From Perkinsus chesapeaki ATCC PRA-425 (taxonomy: Eukaryota > Protista > Perkinsozoa), in assembly GCA_013115145.1 (NCBI GenBank), contig JAAPAO010000001.1:268529-332528 (forward strand): DNA of 64,000 nt, in the 5' to 3' direction. The notes beneath the pieces are model-generated. The model was given only the letters and a program-made list of their open reading frames with translations. It did not search any database and had not been told where the DNA came from. Shown here piece by piece: positions 1 through 64,000 of this stretch. Positions within the stretch are counted from its first letter, which is position 1, and each line of letters opens with the position of its first letter. The position numbers and the translations under genes are program-made.

Positions 1-429
1 AACGATACCATGTGAACCCTTAATCTATGTACTATTTCCTATTGAGGGTGGAGCTAAAGCGAGCTTATGGAGACTAGTGTTGAGTGGGCATGAGAAACCC
101 AGCAAACACAGTCATATAACTCTTCTGCGATATAGAGGATGGTATGTTTCATGGGCCATCCCCTACAACGAGCAAAGCATGTCTCTCGTCCACAGATATC
201 GAATGATACCGCGGCCAATGGGGTCTGTTCCCCCAATTTGTTCACTATGTTTTATTAACCATGCCCCCCATGCCTACTCACTACTAGCCTACATGGCTTA
301 CATCTTCGATAGTACAGGTTATCATTAACTAAGCAACCAGGGTTCCATCTACGGCACGACTAAATGCTGGTCCACAGTTGGTACTTAGTCTCCTCTCATC
401 CCTCTATGACAACCCCCATAACACTTACC

Positions 430-3400
430 CTAGCAATAGCCTTATAGACTTCCCTATCCGGCTCAGTCTGATATAATATATAATAACGACATAGTGGGTA
501 ATAGGTATAAGGGCAGCCTAACTCCCCAAACACTCTGACCGTTGTACATCCCATCATCCCTACATGGTTCAAAGCTCTCTGGATCGGTCCGGCGGCGGCT
601 CAACTCGGTAGGATAACCACTACGGTCAGCTTCCCGCTGTAGATCCTGTAGGGTCGCACTTACCTGGCACGCAGTGATCTCATTCTACCGACTAGAATTG
701 CCTCCAAGTCGGAAAAGCCAAGGCTCAAGAATCTCCTCTAGAGACCAAAGCTTACAAATTTTTTCGTCAATCTATAACAGTGAACCTCAATAACTGCGTA
801 ATTGTGATGATATAAAGTGCTGGTGATAAGGAAGCATCGAATGCTCCCCCCTCAAGAGCCATAAAATAGGTATAGGCACCCACCCAGTTACTACCACTAT
901 CGTAACCGTCCTGCCGCCATCCACAGCTCCACTCAACTGCACAGGTAGACCGCAATGGAGGTATAGCTTAGCCAGCAATACCTAGCACGCTTGCATCTAG
1001 AACCTCACGATACAGCGTTAACTACCCGCCGGAAGAGCTCCAATACATCTGACCATTCCTTACCTCCATCCGAGGCTTTCCTTGAATCTGGTAGTGCTCG
1101 AAATGCACTAACCTGATGAAGAAGTCAAGACGAACCAATGCGGATAAACTGAGTCTACTAAACTACGGATCAAATTATTAATCCGATAAAATGAGTTGAT
1201 TGGACAACTAGATCAGGGGATTCCCTAAACGGCAGCGAATACAAGCCTAGATATCGTCAAATCCGCTTGTTGCAGAATGGGTCTGATGCCATGGACCGAG
1301 GACAGTTGCGATAAGGAGGGAGCTAATTGCCAGCAACCCTACAAATGCTTGTTTCTCCTTCTCAAGCTGGACCCGCTGCATGCTTCGGCCTGTCTCATAA
1401 ACCTCCTCCCCTTTAAAGCATTTACCATACCTGAACCACGACCACTCTTACACTATGAACCCCCCCGACCAAAAGCCATCAAAGGTAAGATCTAGTAAGG
1501 AGCCATAGTACATTTTGAAACGCTTCTGTACGCCAGTAATGACTCACATGCTGACAGCTTCATCCTCAGTAATGATTCTCTTCATCTGATTGCTCTTCCT
1601 CATTCCCTCATCCAACCCATTCGGCATGGTCAAGGCTACCATCTGGCAACGTGTATTAACAAGGCTACCAAAGATGGGAGTGGCTCACCCAATCGTAACG
1701 CTCAGTGTGGCATGGATCACTGTGACTGATAGAAGTAATGTGACCAACAAGTATCCTCCCACTTACTCTATTGCTTTGATTTCCCCCTTGAAAGCAGCAG
1801 TGAGCTCCTCTATATTCACCACTGGATGGTCATCAGCAAGCATCTTGGCACGTACCATGCCTCCTCCTAACACGCAATAGGGACAGTTGGAGAGGCACTA
1901 TAAATACCTGATGGAGCTTTAGAGTTTGATGAACTCATATGTGACGCAACATTTAAAGGGGCCTGAAAAAGTGATGAGTACTTGCCATTAACTAACTTCA
2001 AACACTATGCGCGGTGTGATGCGTTGAGAAACAGCGAGATTTATCAAGAGTCCAAGATAACTATCAGCGTAATTCCAGAAGTTTTTCTATGAGACTGTTG
2101 TGTAGGTGGCATGGCAATAGCGCAAGCGAACGCGCGGGATTCCTGATGGGAGAGGCTCAATCATCAGTACTTTGCCTCTATGCCTATCGACCCTGTATCA
2201 AGCCTGTCCATGATGGGCTTGGCCAAAGCCACCCTACTACCACTAAAGCTTGCTTGTGCTGCTGGGGGTAGGAGGAGGCGATGATGATATCTATCAAGGT
2301 CATCTAAGGTACTTCTAGTGGTGCTCATGTTGCTGCTGCTCCCTTGGTCGGGGCTGCCCATATGATTGAACCCTCTAGTCTGGCGGTTAAGGCATCAGCA
2401 GCAGCCATCAGTAGTGCATCACTCCTCTCCCATCATCCTCTGTATTAGGTGGTAAGGCGGGCACCGCGGTAGCAGCCACCGCTCCACCGCCACCACAGGG
2501 GCAGTCTATTCTGGACAACGGCCACCAACATGATTTCTGGTGGCAAGTCACACACGAGGTTAATCGCCTTCCTGCTCGCTGGGCTGGAGATCTGGTTTAG
2601 GGCCAGGGACTGAGTGCCGATCAGTTGAAGCATCCAGAGGCAATGGGAATCACTTCTGAGGATGGTGAGTTGTGTCGGCTGTCCCCCTCTGTCTGTTATT
2701 ATGGTTCTGACAGTACCTGTGAGCGCCGTTCCCAATCCCTACGCCATGACAACTAAACCCACTGGCAGCATGTGGGGTCCGTGGCATTACTCTCAAAATG
2801 GCGGACAAAGTCAGGACATGACGAACGTTATTGACCAAGCAAACCAAGTAGCCTTCAATAACTAATAATAGTACCCCTCATATCAGCTGACATCGAGCTT
2901 AGCCAAGAGCCCGGCCTTGAAAGATTCCATCAAGATGTATCAGAACATGGCCGCCGAACTGAAGGCTCGCGTAAGATACTCTTCCGTCTTGAACAGACCT
3001 TGGTCTCTAGCACCCTGAGTTTGGCACCTTCATCACCAAGGAGAGCACCCTCGCATCACTCCAAGGTGAAGGGGAATCTATCGGACTTAGAGTACCATGC
3101 TGTTTCTCAGCGCCGCTGGCAATGCTCGCCCAGGGAGCCACATCCGACTTCATCGGCACCGTATCGGCTGGTAGCAGGCATATCTCTGTTATTTCCTTGT
3201 TGCAAGGTAATCATCTGCCGATATAAAATACAGAAATTGGAGCCATTTCGGGACAAGCAGGATTGGCCGAGTTGCGACCCGAGCTCAGAAAAAGCCACAT
3301 TTTCATGATGTTGATTTGTTCATCATATCTGTTACTGTAGATGCGAGTGCGGCAGTTCACGGCTTTTGCTGTGAGTATGGTGGATCATGGATGGGTATGC

Positions 3401-3620
3401 CAGCAGTTGTGGCGGAGATAATGGCTTCATAACTTAATCATAAAATGATTTTACTTATTCTCATTGGTTCTCGAGACCATCGCGTTGAGTGTATTCGACA
3501 TGTATCGCCTGGGGGAGTTGATCTGGCAAATCCGTTTCACTTCAACGCCACAGAACATGGGGAGCCGTGGCGATTTGGTGCTCGATCATCACACCAAAGA
3601 TTCCTGTGTCTTTCTCTGAG
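430..3620 (-). mobile_element. Decayed Ty3/gypsy-type LTR retrotransposon pol region (RT, RNase H, integrase remnants)
   Basis: Minus-strand frames broken by stops and frameshifts carry motifs in gypsy order. RT: GSPCSVALK*NGFARS (~3520-3570), LNAMV, FISADDYL (YxDD-like, ~3204-3230). RNase H start: CPDFVRHFESNATD (~2777-2818). Integrase: MQRVQLEK..VGLLAI..GPW (~1280-1385), DSGSNWVG (~870-900), ALN..G..VFG (~525-580). No matching LTR pair is visible. Confidence 0.7.
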
Positions 3621-5867
3621 TGCCGAAGCTTTAGAGAGTTACAAGCTATTCGTTAATAATGCCGATAGATCCCATCACTGGATCAGCGATAGCTGCCAAA
3701 GTCCTCTGCACTACCGCTGCTGCTCTCCCACTAAAGATGGCTGCTGTGTCATGTGAGTTCTCTACCAAAGCTCATGCTCACGTAGTGCTGGTCAACTTAG
3801 CTCATTCCGCTGCGGTGGCGGCAACAACTGCGATGCCTCCACCCGAAGTTACAACCTTCGCGCCGACAGGCCCTCCAGAGATCACCTCCACAATGCCATT
3901 GGTGCAAATTGATACAGCTAGTCGACCAATAGGTATATTAATACTCATTAGTATCTTCCGCATACATCGGTCATAGTCACGGCGCCTATCACCATACCGC
4001 CGACACCAACGATGACTATCCCGTCGGACGTCCTTGCCAATATTGAGGGGCTCGTCAACGCCATAAGAGTGAGCTTGAGGCTACAGCGAGGAGGATGTCC
4101 GCTCAGCTACCTGAGCCGACCTCCTTCGCTCCATCGACTCCAGGCGGCACGTATCACGAATTCCCAGGGCCTGTCGACGTCCGCACCCTCCCCCATACAG
4201 GTCATTCCTCATGGTGTCTAAGCCGTTACCTTCTCAGTAGGTCATGTGGGCAGCGGCGGCGGTGGTGAAGTAAGGACACTATCAGATATTGGAATGCAGG
4301 ATGTTGTTGATAGGGCAAATGACGTAAGGGGTAACGGTTCGTTGTGTAGAGGATATAAGCGGTATTTGCTTGATATAAACTCTATAGTCTACTTCATGCC
4401 CAACTGCACCACTGGGCTCATTGTAGCCTAATACATAGGGAGGTCGCTGTGGGGGGGGCAAGGGCTTGAGGAAGGTGGGAAGGCAGTATAGTTGTTGGAG
4501 GGCGGCGGGAACGGTCCCGATATATGGTAGAGCGATGACAAGCAATGCTGTAGAGAATGGTGATGCGGAATGTGGTTCGACTCTAATGAGCCTGTGCCTT
4601 CACCGAGCTGCTGGAGTCGCTCTTGTTCTTCTCCATCATCACTACTCATTGCGTTCATTCTATTCAGCTGAATAGGCAGCTTCATGACAACCCAAGCCAG
4701 GGTATCCCGACAAAGCTCTATCAAGATGTCTACGATGAGATTGTCCGCCGAGTAAGATGATGACCTGTTCCCTCGACAAGTGTTGTTAATTATTACCAGT
4801 TACCCGCCTTTAGAGGATACGATCCAACACCACAGATTCGAGCGGCAATCGTTGATAATATCACCAACGCTCCTGAGATCACTCGTGTGCAGCAATTCTC
4901 AACCATGTTTGGTCTACTCGTGCCTTTTAGCCCTTCCCGTGGAATCCTCCGGCATCCATGAGATGATTATTCCACTGCTAAATGCGATGAGCGCCAATTG
5001 CTGTGAACTGTGCCGCAGACCGGAGCGCCAAGGAGCTTCTTCCTCATCATCATCCTCGAGTAGCTTCCTCGACATCGAAGGTAGATGTTCGACGTTACCT
5101 TCTGAGGCGTATCTTTCTGTACAGATACAAGCTTTTTAAGAAGGCTCTGGGACCAGACGTATATGGGGTATGCTGATGCCTGGATAGGCGTCCCCTCTGC
5201 TATCCATGAGATAATGGCATGAGTAGTTATCATCATCATCAGCGGCGGCGGCTACATTTCTATGTAACCTATTTCACCAACCACTTTCTATCAATTGATT
5301 CTTACCATACTATTATTGCGTTACAAGTACAAGCATATAACCATTTACCAAGGGGTAGTAGCACCTGCTATATAACTCTACAGACCGTCATAGGATACCA
5401 CGCACGATCACATGGGGATAAGTAACACTTATACTCGATGCCACCCTCATAACAAGGCCATGTTACAGACTTCGACTCGAATGTACCTCCAAGCACACTT
5501 GCTTCCCAAAACATTATGTTCCTCTGCGATGTTAGGATTATCAGTCTAACTATAAAGGGGGACGAGCTCGACTGTCAATCCTATTACAAGGGCACATCTT
5601 TATTTTGAAAGTTTTCAATAACAGATGAAATGTTTTGCCGCCTTAACTCGGAAACCAAAGCCAATACGATATAAGATACTGCATAGCCTACGTTAGCAAA
5701 AACATGCGTACTGTACACGGTGTATTAAATCTATGAAGAATCATTATCAACAGGAGGGGTAGACTCTTCATCAACCGGGGGTACATATGGAGCCAATCGG
5801 ACGCCATCAGCTGGATGGGCAGCGTCATTTCTGATCGGCAATGATCCACTAGTGGCAAAAGTCATTC

Positions 5868-6233
5868 TCACTTATTAAGTGGTTGTTGATGATTCATCGA
5901 CTCCACAAATGAATTGGTGCCAGGTTCGCGTTTAGCCGTGGCACGGCTCGGCATCGGCGCCAGTAAGGGCGGCGGTGGACTACCAACTCTCGGTAAGCCC
6001 CGGAACTGTTCCGACGAAGACGCCATTTGGGACCTGCCACCATGAGAGCGCCTGCGCCTCTTCGTAGCGTACCCTTCTGTGCCACGGGATTCGTTAACAG
6101 CCTTGGTTGCCGCTGCCACAGCTGCATTGAAGATGGCTTGATCTGCATCCCAAGCTGACGAGGGTGGTGCTGTTGGTGGCCGCTGATTAGCGTAGTACAT
6201 CTGAGATATCGGCCAGGAAGTGGAACACGTCAA
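5868..6233 (-). pseudogene. Low-complexity ORF fragment upstream of pol, possibly a gag remnant
   Basis: 121-aa Pro/Ala/Arg-rich ORF on the same strand as, and upstream of, the pol remnant. No diagnostic zinc knuckle seen. Confidence 0.3.
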
Positions 6234-7784
6234 GCGGCGGAGGCGGTTACTGGTGAATTATCTCGCCATTGTTCCATCATGCGGCATACTTGCTGTTGGA
6301 TACATTCCCTTATCTGCTGTTCAATCCTAACAAGGTGGCTCCCTGTCACGTTGTCCTCAATGCTAATACTCTTACTGGCTTCGAATCATCTCCTCTATAT
6401 ACAAGGGCAGTCCAGAACGCTGCTGCTGTGGTGGCGGTATATCTGAGCACGGAACTCCTTCTAGATGTCCTCCTTTATCGTGCTGCCTTACCGTAGTAGC
6501 CTGGACCGTACACAGGAGATGGCATCCTACTATGGTACCTAATGAGCGGTTATCGTGGTAACCCATTCCTAACTACGCTTCCCTAGACGGCAGCAGACCA
6601 GAGGACATCTGCTGCTGCTGCTGTTGCTGTTCGTATCTGTATATTCGTTCATCAACCATCACACACCGTCATGGATCCCACCTTCCCTCCATAATAGCCA
6701 TCGCAGCTGCTGCCACTGCGGCCCCAAAGGGATCCTGACCAGGGCTCTTAGCGTACTGGGCTGAGGGGGCTCCAGCCGTGTGGAACTGCTCCCCAGACCA
6801 GCAGCTCCCTGGGTTGTTGAAGCCACTATGAAGGCGTTGTCTAACTCCCTCTTGGAACTGACGCTCCCATCTGAGAGCATTGCTCCTTCAACTAGTGCTA
6901 TAAACCACCGACTGTATCCTAGCCATCTCCTCCTGCCTCAGTGCCGCCTCACGGTAGATACTCCACTTTGAGAACCCAGGACCATTCTGGTAGCCTGCCC
7001 AAGAGGTTCTGGGCCTCGTTACCTCTATGCATAGCTCACCATAAGCGGCTGGATCCATAGGGAAATCACCGGGAGGAAACTGATGTGAAGGTCTGAGTAA
7101 CAGACGTATAGGAGCATCAGATGTTAGGCACAGACGAATATTTGATATTTGCTACTATTATAGGAACACATTCTCTATCAACATTCTCATTCTACCTACT
7201 CCACATTATATGCACTTTCCGACTTCCTAGGAACACGCCTCCATTTGGAGGCCAGATGTGGCCTCGAGAGATACTAGTGACATAGTGTGACAATAGGCTA
7301 ATAGCAAACATAATAAAGTGTATGTTGTTAGTTACAAGACAGGCGGTATTCTTCAGTCTACTGGGAAATATATCCTTAGCTCTCTCTCCCAACCTACTCT
7401 GGCAGGCACGGTGTCGGTGACGGTACTGATGTGCTGGCATATGGACTTGAGGCTAGTGAGGATGACATAGGAGAACTAGAAGCGCATCGAGCTCGACCCT
7501 GGCAGCACGATCTAGTCCCCTCCACCGAGTAGTTGAGTACTCTAAGATTGCCCATAAGCGTTTGCCAGTCCATAGTGACCCCGGGAGCCAAAGGGGCAAG
7601 AGGGGAGCCTCCTACTGGACTTGATACCGGAAGTGATGGTGCGAAACCTGATAGGTCATCTTATGGTGGAATATGCACCGATTCTTACATGGTGGAGTAG
7701 CTGACGGTGGAGGCAGCTGCATACCAAGGGGCCTAGGAACCCTCTTATTATTAATTGGTAGCTGCATTGGTACCTTACGGAAAA

Positions 7785-7855
7785 TGCCCCATCCCGGGAT
7801 CGAACCCTCGACCTTTCCCTACCTTATTATCGAAGTGATCAGACTGTGTATAGGC
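7785..7855 (-). pseudogene. Decayed tRNA-like element
   Basis: 71-nt minus-strand sequence ending AGGTCGAGGGTTCGATCCCGGGATGGGGCA followed by TTTT. B-box/T-loop is intact; acceptor stem is partly paired; D and anticodon arms are degenerate. Confidence 0.45.
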
Positions 7856-8066
7856 ATTCGCCGGCCCGGATGTAATCTCTTTCGAGAGATCGACTGAAGT
7901 CGGTAGTCCAGGAACACTCATAATGTAGAATAAATTCAATCTCTCGAAAAGAACCTCTCCCATCTGCCCAACTGAACGCAGCGCCAGCATCAATAACAAC
8001 ATAACTCATTGGTAAAATGGTTTCATGAAGTTCTCTACACAGACCGCCGCCTACGGTGACGATTTT

Positions 8067-8783
8067 TCACCGCTTCGACGTCTTGACCTGATAAATAGTA
8101 ACACGAGCTCGCAACTCCTTCGTACTATGGAGATCATAGCTTGATCGCCGCGATCGTGGATGAGGCTGGTCGCTATATTGTCGATGTCGAGCACTACCTC
8201 CAGTGCCCACCCGAGATACTCTACGTGCAAGGTGCTCAGGCTGTTCATCAAGCAGCCCTCTATATGTTTGTGGGACTACAGCCCGACCGTGTGATGGTCT
8301 CCGGTGCTGCTGCTGCTGCTGCCGGTCATTCAAGCTAGTAATGGATTGACCGGACGGCGACCTGGTGGGATGTGCATGGCTTCCAGAGGTTGATACAGAT
8401 CCTGTTGGCCTGGGCCCAGTAGGGAGCTCCAGGTCTCTCGGACTGATAGGCTCCTCAATATCGCCCACCTTAGTTCCGAAATCTGAGGAGGATAGTTCTT
8501 CGAAGCTCGTTGCCGATGAAGTAATGAAGGTACCGATGGAGACGCTCCGTCTAGGTGCCTCGACTTGATGATAAGTATCCTCCTTAAGTTGAGGCCGGAC
8601 TCTTAGGTTGGAGCGTGCACTAGTATAGGCGATGCCGGTGAGTATGCTGACAGCTACCAAGGAGCCCCCTATTATAACTGGAAAAAATAACAGAGGTAAA
8701 GGCGGTACAGTGGGGCTTACAAACAAGAGCGATGCCCGAGATACCCTTATCGTCGACATCGGGCTGGATTTGAGGGCCACCAT
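8067..8783 (-). CDS. 238-aa ORF with N-terminal hydrophobic segment; possible retroelement ORF or unknown gene
   Basis: Longest open frame in the element-rich region. Hydrophobic stretch LLFFPVIIGGSLVAVSILTGIAY followed by a Ser/Pro/Arg-rich tail. No recognised domain. Confidence 0.35.
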   Translation of the reverse strand: MVALKSSPMSTIRVSRASLLFVSPTVPPLPLLFFPVIIGGSLVAVSILTGIAYTSARSNLRVRPQLKEDTYHQVEAPRRSVSIGTFITSSATSFEELSSSDFGTKVGDIEEPISPRDLELPTGPRPTGSVSTSGSHAHPTRSPSGQSITSLNDRQQQQQHRRPSHGRAVVPQTYRGLLDEQPEHLARRVSRVGTGGSARHRQYSDQPHPRSRRSSYDLHSTKELRARVTIYQVKTSKR

Positions 8784-9387
8784 CAGTCCTGAAGCCAGGA
8801 GGAATGGACGGAATGATTAAAGTGAACAACCTACGGTATATTATTTCCTTGATAGTTGTTGTAGAATCTATCACATGTAACACCATCACCATTACGAGCC
8901 AATGCCTTATCAACTTGACAGAGTGTCTGGCTGCTGCCACTGACAACAATAAACCAATCACACTTCACTAAACTAGTTTCGCGGCCAAATTGAAAGGAGC
9001 GATAAAATTGAGCTGTAAAGGTTTCTGTACGGATCCTGAGCTTAGTGGCAAATTCACAGAGTTGACCTATCAGAAAAACAAAACAGAGGCGACAATCCTG
9101 AGTTCACCTGGAGTCACATAAAGTTGGATCACGATCCCATTGGACCTCGAATCTTTGAGTATCAACATCCTAAAGAATGGTATTATTAGTGTACGCGGAT
9201 TACTGCCTCCTACTTGAATGATATAGGCTGATAGATAGGTACCAGAGCTAGGGTACTGAGCCCACACTCTAGAGCCTACATTACAGGTATAGACAAGGTA
9301 TAATAAGGATAGTAAAGGAAGGAAGGAAAACATACCAAAGTAGACGGAAAGAACAAAACTTCAAAATAAATTGCGCAGTTGGAAAAA

Positions 9388-9460
9388 TGACAGGTGTGGG
9401 GATCGAACCCGGATCGCTCATTTCCATGGACTGTGCGCACCAATTCTGCTAACAGTTGTT
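9388..9460 (-). pseudogene. Decayed tRNA-like element with A box, B box and T5 terminator
   Basis: 73 nt containing TAGCAGAATTGG (A-box-like) and GGTTCGATCCC (B box), ending CACACCTGTCA followed by TTTTT. Acceptor and T stems have several mismatches and there is no clean anticodon arm. Confidence 0.55.
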
Positions 9461-9514
9461 TTGTGAATGCTCTACCCTATCGTTGTACATGTAGAGTTTC
9501 CTTCACTCTTTAGG

Positions 9515-10508
9515 ATGACCAACATACCCGAAGTTCTTTGTCGACCGTCTTCCTTATCATCTTCTCGATCTTCTAATCTACCCCGATGGAATGGGAGACA
9601 TCATGTTGTGTTCTCTAAGGACAATGAATGCTTTACCAACTATGCAAGGAGCTATTTTGATAGGCCACGGACATTCCTTGAGGATGATATACTCGAAGGG
9701 GCTAAGATCGAGGTCCACGCAATGTAGGCAATGTTGGGCTCACATGGTTTTGGAAACCAACCCAAGTTCATAGTCGAAGATGCTTTCAAGCAGTCAATTT
9801 TTCTGGGGCGCATGGGAGCTCCGGGGGAGAGCAGTGTGACATAATGAAGATACTAGTACCTTGTGTACGTTATTGTCTGACACTGTATACGGAACGAACG
9901 ATGGGGATTCCGTAGGTTTACAGGAACAGATGTTTTGGTTAGGTACCCTACGTGGCGGTTAGACTGTTTACCACCTGGCTCCAAGGCAGCTCGAAAGTGC
10001 CCTCCTAAAAGGCGCCTATTGACGAACTCGAGGGGAATGCCAGTTGACCGGACATCAAGTGCCCAAGAGGGTCACTGGGATGGCCGTCATGCGGTGCTAT
10101 TCGCAAAGGACAATGACGTTGTCTATACCGAACAAAGATCATTTTTTGATCGCTTCCGAGATCGGCCTAATTTCTCCAAAGATCCTTTCCAGAGAGGTGG
10201 GAAGGATTCCCTATGGTTGAGCAAGCCAGTAGAGGTTGCGTTGTTCTCTCCGTTAAAACCCAGCTGGAAGCTCAGCCAGACTAGTCTTCATTACAGGGAG
10301 GGCAGTGGCCTCGGTCCCAGAGCCTCGAGTATGCCTAAATCAGGTAGCCTTGGTTGTAGAGTGGGTTGGATAAGACAGAGTGTTGTTAGTATTCCGATCA
10401 GCATTTTATGAGCCTGGAGAGTGTGATTGGGTGGAGCGTCATCAGGTGTCGTTCAGTCAAACAAATCCATCTATAAGTAAAAACCTGCGGAGCTATTTCG
10501 ATAGGTAA
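9515..10508 (+). CDS. Uncharacterised multi-exon protein with three copies of a 26-aa W-x2-RH-x-V-x-F-x3-N-x7-RS[YF]FDR motif
   Basis: Motif copies at 9587-9664, 10076-10153 and 10428-10505. GT-AG introns join the frames in phase. An in-frame TAG at 9725-9727 is unresolved. Confidence 0.6.
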
Positions 10509-11949
10509 TAGGAAGGGGGAGGATGGGTGTTTAAAAATCCTACCATCTTAAGTGGAAACCTCAATGACATTGTCCTCCGTTGAGGCTGCCATTCAAATAG
10601 GCCGTCTGTCGTAGACTGAACCTGAGTGTATTTCCGAGCTGATCTCTTGAACGTTAATCGCCGATTAAGCTGCCGTTGGAAGGTCCATTAGCTCAAGTGT
10701 TGGGTTGAGCTCGAGCATGTAGCGTTATAGAACTACTTGATTGTTGTGGAAGAACAGTGTAGTTGATAGTAATCTGCATTTGACTTTGGGGTAGGAGTTG
10801 GTGCCATTTTAGGCCTAGGGATCTAGTGGACGTACCTGGTGACGATTCATCATTAAAGGAGGTATTCATACCGACATTTCCGCAGAAATATGGGATCTAT
10901 TCAGACAACTGATGTAGCGAAGTCCCCCCGACAGCTTGCCGTTACTTGGCGGCTAGCTCCGGATGGCCGCCGAATTAGGCGGAAGCAGGTAGGCTGAATG
11001 AGGGGATAGGGGAAATCCGATGCTACCAGAAGGGATGCGTTTGATTATCAAATGTTGCATACACATGGTGACACATCGTGCTTCTACTAGGAATACTATC
11101 ATCAAAGATTGGATGCATCGAGGGAATTGGTAAAAAGCGATGTCATAGCCTATGCGCCTAGAAATTACGAACGTGTCTCGTGGGCACTTGGAGGCATCTT
11201 GAGGATCATCCTCTCCCAATGAGCTGCTGTATTGATAGGCTCGCACTGCGGCATTCTTCTATCCACCGACGGTAGTATGGATTCCACCTCGACGGAAAAG
11301 AAGAGGGAAACAGGCAGCTACAGAGGAGCTTGAAGGTAGCTTGGTGGTTGGGGGCTTATCCATGATGCTGTTTGTTAAAGGTACCAATGAACATGCTTGA
11401 ACAACATTTAGAAAGCATGTGTTACTGATGTTATGGATAATAAGTGTAGTGTTGTAACTGGGGGAGGGTTAGGGGAGAAAGATAACAGCCGCTGTTATTA
11501 ACGGCAATAGTAATACTACTGATAATATATATAATACTATTAGTAATAATGATAAATATAAGAGTATTAGTAATGATGTTATATATAATAGTATTAGCAA
11601 AGCAGCGCCTCTCTACAGATTGAATTATATCATACTTGCTGTATAATTTGTTAACCTGCCTACCATCTCGCTAAGTTGTGCCCTATCCTGAGTCCACTTA
11701 TGGATACCGAATTAATAACCCAAGCTACCTCGTATACTGCCCTTAACAGAGGCATTCTTAATACCATAATAGACCCACAACACGTACATGGTAATAATAA
11801 TAAGAAGTATATCAATTCGCACAATGGCTATTACTCAGTTGAGTATCCTCCTAGAACCGTGGAAAGGTTCCTGTATAGTTCCCCGGTGCCTACTAATGCT
11901 CCTCAAGGAGGAGTCAGAGTCTACAGTCCAAAGCCAGGTAGGTGAGACT

Positions 11950-12760
11950 GAGCTGGTCACTTGATGGTTGATCAGGTGTGTTGATTAAGACGGATCCGTT
12001 GGTACCATGCCGAGATCGAAAGGGTAGTAAGTTTGAGAGGACCCATTGGCATTGACCATGTTATATGTTAGTGTCTTTGTAACGTTATGAGGTTGTTGAG
12101 TTCCTGGGGGGTCTTCGGGGAGTTGATTGCATCTTCGGCTGCATTTGTCGCATTCATTAATCCTGCCTAGGACTAGGGATGTATGTGATGCGATGGCTAG
12201 CGGCCTTGGAGCCAATAAGTATTTCAATCATGCACGTCTTCCTCGACAGCCGTTTCCTATCAGCCTCAGTTGCTATCACCATGTCTGATGGTGAGATACC
12301 GGAAATAGTGAACCAATGACGTAAAAACTTTTTACGGGTTTTCGGGGTTTTTCCTAACAAGCCTTCCTGTGAAGGTTTGGTATGTTCCCACGAGCATCGT
12401 CGTATGGTAGATTGTCATTTTCTATTGATGTCATCTCTGTTTTGATTATGCAGTCATCGCTTCCCCCACTGAACGCTACTACGAGCGTCTATTCTTGCGG
12501 CTCCACAGAGCGTCATTTTATTCGAGAGTTTGACAACACAAATTCCTGTCTTCCTGATATATTCAAATCTGGTAGGATATATGGTTACAAAGATATTGCC
12601 AGGGGAGTTGACCGAGGCATGAGGGCTGGTATGAAGCAAAGTGAAGGAAAGCTGAAGGGAGGAAAGGGCAATCCGCCGATGGATTCCATGTCCATGTGGA
12701 GCAGTTCTGGCGACAGTAGCTTTGGAGGGGACTTGTGGTTGGAGGATAGCAGTACTGGAC
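11950..12760 (-). mobile_element. Second decayed gypsy-like reverse transcriptase fragment
   Basis: Minus-strand fragments EYIRKTGI..NKMTLCG (KTAF/MPFGL-like), LPYDD and KFLRHWFTISGISPSD (FLGH.IS..GI.PD-like) occur in RT order, interrupted by stops. Confidence 0.4.
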
Positions 12761-13233
12761 ATATGGCAACCATACGGAAGGTAGTAATAGAGGGGAAGTG
12801 TACGGTAGTATAGTACGTAGATAGTATAGTAGTCGTAGTAGTATAGTATGTAGGTAGAAGTGTACGGGCTGTTACGTACTTGTAACGGGGGTAGTAGCTG
12901 GGAAGGAAGGGTAGAATTAAGGTTATGGGGTTACCTGTGGGCTATATTGGAACATGTAATGGAATATACTATAGATGATGCTGCTCTACTAGCTGCATAG
13001 GCACAGCGTGCCCGGCTTTGATAATAGTCGGTTGTCGTAAATCCGTCCGAGTTAGACGACCTGTATAAACCGTCCAGGCCAGTAAGTTCGAAGCATAGCA
13101 AGACATTTTACACTTCAATGTTGGTTACTTTTCGAGGACTGTCACTCAGTGGCGGCTACTAGAAATGTTTCTGTGCTACCGTGTGTTAGTGGTACCTCCG
13201 CCTTGCTGTTAGGCACCGTCTAATAGCGCGGCC

Positions 13234-15668
13234 ATGTCGACCAGTTATTCAGCTCTGAGCGTCTTGGAGAAAGAGGACTCCAGAGTGTGCGCTAGACACC
13301 ACAGTGTAGAGCAAAGGCTTAGAGCGCTTGCTGTACTGGAGGATAAACATCGACGGTACTTGGAAAAGATCCACGAGTAAGTTGAAGCGCTGCTGGGTCT
13401 GGATTATTGGGAATGGTTTTAGGCTCCGAGAGAGTGCAAGGGAGGATGCGGCGAAGTTGAGAGATCGACTGAAGAGTATACGAAAGGAAGGCATGGAGAT
13501 TCGGGCGATGAACCGAAGTCATGGAAGTCGGGATCATCACATCAGTGTGCCCAATCTGCTGGAATTGGCACCACTTGACGGCAGATTAGCGTTAGAGAAT
13601 GTAAAGCCTAACGAGGAGGATGGAGGAGATGGCAGCTGCGATGTTGCCGGTACGATCTTGCATGACATGTATCGACGCATAAGCCCGCATATACGTGGGA
13701 AATCCCATACGCAACTGGCACGGCGAAGATCGGGGAAGTCGGAGGAATTTGCAAACTATCGTCGCCGCAGCGTTATTGGTGTGTCGCAGGCAGGAGTAGA
13801 TCTCCCTATGTTGGAAAGGTTGGCTCGGATAACTCGCTGGCTTAACAGTAATTCGGGCAAGTGGGGACCGTCGGCCCAGCCTGGAGCTCTGAATGTGAAG
13901 GCATTGATGACGATGACGCCTCGAGGGGCATTGAGGAAAGTGCTAGAAGTGCGGTGCGGAAGCCTTAAGAAAGCGTATCAAAGTCTCGATCTGAACGGCA
14001 ACGGGGAGGTCTCCCTGCATGAGTTTGAGGATGGGCTGAAATCGCTTGGAGTGCCATGGGCTGACATCACTGGCACGGGGAAGTTCAGGACTGTATTCAA
14101 ACTTTTCGATGAGAATGATACCGGCGAGGTTAACCTGGTGGAGTTTTTGGGGGTTCGCCCGCATCCGACGCGATGGGAGGATATGACAGACGAACAGAAA
14201 TGGTAAGTCTGGGGGTTAGCGGAGTTGTTAAGGGTGCAGGATAGGGGCTGTAATGCAACGGTAGAGGGGGTTGTTGTTAATTATAGAGGATATCGGGTAG
14301 GATATGAGTTGGTTAGGCACCATTATACAAGGGGAGTCTGCGATATGCTACCATCGGCCGCAGTTGCAACGACAATGATGGATGGATGTTACAGGAATAA
14401 GAGAAGGCTTTCGGGGGACAGGTAACACAAAGTAGACATGTATGCATGGCAAGATTAATCAAGATCGGCCTGGTAGACTATTAGTCCCAATATTCCTTGT
14501 TTCTGCCAAATTTGACCGGTCATGAAGTGCTTATCTTGGCTTAACGTTTTGGACAGCTGCGGCGGTGGCGTCGTGGTGATATTGGATACTGAAGAGACGA
14601 CTTCGCCTTCGCATTACCGTTGGCTTGAGCGGGAATTGCTATTAATAGACCACCTGCCCAAGAATTGTGATCACTGTCACTTATTGCAGGACTGCTGCTT
14701 GGAAAGCCAACGCCCCTTCGCCCTACGCCACTCTGGCGAGGATACGGGCAATGGAAGACTCGCGGCACTTCGTTAAGATGAGATTCAGAAGCGGCGACCA
14801 CACCGTTACGAAGAAGTAAGGAGAACCTTTCGAGCTTACATTTGCAGCATTGTTAGAAAGATACGTTAAAGTGGGCACAGATCTGAGGAGTCTGAGGAAC
14901 GAGCGACAGGCGGCAAAACAACGCATGGAGGACTCGCGGCGGAGGTGTGATGCGATGATACATGAGATGGGTCACTACAGGAAGGATATCGGAAAGGCTT
15001 CCAAGGAGCTATATGTGAGATACATCATCCTCGTTCGTGATTGTCGGTTTCAGACCTCCCTGGTGGCCTCAGCCGACCTGAATGCTGAGATGTTCAACGA
15101 GGCTGGTGATAAGAAATCAAAGAACAAGTGCGAGAAACTCCTGCATGAATGCTCGGAGGGTTGAGGTCAGATTCGTCGATCGGGCTGAGAAGAATCGACG
15201 AGCTTTAGAGAGGCGCAGAACTGAGGCCGCTGATCACCTAAATGCCCACAGTGGTGGTGGATCAGTATTTGAGGCCAATAGGCAGCGGTGCTTCGATGCC
15301 GAGGCAATCGATAAAGTCATCATCACCATCGCATGGTCGTTGGTCTGATGCAAAGCGTGCTGCTTGTTAGGTGCACATTTTCATGAACCTTGAGGCAGAA
15401 CTGTCGCCGCGGGAGAGAGAGGTTCGGAAGGTCGCCAAGGAATACGATATACCGCTTATCGATGCCGAGGATGTTTTCTGCCAGTTTAAAAAGGCAAGGC
15501 TTCGGCAACATTCGTGACTTAACTACTTCAAGTCAGGTCTGCCCAGGGGACTCCTCGCTCATGAACCGGGCGCAGTTCGAGACTTTAATTTTGCATCTCC
15601 TTAAGGTGAGTCTCTCCCTGCATGAATGCGTCACCACCGTGGCCTCAGCTGACAGCAGTGCGCCCTAA
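13234..15668 (+). CDS. EF-hand calcium-binding, coiled-coil protein (multi-exon)
   Basis: ATG at 13234 with a first GT-AG intron restoring the frame of ORF 13328-14206. Two EF-hand loops: DLNGNGEVSLHE and DENDTGEVNLVE. Downstream charged helical exons (14690-15310) end at a stop at 15668. Confidence 0.75.
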
Positions 15669-15863
15669 CAGACTTGAAGAGTGGTGGCGAAGTGCGGACA
15701 AACGGCAGAGGGGGCAGATTGGGTTTGTCGACTTCCTTCGCTTCTATTGGCTTCGCCTTCGTGATCGTTCTTCATGACCTTCATGCCACCTCATCATGCT
15801 CATATTGCTACTGTCACTGTCTCCTCTTTTGTGTTGCTTGCTCTATCCTGTCTTAGTTGAATG

Positions 15864-15895
15864 CTCCTCCTCTCCTCCTCCTCCTCCTCCTCCTC
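15864..15895 (+). repeat. (CCT)n microsatellite / pyrimidine tract just upstream of the PI4K start
   Basis: About ten CCT/CTC units directly visible. Confidence 0.85.
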
Positions 15896-15907
15896 TTCTT
15901 TGTCTTG

Positions 15908-18214
15908 ATGACTGCCTCTCCGACGACCCTATTCAAATGCTGTCTCGGCCGGAAGTCCTGCTATCAGGACGCCATCAGTATGTGGGCCAACCAGTCCTTC
16001 TCCTCTCTCCTTGGTAACACAGCAGCAGCAGCCGATCCCTCACGAGAGGCTACTCCCGAGGATCAAGATACTCCTCGGCACGAGGATGACATATCTATCA
16101 TGGAGGTAGGTTGGCGTCTCTAGCTCCTCTACTCCACCATCAGGCACTATGGACCCTTCATCGTTCCCCAGATGCGGCGTCGATAAATAACCTGCTCGAT
16201 GTTCTGCAGGATGCCCCATCTGCCGTCATCGATCGTTGGCTCTTGCAGATCTTCTGTGCTTTGGTCAACGCTGCAGGTGACTTTAAAGATGCCCTCCGCC
16301 GCCTGTGCGGTGTGTCGCCTTATATATCCCTCACTCTCTTGGGCCTCGCCCAGGTAGCCGCTCAAGATGGGCATGCCGCCGATCTCGCTGAGGTTTGGGT
16401 CAACGAAGACGACACTGAGGACCCATCTGTGACCTGCATGGACCTTGTGCGGCAGTTGGGCGACATTTCGACTCACGTGGCGACTCTGCCATTTGCCCAG
16501 CGGAAAGAGGTGCTTGAGTGGCGGTTGAGGAAGGTGAAGCTGTCGAAGGGCTTTTGGCTACTCTTCGATACCTGGCAGGACATATCCGAGCTCGACCTGC
16601 CACGTTCTTTTCTTCTGAGTGAGTGGAGCAGCTCCGCCCCTTTTCACGTCTGCGTTCGGCTTCAAGATGATGAGCAGTCTGTTCCAGAGGGCCAAGCCGA
16701 GATCAACGGTGTTCCTACGGTGGGCAGCCTCGCTGGACGTTCCGGTGGTGGCGTTCTATATCCGAGGTCAATCCTATGCCTTGCTCCAAAACGGTCTCGA
16801 AAGTCAGCTTCTACGGGAAGTCGAGGATCATCATCATCACCGAGCAAACAACCCCCACGGAGGAGCACTTCAGCAAGGCCTTCAGCTGCAGCCATCGTTT
16901 TGTCGGAGGCATCGTGTGCCCTCCCGAGTGGGCGTCGTCTGATCTCTGTCGTGGCTAAGGCTGGCTCGGCCCACATACTGCAAGAGCGGCTGGCACTGTC
17001 CATGATAGCGTGGGCGCGAGCAAGATGGATGGAGTGTCCTCGGGGCAGCCTTGAGCGATCCCTTGGTGAAGCCGTCAAGCTTTATCGGGTGTTTAGCACG
17101 ACTAGTGGGGGCGTTGTCGAAGCGATACCTAATGCGGTTAGTCTAGATGCCCTTAAGAAGGCCTATGACGGTGAACAATGGGGATCCCTGCGAGCCCACT
17201 TTGAAGATAGATGGCCCGGCGGCGGCAGCAAGAAGGGTGGTGCCGATACTGCCTTGGACATGTTTTGTCGGTCTATGGCAGCATACTCTGCCATATGCTA
17301 TGTACTGGGGGTTAGGGATCGCCACAATGCCAATATATTGCTGTGTGATAATGGTAAGTTCATGGTCGACTAGAATTAAGAGTGTTGCAGTTGGATCGAT
17401 TCGTACCGCTGGAGTATAATAGTATCTCAGTCAGCTTCCCAATCGTACTTGGCTCGCCATGGCATCCTTTTGATGACTGTGTTGTTCATCTAACGGCGTC
17501 CCATTTACCTATCAATGATGCTCGACACTCGTCTAAGTACATTGAATCCTCATAAACAGATCACGACCTTATACGTTCATCATCATGAAGTATATCATAA
17601 CACTAGCCACCATTCAGCCTTCTTTCGTATATCTCTTAAGTAGCTCGAGCGTGGTGTCCTGACTCCACTCATCTTCAGGTAGCATCTGCCATGTCGACTT
17701 TGGTTTTTTCCTCACCAACAGTCCCGGTAACGTGGCCTTCGAGCCATCTTTCAAACTTACAGAGGAGCTAGTCGAAGCGTTGGGAGGCGAGAGTAGTCGA
17801 CGCTTTGGTGTGTTCCGGGAAATGGTCGTCCGTGGCTGCATTGTACTTCGACGAGAGATCGACACACTGAAGAGCATGATCGAGGTAAGGGCCACCACGT
17901 TACCCTATGCGCCGCATTACCCCTCTTAGCTACTTTTCCCCGCATCCGCGGATGGTTGGTGGCTGGGCCCGAAGCTGCCGTGCTTCGCGCAAGGCAAAGA
18001 GCAAACGCTCGTTCAGATGGACCAGCGGTTGAGGATAGAGTTGACCGAGAAGGCCTTCAGAGAGTACTTGCTAGAACTTATAGATCAGTCCGTTGCCAAC
18101 TGGCGCTCGAGGTAAGCCATCTGATCATCGTCCTTCTCCTTCGCGACCTAATGTTGATGTTGTTGTTCTAGATGGTACGATAAATACCAACGCTACTTCA
18201 GCGGTATACTGTAA
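15908..18214 (+). CDS. Phosphatidylinositol 4-kinase, type III beta-like (multi-exon)
   Basis: VVEAIPNAVSLDALKK, FCRSMAAYSAICYVLGVRDRHNANILL and, after an intron (~17351-17677), GSICHVDFGFFLTNSPGNVAFE. C-terminus DQSVANWRSRWYDKYQRYFSGIL*. Start codon is approximate. Confidence 0.9.
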
Positions 18215-18528
18215 TATAACAGTGCAACCATGTTAATGATACTGCTGCTGAAGAATTGATGTTATCCTATTTGTTGTTGTCGTGTTGAAGTTCCACAACA
18301 GCAGTCAGGCAGTTTACTTATTGGCCTACCAAAAGGCCGCTGCTCGCCTGCTTACTAATGCTGCTGTACTCGGGATTCTCTCACGCCTTCGCTTACTGCG
18401 CCGCTGCGAGTTACATATAGTCAGCAGTATGCCCACAGCCCGCGATAATATGTCCTTAGAATGCCGGTCAATGACATTGTCTTACTCGACCAGTCGGCTC
18501 ATCAGGCTATCCCTTATTACTCCACAGT

Positions 18529-19123
18529 ATGTCTAGCCCTCCCCAGCGACCCTCCTCGGCAGAGCCCATCTTCCCACCAGAGCCGCTAGTACCACGGCAC
18601 GTCCTCGAATCCTTGCTGTGTGATAGGAGCAGTGCCCTGGTCAGCCGAGGTGAGACAGCAGTCCTACGTGTGCAGACTTGCGAGGCGTCCTCCATGTCAG
18701 TGCCATTGTCTGACGAGGCCCTTCGAAGGCTGTCCTTCGAGCTGGAAGCCCTCTCCACTAAGCTGGCCAGCGAGGCTTTATCGTGCTGTAAGGAGCGAGT
18801 CAGAGGGATGTGTCAGGAAGGAGAAGGAAGCAACAGTGATGTAAAACCTCTACATCAAGTACACGTACTGAAGCACGGTAGAGTATTCAGGCGATGATAG
18901 ATGGGGGAGCTGCGGAGGAAGATGACCTCATGCGTGAGCTGGAGAAGGGGGATGATTCTTCACCGAATCAAATGGTAGGCTGCGGCCTTCCCGAGTTGGC
19001 AGTGGTGTTACTCTTTAGCCAAAAAACGAGCATCGGTTAACTCTCGAAGACGTCGTGATGGCGGCCAAGTCTCTGAGCATGGTGTTGCCCAGCAGCGTAC
19101 AAGAGCAATTGGCCCATGGATGA
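18529..19123 (+). CDS. TAF10-like histone-fold protein (3 exons)
   Basis: Three exons splice in phase 0. PLVPRHVLESLL, RRLSFELEALSTKLASEALSCCK and RLTLEDVVMAA align by eye with TAF10 PTIPDAVTGYYL, RLISLAAQKFISDIANDALQHCK and TLTMEDLTPAL. Confidence 0.55.
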
Positions 19124-19375
19124 GGATATGATATCTGTATGGTGTCTCTACATGTGCTCAAGGGGATGGAACGAGCGACTGAATGAGCAAACGGCGATCC
19201 TGTTACCATTTCAAGCGACGTACAATTTCTTTCTGCGGATTTTAGTTGCATTTGGTATCTTAGCCACCATATCGATGCTTCTATCAAAATGATCGTTGGG
19301 ACAGTACCAAGTTTCATGCTTTTTCCTTTTCCTTCGACTGTTTTTTATTCGACCACATTGCAGTAGTCGACCACG

Positions 19376-21446
19376 ATGCCCGTTCCTGTTTCACAACGTA
19401 AAGTTAACTCCATACGAGAAGACCTCCTATGCAAGGTGACTTGAGTGCCACTACGTCGGATAAGGCTACTGTGATGACAGGATCGGGACCGAGAGGCCGA
19501 GGCCATGGCCCAGCTCTACGACATACCACCCACCACAGGATACGACAACGTATGGGACTTGATCGATGAGGTTTACTCCGACCATCTGGTGAAGGTGCGC
19601 TGGTGCCGGCAACTGAGAGTGCGATGCCTACCTGCCTACCCGTTAGGGTCCCCTACGGAGCGGCATAAAGGAGATTAGAAACACATGGCGGAAGGTCGGT
19701 TTTAAAAGTAACAGGCAGCGGAAACCTTCAAGGCGGCGAGGGCAGGGATCAAAGGAGGACAGCAACAGCACCACTACCAGTGGCAGCGCACTCGGCCATG
19801 GAAGCTCCAAACCCTCCACGACGAGCACCAAGCGGAAGCGAGAATCTAAAGTGAAGGACCCTCAGGTGACCGTTCTTCCTTGCCATTCCGGGCTCGAAGT
19901 CCTCTCCCAGGAATTGCCTCTTGATGCCGCGGAATCACAGTCTGGTCTACATGCGAAGAACGTTGCCCTGTGGTGGTGCGATGGTTGCGGTTGGAACTCT
20001 GAGAAATCCTCTGATTCTCTAGAATGTGGATCATGCAAGGTGCAGGTACATAAACAATGTGCCGGTATCAACTGGGGTGAGCTCGTTAGTCCACCACGGT
20101 TTGATGCTTTATTTCCCTTTAGGTACGGAAGGCCTCTGTCAACTGTGTGCGTCCGTGGCCAAGACGGAAGGGGCATCTCTGGACGATATGAAAAACTTCG
20201 GATTGGAGCTCGTCTCGGAGCGCAGCCCTTGCAAGATATGCAATCAGAAGTAGGCGAACTCCGAGTGGGCTGATGAAGATGATGACGACTTTGTTTCAGT
20301 TTCCTCGATTGCGCAAGCGACTCTGGTGATGTTGTTCGAATCGGCCTGTATATGGTGGCTGCAGGTTGCCATTGGGCGCATGCTTTATGCATTAAATACT
20401 CCTCTCAAGAGCCCTCCTCGACATGCCAATTTAAAGACCTTTGTGGCGGCTTAGCCGGAGCATCAGTATGCTGTAAAGCTCCTCACTGCCAGATTGCTGC
20501 TCACGCCCTCTGCGCTGCCTTTCGGTTTCGGGTAACTCCCAGCGAGCCGAAGTTCACTTGTGACTCCCACCTTGCCGTTGGATCACCAAAGGCATCGTCG
20601 CTCGAGGAGAGTGAAGCCTCTCCTGATTCGAGCAACTCACGGTACCACCGCAACAAGATCCAATTGATGGAGTCGCCGATCGCCAGTAGAAGGCGCCGAC
20701 GGCGGCCCGACTATGAGATCCCCAAACCTGCGGAGCCACCGAGGGTGCCGCTGTTCGAACCGGAAACCCGCCGAGAGGCAAGCTCGCCGTCACCGCCGCC
20801 CGGAGGGACGGCTGCTGCTGGCAACGAGCCAACACGAAAGAGTTTTCGAGGAAACAACATTGCGGATAAGATCGCCGCAGCCCTTCAGGATCCCGAAGAC
20901 GCGCCGGAGGAGCAAACTCGATTGATGCAGGAAGCACGAGTTATAGAACAGAAGCTTCACGAGAGGGAACGGAAAGGAGGATACCTCAGCCTGGCCCGCC
21001 AGTTCATGAAGTTCCTGGCAAAACGTGATTCAGTGCCACGGATACAACTGAGAAGGTATGAAGTGGATGGCGCGTATGTCGGGATGTTGGAGCCTTGGCA
21101 ATTGCAGAATGAAGAATCTTTGAAGGAGCGTGAACGGTTGGATGCCAAAAACAGAAGGATGGTTACTCTCGGGGATATCAACCGAGATGTGGATGACGAC
21201 ATCCCTTCACATGACGTGGAGGCCACTACCGCCCCAACGGAAGGCCTTGCGATCGGACTCAACGGTTTGCCGGTAATGCCAGATCCAACGCCCTCTGAGC
21301 GAGTGCCGCCCGGAGAAGGTGCAATGAAGAACGACATACCGTCGCCTGACTATGTTGATCTGATGGAATCAGAATCGGAATATGATGGTGAAAGCTCCGA
21401 TTCTGAAGCGACCAAGAATCGTCGACGTGCATGGTGGGAGACTTGA
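19376..21446 (+). CDS. PHD finger + extended PHD (PZP-type) chromatin reader, copy 1 (multi-exon)
   Basis: CDGC..ECGSCKVQVHKQC..CQLC (PHD), then CKIC..HWAHALC..CCKAPHCQIAAHALC..CDSH (Zn knuckle + ePHD, as in BRPF/JADE/AF10). Spliced model from ATG 19376. Confidence 0.75.
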
Positions 21447-21786
21447 TTGTTCCGATTTACCTCCGTGCACTCCAGCGACTGTTACCATTACTTTACGTTG
21501 TTGACTTGACTTAGTAAGATCTACATAGCATTAGTTATCATCCCAATACGATTGACTTCACTATTATCTAAATAGATAATTTGTTTCGTTGTGATTAACA
21601 ATTAAAAGCGAATCAGAACTCATCCAATACAGTCATACTAACAACTCAAAACCGGTTAAAGTAAAGATCTCAAAAAACGACACGTCCTTACGGCTATTTC
21701 ATGAGTTATATGAAAACACTCACAAGAATTTAGTTCATTGGTATGTTAGAAGAACATTCATTTAATCCATTACAGTGGTGGAGTTA

Positions 21787-23294
21787 CTAGAGTTGATCGT
21801 CAATCTTCTCACCGTTCTCAAGAGCTTGCTCCAACTTCACCAATTTGGCGCATCCCTCAACCATAATATTGACCAACTGAACTTCGCTCTTACCAATCCT
21901 ATCCTCGTTGGAGATATCGTAGATACCACCAACAGAGGCAGAGTCGACACCAGAACCACCACGAGCTTGAAGACCAAGCTTCTTGCAAATAGCCTTGAAG
22001 TCTGGTCTAGCAGAGAGTAGTGGAACCTTCATCATAGCTGAAGCACGGAGGCCAGTTCCCAAGTTACTCGGGCATGTGAGGATGAACCCGAGGTGGTCGT
22101 TGTGCATGAAGTCGTAGCCCTCGCTCTTCAAAACATCTTGTACACCATTGACGGCGATGCAGAATCGCTTGAAAATTCTCTTAATATCAGCACCCTTCTC
22201 CATGGAGATAATTCTCATGTGATCTTCCTCATTGACCCAGACGAGGAAATTCTTTTCGTCATTGTGGAAGATGCCGCGAGCATCAGGCCAGTGGCGACCC
22301 ATTCCGCTGGATAAAAGTAGAGTGGAATCAGGTTCTTGGAAAAGGAAGTGATTCTCTCTCATGTCTTCTTCCTGATCTTTCGACATTCCACCGGGCTTCG
22401 GCTCGTAACTCTGCGATCCATGAAGAGGGTAGTAGTCACCCTTGAGCTCCTCCTTAAGATTGAGGAGACCCTTTACAATAATGCGCTCGAGCTCACGCCT
22501 CTCGTCGAAGGTAACACTCGGGGGCAAACGAATGCCACGAACCGAGCGACCAGTGCGGACACGAGTGGAGATGACGTACCTGGAGATAGGTCAGATCCGA
22601 CGAACTGCAGAGATCATCCAAAGCCAGACGGTCGCCTTACTTTCCGGTGGGATCGATGGGGGTGTCGGAGACCTTGGAGAAGTCAAGGTCGGTGGTATGC
22701 TTCGCGTCAGCAGGAAAACCGCCATGGCGACTATCAATTACAGGATCGAAACTGAAAAGGGAAGACATGCAACCTCAAACGTCATATGAAACCTACAGAT
22801 CCTTGAAAACTTCGTAGCTCTCTTCATCTCCAGCAACAAGGCCAACGGTCTTGATGGAAGGGTGCCCGGGGTTGTCAACGCCGGTCTTGAGGCATTTTCC
22901 AAGGTTAACACCTGAGAAGAGCGTTCATCTGGCACAGAGACACGACTGGTTACCATTCTTTGTAGTCTTCCCCTTCAGCTTCTCGTAGATTTCTGGTTTT
23001 TCGCACATCAGTTCTGCCATATAGCTGCTGTGTTTGGACAAATCAGGCAACTTCTCCGGGAGCTGAAGGGACAGAATGGAACGTGATAATAATTCTCCAA
23101 GCACAGTGGAGCTATGGAACGTTAAAGGCGCAGTGGTGAGTCAATCAGTGATTGGTGAGAAGTCTTACGTTGTCGGGGTCGAAAGTTGCCTTCTTCTCCT
23201 CGCACATATACTCCTTGTCACCGAGGCCCAACTTGATCCACTCGGGGAGATGTTCAACGGTGGGGGCCAGTCCAGTAGGAGGGTAAGAAGCCAT
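21787..23294 (-). CDS. ATP:guanido phosphotransferase, creatine-kinase type, copy 1 (5 exons)
   Basis: [66 protein letters not shown] and GVDSA motifs. GT-AG introns keep the frame. Confidence 0.93.
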
Positions 23295-25039
23295 TGTCTG
23301 TAAGGGGAGAGAGGGTGCGAATAAAAACGCTGAGAAAGATAGTCGAGCACCCGGAATGACATGCCTAATCATGAAACATACCATATGAAACGAATTCACC
23401 AAGAGCTGGCCGCCCTAAGAGCAACTAAGAAGTGTAGGAGAGATCGGATAAGAAAGAGACGATAAGTAGGGGCAATCTCGGTTGAGACGAGACTGCTACT
23501 TCGATTCTAATCGATTTGGGACGCGCTTGAATCACCATTGAATCGATCGTCTCCAGCGGGAAGCCTTATGCTACCCGCTACAGTGTCTTTGCCCTCGCGA
23601 ACCGATCCTCAATAAACACAACAGCAAGACGAGTGCACGGGTAATCATCTGGTCCCAGCGGATCAAGCCGTGATGGACAGATGCCGCTAAACATTTCAAT
23701 GTTTCAGCGGCACAAGATAGACATCGATATATATAGGCATACATTAGACCAGCAAACCGAGTACCGAGTCGGTACTGGCATAGGCCATGAAATGTGCAAC
23801 TCCTGAGGAGTGGTATCTCTCAGACAAGTGCAACGCTTGGAAGGTTCGACTTTTTTAACACATCATCCGAGCTCTCTCAATCCTGGCTTCACCGACCATA
23901 TTGCCGCCTCTGCCTCGAGTATTAGTACTGGCGCAGCCGAGGATATTGACGGAAGACCGGTAGCCAGTGCTACGCAGCGTCGAGCAAGAAATTTCAACGG
24001 AAACTTTCTGTTGAAAGGCTTTCTGTCAGAAAGCCTGGCCAAAGGCGCATAGATACGAAGTAGTGAGGTCTGTAGCCGGTCACGTGCCCTTCACCGAAAG
24101 CACCGATGGAATGTTGAGTCCTGTAAGATACACGAACAGACATTAAAGACCGGTATTCGGACTTGTCAACCAACCGCAGGTCTGAAACAACCCCAAGCAA
24201 GGCGACAGCAAACGCCGAGTTCCAGATCAGCGACAAGAATACCGGCATCCAATAGCGTCTCATGGGGTAAACCAACCAGGCCATAAATACGACCACACAC
24301 TGATCACCGAAACCCTAGGCGGCATACATGGATCAGTAGACGAGTCGAGAGACCACAGCAAGTTTCAAAAGCCCTCAACAAGCACGAAGCTAATATCAAA
24401 CACCGTAGCATCAACCCTTCTCGACCCAGCACAGCTCCTGGCAGAAAAAAGACCCCAACACCTCCTACACCTTAGTCTTTGTACTAAGATATGTCCACTT
24501 GTAGAGCAACTAGCTGCAGGAAAATGGATGAAGACATGGAAAGAATAAATGGTGTAAAAAAGAAAGGGAGGAAAAAATCGTGTGTTTTTACCACAAACTT
24601 GAGCCAGCATGGCAACAATCTACGCTCCGACAACAATCATCTTGCCGTCACTACTACAAATGCACAATCTACCCGACTTCTGCTCGAACTGTACCTCCAA
24701 GCACTTCGTGCTTTCCGAAACGTGTCTAACGAAGACGACAAGTTTGCCAGAATGAACGGGCGCGTGATAGGCTTTGTTGCAAGGCTCGGCACGGTACTCT
24801 GAACAAGTAGTAGATCAGTCCGGAATGCTTGTGGCCGAGATGATGGATATTCCATTGTCTTGCTTCGCTACTTTGACATTACACAAGCAAAAATGATGAT
24901 GATGATGAGAGCCTCATAATGGGACTGTAATGTGAATGTTCAGAGTGTTAGCAGCTGGCTCTTTTTCGGTTGTGGGCTCCTGTAGTATTTAGCGATTGAG
25001 CGATATTTAGCGAACCCTCGGGGATGTCAACCAAGATGT

Positions 25040-25175
25040 CCTCTGAGCGAGTGCCACCCGGAGAAGGCGCAATGAAGAAACTGCGTCCGTCGCCTGACTG
25101 TATTGATCTGATGGAATCAGAATCGGACTATGATGGTGAAAGCTCCGATTCTGAAGCGACCAAGAATCGTCGACG
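25040..25175 (+). repeat. Third, partial copy of the 3' end of the PZP gene
   Basis: About 136 bp closely similar to 21292-21427 and the corresponding segment of copy 2 (encodes SERVPPGEGAMK..DLMESES.YDGESSDSEATKNRR). Confidence 0.85.
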
Positions 25176-25861
25176 ACGTCGCCGACTGCGTCGCAGAACA
25201 CAAAATTCAGCGGCAGAGCAATGGCGCAGTAACTTACTCGGGCTAAGGCTACGGCGCTCACAATCATAGCAACGCTACTGTGGCGTCACGGAGCTCCATA
25301 ATGCACTATTTGTTGATTCACTCCTACGAAAATTAGGAGCGCGGGAGCGCGGCGCAATAATCGATAAAAATTCAGGATGTCAAAGACGCTAATCGCAAAT
25401 CGTGGCTCTGTGAGAATATAAACAGTGATCGTACACGCCAGGTACACGCCTGCGAGTGCCATAAATGTGATTGTATCTTCGATTATGAGGGATTCTGAAT
25501 GCCGCATTCATCTGCACGCAAGAGCGACTCCGAGCCGGGTTCAGCCGCTTGTGGGTCAAATTTTCACTTTCGGAAGAGAAAGTCTCGGCTAGCCACCGAC
25601 TCTGTTTAACAGATGGAGAGACGCGAGGTCATTGGCGGTCCTCGCAAGCGTCGAAGACTGGATACATCGGCCCCGCGATCTAGAGATGTTCAACAAACTG
25701 GAGGAAAGTTGTAGACAGAACCGGTTCCATGTTCACGGCCCTATCGCGGTTCAACTGTGTTCTGCGCGGACGTGCGGGTTGTGTTGCCTTGCCTATATAA
25801 TTCGTCCTTGCCACCTTGCGGCAAGGTCCTTGCCAGACATTTACCGCTTCCTACTCGGAGC

Positions 25862-28315
25862 ATGTTCACTACTCTCCTACTTGGCCTCCTCCACTGGTCA
25901 GAAGCCGTCCACAATCTCACGGATTTCCTTAGCGCGTGAGGAGGGATATGCTGCAGGCAACATCACGGCCGCCAACCTCCACAACGACGCTGAATAAATT
26001 CGATGATATGATAATGATTCCATTCTGTCGCTCAGGCATCCCTAACCAGGGGGCCGTAGCCTCTCGCAGTTGGGTCGCTGGCAACAGCTGTCCTTTACAC
26101 AGCTAAAAGACCACTCACAAGGTAAATTCGTGCGGGCTAATAAGGAATGTGCTAGTCTAGCCCTGCTAAGTACGGGATAGACACAAGCGCCATTCAAAGA
26201 ACGCTTTCAATTTCTAGGTCCGAAAGCTGGCACCTTTTCACAGCAGTATCTGAATGACTCTAGCTCTTTCGATCCGAGAAAACGAGTAAGTCTCGCTTTA
26301 TGAATCATGTAGAGTGTTCTCAGCTACGTCTTCTTGTGTGATCGTCGTGCTCCCAATAAACTCCTCGCAATAAGGACATTCAGAATTCTAGAACTTTATC
26401 AGGTATTCTTCTTGGCCATAAGCGATGTGGGTCTCCCACATGTACTTGCTGGTACCGTGCTTGACATGGAAGGGGTGGCGCGGCGAGCTGGAGCGGCCAT
26501 GTTCGTACTGGAAAGGAGGCGAGGACAACTCGAACGCCTATCTTGCTCTTCTAAAATCTGAAACTTAGGTACGCTGGTACTAGCTTTCCCACACAAGAAT
26601 ACTCTACCGAAACGCTCGAGAAGTTCTTTTCGATGGAGCAGTTTGTCGCTGATGTCGCAGCCTTCGCGAGGCACTTACAGGCTAACATGCCTGGAGTGAA
26701 GATAGTCCTATTTGGATGCAGCAATGCCGGGGTACGAATCTCGCACTACTCGGTCAAAGCCAAACCGAACGTTTCAGCTTATCGCCGCCCTGGCCCGAAA
26801 GGAACACCGGGACATCTTCATTGGAGCTGTCACGTCCTCAACTGCATTCAAGTTTAAACTGGCAAACGATGAGTCGGTCATCCGGGAAGTTTGAGTGGTT
26901 TGGAATCGGTTACATCACCGGCTATCTGTATAGAGTACATCTGGGCTTCATTTAGCCTGGGCAAAACTTATATAGCTACGACGGCGTGCAAATCGAAATT
27001 CTGAGCTCAGAATTACACGTTCTTTATGGCTGTGATATACCGAGTCTTCTCAGGTTCTACTCCTTCGTATCCCAGGAGTTGTCTAACCCGAGCCTCGGAG
27101 GTAGTCCACAATGTCTGGCTACGGTGAGTCATAAGAACCATCGCCCTTGGGCAGTTCAACTGCCGTAGTTGTAATCTCTCGTAGCTTACCAATGCACACA
27201 TGGATTTTGTCAAGTCCATGGAGACAGCTGAAGGACGCCGAGAGGTCGAGAAAAAACTTGAAATTTGTGATGGGATCCTCGACGTTGTGAACAATCAGAT
27301 ATACACGTAAATATTAGTACTATTTCAATTCTCATTTATATCATTGAACGTGTTAGCACGATTGAGGCCAACTTACTGGGGGTGGATCTACAGTATAATG
27401 ATCCTAGGACAAATGTGGATTATCGCAACATAAAGAAGATATGTGGTAGACTCACGGAAGGAAGGTGAGGTCAAATTTCAGCTTCTGATATCGTCCTTCT
27501 TATTCAGTGATGCTGCGCTCGACAAGCTGGCTGACATCTACAATACAAATCAACCGCTGCCGCCTCTCCATTGTCGAGGGATAACGGCGAGTGACGTAAT
27601 TGATTTGTAATTTAGTGGGTTAGTGGGTATACAGTTTCAACTTTAATGTGTTTTTCACGGAAAGCCCGATATTTGCAGATTTAAGAATAGAATGGACAAC
27701 AGCCCAGCAAGGTTAGGGTTCTTCGAAAAATGCAACACTGAAGGGTTCCTGGAGTGCAGCAGAGGAAGCTGTGCTTTCTATACAAGTAAAAGCTGGGTTG
27801 ATTTCTGGCTCATGGCGTGTAAAGAAGGCTTCGGACTGTCCAAGGATGAGGTATGCTGTTGTGTACATTGTACACTGTACAATAGATCACGTGATTACGA
27901 AGTGGCAAGATACTTAAGAACATCGCAGACTTTCAGCGGTACGTTAAGAAAGACTTGAATAAAACTAGAAATATATTATCCATTAATGGAGATGCCGATC
28001 CTTGGTATCCATCTTCGATCACTAAAGCAAGAAAGGGCCTCGATGTTATGTGGGTGAGATATCAGAAATATAATAACCAACTCAAATGCCTCCGGTAGGT
28101 GAAAGGCGCGTCACATTGCTACTGGTGTACTCACTCCAACGAGTAAGTAGTGAGAGTTGCTTATGCACGGAAGCTTCTCCCTAGCGGTCAAGGTTCTGTA
28201 ATTCTATTATTGACTTTGTGGAGTTCTTTTTTTGCTTACCGTAAAGTTATCCGGTTGTTTAATCAGGGACGTCGTAAACGGCATTCTCGAAGTTGTGGAT
28301 AAGTGGCTTGCCTAG
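25862..28315 (+). CDS. Peptidase S28 family serine protease (PRCP/DPP7/thymus-specific serine protease-like), multi-exon, probably secreted
   Basis: Spliced translation gives FTQLKDH..TFSQQY, LERRYAGTSFP..QFVADVAAF, LFGCSNAGLIAALAR..GAVTSS (nucleophile Ser), NGDADPW (Asp), GASHC (His) and ..ILEVVDKWLA*. Hydrophobic N-terminus. The 5' exon structure is uncertain. Confidence 0.85.
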
Positions 28316-28347
28316 CGGAGCTGTGCATCTCATAATCGCAGTCGGTG

Positions 28348-30026
28348 ATGATTAATAGCCAGTCGGTGATACCGTATCAAGATGCTCACTTAGCGTCCTT
28401 GAGCATCGTATGCTTATTGTTCACCGCTGTCACTAGTATGAACGGCTCGGCTCTGTTCTATCGTTGTGGGCCGTGCTTTAATAGACATTTTTAGCTCGCC
28501 AGACTCGTCATTTCGTAGTCAGCTGTTACTGGTAGAGCAGCCGACAGAACTTATCAACCTCATCAAAGCACCTGTTTGTCGTTTAGCACTAGTTGAGTTC
28601 GAAGTTTGGAATGGAAACCGCGAGTAAGGAAGTCCAGCAAGGACGCTCAATCAAGATGCTAATGTCACGTTGCGTGCCTGGGTAGCGGATGTTGAACAAC
28701 GCGGTAGAGCATCCGATGTCCTAATGAAAATGAGACACTGTCTCGGAGACACTATCACATTAATGTAACGCCGTGACTGAGCAGAGACATCACATACCTG
28801 GAAGTTAATCTCAGGATCGACCACTGCTCCGACGAGCTCAGTAGCTGCACTGTGGAAGACCCATTACACAAAGGTTTGGAAAGCGATTTAACGCGGGGAA
28901 AACGGTTCTTCAGAGGCTCCATCATAAGCTCGAGTAAGTCTTCGCTCTATTACCGAGTTTTAAAGGCTAGCTTCGGTCTACGTATACTTCTGGTGGCATC
29001 GTGTCCTACACGTGCTTCAGTGGACGACAGCCTTTGAGCGTCGTTCTTCATGTTTTTGAGCCCATACAGCGTATAGTGAACAGTACTCGGGATATGTAGA
29101 AATTCCATGATTCATGAATTTGTGCCCTGAATCATAGTTCAGGCCTCGAACCGAGATCTGAGGTCTGTTTAACTGCGAGCATAGTGCCTCAGCGATAGTT
29201 TCTACGGTTCTCTTATGTTACAAATCAGGGACCCCGACTCAAGGAGAGATTCCCGGTTTAGGCACAGCGCCGTGGATGCGCCTTCTCCCTTGATGTTCCT
29301 AATCAGTCTGAGTGTATCGACGATTTGCGCCAGTTCCCTGAAGGCAGCCGCCAACACAGTAGAAAGAAATAATCCCAGACCTTATTTCAGCGACAAGTAG
29401 CGGTTTCACTGTAAGCATAGTTTCCGTGGCACTCCCAGTCTATCCAATGTGCGAGCTCGGCTTAATGAAGCAACAGAGGAATGGCGCGGACGGCTAGGCG
29501 AACAACAGAGAGAAGCTCGACGCCTCTCCGAATCGATCGATGAGAAAAGAGGCCTACATAAGGCTAGAGGATATTTATGCAAGTAGGAAAGGCTTATATG
29601 TCAGAGACCATCCGAGTGTATCGAACCAGGAGCCTTCAGCCTAATTCGCTAAGCTATTTAAACTTGAAATATTTCCAGACTTCATGCATTCTCGAGTGTA
29701 TTCTGCAGGTACTGCAATACACAAGTCAACTTACTCAAACAAAGCTTACAAGGAGACGAACAATAATGCTCGGCAGATGAAGGCTTCGACTCGCCTGGTT
29801 TTATAAATGACATAGCTCATTCAATCGGTAAGCCAACCGCGCTGCACGAATTATCGTATCTGGGAGCTTGTAGAAACTCGGCGAGCCAAGCGGTACAACC
29901 AACTCTCAAAAATTACGATCGGCCTCTTGAATGTGGAAAAGGATCTCCGTTTATTGTAAGGGACTCAAGTGACATCTGATTATAATGTGCTTGAGTACAA
30001 GTTCAAACAGCGGCCTGTTGCCCATA
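28348..30026 (+). CDS. Uncharacterised multi-exon gene, interrupted by or fused at the duplication breakpoint
   Basis: Series of short open exons with GTAAG/GTAGG donors and pyrimidine-AG acceptors; hydrophobic N-terminal stretch SLSIVCLLFTAVTS. No recognised domain and the full model is not resolved. Confidence 0.35.
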
Positions 30027-31935
30027 AGGATACGACCACGTATGGGACTTGATCGATGAGGTTTACTCCGACCATCTGGTGAAGGTGCGCTGGTGCCGGC
30101 AACTGAGAGTGCGATGCCTACCTGCCTACCCGTTAGGGTCCCCTACGGAGCGGCATAAAGGAGATTAGGAACACATGGCGGAAGGTCGGTTTCAAAAGTA
30201 ACAGGCAGCGGAAACCTTCAAGGCGGCGAGGGCAGGGATCAAAGGAGGACAGCAACAGCACCACTACCAGTGGCAGCGCACTCGGCCATGGAAGCTCCAA
30301 ACCCTCCACGACGAGCACCAAGCGGAAGCGAGAATCTAAAGTGAAGGACCCTCAGGTGACCGTTCTTCCTTGCCATTCCGGGCTCGAAGTCCTCTCCCAG
30401 GAATTGCCTCTTGATGCCGCGGAATCACAGTCTGGTCTACATGCGAAGAACGTTGCCCTGTGGTGGTGCGATGGTTGCGGCTGGAACTCTGAGAAATCCT
30501 CTGATTCCCTAGAATGTGCATCATGCAAGGTGCAGGTACATAAACAATGTGCCGGTATCAACTGGGGTGAGCTCGTTAGTCCACCACGGTTTGATGCTTT
30601 ATTTCCCTTTAGGTACGGAAGGCCTCTGTCAACTGTGTGCGTCCGTGGCCAAGACGGAAGGGGCATCTCTGGACGATATGAAAAACTTCGGATTGGAGCT
30701 CGTCTCGGAGCGCAGCCCTTGCAAGATATGCAATCAGAAGTAGGCGAACTCCGAGTGGGCTGATGAAGATGATGGCGACTTTGCTCAGTTTCCTCGATTG
30801 CACAAGCGACTCTGGTGATGTTGTTCGAATCGGCCTGTATATGGTGGCTGCAGGTTGCCATTGGGCGCATGCTTCATGCAATAAATACTCCTCTCAAGAG
30901 CCCTCCTCGACATGCCAATTTGAAGACCTTTGTGGCGGCTTAGCCGGAGCATCAGTATGCTGTAAAGCTCCTCACTGCCAGATTGCTGTTCACGCCCTCT
31001 GCGCTGCCTTTCGGTTTCGGGTGACTCCCAGCGAGCCGAAGTTCACTTGTGACTCCCACCTTGCCGTTGGATCACCAAAGGCATCGTCGCTCGAGGAGAG
31101 TGAAGCCTCTCCTGATTCGAGCAACTCACGGTACCACCGCAACAAGATCCAGTTGATGGAGTCGCCGATCGCCAGTAGAAGGCGCCGACGGCGGCCCGAC
31201 TATGAGATGCCCAAACCTGCGGAGCCACCGAAGGTGCCGCTGTTCGAACCGGAAACCCGCCGAGAGGCAAGCTCGCCGTCACCGCCGCCCGGAGGGACGG
31301 CTGCTGCTGGCAACGAGCCAACACGAAAGAGTTTTCGAGGAAACAACATTGCGGATAAGATCGCCGCAGCCCTTCAGGATCCCGAAGACGCGCCGGAGGA
31401 GCGAACTCGATTGATGCAGGAAGCACGAGTTATAGAACAGAAGCTTCACGAGAGGGAACGGAAGGGAGGATACCTCAGCCTGGCCCGCCAGTTCATGAAG
31501 TTCCTGGCAAAACGTGATTCAGTGCCACGGATACAACTGAGAAGGCATGAAGTGGATGGCGCGTATGTCGGGATGTTGGAGCCTTGGCAATTGCAGAATG
31601 AAGAATCTTTGAAGGAGCGTGAACGGTTGGATGCCAAAAACAGAAGGATGGTTACTCTCGGGGATATCAACCGAGATGTGGATGACGACATCCCTTCACA
31701 TGACGTGGAGGCCACTACCGCCCCAACGGAAGGCCTTGCGATCGGACTCAACGGTTTGCCGGTAATGCCAGATCCATCGCCCTCTGAGCGAGTGCCGCCC
31801 GGAGAAGGTGCAATGAAGAACGACATACCGTCGCCTGACTATGTTGATCTGATGGAATCAGAATCGGAATATGATGGTGAAAGCTCCGATTCTGAAGCGA
31901 CCAAGAATCGTCGACGTGCATGGTGGGAGACTTGA
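30027..31935 (+). CDS. PZP (PHD/ePHD) gene copy 2, lacking the 5' part of copy 1
   Basis: Same exons and frames as copy 1 from GYD(H)VWDLIDE onward; the ATG and first exons are absent. A few substitutions, e.g. WAHALC to WAHASC. Confidence 0.65.
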
Positions 31936-32275
31936 TTGTTCCGATTTACCTCCGTGCACTCCAGCGACTGTTACCATTACTTTACGTTGTTGACTTGACT
32001 TAGTAAGATCTACATAGCATTAGTTATCATCCCAATACGATTGACTTCACTATTATCTAAATAGATAATTTGTTTCGTTGTGATTAACAATTAAAAGCGA
32101 ATCAGAACTCATCCAATACAGTCATACTAACAACTCAAAACCTGTTAAAGTAAAGATCTCAAAAAACGACACGTCTTTACGGCTATTTCATGAGTTATAT
32201 GAAAACACTCACAAGAATTTAGTTCATTGGTATGTTAGAAGAACATTTATTTAATCCATTACAGTGGTGGAGTTA

Positions 32276-33780
32276 CTAGAGTTGATCGTCAATCTTCTCA
32301 CCGTTCTCAAGCGCTTGCTCCAACTTCACCAATTTGGCGCATCCCTCAACCATAATATTGACCAACTGAACTTCGCTCTTACCAATCCTATCCTCGTTGG
32401 AGATATCGTAGATACCACCAACAGAGGCAGAGTCGACACCAGAACCACCACGAGCTTGAAGACCAAGCTTCTTGCAAATAGCCTTAAAGTCTGGTCTAGC
32501 AGAGAGTAGTGGAACCTTCATCATAGCTGAAGCACGGAGGCCAGTTCCCAAGTTACTCGGGCATGTGAGGATGAACCCGAGGTGGTCGTTGTGCATGAAG
32601 TCGTAGCCCTCGCTCTTCAAAACATCTTGTACACCATTGACGGCGATGCAGAATCGCTTGAAAATTCTCTTAATATCAGCACCCTTCTCCATGGAGATAA
32701 TTCTCATGTGATCTTCCTCATTGAGCCAGACGAGGAAATTCTTTTCGTCATTGTGGAAGATGCCGCGAGCATCAGGCCAGTGGCGACCCATTCCGCTGGA
32801 TAAAAGTAGAGTGGAATCAGGTTCTTGGAAAAGGAAGTGATTCTCTCTCATGTCTTCTTCCTGATCTTTCGACATTCCACCGGGCTTCGGCTCGTAACTC
32901 TGCGATCCATGAAGAGGGTAGTAGTCACCCTTGAGCTCCTCCTTAAGATTGAGGAGACCCTTTACAATAATGCGCTCGAGCTCACGCCTCTCCTCGAAGG
33001 TAACACTCGGGGGCAAACGAATGCCACGAACCGAGCGACCAGTGCGGACACGAGTGGAGATGACGTACCTGAAGATAGGTCAGATCCGACGAACTGCAGA
33101 CAAAAGCCAGACGGTCGCCTGACTTTCCAGTGGGATCGATGGGGGTGTCGGAGACCTTGGAGAAGTCAAGGTCGGTGGTATGCTTCGCGTCAGCAGGGAA
33201 ACCACCATGGCGACGATCAATTACAGGATCGAAACTGAAAAGGGAAGACATTAAGCCTCAAACGTCATATGAAACCTACAGATCCTTGAAAACTTCGTAG
33301 CTCTCTTCATCTCCAGCAACAAGGCCAACGGTCTTGATGGAAGGGTGCCCGGGGTTGTCAACGCCGGTCTTGAGGCATTTTCCAAGGTTAACACCTGAGA
33401 AGAGCGTTCATCTGGCACAGAGACACGACTGGTTACCATTCTTTGTAGTCTTCCCCTTCAGCTTCTCGTAGATTTCTGGTTTTTCGCACATCAGTTCTGC
33501 CATATAGCTGCTGTGTTTGGACAAATCAGGCAACTTCTCCGGGAGCTGAAGGGACAGAATGGAACGTGATAATAATTCTCCAAGGCACAGTGGAGCTATG
33601 GAACGTTAAAGGCGCAGTGGTAAGTGTCAATCAGTGATTGGTGAGAAGTCTTACATTGTCGGGATCGAAAGTTGCCTTCTTCTCCTCGCACATATACTCC
33701 TTGTCACCGAGGCCTAACTTGATCCACTCGGGGAGATGTTCAACGGTGGGGGCCAGTCCAGCGGGAGGGTAAGAAGCCAT
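32276..33780 (-). CDS. Creatine-kinase-type phosphagen kinase, copy 2
   Basis: Intact frame and splice sites. Differs from copy 1 by a few residues (PTG/PAG, DSRH/DRRH, FDE/FEE, WVN/WLN) and intron indels. Confidence 0.93.
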
Positions 33781-34175
33781 TGTCTGTAAGGGGAGAGAGG
33801 GTGCGAATAAAAACGCTGAGAAAGATCGTCGAGCACCCGGAATGACACGACCAATTATATACAAAGCAGACTCACGCGAGCGCAGCCGGTCTAAGAGTGA
33901 TGGAGGAGTAGGGGGGAGTTGGATACAAAAGAGACGATAAGCAGGGGCAATTGCGGTTGAGACGAGACTGTAACTTCATTTCTAATCGATTTGGGACGCC
34001 CTTTATTGGCGAGCCAACACACGACTGGGCGCGCGGGAACTTGCGCAAGTGGAATTGTGGACAGAGGCAGAGCACCAGGGTCGGATAGGATACTGTCTAG
34101 AGCAAACTGTAATGTTTACATAGCATTAATTAAACGCACGCGATCACACTTATGCATTGAAGGAACGGCTGAAAA

Positions 34176-34248
34176 AGCCTTCTGCCGGAGTCGAACCGAC
34201 GACCTCCCGCTTACTAAGCGGGTGCTCTACCAACTAAGCTAAGAAGGC
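34176..34248 (-). tRNA. tRNA-Thr (anticodon AGT)
   Basis: GCCTTCT TAGCTTAGTTGGTAGAGC A CCCGC TTAGTAA GCGGG AGGTC GTCGG TTCGACT CCGGC AGAAGGC T: perfect cloverleaf, followed by a T-run terminator. Confidence 0.97.
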
Positions 34249-34572
34249 GTCGAAGCTGAAATGCCTCAGGCGACGGGTCTTGTGCAAAGGAACCTACCAT
34301 ATTACTCGGATCAAATTCAAATGCTCCAGTCTTTGTTCCGTAGTCTCTACCGAACATTGTTCCGAAAGCGGTAGCGTAGTTGCTGAGCATGTTGTACGAG
34401 AGATGGTGACAAACCCATTAGCCACGGATTTCCCAAAATATACTCCAACAACTACGGGTAGTCGTCCCACAACAGGCATAAAGAGAAGCTGACATCGAAT
34501 ATGTGGTTCCTATCGAATGCGAAGGGACTAGTTCGAAACAGACCAATTATCCAGATCACATTATCTAACATC

Positions 34573-34653
34573 AATGATGGTACATCATTACCATTGGTAA
34601 CTTACCAACTTGGTAAGTTACCAAGCTTACTTGGTAATACCAAGTAAGCTTGG
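34573..34653. repeat. Chain of four overlapping perfect palindromes
   Basis: Arms of 7, 6, 15 and 16 bp with 3-, 1-, 1- and 1-nt loops (34573-34589, 34588-34600, 34594-34624, 34621-34653). Confidence 0.95.
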
Positions 34654-35276
34654 GACGCCGGGACCGTTACAACAATCAGAATGAAGTCTGCTCAAGTTTC
34701 CAGCCTATAGCGTTACAGCGTAGAATTCACCGCCACTGTAGTACATCGGGAGTACAGGGTTGTCACCCCCGCATGTAGACAACTTTTCGTAATACACTAA
34801 GAAGTAATCATCCAATGTATAGCAGAAAGGATAGGACTACTCATGCAGACTCTGGTAAACAAATGAAACTCGGCCGCCGAGTCTCGGCGATTCCACGGAT
34901 AGCAACGTGACGTTGGGCTCTGATCAATGATGACTCAATAAACCTTACAGGCTCGGGGTGCCCAGGTACGGAATACTGCGAATTCTATCCAGATAGTGCA
35001 AAAAGAGATGATGCACGTCACCGTCACCAGCTGGTGATCAAGCTACTGCCGCGGATTCCCCAAATTGGGGACCCCAATACCGTATTGGCAATACGAACTA
35101 CACGCCCATTAATGGGAAATATTTTCGCTCGCCATCAGTTATTTCTGAAACGCTTTACGAAACGGCTTCCCAATAAGTTTCGTATTCACTCATGAAAATA
35201 ATCTGTCGTGGGGTAACAGTTCGGACCATCAGAATCTCGTGTCCTCCTCAGCTCGGTTATAAGCTTACTCAGTTAA

Positions 35277-35682
35277 ATGTCAATACTGACTGCCTTAGTT
35301 CTCGCTCTCGCTCTCATGAGCACTGCCGTGGGAAACCCGTACCCACGGTTTTCGCCGGCATGGTGGGCCTGGGAGCAAGAGTGTGGCCAGGGCCACGTGG
35401 TACCGAATGAGGGGTCCGGCGGGTGCTGGGAGGAAGGCATGACCTCAACCAGCCCCACTCCTCTACCCACCACCACACCACCGCCGGATGATATCGGCTC
35501 GGAGACAACTGAGAGAAATTTCCGAGCCCACAGAAGCAGTGGATCGAGGCCCATGTAAGTTTTGCTGAGGAAAATTCACTAAATTACTGTATAACTGTAT
35601 AAAGACTCTCTTGCTTTTGTTCAGGCTCGATCTAATTGGGTACTGTGGGTTGCTGACTTTGGCCCTCTACGGCGGTCTGTGA
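35277..35682 (+). CDS. Small secreted, predicted GPI-anchored protein; NPYPRFSPAWW family member 1 (111 aa, 2 exons)
   Basis: Signal peptide, NPYPRFSPAWWAWEQEC-x13-C, Thr/Pro-rich stalk, phase-2 intron 35555-35624, hydrophobic tail LDLIGYCGLLTLALYGGL*. Confidence 0.85.
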
Positions 35683-36925
35683 AGATAATCAGCTCATCAA
35701 AAGGTACGTTCGAGTGAGACTCGCTCGAGTCGTGACTACGTAGTTCGTACGTAGTGATTCACGACTCTTGAACTTCACGACTCGTGGATTCAGACACAAT
35801 TCAACAACGTGACTCTTCCTCAGTTACCTCGGACCCAGGCCTTATTTGATGAGCACCAGTGGTGGTAATGCCATCCCTAATTAATATGACTGAGACGGGT
35901 CCAATCGTACATTGCAGTGTTGTCATAAAGATATATCCACATTGTTGAGTTACGAGTTAAATTCCAAGGTTTTCGATAATATTTCATAACTCTCAAGTCG
36001 CGACTACATGGATTTCTACTAGTCAGCGTTAGAAAAGAAATGAGGCAAGCTTCAGAGTCTGACCATACCTCCAATTTAGAAAAGAGGAGTTGCACAGCGG
36101 AAGTTGCGCTTGTTAACCGCGCGCGCCCAGAAATGGGCCCCCAACGTAAAGTACGCGCACAGTTTGTCCACGTCCTACCACGGCGCCACAATTGCCCGTA
36201 CTACCATTCATAGGACTCTCCACCAAAGACTGTAAAGTAGTGTCTCTGACCGCTAGTAGGTGACACCCCACCAGGGTTTTACATCACTAGGTGTTAGTAA
36301 CACCGTGTTACCTACTGCGTGATACGAGATCCAGACTTCAGATGGACGGGGTAGGCGCGTGGGAGTGACATGCGTTTGTAGACTGACGGACAACCAAGGG
36401 ACATGGGCCTGAGCGAATTGAAGCTTAGCTCAAACCACAACGTGTGCAAGACTTAAACTTCAAGTTGAAATACCCGAGATGGAGATAATCCCCAGGGGAT
36501 TCCCCATCGGGGAAATTACTGAACGTTGAGTTACTAAAAAGCGAAGATGCACGATGAAGCCGTGTCAGGAGACCACTTCAATAGCGGAGGGACTCTCAAG
36601 CACAGCAGCAGACCAGCCGTAGCCACTGGCTACTAGCCAGAGGTATTGAATTTCCATTCACTAACAACCAAACACCAACGAAGAAAGAAAATGTCATGGA
36701 GCTCATGGCGAGTCAATTATACAAATGGTTTCAATGGCAGGCGCTGTGCTTGCGTCCGTTCAACAGCTGCCGTCGAAGGGACATCAAATGCAACATGACA
36801 TCATCGTATTCACAGCGTGACCGTAGAATAACAGATGCTGGAGATCCGGTCCTGTATGGCGTCAACGGCGTTGAGCCTCGGAAATTGAACCTACATGAAT
36901 CCAGCTCAGGAACGCGACTACCACC

Positions 36926-39900
36926 TCAGAGCGATTCGCACGCATTGGGAGTTGCACTTCGTTCCGGTGTACGTGGCGTTCCAGTCTCTCTATTTCCTGA
37001 CATGCTGCGGTAGCAAGATGTTGTGAATCCGCTGGACCGTGCGGGGATTCCAGTAGACGCCTAAAGTCGAGGACCATGACACCGTTTAATAAGGTACAAA
37101 CGACAGGAAACCATGCACAGGCCTGGCGTTGGGTTAAGAGCGAATAGCAGGTGCCAGAAGCAGCTCACCTGCTCCAGTCGCAGCTTTTCGCACCGTCGGT
37201 CAACTTCCCTTTTCCACTGCATATTGCGCTCATAAAATCGACTGGCCTCGGCAGCTGAATAAAGGACACCCCTCACTGTGGAATGTACGGAGTGTTCGAC
37301 GAGATGCTCGTTATCAGTCATTTCCTGAGAAGACAGGATGGGCGAATGTAAGCACTTATACTGGGACTATAGTGATGTAACTGAAGACGATCCACGTGGT
37401 AGGAGAGCTGCAGACTACAGCCTGTAGTATAACTCCATCATTCTGTCACACTGCAACTGTGAACCACAGTGTCACCCGCCGAAAGTTCTATCTTAAAACT
37501 TCAAGAGCCGAGACTTGAGAGCAATTCAAGTACTGTTATACTATAACTTACGAACCGTTATACATGAGGGTTATAGGCTATTGATAGTAATCGATTATCT
37601 ACTCTCTATATACCATCATTACTACAGGATAATCCAAAAGGGACCACCCACTGAGATATCATGCTGCGTGGAAGAATGTGTGTCTTATGGGCTCTAAACT
37701 CTCGCAGAGGTCTCCCTCATGCTTCACGAGCGGTTGATGAAATTCGGGCAACGCCCAGAAATATCTCAATGATCAATACGCCCATCAATCAATGAACAAT
37801 AGACTATACAGAAACGGATGCTGGCTAAATCCGGTTACATTCCACAGATTGCCCCCTTAGCATGCTGGACGAGCCCGAACGGGTTTGAGTGCTAAACCGG
37901 CTTCAAAAGGGGTCAATGATCCCACAGGTACCCCTGCCTGTCATGCTGTCACACAGTCTTACAGCACTGACATCTTTGAACGCATAACCCTGTAGATAAC
38001 TGAGTCGGATAAACCATTCAGAATCTAGAATACAGCAGCCTACAGCAGTTACCGCCCCCCTTCTAGTGAGAACAGCGAGTCGAATTGACCCTCGCTCACC
38101 TTAGCTAGATCCCGTCGTTGCCTCGCCCATTCCAGTGTCCTCTCTCTCTCCACTTTCCAGGCTTTTGTCCGCTGATACATACTATCCAGATTACGAGGTA
38201 CACTACTCGACCTAGTAGTTGCTTTTCGTGGTGATAAACGAGGTGAGAAGGTGCACTAACACACTACCATCAAACACACACTTGAAAAAAATTACCTCTC
38301 GCATCTCCTCAGCTGCTTTCAGAGACCTTGCCTGAACCACCTTTTCTTCTTGTAGTCTACAACGCTCGCGAGCTCTAGAGTATATGTCACTGCCTCGGGA
38401 TGGAGCGGTGCGGGGAGTTGATAACTGGTTAACTTCTGGGGTTGCTGTTGAGCTCCGAGGAGTTACGGGTGGGGCAGCGAGAGCTCTCTGAGACGCACGC
38501 CTGATAACGAGCATAGAACACAAGCTTAAGATTCCCAGTGACAGTAGTGTACTTCATCTCACGCGAGTGTATGGCAGAGTATGAGCCCATACATTTCCGC
38601 CCATGAAAATCCCTAGAAGAATGCTCAATATCTTGCCGGGTCTCATGCACACTAGGCTCACTAGTTCTCCGGTGCCGACCTGAAAACGAGCGAAAGATCA
38701 CGTTAAGGGGACAATTTCTCCGGAACTGAGCCTCACTCATCTTTGTTTTATCGGTAGGAGCTAGCGCAGTTTCGGGCACAGTTGGATGGCGAGTTGCTGT
38801 CTTCCCCAGCGACAAACGCTTTGCAACAGGCTTGATTCCACGCAAACTCTGTTTGGCCTTGGCCGCATTTTGCATTTCAACTCGCAAGCCGGGCTCATCG
38901 TCCCTAGGCGGATCCTCCTCCGTTGTTGTATGGGAGCTCTTCGCTTCATTAAGCGTAACATTCACTCCCTCATCTGGCAACATACTCGCTACTGGTTCAT
39001 GTGCTGCAGTCTGGGCCAACGGCGAATCTCGGTACCGCTGCCCTGCTTCGGGCGTTCGGTATCCTGAGCTAGCCTCTGTACCGTGGAGGTTAGAATACGT
39101 CAAGGCCCTAGGCTCAGAAGCTATATCCATCGAGCTTTCACTCGGCTTTGAATGACTATCGTCCCTCCGAAACGGGCCCTGTCGACGTGGTGTTAGCAAC
39201 GCTTTGACAGTCTTAGGGTGGGTGTCCTTCGCCGCCCTCGGGAAACGGCCATCATGATGATCATCGATGATGGCATCATTGATATGTCGACTAGTTTTTC
39301 CCTTTTCTTCCCGCATGCAGTGCCCTGCAAGGCGTTGCTTATCAAACTCAGTTCTTGTTCTAGGAACTGTTCGCCTCAAAGCTATATCAGAATCCTTGCT
39401 TGACAGCCTTCTGACCTATAGGATAAACTGTTACTGTAGTAACAGGGGGTACTACAGTAAGAGATAAAGAGCCTGCTTCAGACTGTCGAGCCTTCGATCG
39501 ACTGCTCCCGTGATTTTCTCCCCATGCGGCTTGGCCTTTTCCCGCAACCCTCAGCCTGGCTATCTGCTGCATTTTTCTGTACCGATCTTCTTTCGAAGTT
39601 TCATCTGGTAGCTCGGATATTGTCCCTCGCGAGTTAGGTTGAGCCTCGACGACCTGGCGACGTTACACATCGGTTACACCACCAGAAGTACCGGTCGGGA
39701 ACAGTTTTATAATCACAAAGAGACCTGCCTGCCGTTCGCGCCGAGTCACAGTAAGTTATTGTCAATAACGTAAAATAGGGATTCAATACTTGCGACTTGA
39801 AGACTTCAAGTTGAAGTCTAATGCCTCCCTCATCACCTTAGGATCGGTTGACTCCGAGCGAAACTCTTCCGAAGGGCGTTCGGAGAGCGAACACCGATTG

Positions 39901-40185
39901 CCACTCCCTACGCTGAAATCACCAATACCAAATTTTTCACTTTTGAGTCCCGGCAGCGAACGATCGCCTGAGGTATCCAGCCAACAATCAACCGATGACA
40001 AAGTCCTGGGTACCAGATATGGTGGATGGCGAAAGATCGCTTATTATCGTTCGTTGTATCCGTTCTTGGGCTGCACTAACCCTGCTTTGAAGCTCAATGG
40101 ATTCCCAGTTCGATAGGTCGGTCACCACATCGGGTGACAGACACCCCACGGGAATCTCAGAGGGTGAGCTTCCCGATTCGGTCAT
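36926..40185 (-). CDS. Uncharacterised low-complexity / coiled-coil protein (multi-exon)
   Basis: Minus-strand ORFs 39988-40185, 39783-40001, 39387-39572, 38429-39379, 38212-38523 and 37061-37321 can be linked by GT-AG introns. Repeated helical [FIM]YxR..W-like segments. The 3' end is approximate. Confidence 0.5.
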
Positions 40186-40735
40186 AAAATATATTATACA
40201 AGCAATTAATCAACTGAGAAACGCGTTTATTAACCGCATGTACATACGAAACCAAATACATCTTTGGTCCCTGCCAGGCAGTGCCCAAGCCAGCCAGGTT
40301 TAACGTGAATGAGATGACCTCATCATTAGGCGACCAACGGCTGGTAATACTCAGCCAATAGCACAGTACTACCTGCCCCTATCCTATCACCCTGCTATCC
40401 TATTAGACTGTTATCCCTTTCATCGGAACATCCCCACCGTAAAAGCGTTCCTGTTGACAGCAAAGAACGAACTCAAAACAGACAGAAAACGAGAAATAAT
40501 CATTAACATTTTGATCCATGATCACAGTGTGAGTCGAGATACGCTGAGAGCGCATAACAAAACTCGCTCGCCCGAAATCGATCGTCCGCGACCGACAACA
40601 TGTGAACCGTTGTATGCATCACTAGGATAATGTCGCAAGTTGGTCACAACGAGAAATCGGACTCGACCTGTCATTTACAATTGCATAAACACTAAGGGAA
40701 CTTAAAGTTTCAGTTCGTTTTACTAATTATCACCA

Positions 40736-41131
40736 ATGCCGTCTTATATGGTCCTCATCGTCATCGCTTTCCTCTCCGCCGTGGGAGTTGCTGGGGAGAA
40801 CCCGTATCCTAGGTTCTCTCCAGCGTGGTGGTCTTGGGAGGCTGAGTGCAACCCGGATTACTCGGTCGGTAATGAGACTTTTCCCCATGTGGAAAACAGC
40901 AATCGGCCACCTCACCTCCCTTGGAAGCCACTTCACAACCCTGGGAGGATGGCTCGGATGTTACTACTACATGGAAACTCCGAGCCAGCGACAAAAGCGA
41001 TGCCAAAATGACGTAAGTACATTGTCGATAAATATTGATTTGTATAGTCTGGAATGCTATTTGTTTTCTTCAGGTATTCAGCTCTCGGCTCATGGGGATT
41101 GCTCACGGTGATGGCGGTGAATATTCTGTGA
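40736..41131 (+). pseudogene. NPYPRFSPAWW family member 2, with a single-nucleotide frameshift (pseudogene, sequence error or recoding)
   Basis: Signal peptide + ENPYPRFSPAWWSWEAEC. Adding one T to the TTTT at 40879-40882 gives a 111-aa protein colinear with member 1, with the same phase-2 intron (41013-41073) and the same 58-nt last exon ending GLLTVMAVNIL*. Confidence 0.8.
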
Positions 41132-41776
41132 GCGACAGTGATGACCACGTAGGTGGGTGAGCCAGTAACAACATTCAACACACCCACGATTCATGTCCTC
41201 TCAGGTGGTCTGCAAGTGCGAGAAGTACCATTTTCTAATTCGTTGGATAAACCTGCAAAGCAGTTACTTTCATAGTGATTTGCGTTCATAGTTCTCGGGG
41301 GTCCCTACGCAATTACACTTGGCATGAATTGCACAAGGTACTTGGCGTAGTAGTTCCGTGCTGTAGAATGGCTCTACATGGTCTACGAGACTCGATAATC
41401 GACTAGTACCGAGTTGCAACATTTGTTCGTTATTCTCATAGGCCACCCTTTATCACCCGCTCCCGCCAGGCCATAAGGCTCCTAGTGAACACCATTGGTA
41501 GCATAGGCTTCTAGTGAATGCATGTATCCTTAGTCGGTTACCAGCCGAGTCTCCAATGTCTGGCGTATTCATCTAACTCTTAACCACGAATCGCAGAGAC
41601 ATTTAGAAAAACTACCGCACGACCGTCAAGGCTGTTCACTGCATTACCTAGTTCCTATTCCCAGCCTGCCTGTAAGAGAGTTAACACAACATCTGGCCGT
41701 TCCTATGAAACCACCTAGTCATTAACGTTTTCTAATAGTCCCAAAGCACCATCAACCCTTTAACGGGATAGAACGG

Positions 41777-44700
41777 CTACAACACGCGGTTGCGAATATC
41801 CTCCAATTTCTTCATGACCTCCTGCGGAGTCTTGTCCATATCGACAGCGATCTGGCGTTGCTTTTCGGCAGGCAGCTCATAATATCTGATCACAGCCACA
41901 CGTTAGGACAGTTCAAGCGCACAGTTGGTCCTAAAACCAGCTGGACACCTAACTGTGCAGAATACCCTCTCATTGGTATCCGTATACTTTCTAGAAATTA
42001 CCCCCATCGTGCTCACACGCCCACTTACACTTCACATAGATCGGCATCGATGAAGTTTTTGACAGGATGGTAGAAGGAGCGGTACATAACGTGTTCGCGC
42101 CCTGTTAGACTCGGAGAAGCTGCAGTATTCCGCATATGCATCTCAAGTGCCTAGCATGAACAGTCCACACTACAGAGCAAAGCCGAGTTTTCGGCGGCTA
42201 CCTGCAGGAAGGTGTGCTCTCGCTTCGAAGAGAAGGGATACAGTGCCCCGATAGTTCCGAGAACCGTAGAATATATGATGATTTCAGCGCCACCCGCTAC
42301 CATTGTCACCTGAAATAGTTACAGTAGTGGAAGCTCATAGCTATAACGATCCATTACTCTTTGAAGCGAAGTTACCGTCTCTCCAACGTGGAAGTGGCCG
42401 ATCAAATCCATCTGAAGGAACAACCAATGATTTCCGCCAATGGAAGCTGGTGAATGCAGATCGACTAGGCGCAGGGTACCGAAAGGATCGATCATAAATA
42501 TACACCTTACTTTAAATGTATTGCCGGATACATAGTCATTATCACGACCAGGAACCAATCTCAATGTAGATATGCCTTCAGCCTCAACGACAGGACTGAA
42601 AGTCGGTAGACTGTGAAAACGAAGATGAAGTATACTACAACGTACCGTCCCCAAGCACCAGCGTCCTTGGCATCTGAAGGTACTCGCAGGATGGCGAGGT
42701 TGTCAAACTTATCCCCAACAACTATGGTCTGCGGGCAAGAAGAAATAGCGCATCACTAGAGACGGTAACATCGAACTCACGTTGTAATCAAGTACAGCCG
42801 CGGCTGTGATGCACCTCGGATAGGTATCATCCGAGATAACCTACAAGACAGCAGCCAGGTCACAGTCCCATGAGTTGTAACGGCAAGACTTACCTGCATC
42901 TGATTGTCGCTGTACCTCCATCTCAAAACCATAATACTATCCCTACTATCAGCGGCAAAGATGCGATCCTTGTTCACATCGAGCCACATAATTCCACCGG
43001 ACTCCGGTAAGAACTTATACTCACATTTTTTCAGCAGCCGCTTTTTGCCCAATTCGTAGATCCTGAACCCACACGCAAATCCATGCGCAATGTCTATGGT
43101 AGAGTCCTTACCGTAGAACGGGTGCCACCGTTGGAGACCCGCGCAGGGCAACCAGTAACCGTCCTTCGAAGGGATACATTGCAGAAGGGACGCCTAAGCA
43201 GAGGCGTGCATAGCTGCAGTCGAGAAGCGAGCCTCGTGGACTTACCTTCTAGCGGAGTTACGTGAATGAGCTGTAGGTTGTAGCTCTCATCGTAAAGATA
43301 CGTCTTGATGTAGCACTTGCCATGGGCCGATCTCGAGGGATTATGTGGATCGACACCAGTAGCAGTACCAACTACGAGACACGGGCGGTTATCCTGACAT
43401 TCGCAATGTCGCCATATAATAAGCCTAGGGAATCACCTTGAGCTGGTAGAAATAACAGACAGTCATAGCAGTGGCTGCCTCATCAACATCAAGGTCCAGC
43501 TTGAAAGAGGTAGATGCTGTCAGAGGGTCTACCACTCGGATACAGGAGCCCCATTTCCCATGCCCAGCGATATAGGTTCCCACCTAACGACCAGATAATG
43601 CCAAGATGAGGTGCTTGGCTCTTACTTGGCTCTCTGGTGGAGGATCCATGTCGGTATCATCGTCCTCTCCAGCATCAACCTTGATCTTCCTCAAGGCTTC
43701 CCTAATCTCCGCCTTAGTCTCTTCGTTATAACTGCGATTATAATCCTTACGGTTGAATGGCATATATAGGCCCTACGCATTGTGATCAGACTCCATAACA
43801 GCAAGCATGATCCTGTTGTCCATAGGAACCGCATCAGTCTGTCCAGATAACAGCTTTGGTGGAGGAAGAGGCAAGAACTTCCTTCCAGTGTAGGAAAGAG
43901 GCACCATAACCTGACGAAAGGTGAACGTCACGATGAGGAGTAGACCACAGCCTCACCTGATTAAAGGTCTCATTCAGCCTTTCCACACTGACAATCCTAA
44001 GAACTCGCTGGCTGGTAGTACATATGCCTTCCTGACAGTTCTCAATGCTGAAGGGGGCGGCCAGATCGAACCTCGGCAAAGCCGGGATCTTGCTGCTGCC
44101 GGGTGTGTCTTCATCCTCAGCAGCGGCGAACCTACCATATCCGAAAGTAACATACACCGTTAATGTTGAAGAATCTTACGTTAAAGGAACACACTGATAC
44201 TGACCACCAGAAGCTCCAGCAGCTGAGTAGTCGTTGGCTTGGAAGCACAGGAAAGGTCGTGCGCTCATCGCCACCATTGCTGGGCGCCCACCGTCGACAG
44301 TAAGAGGGCACAAAGTAACCTGAAAGAATATTCCAACATCAGCTGGAGTGCTGAGTGGGATAACTTACCCGTCGTGGTCCCAGCACACGCTGTCTCTGAT
44401 CCGATAGCTGCCCTGTGACACCATCGATGACCGACCGCACCAGTACACCATCCTCGAGACCGATCGCCAAGTAGAGCGTGGAAGTTGTTCCCTGGCCGAA
44501 CTGCAACATGCAGACAGATGAAGCCGTGGTCCTAAGGGCCTGTGCTGCTAGCTGCCTTAATGGACGATCAGAGTCCAAGGAAAGAACACGGACAGATGAG
44601 TCCACACCGGCCACAGCCATGAACTGACTTCGAGTTCGACCAGATGGAAGAGGTTGCACGCAGAGGGCAGCAACCTCGCAGCCAATATCACGCTTGGCCA

Positions 44701-46827
44701 CCTCACTGAGATGACCATTGGTATCAGCATCAAGTTCGAACAGCTGTATTTCACCACCAGATAAAGCAATCACCACTTGAGAGCCATTGCTGGCAGCCAT
44801 CGTGACCTGCCTTCCAGGCGGCGCTCGCCACTCAGTAGTTCTACGACCGGCTGCAACGTGACGGATACCACTTGGCATAACCTAACAATAAAGTCCCACG
44901 GTGATGCAGGTTGACCGTAATTGATCACGAGGCTTACCTGTATAGCACTCTTATCTTCCATCCTCATGGCAAAGAGTGTCGGCTGATCCTTAGCGAATCC
45001 TGAGTCCGTAACTTCATGAATGTTATCAGAGGTTACCAATAAGGTCAGAGTTTGATCCACGAATGACACCACGATGTACCGATCGGACTCGACCTCACCC
45101 TCGGACACCGGCGCATAACTAGCACCGAAGGGCTTAATCGTGAACAACGCGTTTGGTTGGCCTGGCAGTTCTGAAGCCCCAGCTTCCCCAAGTGTTAAAC
45201 CATGTCGTAGGATCCTCAGGGCAGACCTTGGGCCTCGACCAGACAAGGCGTATATCTGGCATCCAGCCGACATACCAGTTGTAACCGTCTGCTGCATCCC
45301 GCTTCCATCTTGCTGCATAACCTGCGTCTGTGTACTAAAGCAGTCCATAACCTTCATATCTGTGATAGGAGCCAAGCTGCTAAGCTCGTCAAACGGAGTG
45401 AGGTTCTTGAGATTCCGAGGTTTAAAGGCCACAACAGCGTTCTCTCTATTAGGGTGTGAAGAAGTGACAATTGCTGGACTCTCATCACCAAGGCTCGCAA
45501 ACTGGTATAAAGCGTGGTTGCCGAACTCCGATGCCGCAAAGAGGAAACCGGTCTTCAGGACGCATATGGAAATGGCCACGGGTATAGAGTCGAAGTAACT
45601 AACATTAAGAAATTGAAGTCCGGTACAGGATGCTGAGAACTTACCTGCATTGAATCTCAGATACTACTCCCTCCTTATGGCTAAGGGTCACCTTGTAAAG
45701 GTCACCGTACTCAGACTGTATGAGGAAGAAGAAGAAGTTCTTCAGCTTATGTCGACTCCAGCAGACCACCATCAGACCTTTTTCAGCTGGAGTATCCAAA
45801 CGTCTTGGCATGGCACATGACAGTACTGGATGTCCCTGAAGCCAGCCATCCCTCTCGAGCCACCATAAACACCCTACCTGCTTATAATATGAGAGGAAGT
45901 TCTCGCAGCAAAGTAGAACACCGCCAGGACCATCGGTGCCACCTGGAACTGGTATCAGGTCGTGTGCCGAGAAGGGTATCTTGTCGCTGTGCTTTCTAGT
46001 GACCTACCCCCAAGAAAAGTGTCCGTATGCTAAGACATGTACACCTTACATGATTAACGCCGAGGTCCATCTCATACATTGTCAGGAGCTTCTGCGGATT
46101 TGGTCCCTTCTTACCAAAGTCATCGTACCTGCATGGCAATAGGTTAATGGTCCCCGCCCTAGAGATGCAACACTTACTGGCACTCGATTGCGGCGTACTG
46201 GGGGTTATCGAAACCGACATCTAGCCCAACCGTTGCGAAAGCAATGGTGTAGCTTTTATGGGCCTCCAATGGGGATGAAATCGTGAGTCTCGATTGGAGA
46301 TCTCTGTTGAGAATATAGACGAATTTTTGTCGTTCCACGGCGGAGACCATACAACTACGCCCCTTAGGATCAACCGCCAGATACTGACCAGGCACGGTAC
46401 GTCGGCAACCCCTAAGAAACCCTTATAGGAGTCGCCCTAATCCAGCCAACTTACGTCTTTCCATAAGTCTCTTGATGAACCTTATCAAATACGTTCTTGG
46501 TTGTGTTGTATTCGAGGATCACAATTCGCCCAGAATCCGAGCCAACGAGCAGATAGTCTCTGTTGGCACCGACCAGTCGGAATGTCTCTAGCGAGCGTAT
46601 CAAGCCAAAACAATTCACCGATATAACCGTCTGAAGTCTATTTTGCTCATCTGGGCGGAGCAGCTCCAGAGTCGACCCTAAACTGTCAACTGAAGATCGA
46701 GACTAACGGACGAAACACTACCTCTGGCCACAACGATCTCCTGGGCCTTGGGTGCCGAGAAGTTACCGTAGACCGCACACGCGACGGCCGAGGTCTTCGA
46801 CAAGGTCAAGTTATAGAAGTGAGGCAT
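41777..46827 (-). CDS. SF3B3: Splicing factor 3B subunit 3 (SAP130/Rse1), multi-exon
   Basis: N-terminus [36 protein letters not shown]; internal [47 protein letters not shown]; C-terminus [18 protein letters not shown]. Confidence 0.97.
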
Positions 46828-46993
46828 TTCCTAGGATGCCAACAATAGCAGCCACCCCTACTGAAAATACTATTGCAGGCGATAGTCGAATAAAGAAACA
46901 CATAACATAGGAAACAAACGTGAGAAGACGCCATGATTAGAAACATCATCACTTGAAAAAATGGCTTGGCAGACTCATAGTGCCGCTAGTCAC

Positions 46994-48508
46994 CTAAACG
47001 CAGGAATCGGCCGAAGCCGGAACAGTCACCAATGTGATTACGAGACTGCAGCCTCCGCTTATACTGACATTATCATCGCCGTCTTCAACTACCAACTGTC
47101 CGCCTCGAGCAGATAGCATTACACACTTCAGGGGCCTGATTAAGTTCTGTGCCCCGTAGGGAAATGATAAATAAATTTAGACAAGGTAAGCCCCCTACTA
47201 CCCTTTAACCCCAATAGATGTCATATACGGGCCTATAACAGTGTGGCTGCTACCGTTAACAGGATCCTCTGGAATGCCATTCCATGGGGCAAAGTACCTG
47301 CTGTCACCACGGTGCAGGTTGAATTCTCTCTAGTATGTCTTACCGTGAATATACAACAGCTCCAGCCCCGCTGCCCGCATTGCTACTCTGCCAGCACATT
47401 ACGCTGACCCCTCTGATAACATCATCACCATGCGAACCGAGTAGCGCAGTGTTGTCCTAACATACCAGTCGCGAGTCAATACAGGCCGATCGTTAGCTGA
47501 GTCGGCGACTAGTAACAGCCAAGTAGGAATATATCAGCGCTGGGAGCCACATGTATATTGTACATGCAAGTTGGCTTACGGCCTTCACTTTAAAGGCGCA
47601 TAGCAGTCTACAGCCAAACAGAGATCGCTAGCATACAGGACCCACAGGTGAAAGACGCTTTATAGTATCTTCCCCTTCTTCCTTGCGACATACAACCAGC
47701 AGTTTCTTCGCCTGATGTGATACAGCTACGTCTTCCACCTGCCAAAGATCCAAAGTTGCCAGATCTTTTACCACACGGCATCACTTCCTCCTGTCTCAAC
47801 CCGAGGGCCTTAATGATTCGCTGAGTCCACTCCGGAAGCTGGGCACTCGAGAAGCGTTCCTCGGGTGGGTTTCGTGGGAATCCCAGAGTGTACGACTTCA
47901 TAGGGTCTTCTTTCTCCCCGGCCCCTTCACGCCCTACTACCTACAAAGGCATACTACATAGATCTGCGACAATCAATGCTGGACCAACTAAATCTCCTGA
48001 CGTAGTTTCAAAAACATATGCCTCAGGCACGTGTTGATTTGTGGCCGGTAGTAGGGCCTGAAAAATTCACCCTGAGTAGCATTCAGTGCGGAGTAGCCAC
48101 ATTACATCCAGGCATCTGGCTGTTGCAAGCGTGGCATGTCCACACAATGGCACTTCATTCCTGACAGGAAGACAGTGAGATAGTACATACGCATCTACGA
48201 AGAGCACTACGTTGGAGTGAACCATCGAAGACCATATCTCCCGACGGCCTCGTCAATTCTGCTAACGAATGCCGTCTCCGAATGACGTAACTCGGCCGCT
48301 ATAGCTTGGCACGCCTGCCACACCCAAAGGAGCTCACCAAGCTCGATTCCTCCATCACTACCTCTTCCTTCAGCGTCTTTCCCTTTGGCACCACAACTAC
48401 ACCTGCAGGATTGCCTGTAAAACGAATCTCAAGGCCGGCAGGCGCTGGATCAACAAAAGCGTCGGCAACATAGGCTGGCAGAGGAACCACTACGTGCTTA
48501 TTAGTCAT
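46994..48508 (-). CDS. PhzF/PBLD-like (phenazine biosynthesis-like, DAP-epimerase fold) protein, multi-exon
   Basis: ADAF..FTGNPAGV, SETAF, LRWFTP, EVPLCGHATLA, SRYFAPWNGIPEDPVNGSSH and SARGG motifs across spliced exons. Confidence 0.88.
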
Positions 48509-48683
48509 ACTTTTAAGAGAGAGTAGCGCTATGTAATCAATTATCCGTACTATAACGCACGTCAAGTGGAACAGGATCAAATACACAACTAACCAAGTTA
48601 CATGAACATTTCACATCAATTCGCTTGCGGAGACAGGATCTTCATCTGAGGAGGCGGCGTATTCTAGATGTAATACTTCATTA

Positions 48684-49472
48684 CTAACCTTCAGCTTCGC
48701 CTACAGGTGGAGATGACGACGGCATTTGAGTTCCTAGCAGCTCGTCCATTAAAGCGGTCAACCTCTTCAAGTCTAGGGTCTTCAATTCTTGTGCGATGCG
48801 ACTTCTTCGACTTTGAATCGACCGTGCCCCTGAAAGATCATCCCAAAGCCAGCGTCTGCTAAACCGAGACCTACGGAATAACAAGGTTAAGGCGAGTCCT
48901 GCAATGAGGACCAGGGCGGAGAGCCTTAGCTGATGATTAAGGGTTCTCTTGTTATTACTAGCGCGTTGCATAAACTGGCTTGACCTGCCTAAGCTCGGGA
49001 ACGGTGGCTCGACTGTCGTTGTAGTATCCACTTCAATCGATTCCGACCACCAGTGTCTAGGGGATACCACGAGCTGCGCTAAACCACTGAATGTGACCTC
49101 ATCGTCACCGTCTTCGTCTGGTCCGGGTGCGGTTAGAATTATCCAAGCAATTGCAACAACAGCCATGAGGATGACCGCAGCACCGATTTGAACCAGAGCC
49201 AAGCGACTAGCCATTCTTCTCAGTTTGTCATCGCAATCCGGAGGGATAAAATACTTGCTCCGACACCGCGGGCAATGACTTGTAAGAGTCCTCCTCAAGA
49301 ACCCCTCAACGCACTGTCGATGAACCAATCCGGCATCCTCCGACTTTTTATGACAGTTACATATGCAAATGAGCAGATCCGGGAGCTCGTCACTCCCACA
49401 CTGTGCGCAGGAAAGAGCCCGATTTGAGTGATCAGGCAACGACGTTGAATCGCTACACCGTCGGCCAGTCAT
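48684..49472 (-). CDS. RING-CH (RINGv/MARCH-like) membrane protein, probable E3 ligase
   Basis: C4HC3 spacing CAQC..CNC..HRQC..CPRC, followed by two hydrophobic segments (LALVQIGAAVILMAVVAIAWIIL; LSALVLIAGLALTLLF). Confidence 0.75.
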   Translation of the reverse strand: MTGRRCSDSTSLPDHSNRALSCAQCGSDELPDLLICICNCHKKSEDAGLVHRQCVEGFLRRTLTSHCPRCRSKYFIPPDCDDKLRRMASRLALVQIGAAVILMAVVAIAWIILTAPGPDEDGDDEVTFSGLAQLVVSPRHWWSESIEVDTTTTVEPPFPSLGRSSQFMQRASNNKRTLNHQLRLSALVLIAGLALTLLFRRSRFSRRWLWDDLSGARSIQSRRSRIAQELKTLDLKRLTALMDELLGTQMPSSSPPVGEAEG

Positions 49473-49926
49473 AAGTTCTCAAAACGTTTCAGGTGAAGAT
49501 CAGGCGGAAACGATTGTTAACGCGCGCTAACTTTTTACACGACCGGATTTTTTTTCACAGCGTATGAGAGCTCGGAGCAGACGTTGCAGCTCTTGAGCTG
49601 AGCTCGCGGAGCCTTGTGTGGCCATGGTGGCATGCATATTGCGGAATGACAGCGACACTACCGTGACACGGTAACGATCCTCCGAACTAGTACTAATACG
49701 GGACATACAGGTCATCGTGTCCCCACTTCCCGGAATCGACGGGCAAAACTCGCTCGCCCAGCCGAGTCTTGAAACGGCCAGCCGTTTCTAAATTGACGCG
49801 CTCTGTTAAAACGGTTAACCATAGTTGGTTCTTTGGACGTAGGAGTTTGCAATGCTGTAATTCTTTACGAAACTTTTTGCTATTACTTCGGTGATTCTGA
49901 CTTTTAGGGTTATTATAAATCTATAA

Positions 49927-50319
49927 ATGATATTCCGTTTGGTACTACTCCTTTCTACGATGCAGACGAGTGCTATATGCAGCCAGAACCCATTTCCACA
50001 GTTCTCACCTGCTTGGTGGCAGTGGCTGGCTAAAAACTGCCCTGAATGGTCGCTTGGAGGTGACCAATCCTCGTCTACTCTCTGCGATATCGAATGGCCA
50101 ACGCCACCGTCTAGCGATGATACTAATGACCTGGCTATTGCTACACCATCTGCGACTGACCTGGTTACAGATTCGGAATTCACTACTGACTTGGCCACAA
50201 CAACCACTAAACCGGGCCTGAGAGGAGAGCGTAGCATGTGCGCCAGCTCGCAAACTGGCGTAGCATCGTATTTGGCCCTTATGGTGGCAGTTCATCTATC
50301 CGCTGCCCTGTTTCTGTAA
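49927..50319 (+). CDS. NPYPRFSPAWW family member 3 (130 aa, apparently intronless)
   Basis: Signal peptide, QNPFPQFSPAWWQWLAKNC-x14-C, Thr/Asp-rich stalk, GLRG, hydrophobic tail YLALMVAVHLSAALFL*. Confidence 0.85.
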   Translation: MIFRLVLLLSTMQTSAICSQNPFPQFSPAWWQWLAKNCPEWSLGGDQSSSTLCDIEWPTPPSSDDTNDLAIATPSATDLVTDSEFTTDLATTTTKPGLRGERSMCASSQTGVASYLALMVAVHLSAALFL

Positions 50320-50835
50320 CATAGTTGACTATTACAATTAATTTATAAGATGGAAAAACATGCAATGCTGTTTTTGACTGATTAAACATGTTATTGAGTT
50401 ATATATTTATAATATGATTCTGGTATCGAGGTAATACCGCCCTTATCGTGTACTTGGAGGTGGCGCATTGGCTGCGCGCTACGGTGAGACACTGTGTCCC
50501 TAATGGGGATACAAACAGCATATATTCCTAAGGACCTATGGAGAACAGTTCTAGTGGAGCCGCTCCTGTAAGTCCAATGATGGGACCAAGTCCAATTATT
50601 GGACCAGGTCCAATGGACTTTTTTTGGACTCCAATAAACAGGCAACCAAACCTCGCAACCACATCTGCATACGTACGCACGCATGCGCAATCATGTGTCA
50701 CTGTCTCCTCAGGGGAATTACTCTGCGCTGCCCGCAAAGAAATATGCTTGCCGAAGGCAAGCATTTTCTTGCGCGCGTCAACTTTTTTCTTGCACTGGGC
50801 AACTTTTTTCTCGCGCGCCACAAAACTTTCCCTAG

Positions 50836-51217
50836 CCCTGCAGGCAACTGAGCTGTGGGTCTACAGGTGTCAGACCCACCTGTGAGTGGCGATGGCCGAC
50901 CTACAGGGAAGTGGGGGTGAGGTAGCGGCTCAATTCGGGCTTGCGCGTGTCCTGCGGGACCCGGATTAACTCCCTCTCCCTGCAAGCAACTGAGCTGTGA
51001 GGCTAGAGGTGTCAGACCGAACTGTGTGTGGCGATGGCCGACCTAGAGGGAAGTGGGGGTTGAGGTAGAGGTTCGATTCGGGCTTGGGCATGTCCTTAGC
51101 GATTACGGATTAGCTTGCAGTTCAGTCCGAGAGTGGAGCTGTCTAGATTCCGCCTATGACTTCTCTTGTTCTGGTCTGTGCGGAGGGGTGACTCTGTGAG
51201 GCTAGAGGTGTCAGACC
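50836..51217 (+). repeat. Diverged ~142-bp tandem repeat (two full copies + one partial)
   Basis: Units start CCCTGCA(G/A)GCAACTGAGCTGTG at 50836 and 50978; a partial third copy lies at 51194-51217. Preceded by three ~21-nt TTTTCT(T/C)GC..-type units at 50764-50820. Confidence 0.85.
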
Positions 51218-51780
51218 TCTGCTACTATCAGTTGACATGGAAGTTCCATGATGGAACAACATTCATTTCACATCAAGCGCTCGCCGTTTTTGAAAGTAAC
51301 TCGAACTCTGACGAGCAAGGTTCATTATGATCAAACGACATATCCATTGTTAACATGCAGTGTCTACGGTCATTCCTCGCGCGGTAATTATTCTTTCCTC
51401 TGTGTACAATCTGAGTAATTTTATGGTTGATTCTGACGCCTTGTAGACCGCCTTATTCTCAGTGGGCCTTTAGTTGTCTTTATGGATAGTTGGTACTTTA
51501 ATGACGAGACTCGTCCATCGTGAGAATCACATATCGTCTTGCTAGGTTAGCAACCTGAGGTTACCTCTGGTAAGTGCTGACAGGGATTCCAGGTGGATCG
51601 TCCACGATGGACCCTATCGTGCTCGAAAACTACCAGTATACAAGCGGGCTAGTGGAAGAAGGGAAACGGTGTATAGCGAGTGAAACCTTCGCAGTTTCGG
51701 AATCATTTCCATAGCGCATAATCGTATGCACGCATGAGTTATCAAGTCTCGATTTCCAGCGTTCTCAGTACGATTTCTCT

Positions 51781-54092
51781 ATGAAACGCGCCCGGTCCAA
51801 GGCTCAATCTTCCAAACGAAGCAGGGAGGAGCCGAACGAAGTCGAGATTGAGCCAGAAGACTTCTCCTCTGTAGTTGTGGCATGTGAGTCCCGTGAAGAT
51901 GTGTTGGAACTGATATCCACGATGGAGTATGAAAGCAGCCAGACGAGAGTCGCCAACTCATCTTCCTTGAAAGAGCCTTCGGCGTCGAATATGGCGAGTC
52001 CTCAAGCCCCGTGCTCTCAGTGCCTTAGGACATTCAAGAGGCAGCGGGATCCCGGACCTTGTGCGACGTGCAGTAAAGCTCGTAAAACCACTCAACGATG
52101 GCCAGAGAAAAGTGTGATCTCGGCCATCGAATCACTCAACACCAAGCTTGAAAATTACAGCAAGGAGCTGGAGAGCGGTTTGGGATCCGGCAGCAGTCGC
52201 GCGACGCCGGTAGCTGTAACAACACCGAAGTTACCTAATGTTGACATGTTCGGCCTCTACGAAGTCCCAGGGGAGTTCAGTAGTCCAAAAAAGAATGGAG
52301 TTGGTTTTGGTGGAGGGGAATACGATGATGCCAGCAGAATATCCCGTGGAAATATGCTAAGCTCACTGCAGCAATCACTGGACAAGGCCAGCTCGAAGAT
52401 CTTGCGATATCTTTCCGGCGTGATTGACTCTCCTGCTTTCGTCTTAACTCGCAGAATAGCCAGCGGGCTATCTAAAGTTGTGGTTTCTGCTCTTACGGAG
52501 TGGCTCAGAGAGTCTTGGATTGACCTCTGTGGGCGTCGGAAAGTTCTTCTGGAAGCGATTTTGCTTTTCTTGGAGTCGACCATCAAGCATAAATCGTTAG
52601 TACCGTTGCTTTGCGCGCCCGTAGGCACCGATTCCACTAGTATGATAGCTACATTGCGAACGCTTGCGATACAGGCAACACTAGGGGATGACAAGCTTGG
52701 ACATCGAGTGCGAGAAATCGCGGCATCGATAGAGTCTGAGTGGGCGGAGTGGAAGAATGCTCCGGAAGCCGTTCGAGGCCGGCATGCCCGGTGTCGGGGA
52801 ACTGCCAAGCGTAAAGCTGTTTGCCCAACACAGGAAGCTCAGGCTGATCCTTATATAGAAGCATTGAAACATTGCCAACTAGTATCATGTGGTGGAATAG
52901 CTGCTGTACACAAGTATGCGAAGAGCAGTCTTCCGGCAAGTGCAGCGGCGGCAGTGAGAAGTAGGATCAATGGGGGTGGCGCGATGATTGAGTAAATTTG
53001 TATCAGAGGCTCTGGTTTAAGCCACAAAATTCTGCTACTTCTAGGCCTTAAGAGCTATTATAAGGGAATTCCTCGTTTAGGATAGCTTGGGAACTCTTCA
53101 GACTCGACTTCAACTCTGGGAGTGGTAGGCTATGATTTATTCAGGGATACACAATGAACTGGGATGCCTGGCGACGAGTTTGCCGCTACATCCTGAGTCG
53201 TCGATATTTGTAGCATATGATGACCGTCGAACAGATCTCTTAAGAGCACTCATCACAGGTCAGATTTCGTTTGACCATCGGTCTTTTCACAGCATTCCTT
53301 TGACAGGTCCAGCGGATACGCCGTACGAGAACGGGTGTTTCGTTTTTGATATCCGTGTACCGAGCAACTATCCTCGCTCACCGCCGAATGTATCACTCCT
53401 CACGACTGGCAAAGGGACTGTAAGGTTCAATCCGAACCTCTATTCGGACGGGTGAGTCCTGCAGTATGAGAACACGGTAAGGTTAAGTCTGTAGGCACGT
53501 TTGTCTATCGTTGCTGGGAACTTGGAGTGGGCCAGGCTGGTCCCCGACGTCGACTTTACTACAAGTGCTGTTGTCTATACAGAGTTTGATCTTCGTATCT
53601 GAGCCATATTTCAACGAGCCTGGTAAGTTACTTGCTTTCGGTGAGTCCATTTCTCTCCCTGTAGGTTACGACAGTTTTGCTGGTACACCTGGCGGGCAGC
53701 GGGCCTCTGAACAATATAACCATGTTGTCAGAAAAGAGTGTTTAAAGTGGGCTATGTTAGAGAAGATGAAGGACCCTCCTTTGGGGTTTGAAGAGGTATT
53801 TGTTCGGGAAATCATTTCCAATATCGAATTGCTGATTGTATCTCAGGTCATACGGCAGCACTTTAAGCATCGTTCTGAGGCTATTCTAGCACAGTTGGAG
53901 AAGTGGAATAACATACCAAACGATCCTTTCAAAGAAGAGGTCGCAAGGCTAACTGTGGAGCTTCGGCAGCGACTTGACATTAAACCAGCATCGACGAGCA
54001 CAAATGGTATCAATGTGGAGGAGTGCTCAACAGCAGAGCCATCGGTTACATTGCGGCGGAGTGAACGGCTCCGGAAGAAGGCGAAATTATGA
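51781..54092 (+). CDS. Large ubiquitin-conjugating enzyme with a BIRC6/UBE2Z-type UBC domain (multi-exon)
   Basis: [59 protein letters not shown] (catalytic Cys intact after splicing)..[20 protein letters not shown]. Confidence 0.88.
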
Positions 54093-54535
54093 TAACGTTG
54101 GCCGTATTCTGTTTCCAAAAAAGTATCATATTCACGATTGCACAATAGGTTTATAGGCTTTACAAGTATGTAGTGGACATATCCTGAAGTTGCTGAACTG
54201 ATTGAGTCACCGTAGTTTGGCTGTTGTCACTTGGTCGTAGAAATCCTTTTTATCAACTCTCTGTTGCGTTAGTGAATCTTACACATTTCTATGCCCATCA
54301 ATGACAGGGTGACGTGGTATTGATGAAGTGGGGTTGTTACTATTGCTTCACTCGGTCTTCGATCGTTCGTCACAGGTTGTCCAACGACAGTCCGTAGCCT
54401 ACGTAACTGCCTTCTGGAACTAGGCTTGCGTCGTGAATAGCCCTCTACATGGGATTAGTACCAACTAATAGTAGTAACGCGACGCCTCTTCAAAACAACT
54501 GGACATAAATGATACTCATAGTGCTTCTATGGTCT

Positions 54536-55257
54536 TCATTTCTTCTCTTGTACCTCTGAACCAGCAGCTTCTTCCGTTTCACTATTCGGTTCCTCCTTTT
54601 CTTCTACCACATCATTCTCTACCTCTTCATCACCTTCCTGTACCTCATTGCCCTTCGGATTGTGCTTCAATAGATATTCAGCCACGAACGTCACTGGATC
54701 CTCGGGCCGCTCCCGAGCGACAGCATCGAGTGCTGGAACCAGAACGGGCGCAACGGTCTCCTCAAGCCACTGTCGGAGGGGGAGCTGCTGGGGCTTTGGC
54801 ATGGGCGATGGCTCCTCGGCGGCCCTTTCGATCTCGGCAGCAACTTTTCCATTTGGATATGCCTCACTTTTACCTAGAAGATATCAGTGTGGATGTGTCC
54901 GGGACTCTAGTGGATGCAAATGGTACTCAATTCTCATACGCTAGTCCACGGTTTAGCTTGTACAGCCAAGAGGATAGTCTGTACTGCAAGGAACATATGC
55001 GCTTCCAAAATGGCTGACCACTACTACACCTTGAGTACCCGGGTGTATTTCCAGCGAAAGGACAAAGCGACGGAGCTAGACGCCGAATAGGATAAAATAT
55101 ACTAAACACGCCCAGTATCACCTTCCTCTGGAGCATCACTCTTTTCTTCATTAACTGGAGATGTAACCTGGTCCTCCTTCTCTTCTACCTTCTCCTGCTC
55201 GTCCTCAGCAGGGACGGTGGGGGTCTCGGGGTCCTCGTGCGTCTCGGTAGTAGACAT
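54536..55257 (-). CDS. Acidic protein with a Dpy-30 (DD) dimerisation motif (3 exons)
   Basis: LPLRQWLEETVAPVLVPALDAVARERPEDPVTFVAEYLLKHN flanked by Glu-rich segments. Confidence 0.8.
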
Positions 55258-55346
55258 TTAAAGAACACTCTATCTTTACCAATAATCATCCACAGACCTC
55301 AAACAGGAAGGTTTGATTAATTCACTAAACTCGAGCTCATAACAGT

Positions 55347-57222
55347 TCAAGATACTCGCTCTCCTCCTTGCGCTTCTTGTCGCTGCTCTCCTCCTTGTGC
55401 TCCTTGTTGCTGTTCACTTGTCTGTGATGTAGACGGCTCAGATTCGGCTGTTATAAGCCTCTTAAAATCGCTCGGTAATATCTCTGGGCGTTCGTCAGGT
55501 ATGAGCCCTCCTCGCATAACAGCTCTCCTAGTCTCCCTTTCCTCCTTAATTCTTTTTACGTCCTCCTCGTCCGCGATCTCATTCCACTTTCTCAGTAAGA
55601 AGTTATCAGACCGCTTCACGAAACTCTGGCTAATCAGCGACCACTTCGGCCCGAATTCGTCCACTAACGCCTTCAGCAACTCAGACTCCTCCTCAGTCCA
55701 AGGCTCCTGATCGTAGCCCTCGCTTTCATGACATATTTTCTCATACCGCTCTCGACATGACATATTGGTCCGATCCCGAACAAGCTCAGCTACGAGACCC
55801 CAGTCAATCCTCTTGCCTGAGCACTCAACCATCTTTACAGCCATCTTTAATCGCTTGTTCTCCTCTACAGTCCACATAGAGCCAATACCTCGGTGTCTTT
55901 TACTAATAAGTTTTCCATACCGCTGCCTCAGCTGTGCTGGCGTGTGATGAGTCCCCATCTCATAGGCTATCTCATTCCAACACCCTTTACCATGCTTCTC
56001 GGCGTACTTCAGTAACGTTTCTTCTTGCTCCCGTGTGAATGTCTTTGGCACAGCTACAGGATCCAAGCTGCGATGATATCTGAATAGCCGTAATAGAAAA
56101 GTCATTGAAGTAAAGGATTGTTGACTTACCTCTGGAAGCATGAGCAAGGGGTGCGGTTGGTGCCCAGCTCAGCAGCTATGGACGCCCAATCCAGATAATG
56201 ATGCTTCTCTGCTAGTTTCAACAACTGTGTATCCTCCTCCTATAATAGAGCTCCATACCAACAGCAGCGCTCTATATTGTTGTTACCCTTGTATATTCAG
56301 AAGTGTTAATCCCAGGTGCTAGCTGATGTTGCCACAGTGCCCTAGCGCAAGCCGGTGTCCGACAATGACGCCATTCAAGTGACTCTCTACCAGATTGGCT
56401 TATCAGTAACTCATATACTCTACGCCAGTTTATTTCCACAACGACATCAAGCTGGGTAGCCAGCTGCTCGATCTCGTTATAGCCATCACAGTTATCTACC
56501 TGCAGCAGCACCACAGACTTCACTTCACTTCAGCCCAATCCCCTACCAATTGACGAATCTTATCTCGGACTTCTGGAGAACTTTTCCCGGATTCTTCATT
56601 GAACAATGAATTCATTATACCTTCTTTAACGTACTCTACAACAGCCCATTCAACGGCTTCACGGTCCTAAAAAGTATAGCAAGTGAAAACATCCACAGTG
56701 GTTTAGGCTACTACCTCTTTAATGTCCCGCGAGAGTACTCTTGTGGCGCTGAGTGGTCGGAGGTTTGCAATGGCATACTGGTCACGTTCGTAGGCTTCCA
56801 CCAACTTAGAAGGAACATTAGAGTCATCACCGATGCAATCAGGCCTGGATGAAGACATAGTGGCGCCGACGGGGGTAACCACAAGCGCGAGTCGGGGAAG
56901 GAGCGGTATGAGACCAATTTGGAATCACCTGCACGCACACCCAAAACTACCTCAAAGATTGGAACCATCGTTTCGGTCTCCGCCGCGTAGACAAGTCCTC
57001 CTGTTCCATGAAGTCTGTTAATGTATTCCTATGGTTTTCTAGTCTTCCTTGTATTCGTTGGTTATTCTCTGAGCACTCTTTTAATTTTTTTATTATAGTA
57101 TCAATATTTGCAACGTAATCATTGTTCAACTTCGTGGCACTATCGAGTCCACCACTCTGACCGCCACTTCTTGCGGCACTCACGGCCTCCTGTAGTCGTC
57201 GCGTCTGCCGCCTAGTTCGCAT
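55347..57222 (-). CDS. SNAPC4 (SNAP190)-like multi-Myb-repeat protein
   Basis: N-terminal coiled coil (LNNDYVANI..NQRIQ), then a half repeat plus four Myb/SANT repeats (WASIAAELGTNRTPCSCFQR; FTREQEE..; WTVEEN..RERY; WTEEES..KW), matching SNAPC4 architecture. Confidence 0.7.
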
Positions 57223-57352
57223 CGTTATCAACAGTAGCGTGACAAGATCACTGCCGTAGAAGCCTCCTCTTGCTTTCTTAGTAAGACTTGTATTTTCTTC
57301 ACGTTACATTCTCACTATCAGAACGGCTCACCATCACCCAACACGTACTGAG

Positions 57353-59450
57353 ATGGAGTTTAATGCGGCTGCGAATGAAGTGACTGAGGGCTTCCAGGAA
57401 ACCAGCAAAGGCGTGAAAATCCGGCCAATTTGCGGCCCAGTGGATCCTAAAGTGGAGGAAACCGCCAGCGAGCGGATATGTCGTCTTCGAGGTCTTATCT
57501 CGAACAGAAAGGGCTCCAGCAGAGTTGCACTATCCAAGCCTGGAAGACCTCTGCTGAGCTTCGATAAACTCCGAGATGAAGCTGACAAGGAGGATGAGAA
57601 TGATGAAGGGCTTGTTGTGGAGTTCATCGATCGGAGGCGCAAAAGCTGTGGCCGGAACACTCTGAGAAAGTTTTTGGATAGAAGCAAAGCGCTTCCTGTA
57701 TTCACCGTTCCTCGTCGGCCCTTAGCTGCAAATGACGAAGCTCCTACGGCAGTCCGACAGCAGATGCCAGCTGGTAGAATAGAAGCAACTCCAGCGGAGG
57801 CTACCGGTGCTAAGGGGCTACATTCGAGCATCGTCATGCAGCCTAGTGAGGAGCCTCGTAGAGGGGAATATTGCCATGAGGAGGATCGAATGGAAGGGGC
57901 GAAGCGTTGTGAGGCCCCGGAAAAGCGGGATAGACTGAGACTAAGACGAAGTACATCCGAACCCGACTTGGCCGTTCGTCGGAGCTCTGCTGGCAGCGAA
58001 GACATCGCAGCTGCCGAAGAGTGCAACTCGGAACCCGAGGATTTCATCAGGAAGGTGATGATGTATCATACAGCTAAGCTGGTTGTTAGTGATCCTTAGT
58101 CCAACCGAAAGAGGAAAGTGAGGAAACGGAAAAGGAACAGATTTGTAGACGATGCAGCGAGCGAATCGGGATCAAATATATCCGGTGATGAAGATGAAGA
58201 AGTGGACGGAGACGGTACGCAGAGGAGGGCACCAGCTGAAGGGCTGTAATAATGAGGCGGGTTCCAATCCTTCAGGCTACCTATCGGATTTAATAGCGAC
58301 AGACGTGGAAAGTGATGCATCCGACTGTGATCCACGATTCTTGCATCGGCAATGGGAAGAGGACATGGGGGATAGGATGCTGAGAGGGATATTTGGCAGA
58401 GGTGAAGTTCACCGCTTTCGAATCTCTAAAAAAGAATGGTTCAAATGACAGGTAGAATCTCTCGTCGCCGTGAAAGTAGTCTCGGAGGGATGTTATTCTC
58501 GGGCATCCAAAGGGAACACCAACAGCCAACTTCACTAGTAGCTGCTGCTGATGCCTGTAGGAGACAACGGCGACGACGCTCCTGTAAGTCCGAGATGACA
58601 TCGCTCTCACTTCTGGCACAACGGTGTATTAAGCAGCAGCTATTGATGCGTGCTCCAGTGCCATGATAGATCGGCGATAGTTCCTGTTTTAGCTGCCTAT
58701 GTTTTTCAAAAACTGCTATTATTGTTAGACTGCAAGAATCGTGGATGTCTAGGTTTCGGTGAGGGTTCTATGGATACATTCAACCCGAATAGAAAAGTGC
58801 AAGTCATAATGAAGGAGAATAAGGAACGGCTTCTTAATGCAGCGAATCGTCAGGCTTCGACGGTTACCGAGCCCAAAGAAGGAGGTTGTCATTGGATATG
58901 GGCTAACCGTTTCGCCAACATGCTTTCCCTTTAGGAAATGCAGTGCACAGCCGTGCTAGTCCCCTGGTAAATAAATCCCTCAAACGCGTGTCCCTTGGGA
59001 TGCGCGACGAGGCCTGCGAGTTGAACCTTAAGAGGACCGTCGGGTGGGTATTGTAGATCATAGAACGGCGGTTGCTGTTGGATGGAGCTCCGAGCCACAT
59101 TCCAAATGCTATTACATTACTGGGTGTCTCCAGGATTGATGAGCCTCCTCGTTGCGCGCCAAACCCACTGCAAGTAATCCTATAATGCTTAGCTACAGTA
59201 GGCGTATATGCTCCCCTAATTGATAGAATTCTGACATGGATTCGTTGAAAAGCTCAGAAGCGTGCGGTTTTTATTCTTGTCGTTCTTCAGGTTTGTCCGC
59301 CGACGAAGCTCTCGAGGAAGACCAGCTGGCGTGTTTCTTAGCGGTGGTTTGACCCACGAAGTTGCAGTCCGTCAAAGGTCCACTCGGTTCGTGTCCACCA
59401 CATCTGTGAAGTCTCAGCATGGAGTCCGACGTTTCATATTTGGCGCTTGA
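57353..59450 (+). CDS. Uncharacterised disordered protein, weakly MRC1/claspin-like (multi-exon)
   Basis: 248-aa first exon; later exons NRFVDDAASESG..DEDEE and LSDLIATD..LHRQWEED..; last exon ends RRFIFGA*. The model is approximate. Confidence 0.45.
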
Positions 59451-59698
59451 GTCGGAATGTCATCTCAGCGTCGTCATCCTTCCGATCGTCCGGACGGAAG
59501 ACCTTCCACGATCATGGAGTACACTATTGCTTCTCTCTAATTCCATATTGTGTTACGAGTAACCCCGTGAGCAAGTGGCTCGTACGGGGACATCCACCGC
59601 CCTGGATCAATACGCTCGCATGCTTGTTTGTGAATGTAGTTCAATACTAGCAACACGATAAATCGATTATCAGAAACATCACTAGGAACCATGCAATG

Positions 59699-62302
59699 TC
59701 ACCGGATGCGCTTCCTCCGGAATAATGTTGCAGCTGATGCCTGCGCCCAGAACACGCCTACAAGGAACATGACTAAGAACACTACATAACGACCATCAAA
59801 CCAACCTGGATCGACCTTCCCGGCTTGATCTTTCACCATGTAGGGGTGCAGCATGTGTCGAGTGACCTTACCCAGATCTCCCGATATCTCCCAACCATCG
59901 TATCGAACAGGCGATATTCGTTTCTCAGGGCAACCCAGGGGTAAAATGCCCCATGTATGGTAAGCGCTTCCACAGCTACGACCACCCAAAATAATGTAAC
60001 GCTTAAGGCAGCCCATTGCTCGTAGTTGAGGAGTCAAGTCATCGAAGCCGTCCCGCAGATGAGTAACTATCGCTGTTTGTGGATGGTAATGGTTACCAAC
60101 GTCCTCTAGTGTAGCCTTGACTGCAGCTGGCCATTTGAGCCGCCCTGTATAGGGGCATATGCTGGGTCTGTACCCGAAATGCTTTGGGAACATTGTGGTC
60201 TCTACAGCGGGACTGTCATCAATCGCAGTTGGTTTACTGGAACACTCCTCATTCTTCCGCCATGGCCTATCCTTCTCAGTTACTTGTTCCTTCGCTAGGA
60301 TATCGAGTGCAATAACCTTCACTGAGCTCTTGGGCGCTATCGCGGCGATGACCTCCGTCAAGAAGTAGCTTAGCCTGGTTGAGTCGGGCCCTACTACTAA
60401 AACATTGCTGCTGTATTGTAGGCAGTATTGAACAAGCGCCGTTATGAACTCATGAGTGATAGCGTAACTTGTGATATCACCGAGCGAATGCAACCAACTC
60501 TTCATTGGCCGACTAGGAAGGGGTCTATGCCTCGATCCCAATTTCGCGGTCTCCCAGTCAACAAGGTAAGGTAAGAGGAATTCATCGTTATCACCTTCGG
60601 CAGGGATCCGCCTGGTCGCTGAGAAGTACTGTCATTCCCCGCACGCCAGCCATGGCCTACCTATGTTCTCCAGTACCCATCTCTTGCTCGGGTCTGATAT
60701 TCTCAGTTTCTTTATATCATCGCTGGTGTCCAGAGAGCTCGCTAATTGATTCTCATTGTAATCGTACAGCGCGAAAGCTTCTTTGACGACACCCTCGGGT
60801 ACAAGTTCAGCTGGGCTGTACGACACTAACGACTCGAACGCGGCCTGGCTGCCATTGCAGTCTATCTTTCGTTGCCGCAATTGCGCCTTCTCAATCTCTG
60901 AACGAAGGTTGTCGCCAGCCTACATTCGGTAGTCCGAATATAACCTTGAACGAGAGCTAAGCTCCATAATTTGAGATTTATAATCGCTAGGAAATGTGGT
61001 AGCTCCTTCCGCATCGCGCTCATATAAATTTTCACTCGTTTGTTCCGATAATCAGCGTACCTACAAAAAGCTACAGTCGTCCGCCATGCTGAGCCGAAGG
61101 CATCCACTCACTGCCTCCAGAATCTCGAGACGTGATTCCGTACAAGTTCGAAGACTTTGCCCGGAAGAAACCTCATCCATGGCTCCATATGAGCACCGTT
61201 ACGTAGCGGACCCGATCGGAACGTCATCAACTCCAGAAACGTCTTGGCTGGTGTCCTGAGCGACCAGACAAAAGTTAAGGTTATATACAGACAGCGACAT
61301 ACCCTAGTTTTGATGCTTCCGGAAGATCGTCATTATTTGGAGGGCCGATAACGCGCATGCAAGTAGGCCGTCGATAAATTCGATGATACACCGCCTTACC
61401 GTTGACTACAGGAATACGATTTTGGATGGAATGTTTCCTGGCAGGAGCCCACATTTTGTTCGGTCATCGAAGAGAAGCCAATCGTTGATATCCGGTGGAA
61501 TGGCCTTGTCAACAGAATGTATCCATTCTCTAAATAAACGAGTACCGATGTCCACACTAGCGTGAAGTCATAATACCCAGCCACTCCAGATTCGCTGTAT
61601 TCACTATATATGTGGTCTACAATCTCCGCCATTTCCTCGCGGCTAACAAGGCTAGCTGCGGCAGCTGGATCATCAGGATATTTACCTGAAACATACAGTA
61701 TCTTGACTTTTAACTATGGTATGCTCTCCACGAACCATGCATGTAGGCATACGCTGAATTGAGCTCTTGATTAAGCGTGCGGCGAACCACACGCCCTCCC
61801 CATTGTGAGTCCAAGTTATTGCCTACGGAGGCATGTTTGAATCAAAATTTGCCATAAGTGCTACTTGTGGACAATGCCCTTTCAAGTGCAGAGAGTTGCA
61901 CATACGTTTGCATTGGTTCTTGCCTTAAGGCAGCATCCTTTATCTTCAATAGATGCTGAAAAATTGGGGTGTAGCAGCTAGAGATGGCCACGAGCCTTCA
62001 TGATGTTAGCTTACATCTCCGGTTTGGAAAGGATTCTTCAACATCGATGCTGAGAAGAGCTCAACCGGTTCCACAAACCCCCTGGTGGCCTCTATGATCC
62101 CCTTCAGAATAGGGTCTCGAACGAGTAACGTAGATGATGAACTGCTAATCGTCGGTGGCTCTGGTTGTGTTAGCAAGATTTGCTCAGCATTGTTAGTAGG
62201 CTTTGATGGGATCGCATCGGCTGCCTGGGGGATAACAGAGGCCCTGGTCCCCTCCAATTTGAATCGAGGAATCCTCCTGTGAGCTCGAAGACTGAATGGC
62301 AT
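59699..62302 (-). CDS. Uncharacterised multi-exon protein with a C-terminal membrane anchor; possible Rossmann/methyltransferase-like region
   Basis: First exon ORF 62006-62302 ends at a GTAAG donor; several short exons follow; terminal 280-aa ORF contains NVLVVGPDSTRLS..VKVIALD and ends VVFLVMFLVGVFWAQAS..RRKRIR*. Confidence 0.5.
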
Positions 62303-62935
62303 TACTAATTGTGAACTGGAACTAATAGGAACTGGAACTTCCGAACTATTCGAAAAGACGGGCGCGCGAGTGAGGCTAGTTCGATCCCAGTTAATGTACT
62401 ATGAAAAAACGCAACCGCAACTAAGATCTTGCGCCGAGATTGCGAGGGAACAGTGCATGCAACGGCCTGAAACAAACGGGCGCAACGAATTAGCAAGAGA
62501 TATAAATATTCGTATACTGTGACACTATGGGATGGAATTACTCATCAATAATCACCAAAGCACTCGGAAGTCAGCGTCGTCGATACTCACAGTTTCATAT
62601 CTAGCTGTTTCACCAATACCGTCCCAGAGGACACACAGCGTGCCAGACTTGCGCAGTGCAGACCTTTCCGGAACGAAATTTCCTACGGGAACTCCAACCA
62701 GGGGATATGCTACAGAGCTACTAGTAGAATTGCTACTGTAGCAACAGAGATGCGCATCCCTACACGGGATGGCATTCGCTCATCTATGGGACTATAGTCA
62801 GTCTCACCAGCTGCTCGTAGACGAAAGGTGAACGATGTGCAGAAAAAAGTACAGAGCACCGTCTCACTGTGAGACTCTCACGCGCGGACAAAAATACTGA
62901 GCGGTTCAATAATGGGTCGCTAGGAATAACGGCTG

Positions 62936-63008
62936 GGGATAATGGGTCGTTAGACTCGGTTCGAACTGAACCGTTCAACTTGAACCGAGTCTAACGACCC
63001 ATTATCCC
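62936..63008. repeat. Perfect 27-bp inverted repeat with a 19-nt spacer
   Basis: GGGATAATGGGTCGTTAGACTCGGTTC (62936-62962) and its exact reverse complement (62982-63008). Confidence 0.95.
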
Positions 63009-64000
63009 GCGCATGTTGCGCAGCGCAACGGCGTCCAACGAAATCCAAGGTTCTACGGTTGAATGATTCAACCTGAATCATATTCAACAAACGATACGTG
63101 GGATCCTCATAATGGGGACTTACATACTAATTAGGTTGCTTACCAATTGGAGCATTGGATGACCTGAATCTTGGTTATCAATTTGGTTTGAAATGGTTAT
63201 TAACTTAATAACCACTTCCACGGCTCATAGTGCTGATACATCCTTCGTCGACTCCGGAAACGATATCGTCGACTGTGTCATTCATGGCCTAACTCCATGG
63301 AAGTTCCATGATGGAACGGTGAGTTGGATGTGGTTGTAACATTGAATGGTGTTCAGGTGTGATCCGGACGAACGCCGCATGAATTATTCCATTTAACGCA
63401 TAGTGCGTGAAGCGTTAGATCCTTGTTCAGTTTCGTGTAGGGTTTATGAGTTAATAGTTACTCATAACTGCAGCAGTTAATTTGCTTCTGCTTACTCGTT
63501 ACTGCTTTGCAGACGTTGACCCACGGCGAGAACCCATTCCCGAGATTCTCGTCGGCATGGTGGGAATTGGAAGAAAACTGTCTATTTCTACATTCAAATA
63601 ATAGACTCAATTAGGAGACACTGCCCTAGCCAGCACAGCTTACTGGAAGATGCAACGGTGCACCGTTGCAGCAACGGACTTCATATCTTCACATTCGGAC
63701 TTCGTAGTTCGGTGCGGCACCGACGGTGCCCACTGGAAAGAGCACTGTGCACTTGCAAGGAATGGACATTTCAGTTTATATGCAGTCATGTTCTTCGCGA
63801 GGAATTCACCTTGGGATTCGATAATGACTCCCAGGCGGTCAGAAGGTACGGACTGCAGCCTGCACAGTGCAGTGCAGGCCAAAGACGTTTCTAGCACCTG
63901 AATTTCTAGGGGGTTTGCGTAGAATCTGGGGGGGGGTGGCAAAGGCCCCCTTTTTTACTCAGCCTTATCGTGGCGCACCCTTTTCTTACATGCACGCAAG

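Follow-up and report, generated by a model that had tools for sequence, protein, structure and literature searches.

A Perkinsus family of small, predicted GPI-anchored proteins with a conserved tryptophan-rich head and a shared upstream element

Introduction

Perkinsus species are major disease agents of oysters and clams, and to our knowledge hardly anything has been reported on their surface proteins and gene control. The terminal 64 kb of the contig of the clam parasite Perkinsus chesapeaki, JAAPAO010000001.1 (the window, i.e., the whole stretch of 64,000 nucleotides that was analyzed) contain three plus strand genes, which a sequence-only reading had described as an unrecognized three-member family of small secreted or GPI-anchored proteins. 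This raises the question of what these proteins are, where else they occur and how genes that lie apart from each other might be controlled. The answer favored here, and considered reasonably probable, is a genus-restricted, co-regulated family of mucin-like, GPI-anchored surface coat proteins.

Results

Family members in the window

The three genes are present, starting at positions 35277, 40736 and 49927 (Table 1), and family genes are dispersed singly among housekeeping genes. A degenerate back-translated form of the motif matched the three gene sites and a fourth site at 63531-63563, and no match was obtained in 100 shuffles, which excludes a chance origin of the motif. The proteins are very small, about 100-145 aa, and share the head consensus NP[YF]PxFSxxWWxWE. 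For gene 1 (FOL47_000089) the joined translation of the exons equals the annotated 111-aa protein P0001, and gene 3 is called as a gene in GCA_013115145.1. The fourth copy is decayed and has neither an ATG nor a stalk, a tail or the upstream 9-mer described below. The common architecture that had been proposed could be confirmed for genes 1 and 3, but gene 2 (FOL47_000091) is broken in frame as assembled. Genes 1 and 2 indeed share the intron phase and the length of the last exon.

Table 1. Positions of the family features in the window.
Feature	Start	End	Strand	Description
TCGCTCGCC of gene 1	35125	35133	+	152 nt before ATG
Gene 1 exon 1	35277	35554	+	putative signal peptide, NPYPRFSPAWWAW head, C-x13-C, S/T/P stalk, FRA, omega-like small residues
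Gene 1 intron	35555	35624	+	70 nt, GT..AG, phase 2
Gene 1 last exon	35625	35682	+	58 nt; hydrophobic C-terminal tail and stop
TCGCTCGCC of gene 2	40564	40572	+	172 nt before ATG
Gene 2, first reading frame	40736	40882	+	putative signal peptide, ENPYPRFSPAWWSW head, first Cys
Gene 2 frame-break zone	40876	40887	+	T4C4 run; assembly indel or real frameshift
Gene 2, second reading frame	40876	41012	+	second Cys, S/T/P stretch, TTTWKLRAS, omega-like region
Gene 2 intron	41013	41073	+	61 nt, GT..AG, phase 2 relative to second frame
Gene 2 last exon	41074	41131	+	58 nt; hydrophobic tail like gene 1 tail (G.LLT core)
TCGCTCGCC of gene 3	49750	49758	+	177 nt before ATG
Gene 3	49927	50319	+	intronless, 130 aa (P0002); putative signal peptide, QNPFPQFSPAWWQW head, C-x14-C, stalk rich in Thr, LRG, hydrophobic tail
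Decayed fourth copy	63468	63614	+	hydrophobic stretch, ENPFPRFSSAWWELEENC, then stop

The reading frame of gene 2

From its ATG, gene 2 is read in a single frame to a stop at 41009-41011, and this product is without the second Cys, the LRA and the tail. A segment in the second frame fits the family pattern when the members are aligned. Because the family-like continuation lies in another frame, the earlier gene 2 model needs a one-base frame change inside the frame-break zone. The public annotation, P0003, bypasses the break by a different and unconvincing splice. A 35-nt intron at 40865-40899 would restore the frame, but it removes the second Cys and has no support, and it was rejected. Mitochondrial genes of Perkinsus decode frameshifts at CCCCT (PMC9550989). 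A programmed frameshift in the TTTTCCCCA run was nevertheless set aside, since this mechanism is described for genes encoded in the mitochondrion, whereas the contig with gene 2 is nuclear. The UniRef name of FOL47_000091, 'alpha-carbonic anhydrase domain', has no Pfam support and was not adopted. With gene 2 frame-broken and the fourth copy decayed, not every copy need be functional. In two very small sequencing runs of the same species, no read matched these genes.

Relatives in the protein databases

In an exhaustive HMM search of 1.84 billion proteins, true matches were confined to P. chesapeaki and P. olseni. This search added one P. chesapeaki member and two P. olseni loci, all named hypothetical. 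The family is thus larger than the three members first described: P. chesapeaki has at least five loci, of which one is decayed, and P. olseni has two. The L007 contig was considered as a haplotig, but it is not an allele of the end of the window. No P. marinus protein was among the matches of the protein searches. Three proteins outside Perkinsus had large HMM scores, namely a tick protein of 2967 aa, a VCBS protein of Limnohabitans and a protein from a metagenome. These scores add up from repeats that each reach about 2.8 bits, none of the three proteins contains WW, and all were rejected. A word index, queried with the first exon of gene 1 and with an alignment of four rows, matched only the proteins of the window itself. 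This absence was misleading, as four further Perkinsus clusters were then obtained by the exhaustive HMM search.

Pfam gave no match for any of seven members, even at E<=10, the best match of a profile search against the PDB had E=0.16 over 18 residues, and neither the motif nor the member accessions occurred in any paper found in the literature search. The motif therefore corresponds to no named domain in these sources, in agreement with the sequence-only reading. The family is undescribed and, among the proteins searched, restricted to Perkinsus.

The tryptophan-rich head

Mean pairwise identity between members is 59% in the head, 21% after the head and 18% in the signal peptide. When the head codons from N to WW were compared between genes 1 and 2, seven synonymous and no non-synonymous differences were found; other pairs have four to five synonymous and two non-synonymous differences. 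The head is under purifying selection, as had been suspected from the conservation of the motif.

The N-terminus is hydrophobic in front of the head, with 9-residue Kyte-Doolittle means of up to 2.7-3.5 and small residues at -3/-1 (manual rules). The motif had been placed at the mature N-terminus. It indeed follows the likely signal cleavage site directly or after 1-5 residues in every member, but P. olseni P0018 has five intervening residues, so that the motif does not strictly coincide with the mature N-terminus. In no member does the head region contain more than two Cys. The expected spacing of 13-14 residues holds for gene 1 (13) and gene 3 (14), but the member on L007 has no Cys pair at all. 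The head was said to sit on a disulfide loop; instead it sits before the loop, which is dispensable in that member. In the AF2 model of P0001, which is of low overall confidence (mean pLDDT 59), helices are predicted at residues 2-16 (signal), 27-36 (head) and 92-109 (C-terminal), and residues 52-91 are predicted to be disordered, with pLDDT <50.

A position just behind the cleavage site, with divergence everywhere else, is also what a secretory-pathway signal would show. Instead of acting as a ligand, the head might then direct sorting or processing or serve as a site of Trp C-mannosylation, and the remainder would be variable cargo or coat. We regard this as unlikely. The tryptophan ladder of thrombospondin repeats (TSR), WxxW, is a C-mannosylation substrate, and the head resembles it in its clustered Trp in W-x-x-W spacing, followed by acidic residues and Cys, in a predicted secretory protein of an alveolate. 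The acceptor rule for C-mannosylation is W-x-x-W/C (PMC8433626); the first Trp of WWxW fits it, which makes this residue a candidate, and DPY19 C-mannosylation works in Plasmodium, a related apicomplexan (PMC9338275). Moreover, all six intact members retain W-x-x-W, and only the decayed copy has lost it. However, none of the seven members matches Pfam TSP_1 at E<=10, or any other Pfam entry, and they have one Cys pair or none compared to the six-Cys fold of the TSR. The conserved head block of ∼17 residues is shorter than a TSR (∼50 residues) and far longer than a four-residue acceptor site. As in PEXEL, TEXEL and RxLR proteins, a short conserved motif stands soon after the putative signal peptide of otherwise divergent small parasite proteins that are probably secreted, but the head is unrelated to these motifs: an RxLxE/Q/D or RxLR core is absent from the head consensus. 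In addition, the Perkinsus members have a C-terminus of the membrane-anchor type, whereas exported effectors are soluble.

Stalk and C-terminus

A GPI-anchored coat protein, the reading preferred here, is suggested by the second half of the proteins. An S/T/P-rich stretch is visible in all members. Behind it stands a conserved TT-x(3-5)-[LF]R[AG], for which shedding had been named as one possible role, then several small residues and finally a hydrophobic segment. The small residues stand 3-8 positions past [LF]R[AG] in every full-length member. By inspection, all six full-length members have the C-terminal layout of a GPI signal, with the runs SSG, SDA, CAS, SAG, NGA or SSA before a spacer of 4-10 residues and then a hydrophobic end of 12-18 residues with nothing beyond. 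Gene 1, gene 2 and P. olseni P0018 all have a phase-2 intron directly in front of the tail. The secreted or GPI-type build that had been proposed would fit this combination of N-terminal hydrophobic helix, S/T/P stalk, small residues and hydrophobic end. With a C-terminus laid out as a GPI-attachment signal, a mucin-like GPI-anchored coat protein is the most likely product.

The same segment may instead be a transmembrane anchor, or be absent in some copies, in which case the small proteins would be embedded in the membrane by a single C-terminal pass or fully secreted. The C-terminal segment is predicted to be helical, and tail-less products result from the frame-0 reading of gene 2 and from the annotated models P0003, P0014 and P0015. 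These annotated models, however, ignore ORFs with which the family C-terminus is restored. The hydrophobic segment of all six full-length members is short, comes after the spacer and small residues of a classical GPI signal and ends the protein, and a product without a GPI anchor is therefore considered quite improbable.

An upstream element shared by the genes

When both strands of the 64-kb window were searched, only three exact copies of TCGCTCGCC were found (0.35 expected), and each lies upstream of a family gene. At gene 2 the element is part of the 15-mer AAAACTCGCTCGCCC (40559-40573), which is also present upstream of gene 3. In 131.5 kb of sequence from the two species, 10 of 11 copies are located at -121 to -199 of the ATGs of the six intact family genes. 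The eleventh copy lies upstream of a non-family P. olseni gene (L006 12540), so that the element may not be exclusive to the family. This conserved upstream TCGCTCGCC element is new here. As the same sequence stands before each gene, a single DNA-binding factor probably activates the genes jointly.

Gain and loss between P. chesapeaki and P. olseni

P. olseni P0018 occupies the intergenic interval of gene 1, between a 700-aa gene and an arginine-kinase-type gene, in inverted orientation. For genes 2 and 3, P. olseni lacks a counterpart at the corresponding position, and no remnants of them were found in its syntenic gaps. Family members were thus gained or lost between the two species, whose flanking orthologue is just 62% identical. 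Around the copies, no similarity other than the 9-mer and the motif was found, which indicates that the copies are old, and with such dissimilar flanks a recent transposon-borne duplication was rejected. It is very improbable that the loci are unexpressed leftovers, with ORFs carried along by duplication: gene 2 is frame-broken, copy 4 decayed and genes 2 and 3 are missing at the P. olseni sites, but five ORFs are still intact in copies of this age, head divergence is synonymous-only and the place and phase of the intron and the upstream element are kept across two species so far apart.

Discussion

The family is best explained as a mucin-like, GPI-anchored surface coat of Perkinsus whose genes would be expressed together. 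The signal peptide would be cleaved upon entry into the secretory route, leaving a Trp-rich head, predicted as a short helix and usually followed by one disulfide loop, on a disordered Ser/Thr/Pro stalk that is probably O-glycosylated. If GPI-anchored, this stalk would hold the head away from the parasite surface, where the head may have a binding or modification role, and co-regulation would be achieved via the shared TCGCTCGCC element.

Small GPI mucins such as mammalian CD24 and CD52 and the trypanosome mucins and procyclins have a build comparable to the one predicted here, with a tiny precursor that carries a signal peptide, a short disordered Ser/Thr/Pro-rich body and a C-terminal GPI-type signal. 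In an ESM-Atlas feature search a CD24 cluster was among the nearest, with a score of 0.82, which does not reach the level that the tool itself treats as meaningful. The Perkinsus proteins have no sequence homology to these mucins, and their GPI anchoring is predicted. The strictly conserved Trp-rich head and the usual disulfide loop are features of the Perkinsus family that the named mucins do not have. As a general kind of protein, the small GPI-type mucin is familiar from protist parasites, and the surprise is therefore moderate.

A bolder proposal, which we find doubtful at present, is that TCGCTCGCC and the Trp-rich head define a Perkinsus-specific regulon, in which one transcription factor would activate dispersed stage-specific coat genes and the head would be C-mannosylated or recognized by one conserved partner, for instance a host lectin, a hemocyte receptor or a component of the parasite wall. 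If true, Perkinsus would have its first known promoter element and its first defined coat family. New coat genes, each carrying its own promoter, would then have been inserted among housekeeping genes, or lost from among them, after P. chesapeaki and P. olseni had split.

As a candidate promoter element, the upstream 9-mer can be tested directly, and transfection and CRISPR have been established in P. marinus (PMC8062965). The turnover of small orphan genes between related parasites can be seen in the members that are present or absent where the order of genes is otherwise collinear. As a genus-restricted and probably surface-exposed family with an invariant tip, these proteins are natural candidates for use in species diagnostics, as antibody targets and in work on how the host is recognized.

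Three loci with a common layout, one with a frame break

Reading and translation of genes 1, 2 and 3 (ATGs at 35277, 40736 and 49927) showed a common layout in which a hydrophobic N-terminus leads into the head (G/E/Q)NP[YF]P[RQ]FSPAWWxW, followed by a Cys and an S/T/P-rich stretch, with [FL]R[AG] ahead of the hydrophobic end. This bears out the shared architecture that the sequence-only reading had described for the three plus-strand loci. The annotation of GCA_013115145.1 calls genes at all three, and the gene 1 product is identical to FOL47_000089, an NCBI hypothetical protein of Perkinsus chesapeaki. The gene is at 303805-304210 of the 332,528-nt contig JAAPAO010000001.1, and the window makes up the final 64 kb of this contig. 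As a degenerate DNA pattern, the motif matched genes 1-3 without mismatches and a fourth site (63531-63563) with one, and gave no match in 100 shuffles.

The full layout had also been claimed for gene 2, where the ATG frame, open to a stop at 41009-41011, holds the hydrophobic N-terminus, head and first Cys; the second Cys, LRA and tail are missing from it, and the family-like continuation lies in a different frame. From 40876, this frame encodes PC, an S/T/P stretch and TTTWKLRAS. Next come a phase-2 intron of 61 nt and a last exon of 58 nt, the tail of which resembles that of gene 1. The earlier model therefore needs a frame change within the T4C4 run at 40876-40887. We regard this model as the ancestral structure of gene 2, and the break may be genuine or an error of the assembly. 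The public model, P0003, uses a long splice to reach a third frame, which bypasses the break at the cost of all family features after the first Cys. The gene 2 pieces were treated separately in the analysis. In UniRef, P0003 (FOL47_000091, window 40736-41275, 92 aa) is labelled 'Alpha-carbonic anhydrase domain-containing protein'; since it matched no Pfam family at E<=1, this name looks mis-propagated.

At the fourth site (copy 4), the ATG, stalk, tail and upstream element are all absent, and the upstream 9-mer described below was not found even with one mismatch allowed. Copy 4 therefore looks like a relic.

Features of the family loci and the family proteins found by profile search
Feature	Position or source	Strand	Description
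Gene 1 exons	35277-35554 + 35625-35682	+	equals P0001
Gene 1 intron	70 nt, phase 2	+	between the two exons of P0001
Gene 3	49927-50319, single ORF	+	P0002
Copy 4	63468-63614	+	hydrophobic stretch and ENPFPRFSSAWWELEENC, then stop
P0014	P. chesapeaki FOL47_000216, contig JAAPAO010001015.1		exhaustive profile search
P0012	P. olseni; 90% cluster also includes P0017, P0018		exhaustive profile search
P0015, P0016	P. olseni		exhaustive profile search
L007 member (P. chesapeaki)	uninterrupted ORF 433-729		putative signal peptide, ENPFPKFSSAWWSWEEE, stalk, LRG, hydrophobic tail
L008 member (P. olseni)	uninterrupted ORF 10001-10438, 145 aa		variant head NPYPLLSELWWGWEQEC, C-x13-C, LRA, tail

Selection and age of the copies

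Over the 11 codons from N to WW, genes 1 and 2 have seven codon differences, all synonymous, and the remaining gene pairs have 4-5 synonymous and 2 non-synonymous differences. The synonymous-only divergence of genes 1 and 2 (7 versus 0) upholds the selection on the motif proposed earlier. Six residues (N, P, P, S, W and W) are invariant across the seven rows of a family alignment, and mean pairwise identity is 59% for the 17-residue head, 18% for the putative signal peptide and 21% for the post-head region. Judged from these patterns, the family genes are real and under selection. Comparison of the flanking DNA of the copies revealed no similarity; on this basis, recent duplication is excluded and the copies are old paralogues.

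Relatives in the databases

Two word-index protein searches returned the window's own proteins only. When 1.84 billion representatives were searched exhaustively with a profile, seven true family proteins were identified, all named hypothetical, of which three are the window's own. Three long non-Perkinsus matches were rejected as artefacts, each consisting of many 2.8-bit repeat matches and lacking WW. No member matched Pfam even at E<=10, a PDB profile search gave nothing meaningful for the family, and none of the papers in the collection searched contained the motif strings, the accessions or the 9-mer. The family thus has no detectable relatives outside Perkinsus among the proteins searched, no curated family and no literature in that collection, and the motif is, as first noted, unrecognised.

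The family, described earlier as having three members, comprises at least these window loci and further members at L007 and in P. olseni, plus copy 4. The L007 product is a complete family protein, but the Cys pair, proposed as a family trait and found in genes 1 and 3 and at L008, is absent from it. The splicing annotated for P0014, the model at this locus, is probably incorrect. In P. olseni P0018, a 131-nt phase-2 intron directly precedes a 61-nt tail exon, matching genes 1 and 2 in intron place and phase.

A shared upstream element

When both strands were scanned, the 9-mer TCGCTCGCC occurred exactly three times in the window (0.35 expected, maximum 2 in 100 shuffles), on the plus strand at -152, -172 and -177 relative to the ATGs of genes 1, 2 and 3, respectively; a longer AAAACTCGCTCGCCC is common to genes 2 and 3. 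The L007 gene also has a copy at -175, P0018 is preceded by four in tandem (-199 to -121), and the L008 gene has one on each strand, at -161 (+) and -199 (-). The non-redundant DNA scanned from both species, 131.5 kb, contains 11 copies. Ten of them fall within the 200-nt upstream regions of these six genes, and the remaining one is 281 nt upstream of the kinase gene that adjoins P0018 in P. olseni. GAAACG(G) is found 20-35 nt downstream of the 9-mer in four of the six genes. From this distribution we infer that the 9-mer, newly found here, is a candidate family-associated cis-regulatory element. Upstream of P0018 (L006, P. olseni JABANP010000090.1, 9802-9888) it lies inside about four tandem ~29-nt units, TCGCTCGCCCCGCC.GAGCATCTT.CCTT, indicating that the element was amplified in P. 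olseni.

Two other intergenic or repeated elements were observed in the window. The palindrome-rich 22-nt string CCATGGAAGTTCCATGATGGAAC is identical at two unrelated places (51236-51257 and 63296-63317), and beyond gene 3, on its downstream side, the intergenic DNA (50829-51060) contains a pair of 90-nt direct repeats that are 142 nt apart and share 89% identity.

Synteny with P. olseni

The P. olseni loci L004 and L005 were obtained using the adjoining ubiquitin-conjugating-enzyme (E2) gene as anchor (P0004 and its P. olseni orthologue P0005, 62% identity). tblastn showed strict collinearity of a 700-aa gene and the RSE1/CPSF_A, PhzF, E2 and Dpy-30/Myb genes. The gene 2 interval measures 1.57 kb in P. 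chesapeaki versus 378 nt in P. olseni, and the gene 3 interval 2.3 kb versus 284 nt. Motif, 9-mer and remnants of genes 2 and 3 are all absent from L004 and L005; therefore, as far as these loci indicate, the difference in genes 2 and 3 reflects either gain along the P. chesapeaki lineage or loss along the P. olseni lineage. P0018 is on the same contig as L005, between the 700-aa orthologue and an arginine-kinase-type gene, which is the interval of gene 1, with the orientation relative to the neighbours reversed.

Several neighbouring features were also recorded. The annotated 1829-aa product (window 41777-49472, minus strand) fuses a PhzF domain to an RSE1/CPSF_A beta-propeller protein; as P. 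olseni has two genes at this site (PhzF, 541 aa; RSE1, 1284 aa), the model is probably a false fusion. In another P. olseni assembly, a 1586-aa RSE1 model seems to take in part of the adjoining gene. Downstream of the E2 gene, L005 has a small annotated 154-aa ORF (13205-14014) with a hydrophobic N-terminus, no Pfam match, no family motif and no window counterpart noted. Part of the window is duplicated in tandem (19537-23528 and 30027-34003; period about 10.49 kb, 88-100% identity). The duplicated DNA carries a 364/390-aa ORF and a minus-strand gene of arginine-kinase type, whose ATP-gua_Ptrans catalytic ORFs are at 21787-22527 and 32276-33016, and 89 nt of it occur a third time at 25087.

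Predicted structure and possible role

AF2, run on a four-row alignment, gave a mean pLDDT of 59, with a signal helix (2-16), a helix over SPAWWAWEQE (27-36; block pLDDT about 79), disorder at residues 52-91 and a C-terminal helix (92-109). TT-x(3-5)-[LF]R[AG] is present in every full-length member, followed within 3-8 residues by a small-residue run. After a short spacer, a hydrophobic segment of 12-18 residues then ends the protein. A textbook GPI-attachment signal has the same order of small residues, spacer and terminal hydrophobic segment. The family is best read as small mucin-like coat proteins, putatively GPI-anchored, which would display the invariant Trp-rich head. [FL]R[AG] closely precedes the putative omega site and may have a role in shedding or anchor addition.

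Proteins of this familiar kind include CD24- and CD52-like proteins and protist mucins; a CD24 cluster was among the nearest in an ESM-Atlas feature search (score 0.82, non-significant). As a candidate role, the head could bind a conserved partner. Alternatively, it could be a signal that is read during passage through the secretory pathway. In WWxW, the first Trp conforms to the W-x-x-W C-mannosylation rule (PMC8433626), and this spacing is retained in all intact members. The head is not an example of the TSR domain, and it is neither a PEXEL nor an RxLR motif, the two named in the earlier suggestion of a sorting signal. The main value of the finding is a candidate co-regulated surface family and a first testable candidate promoter element for Perkinsus.
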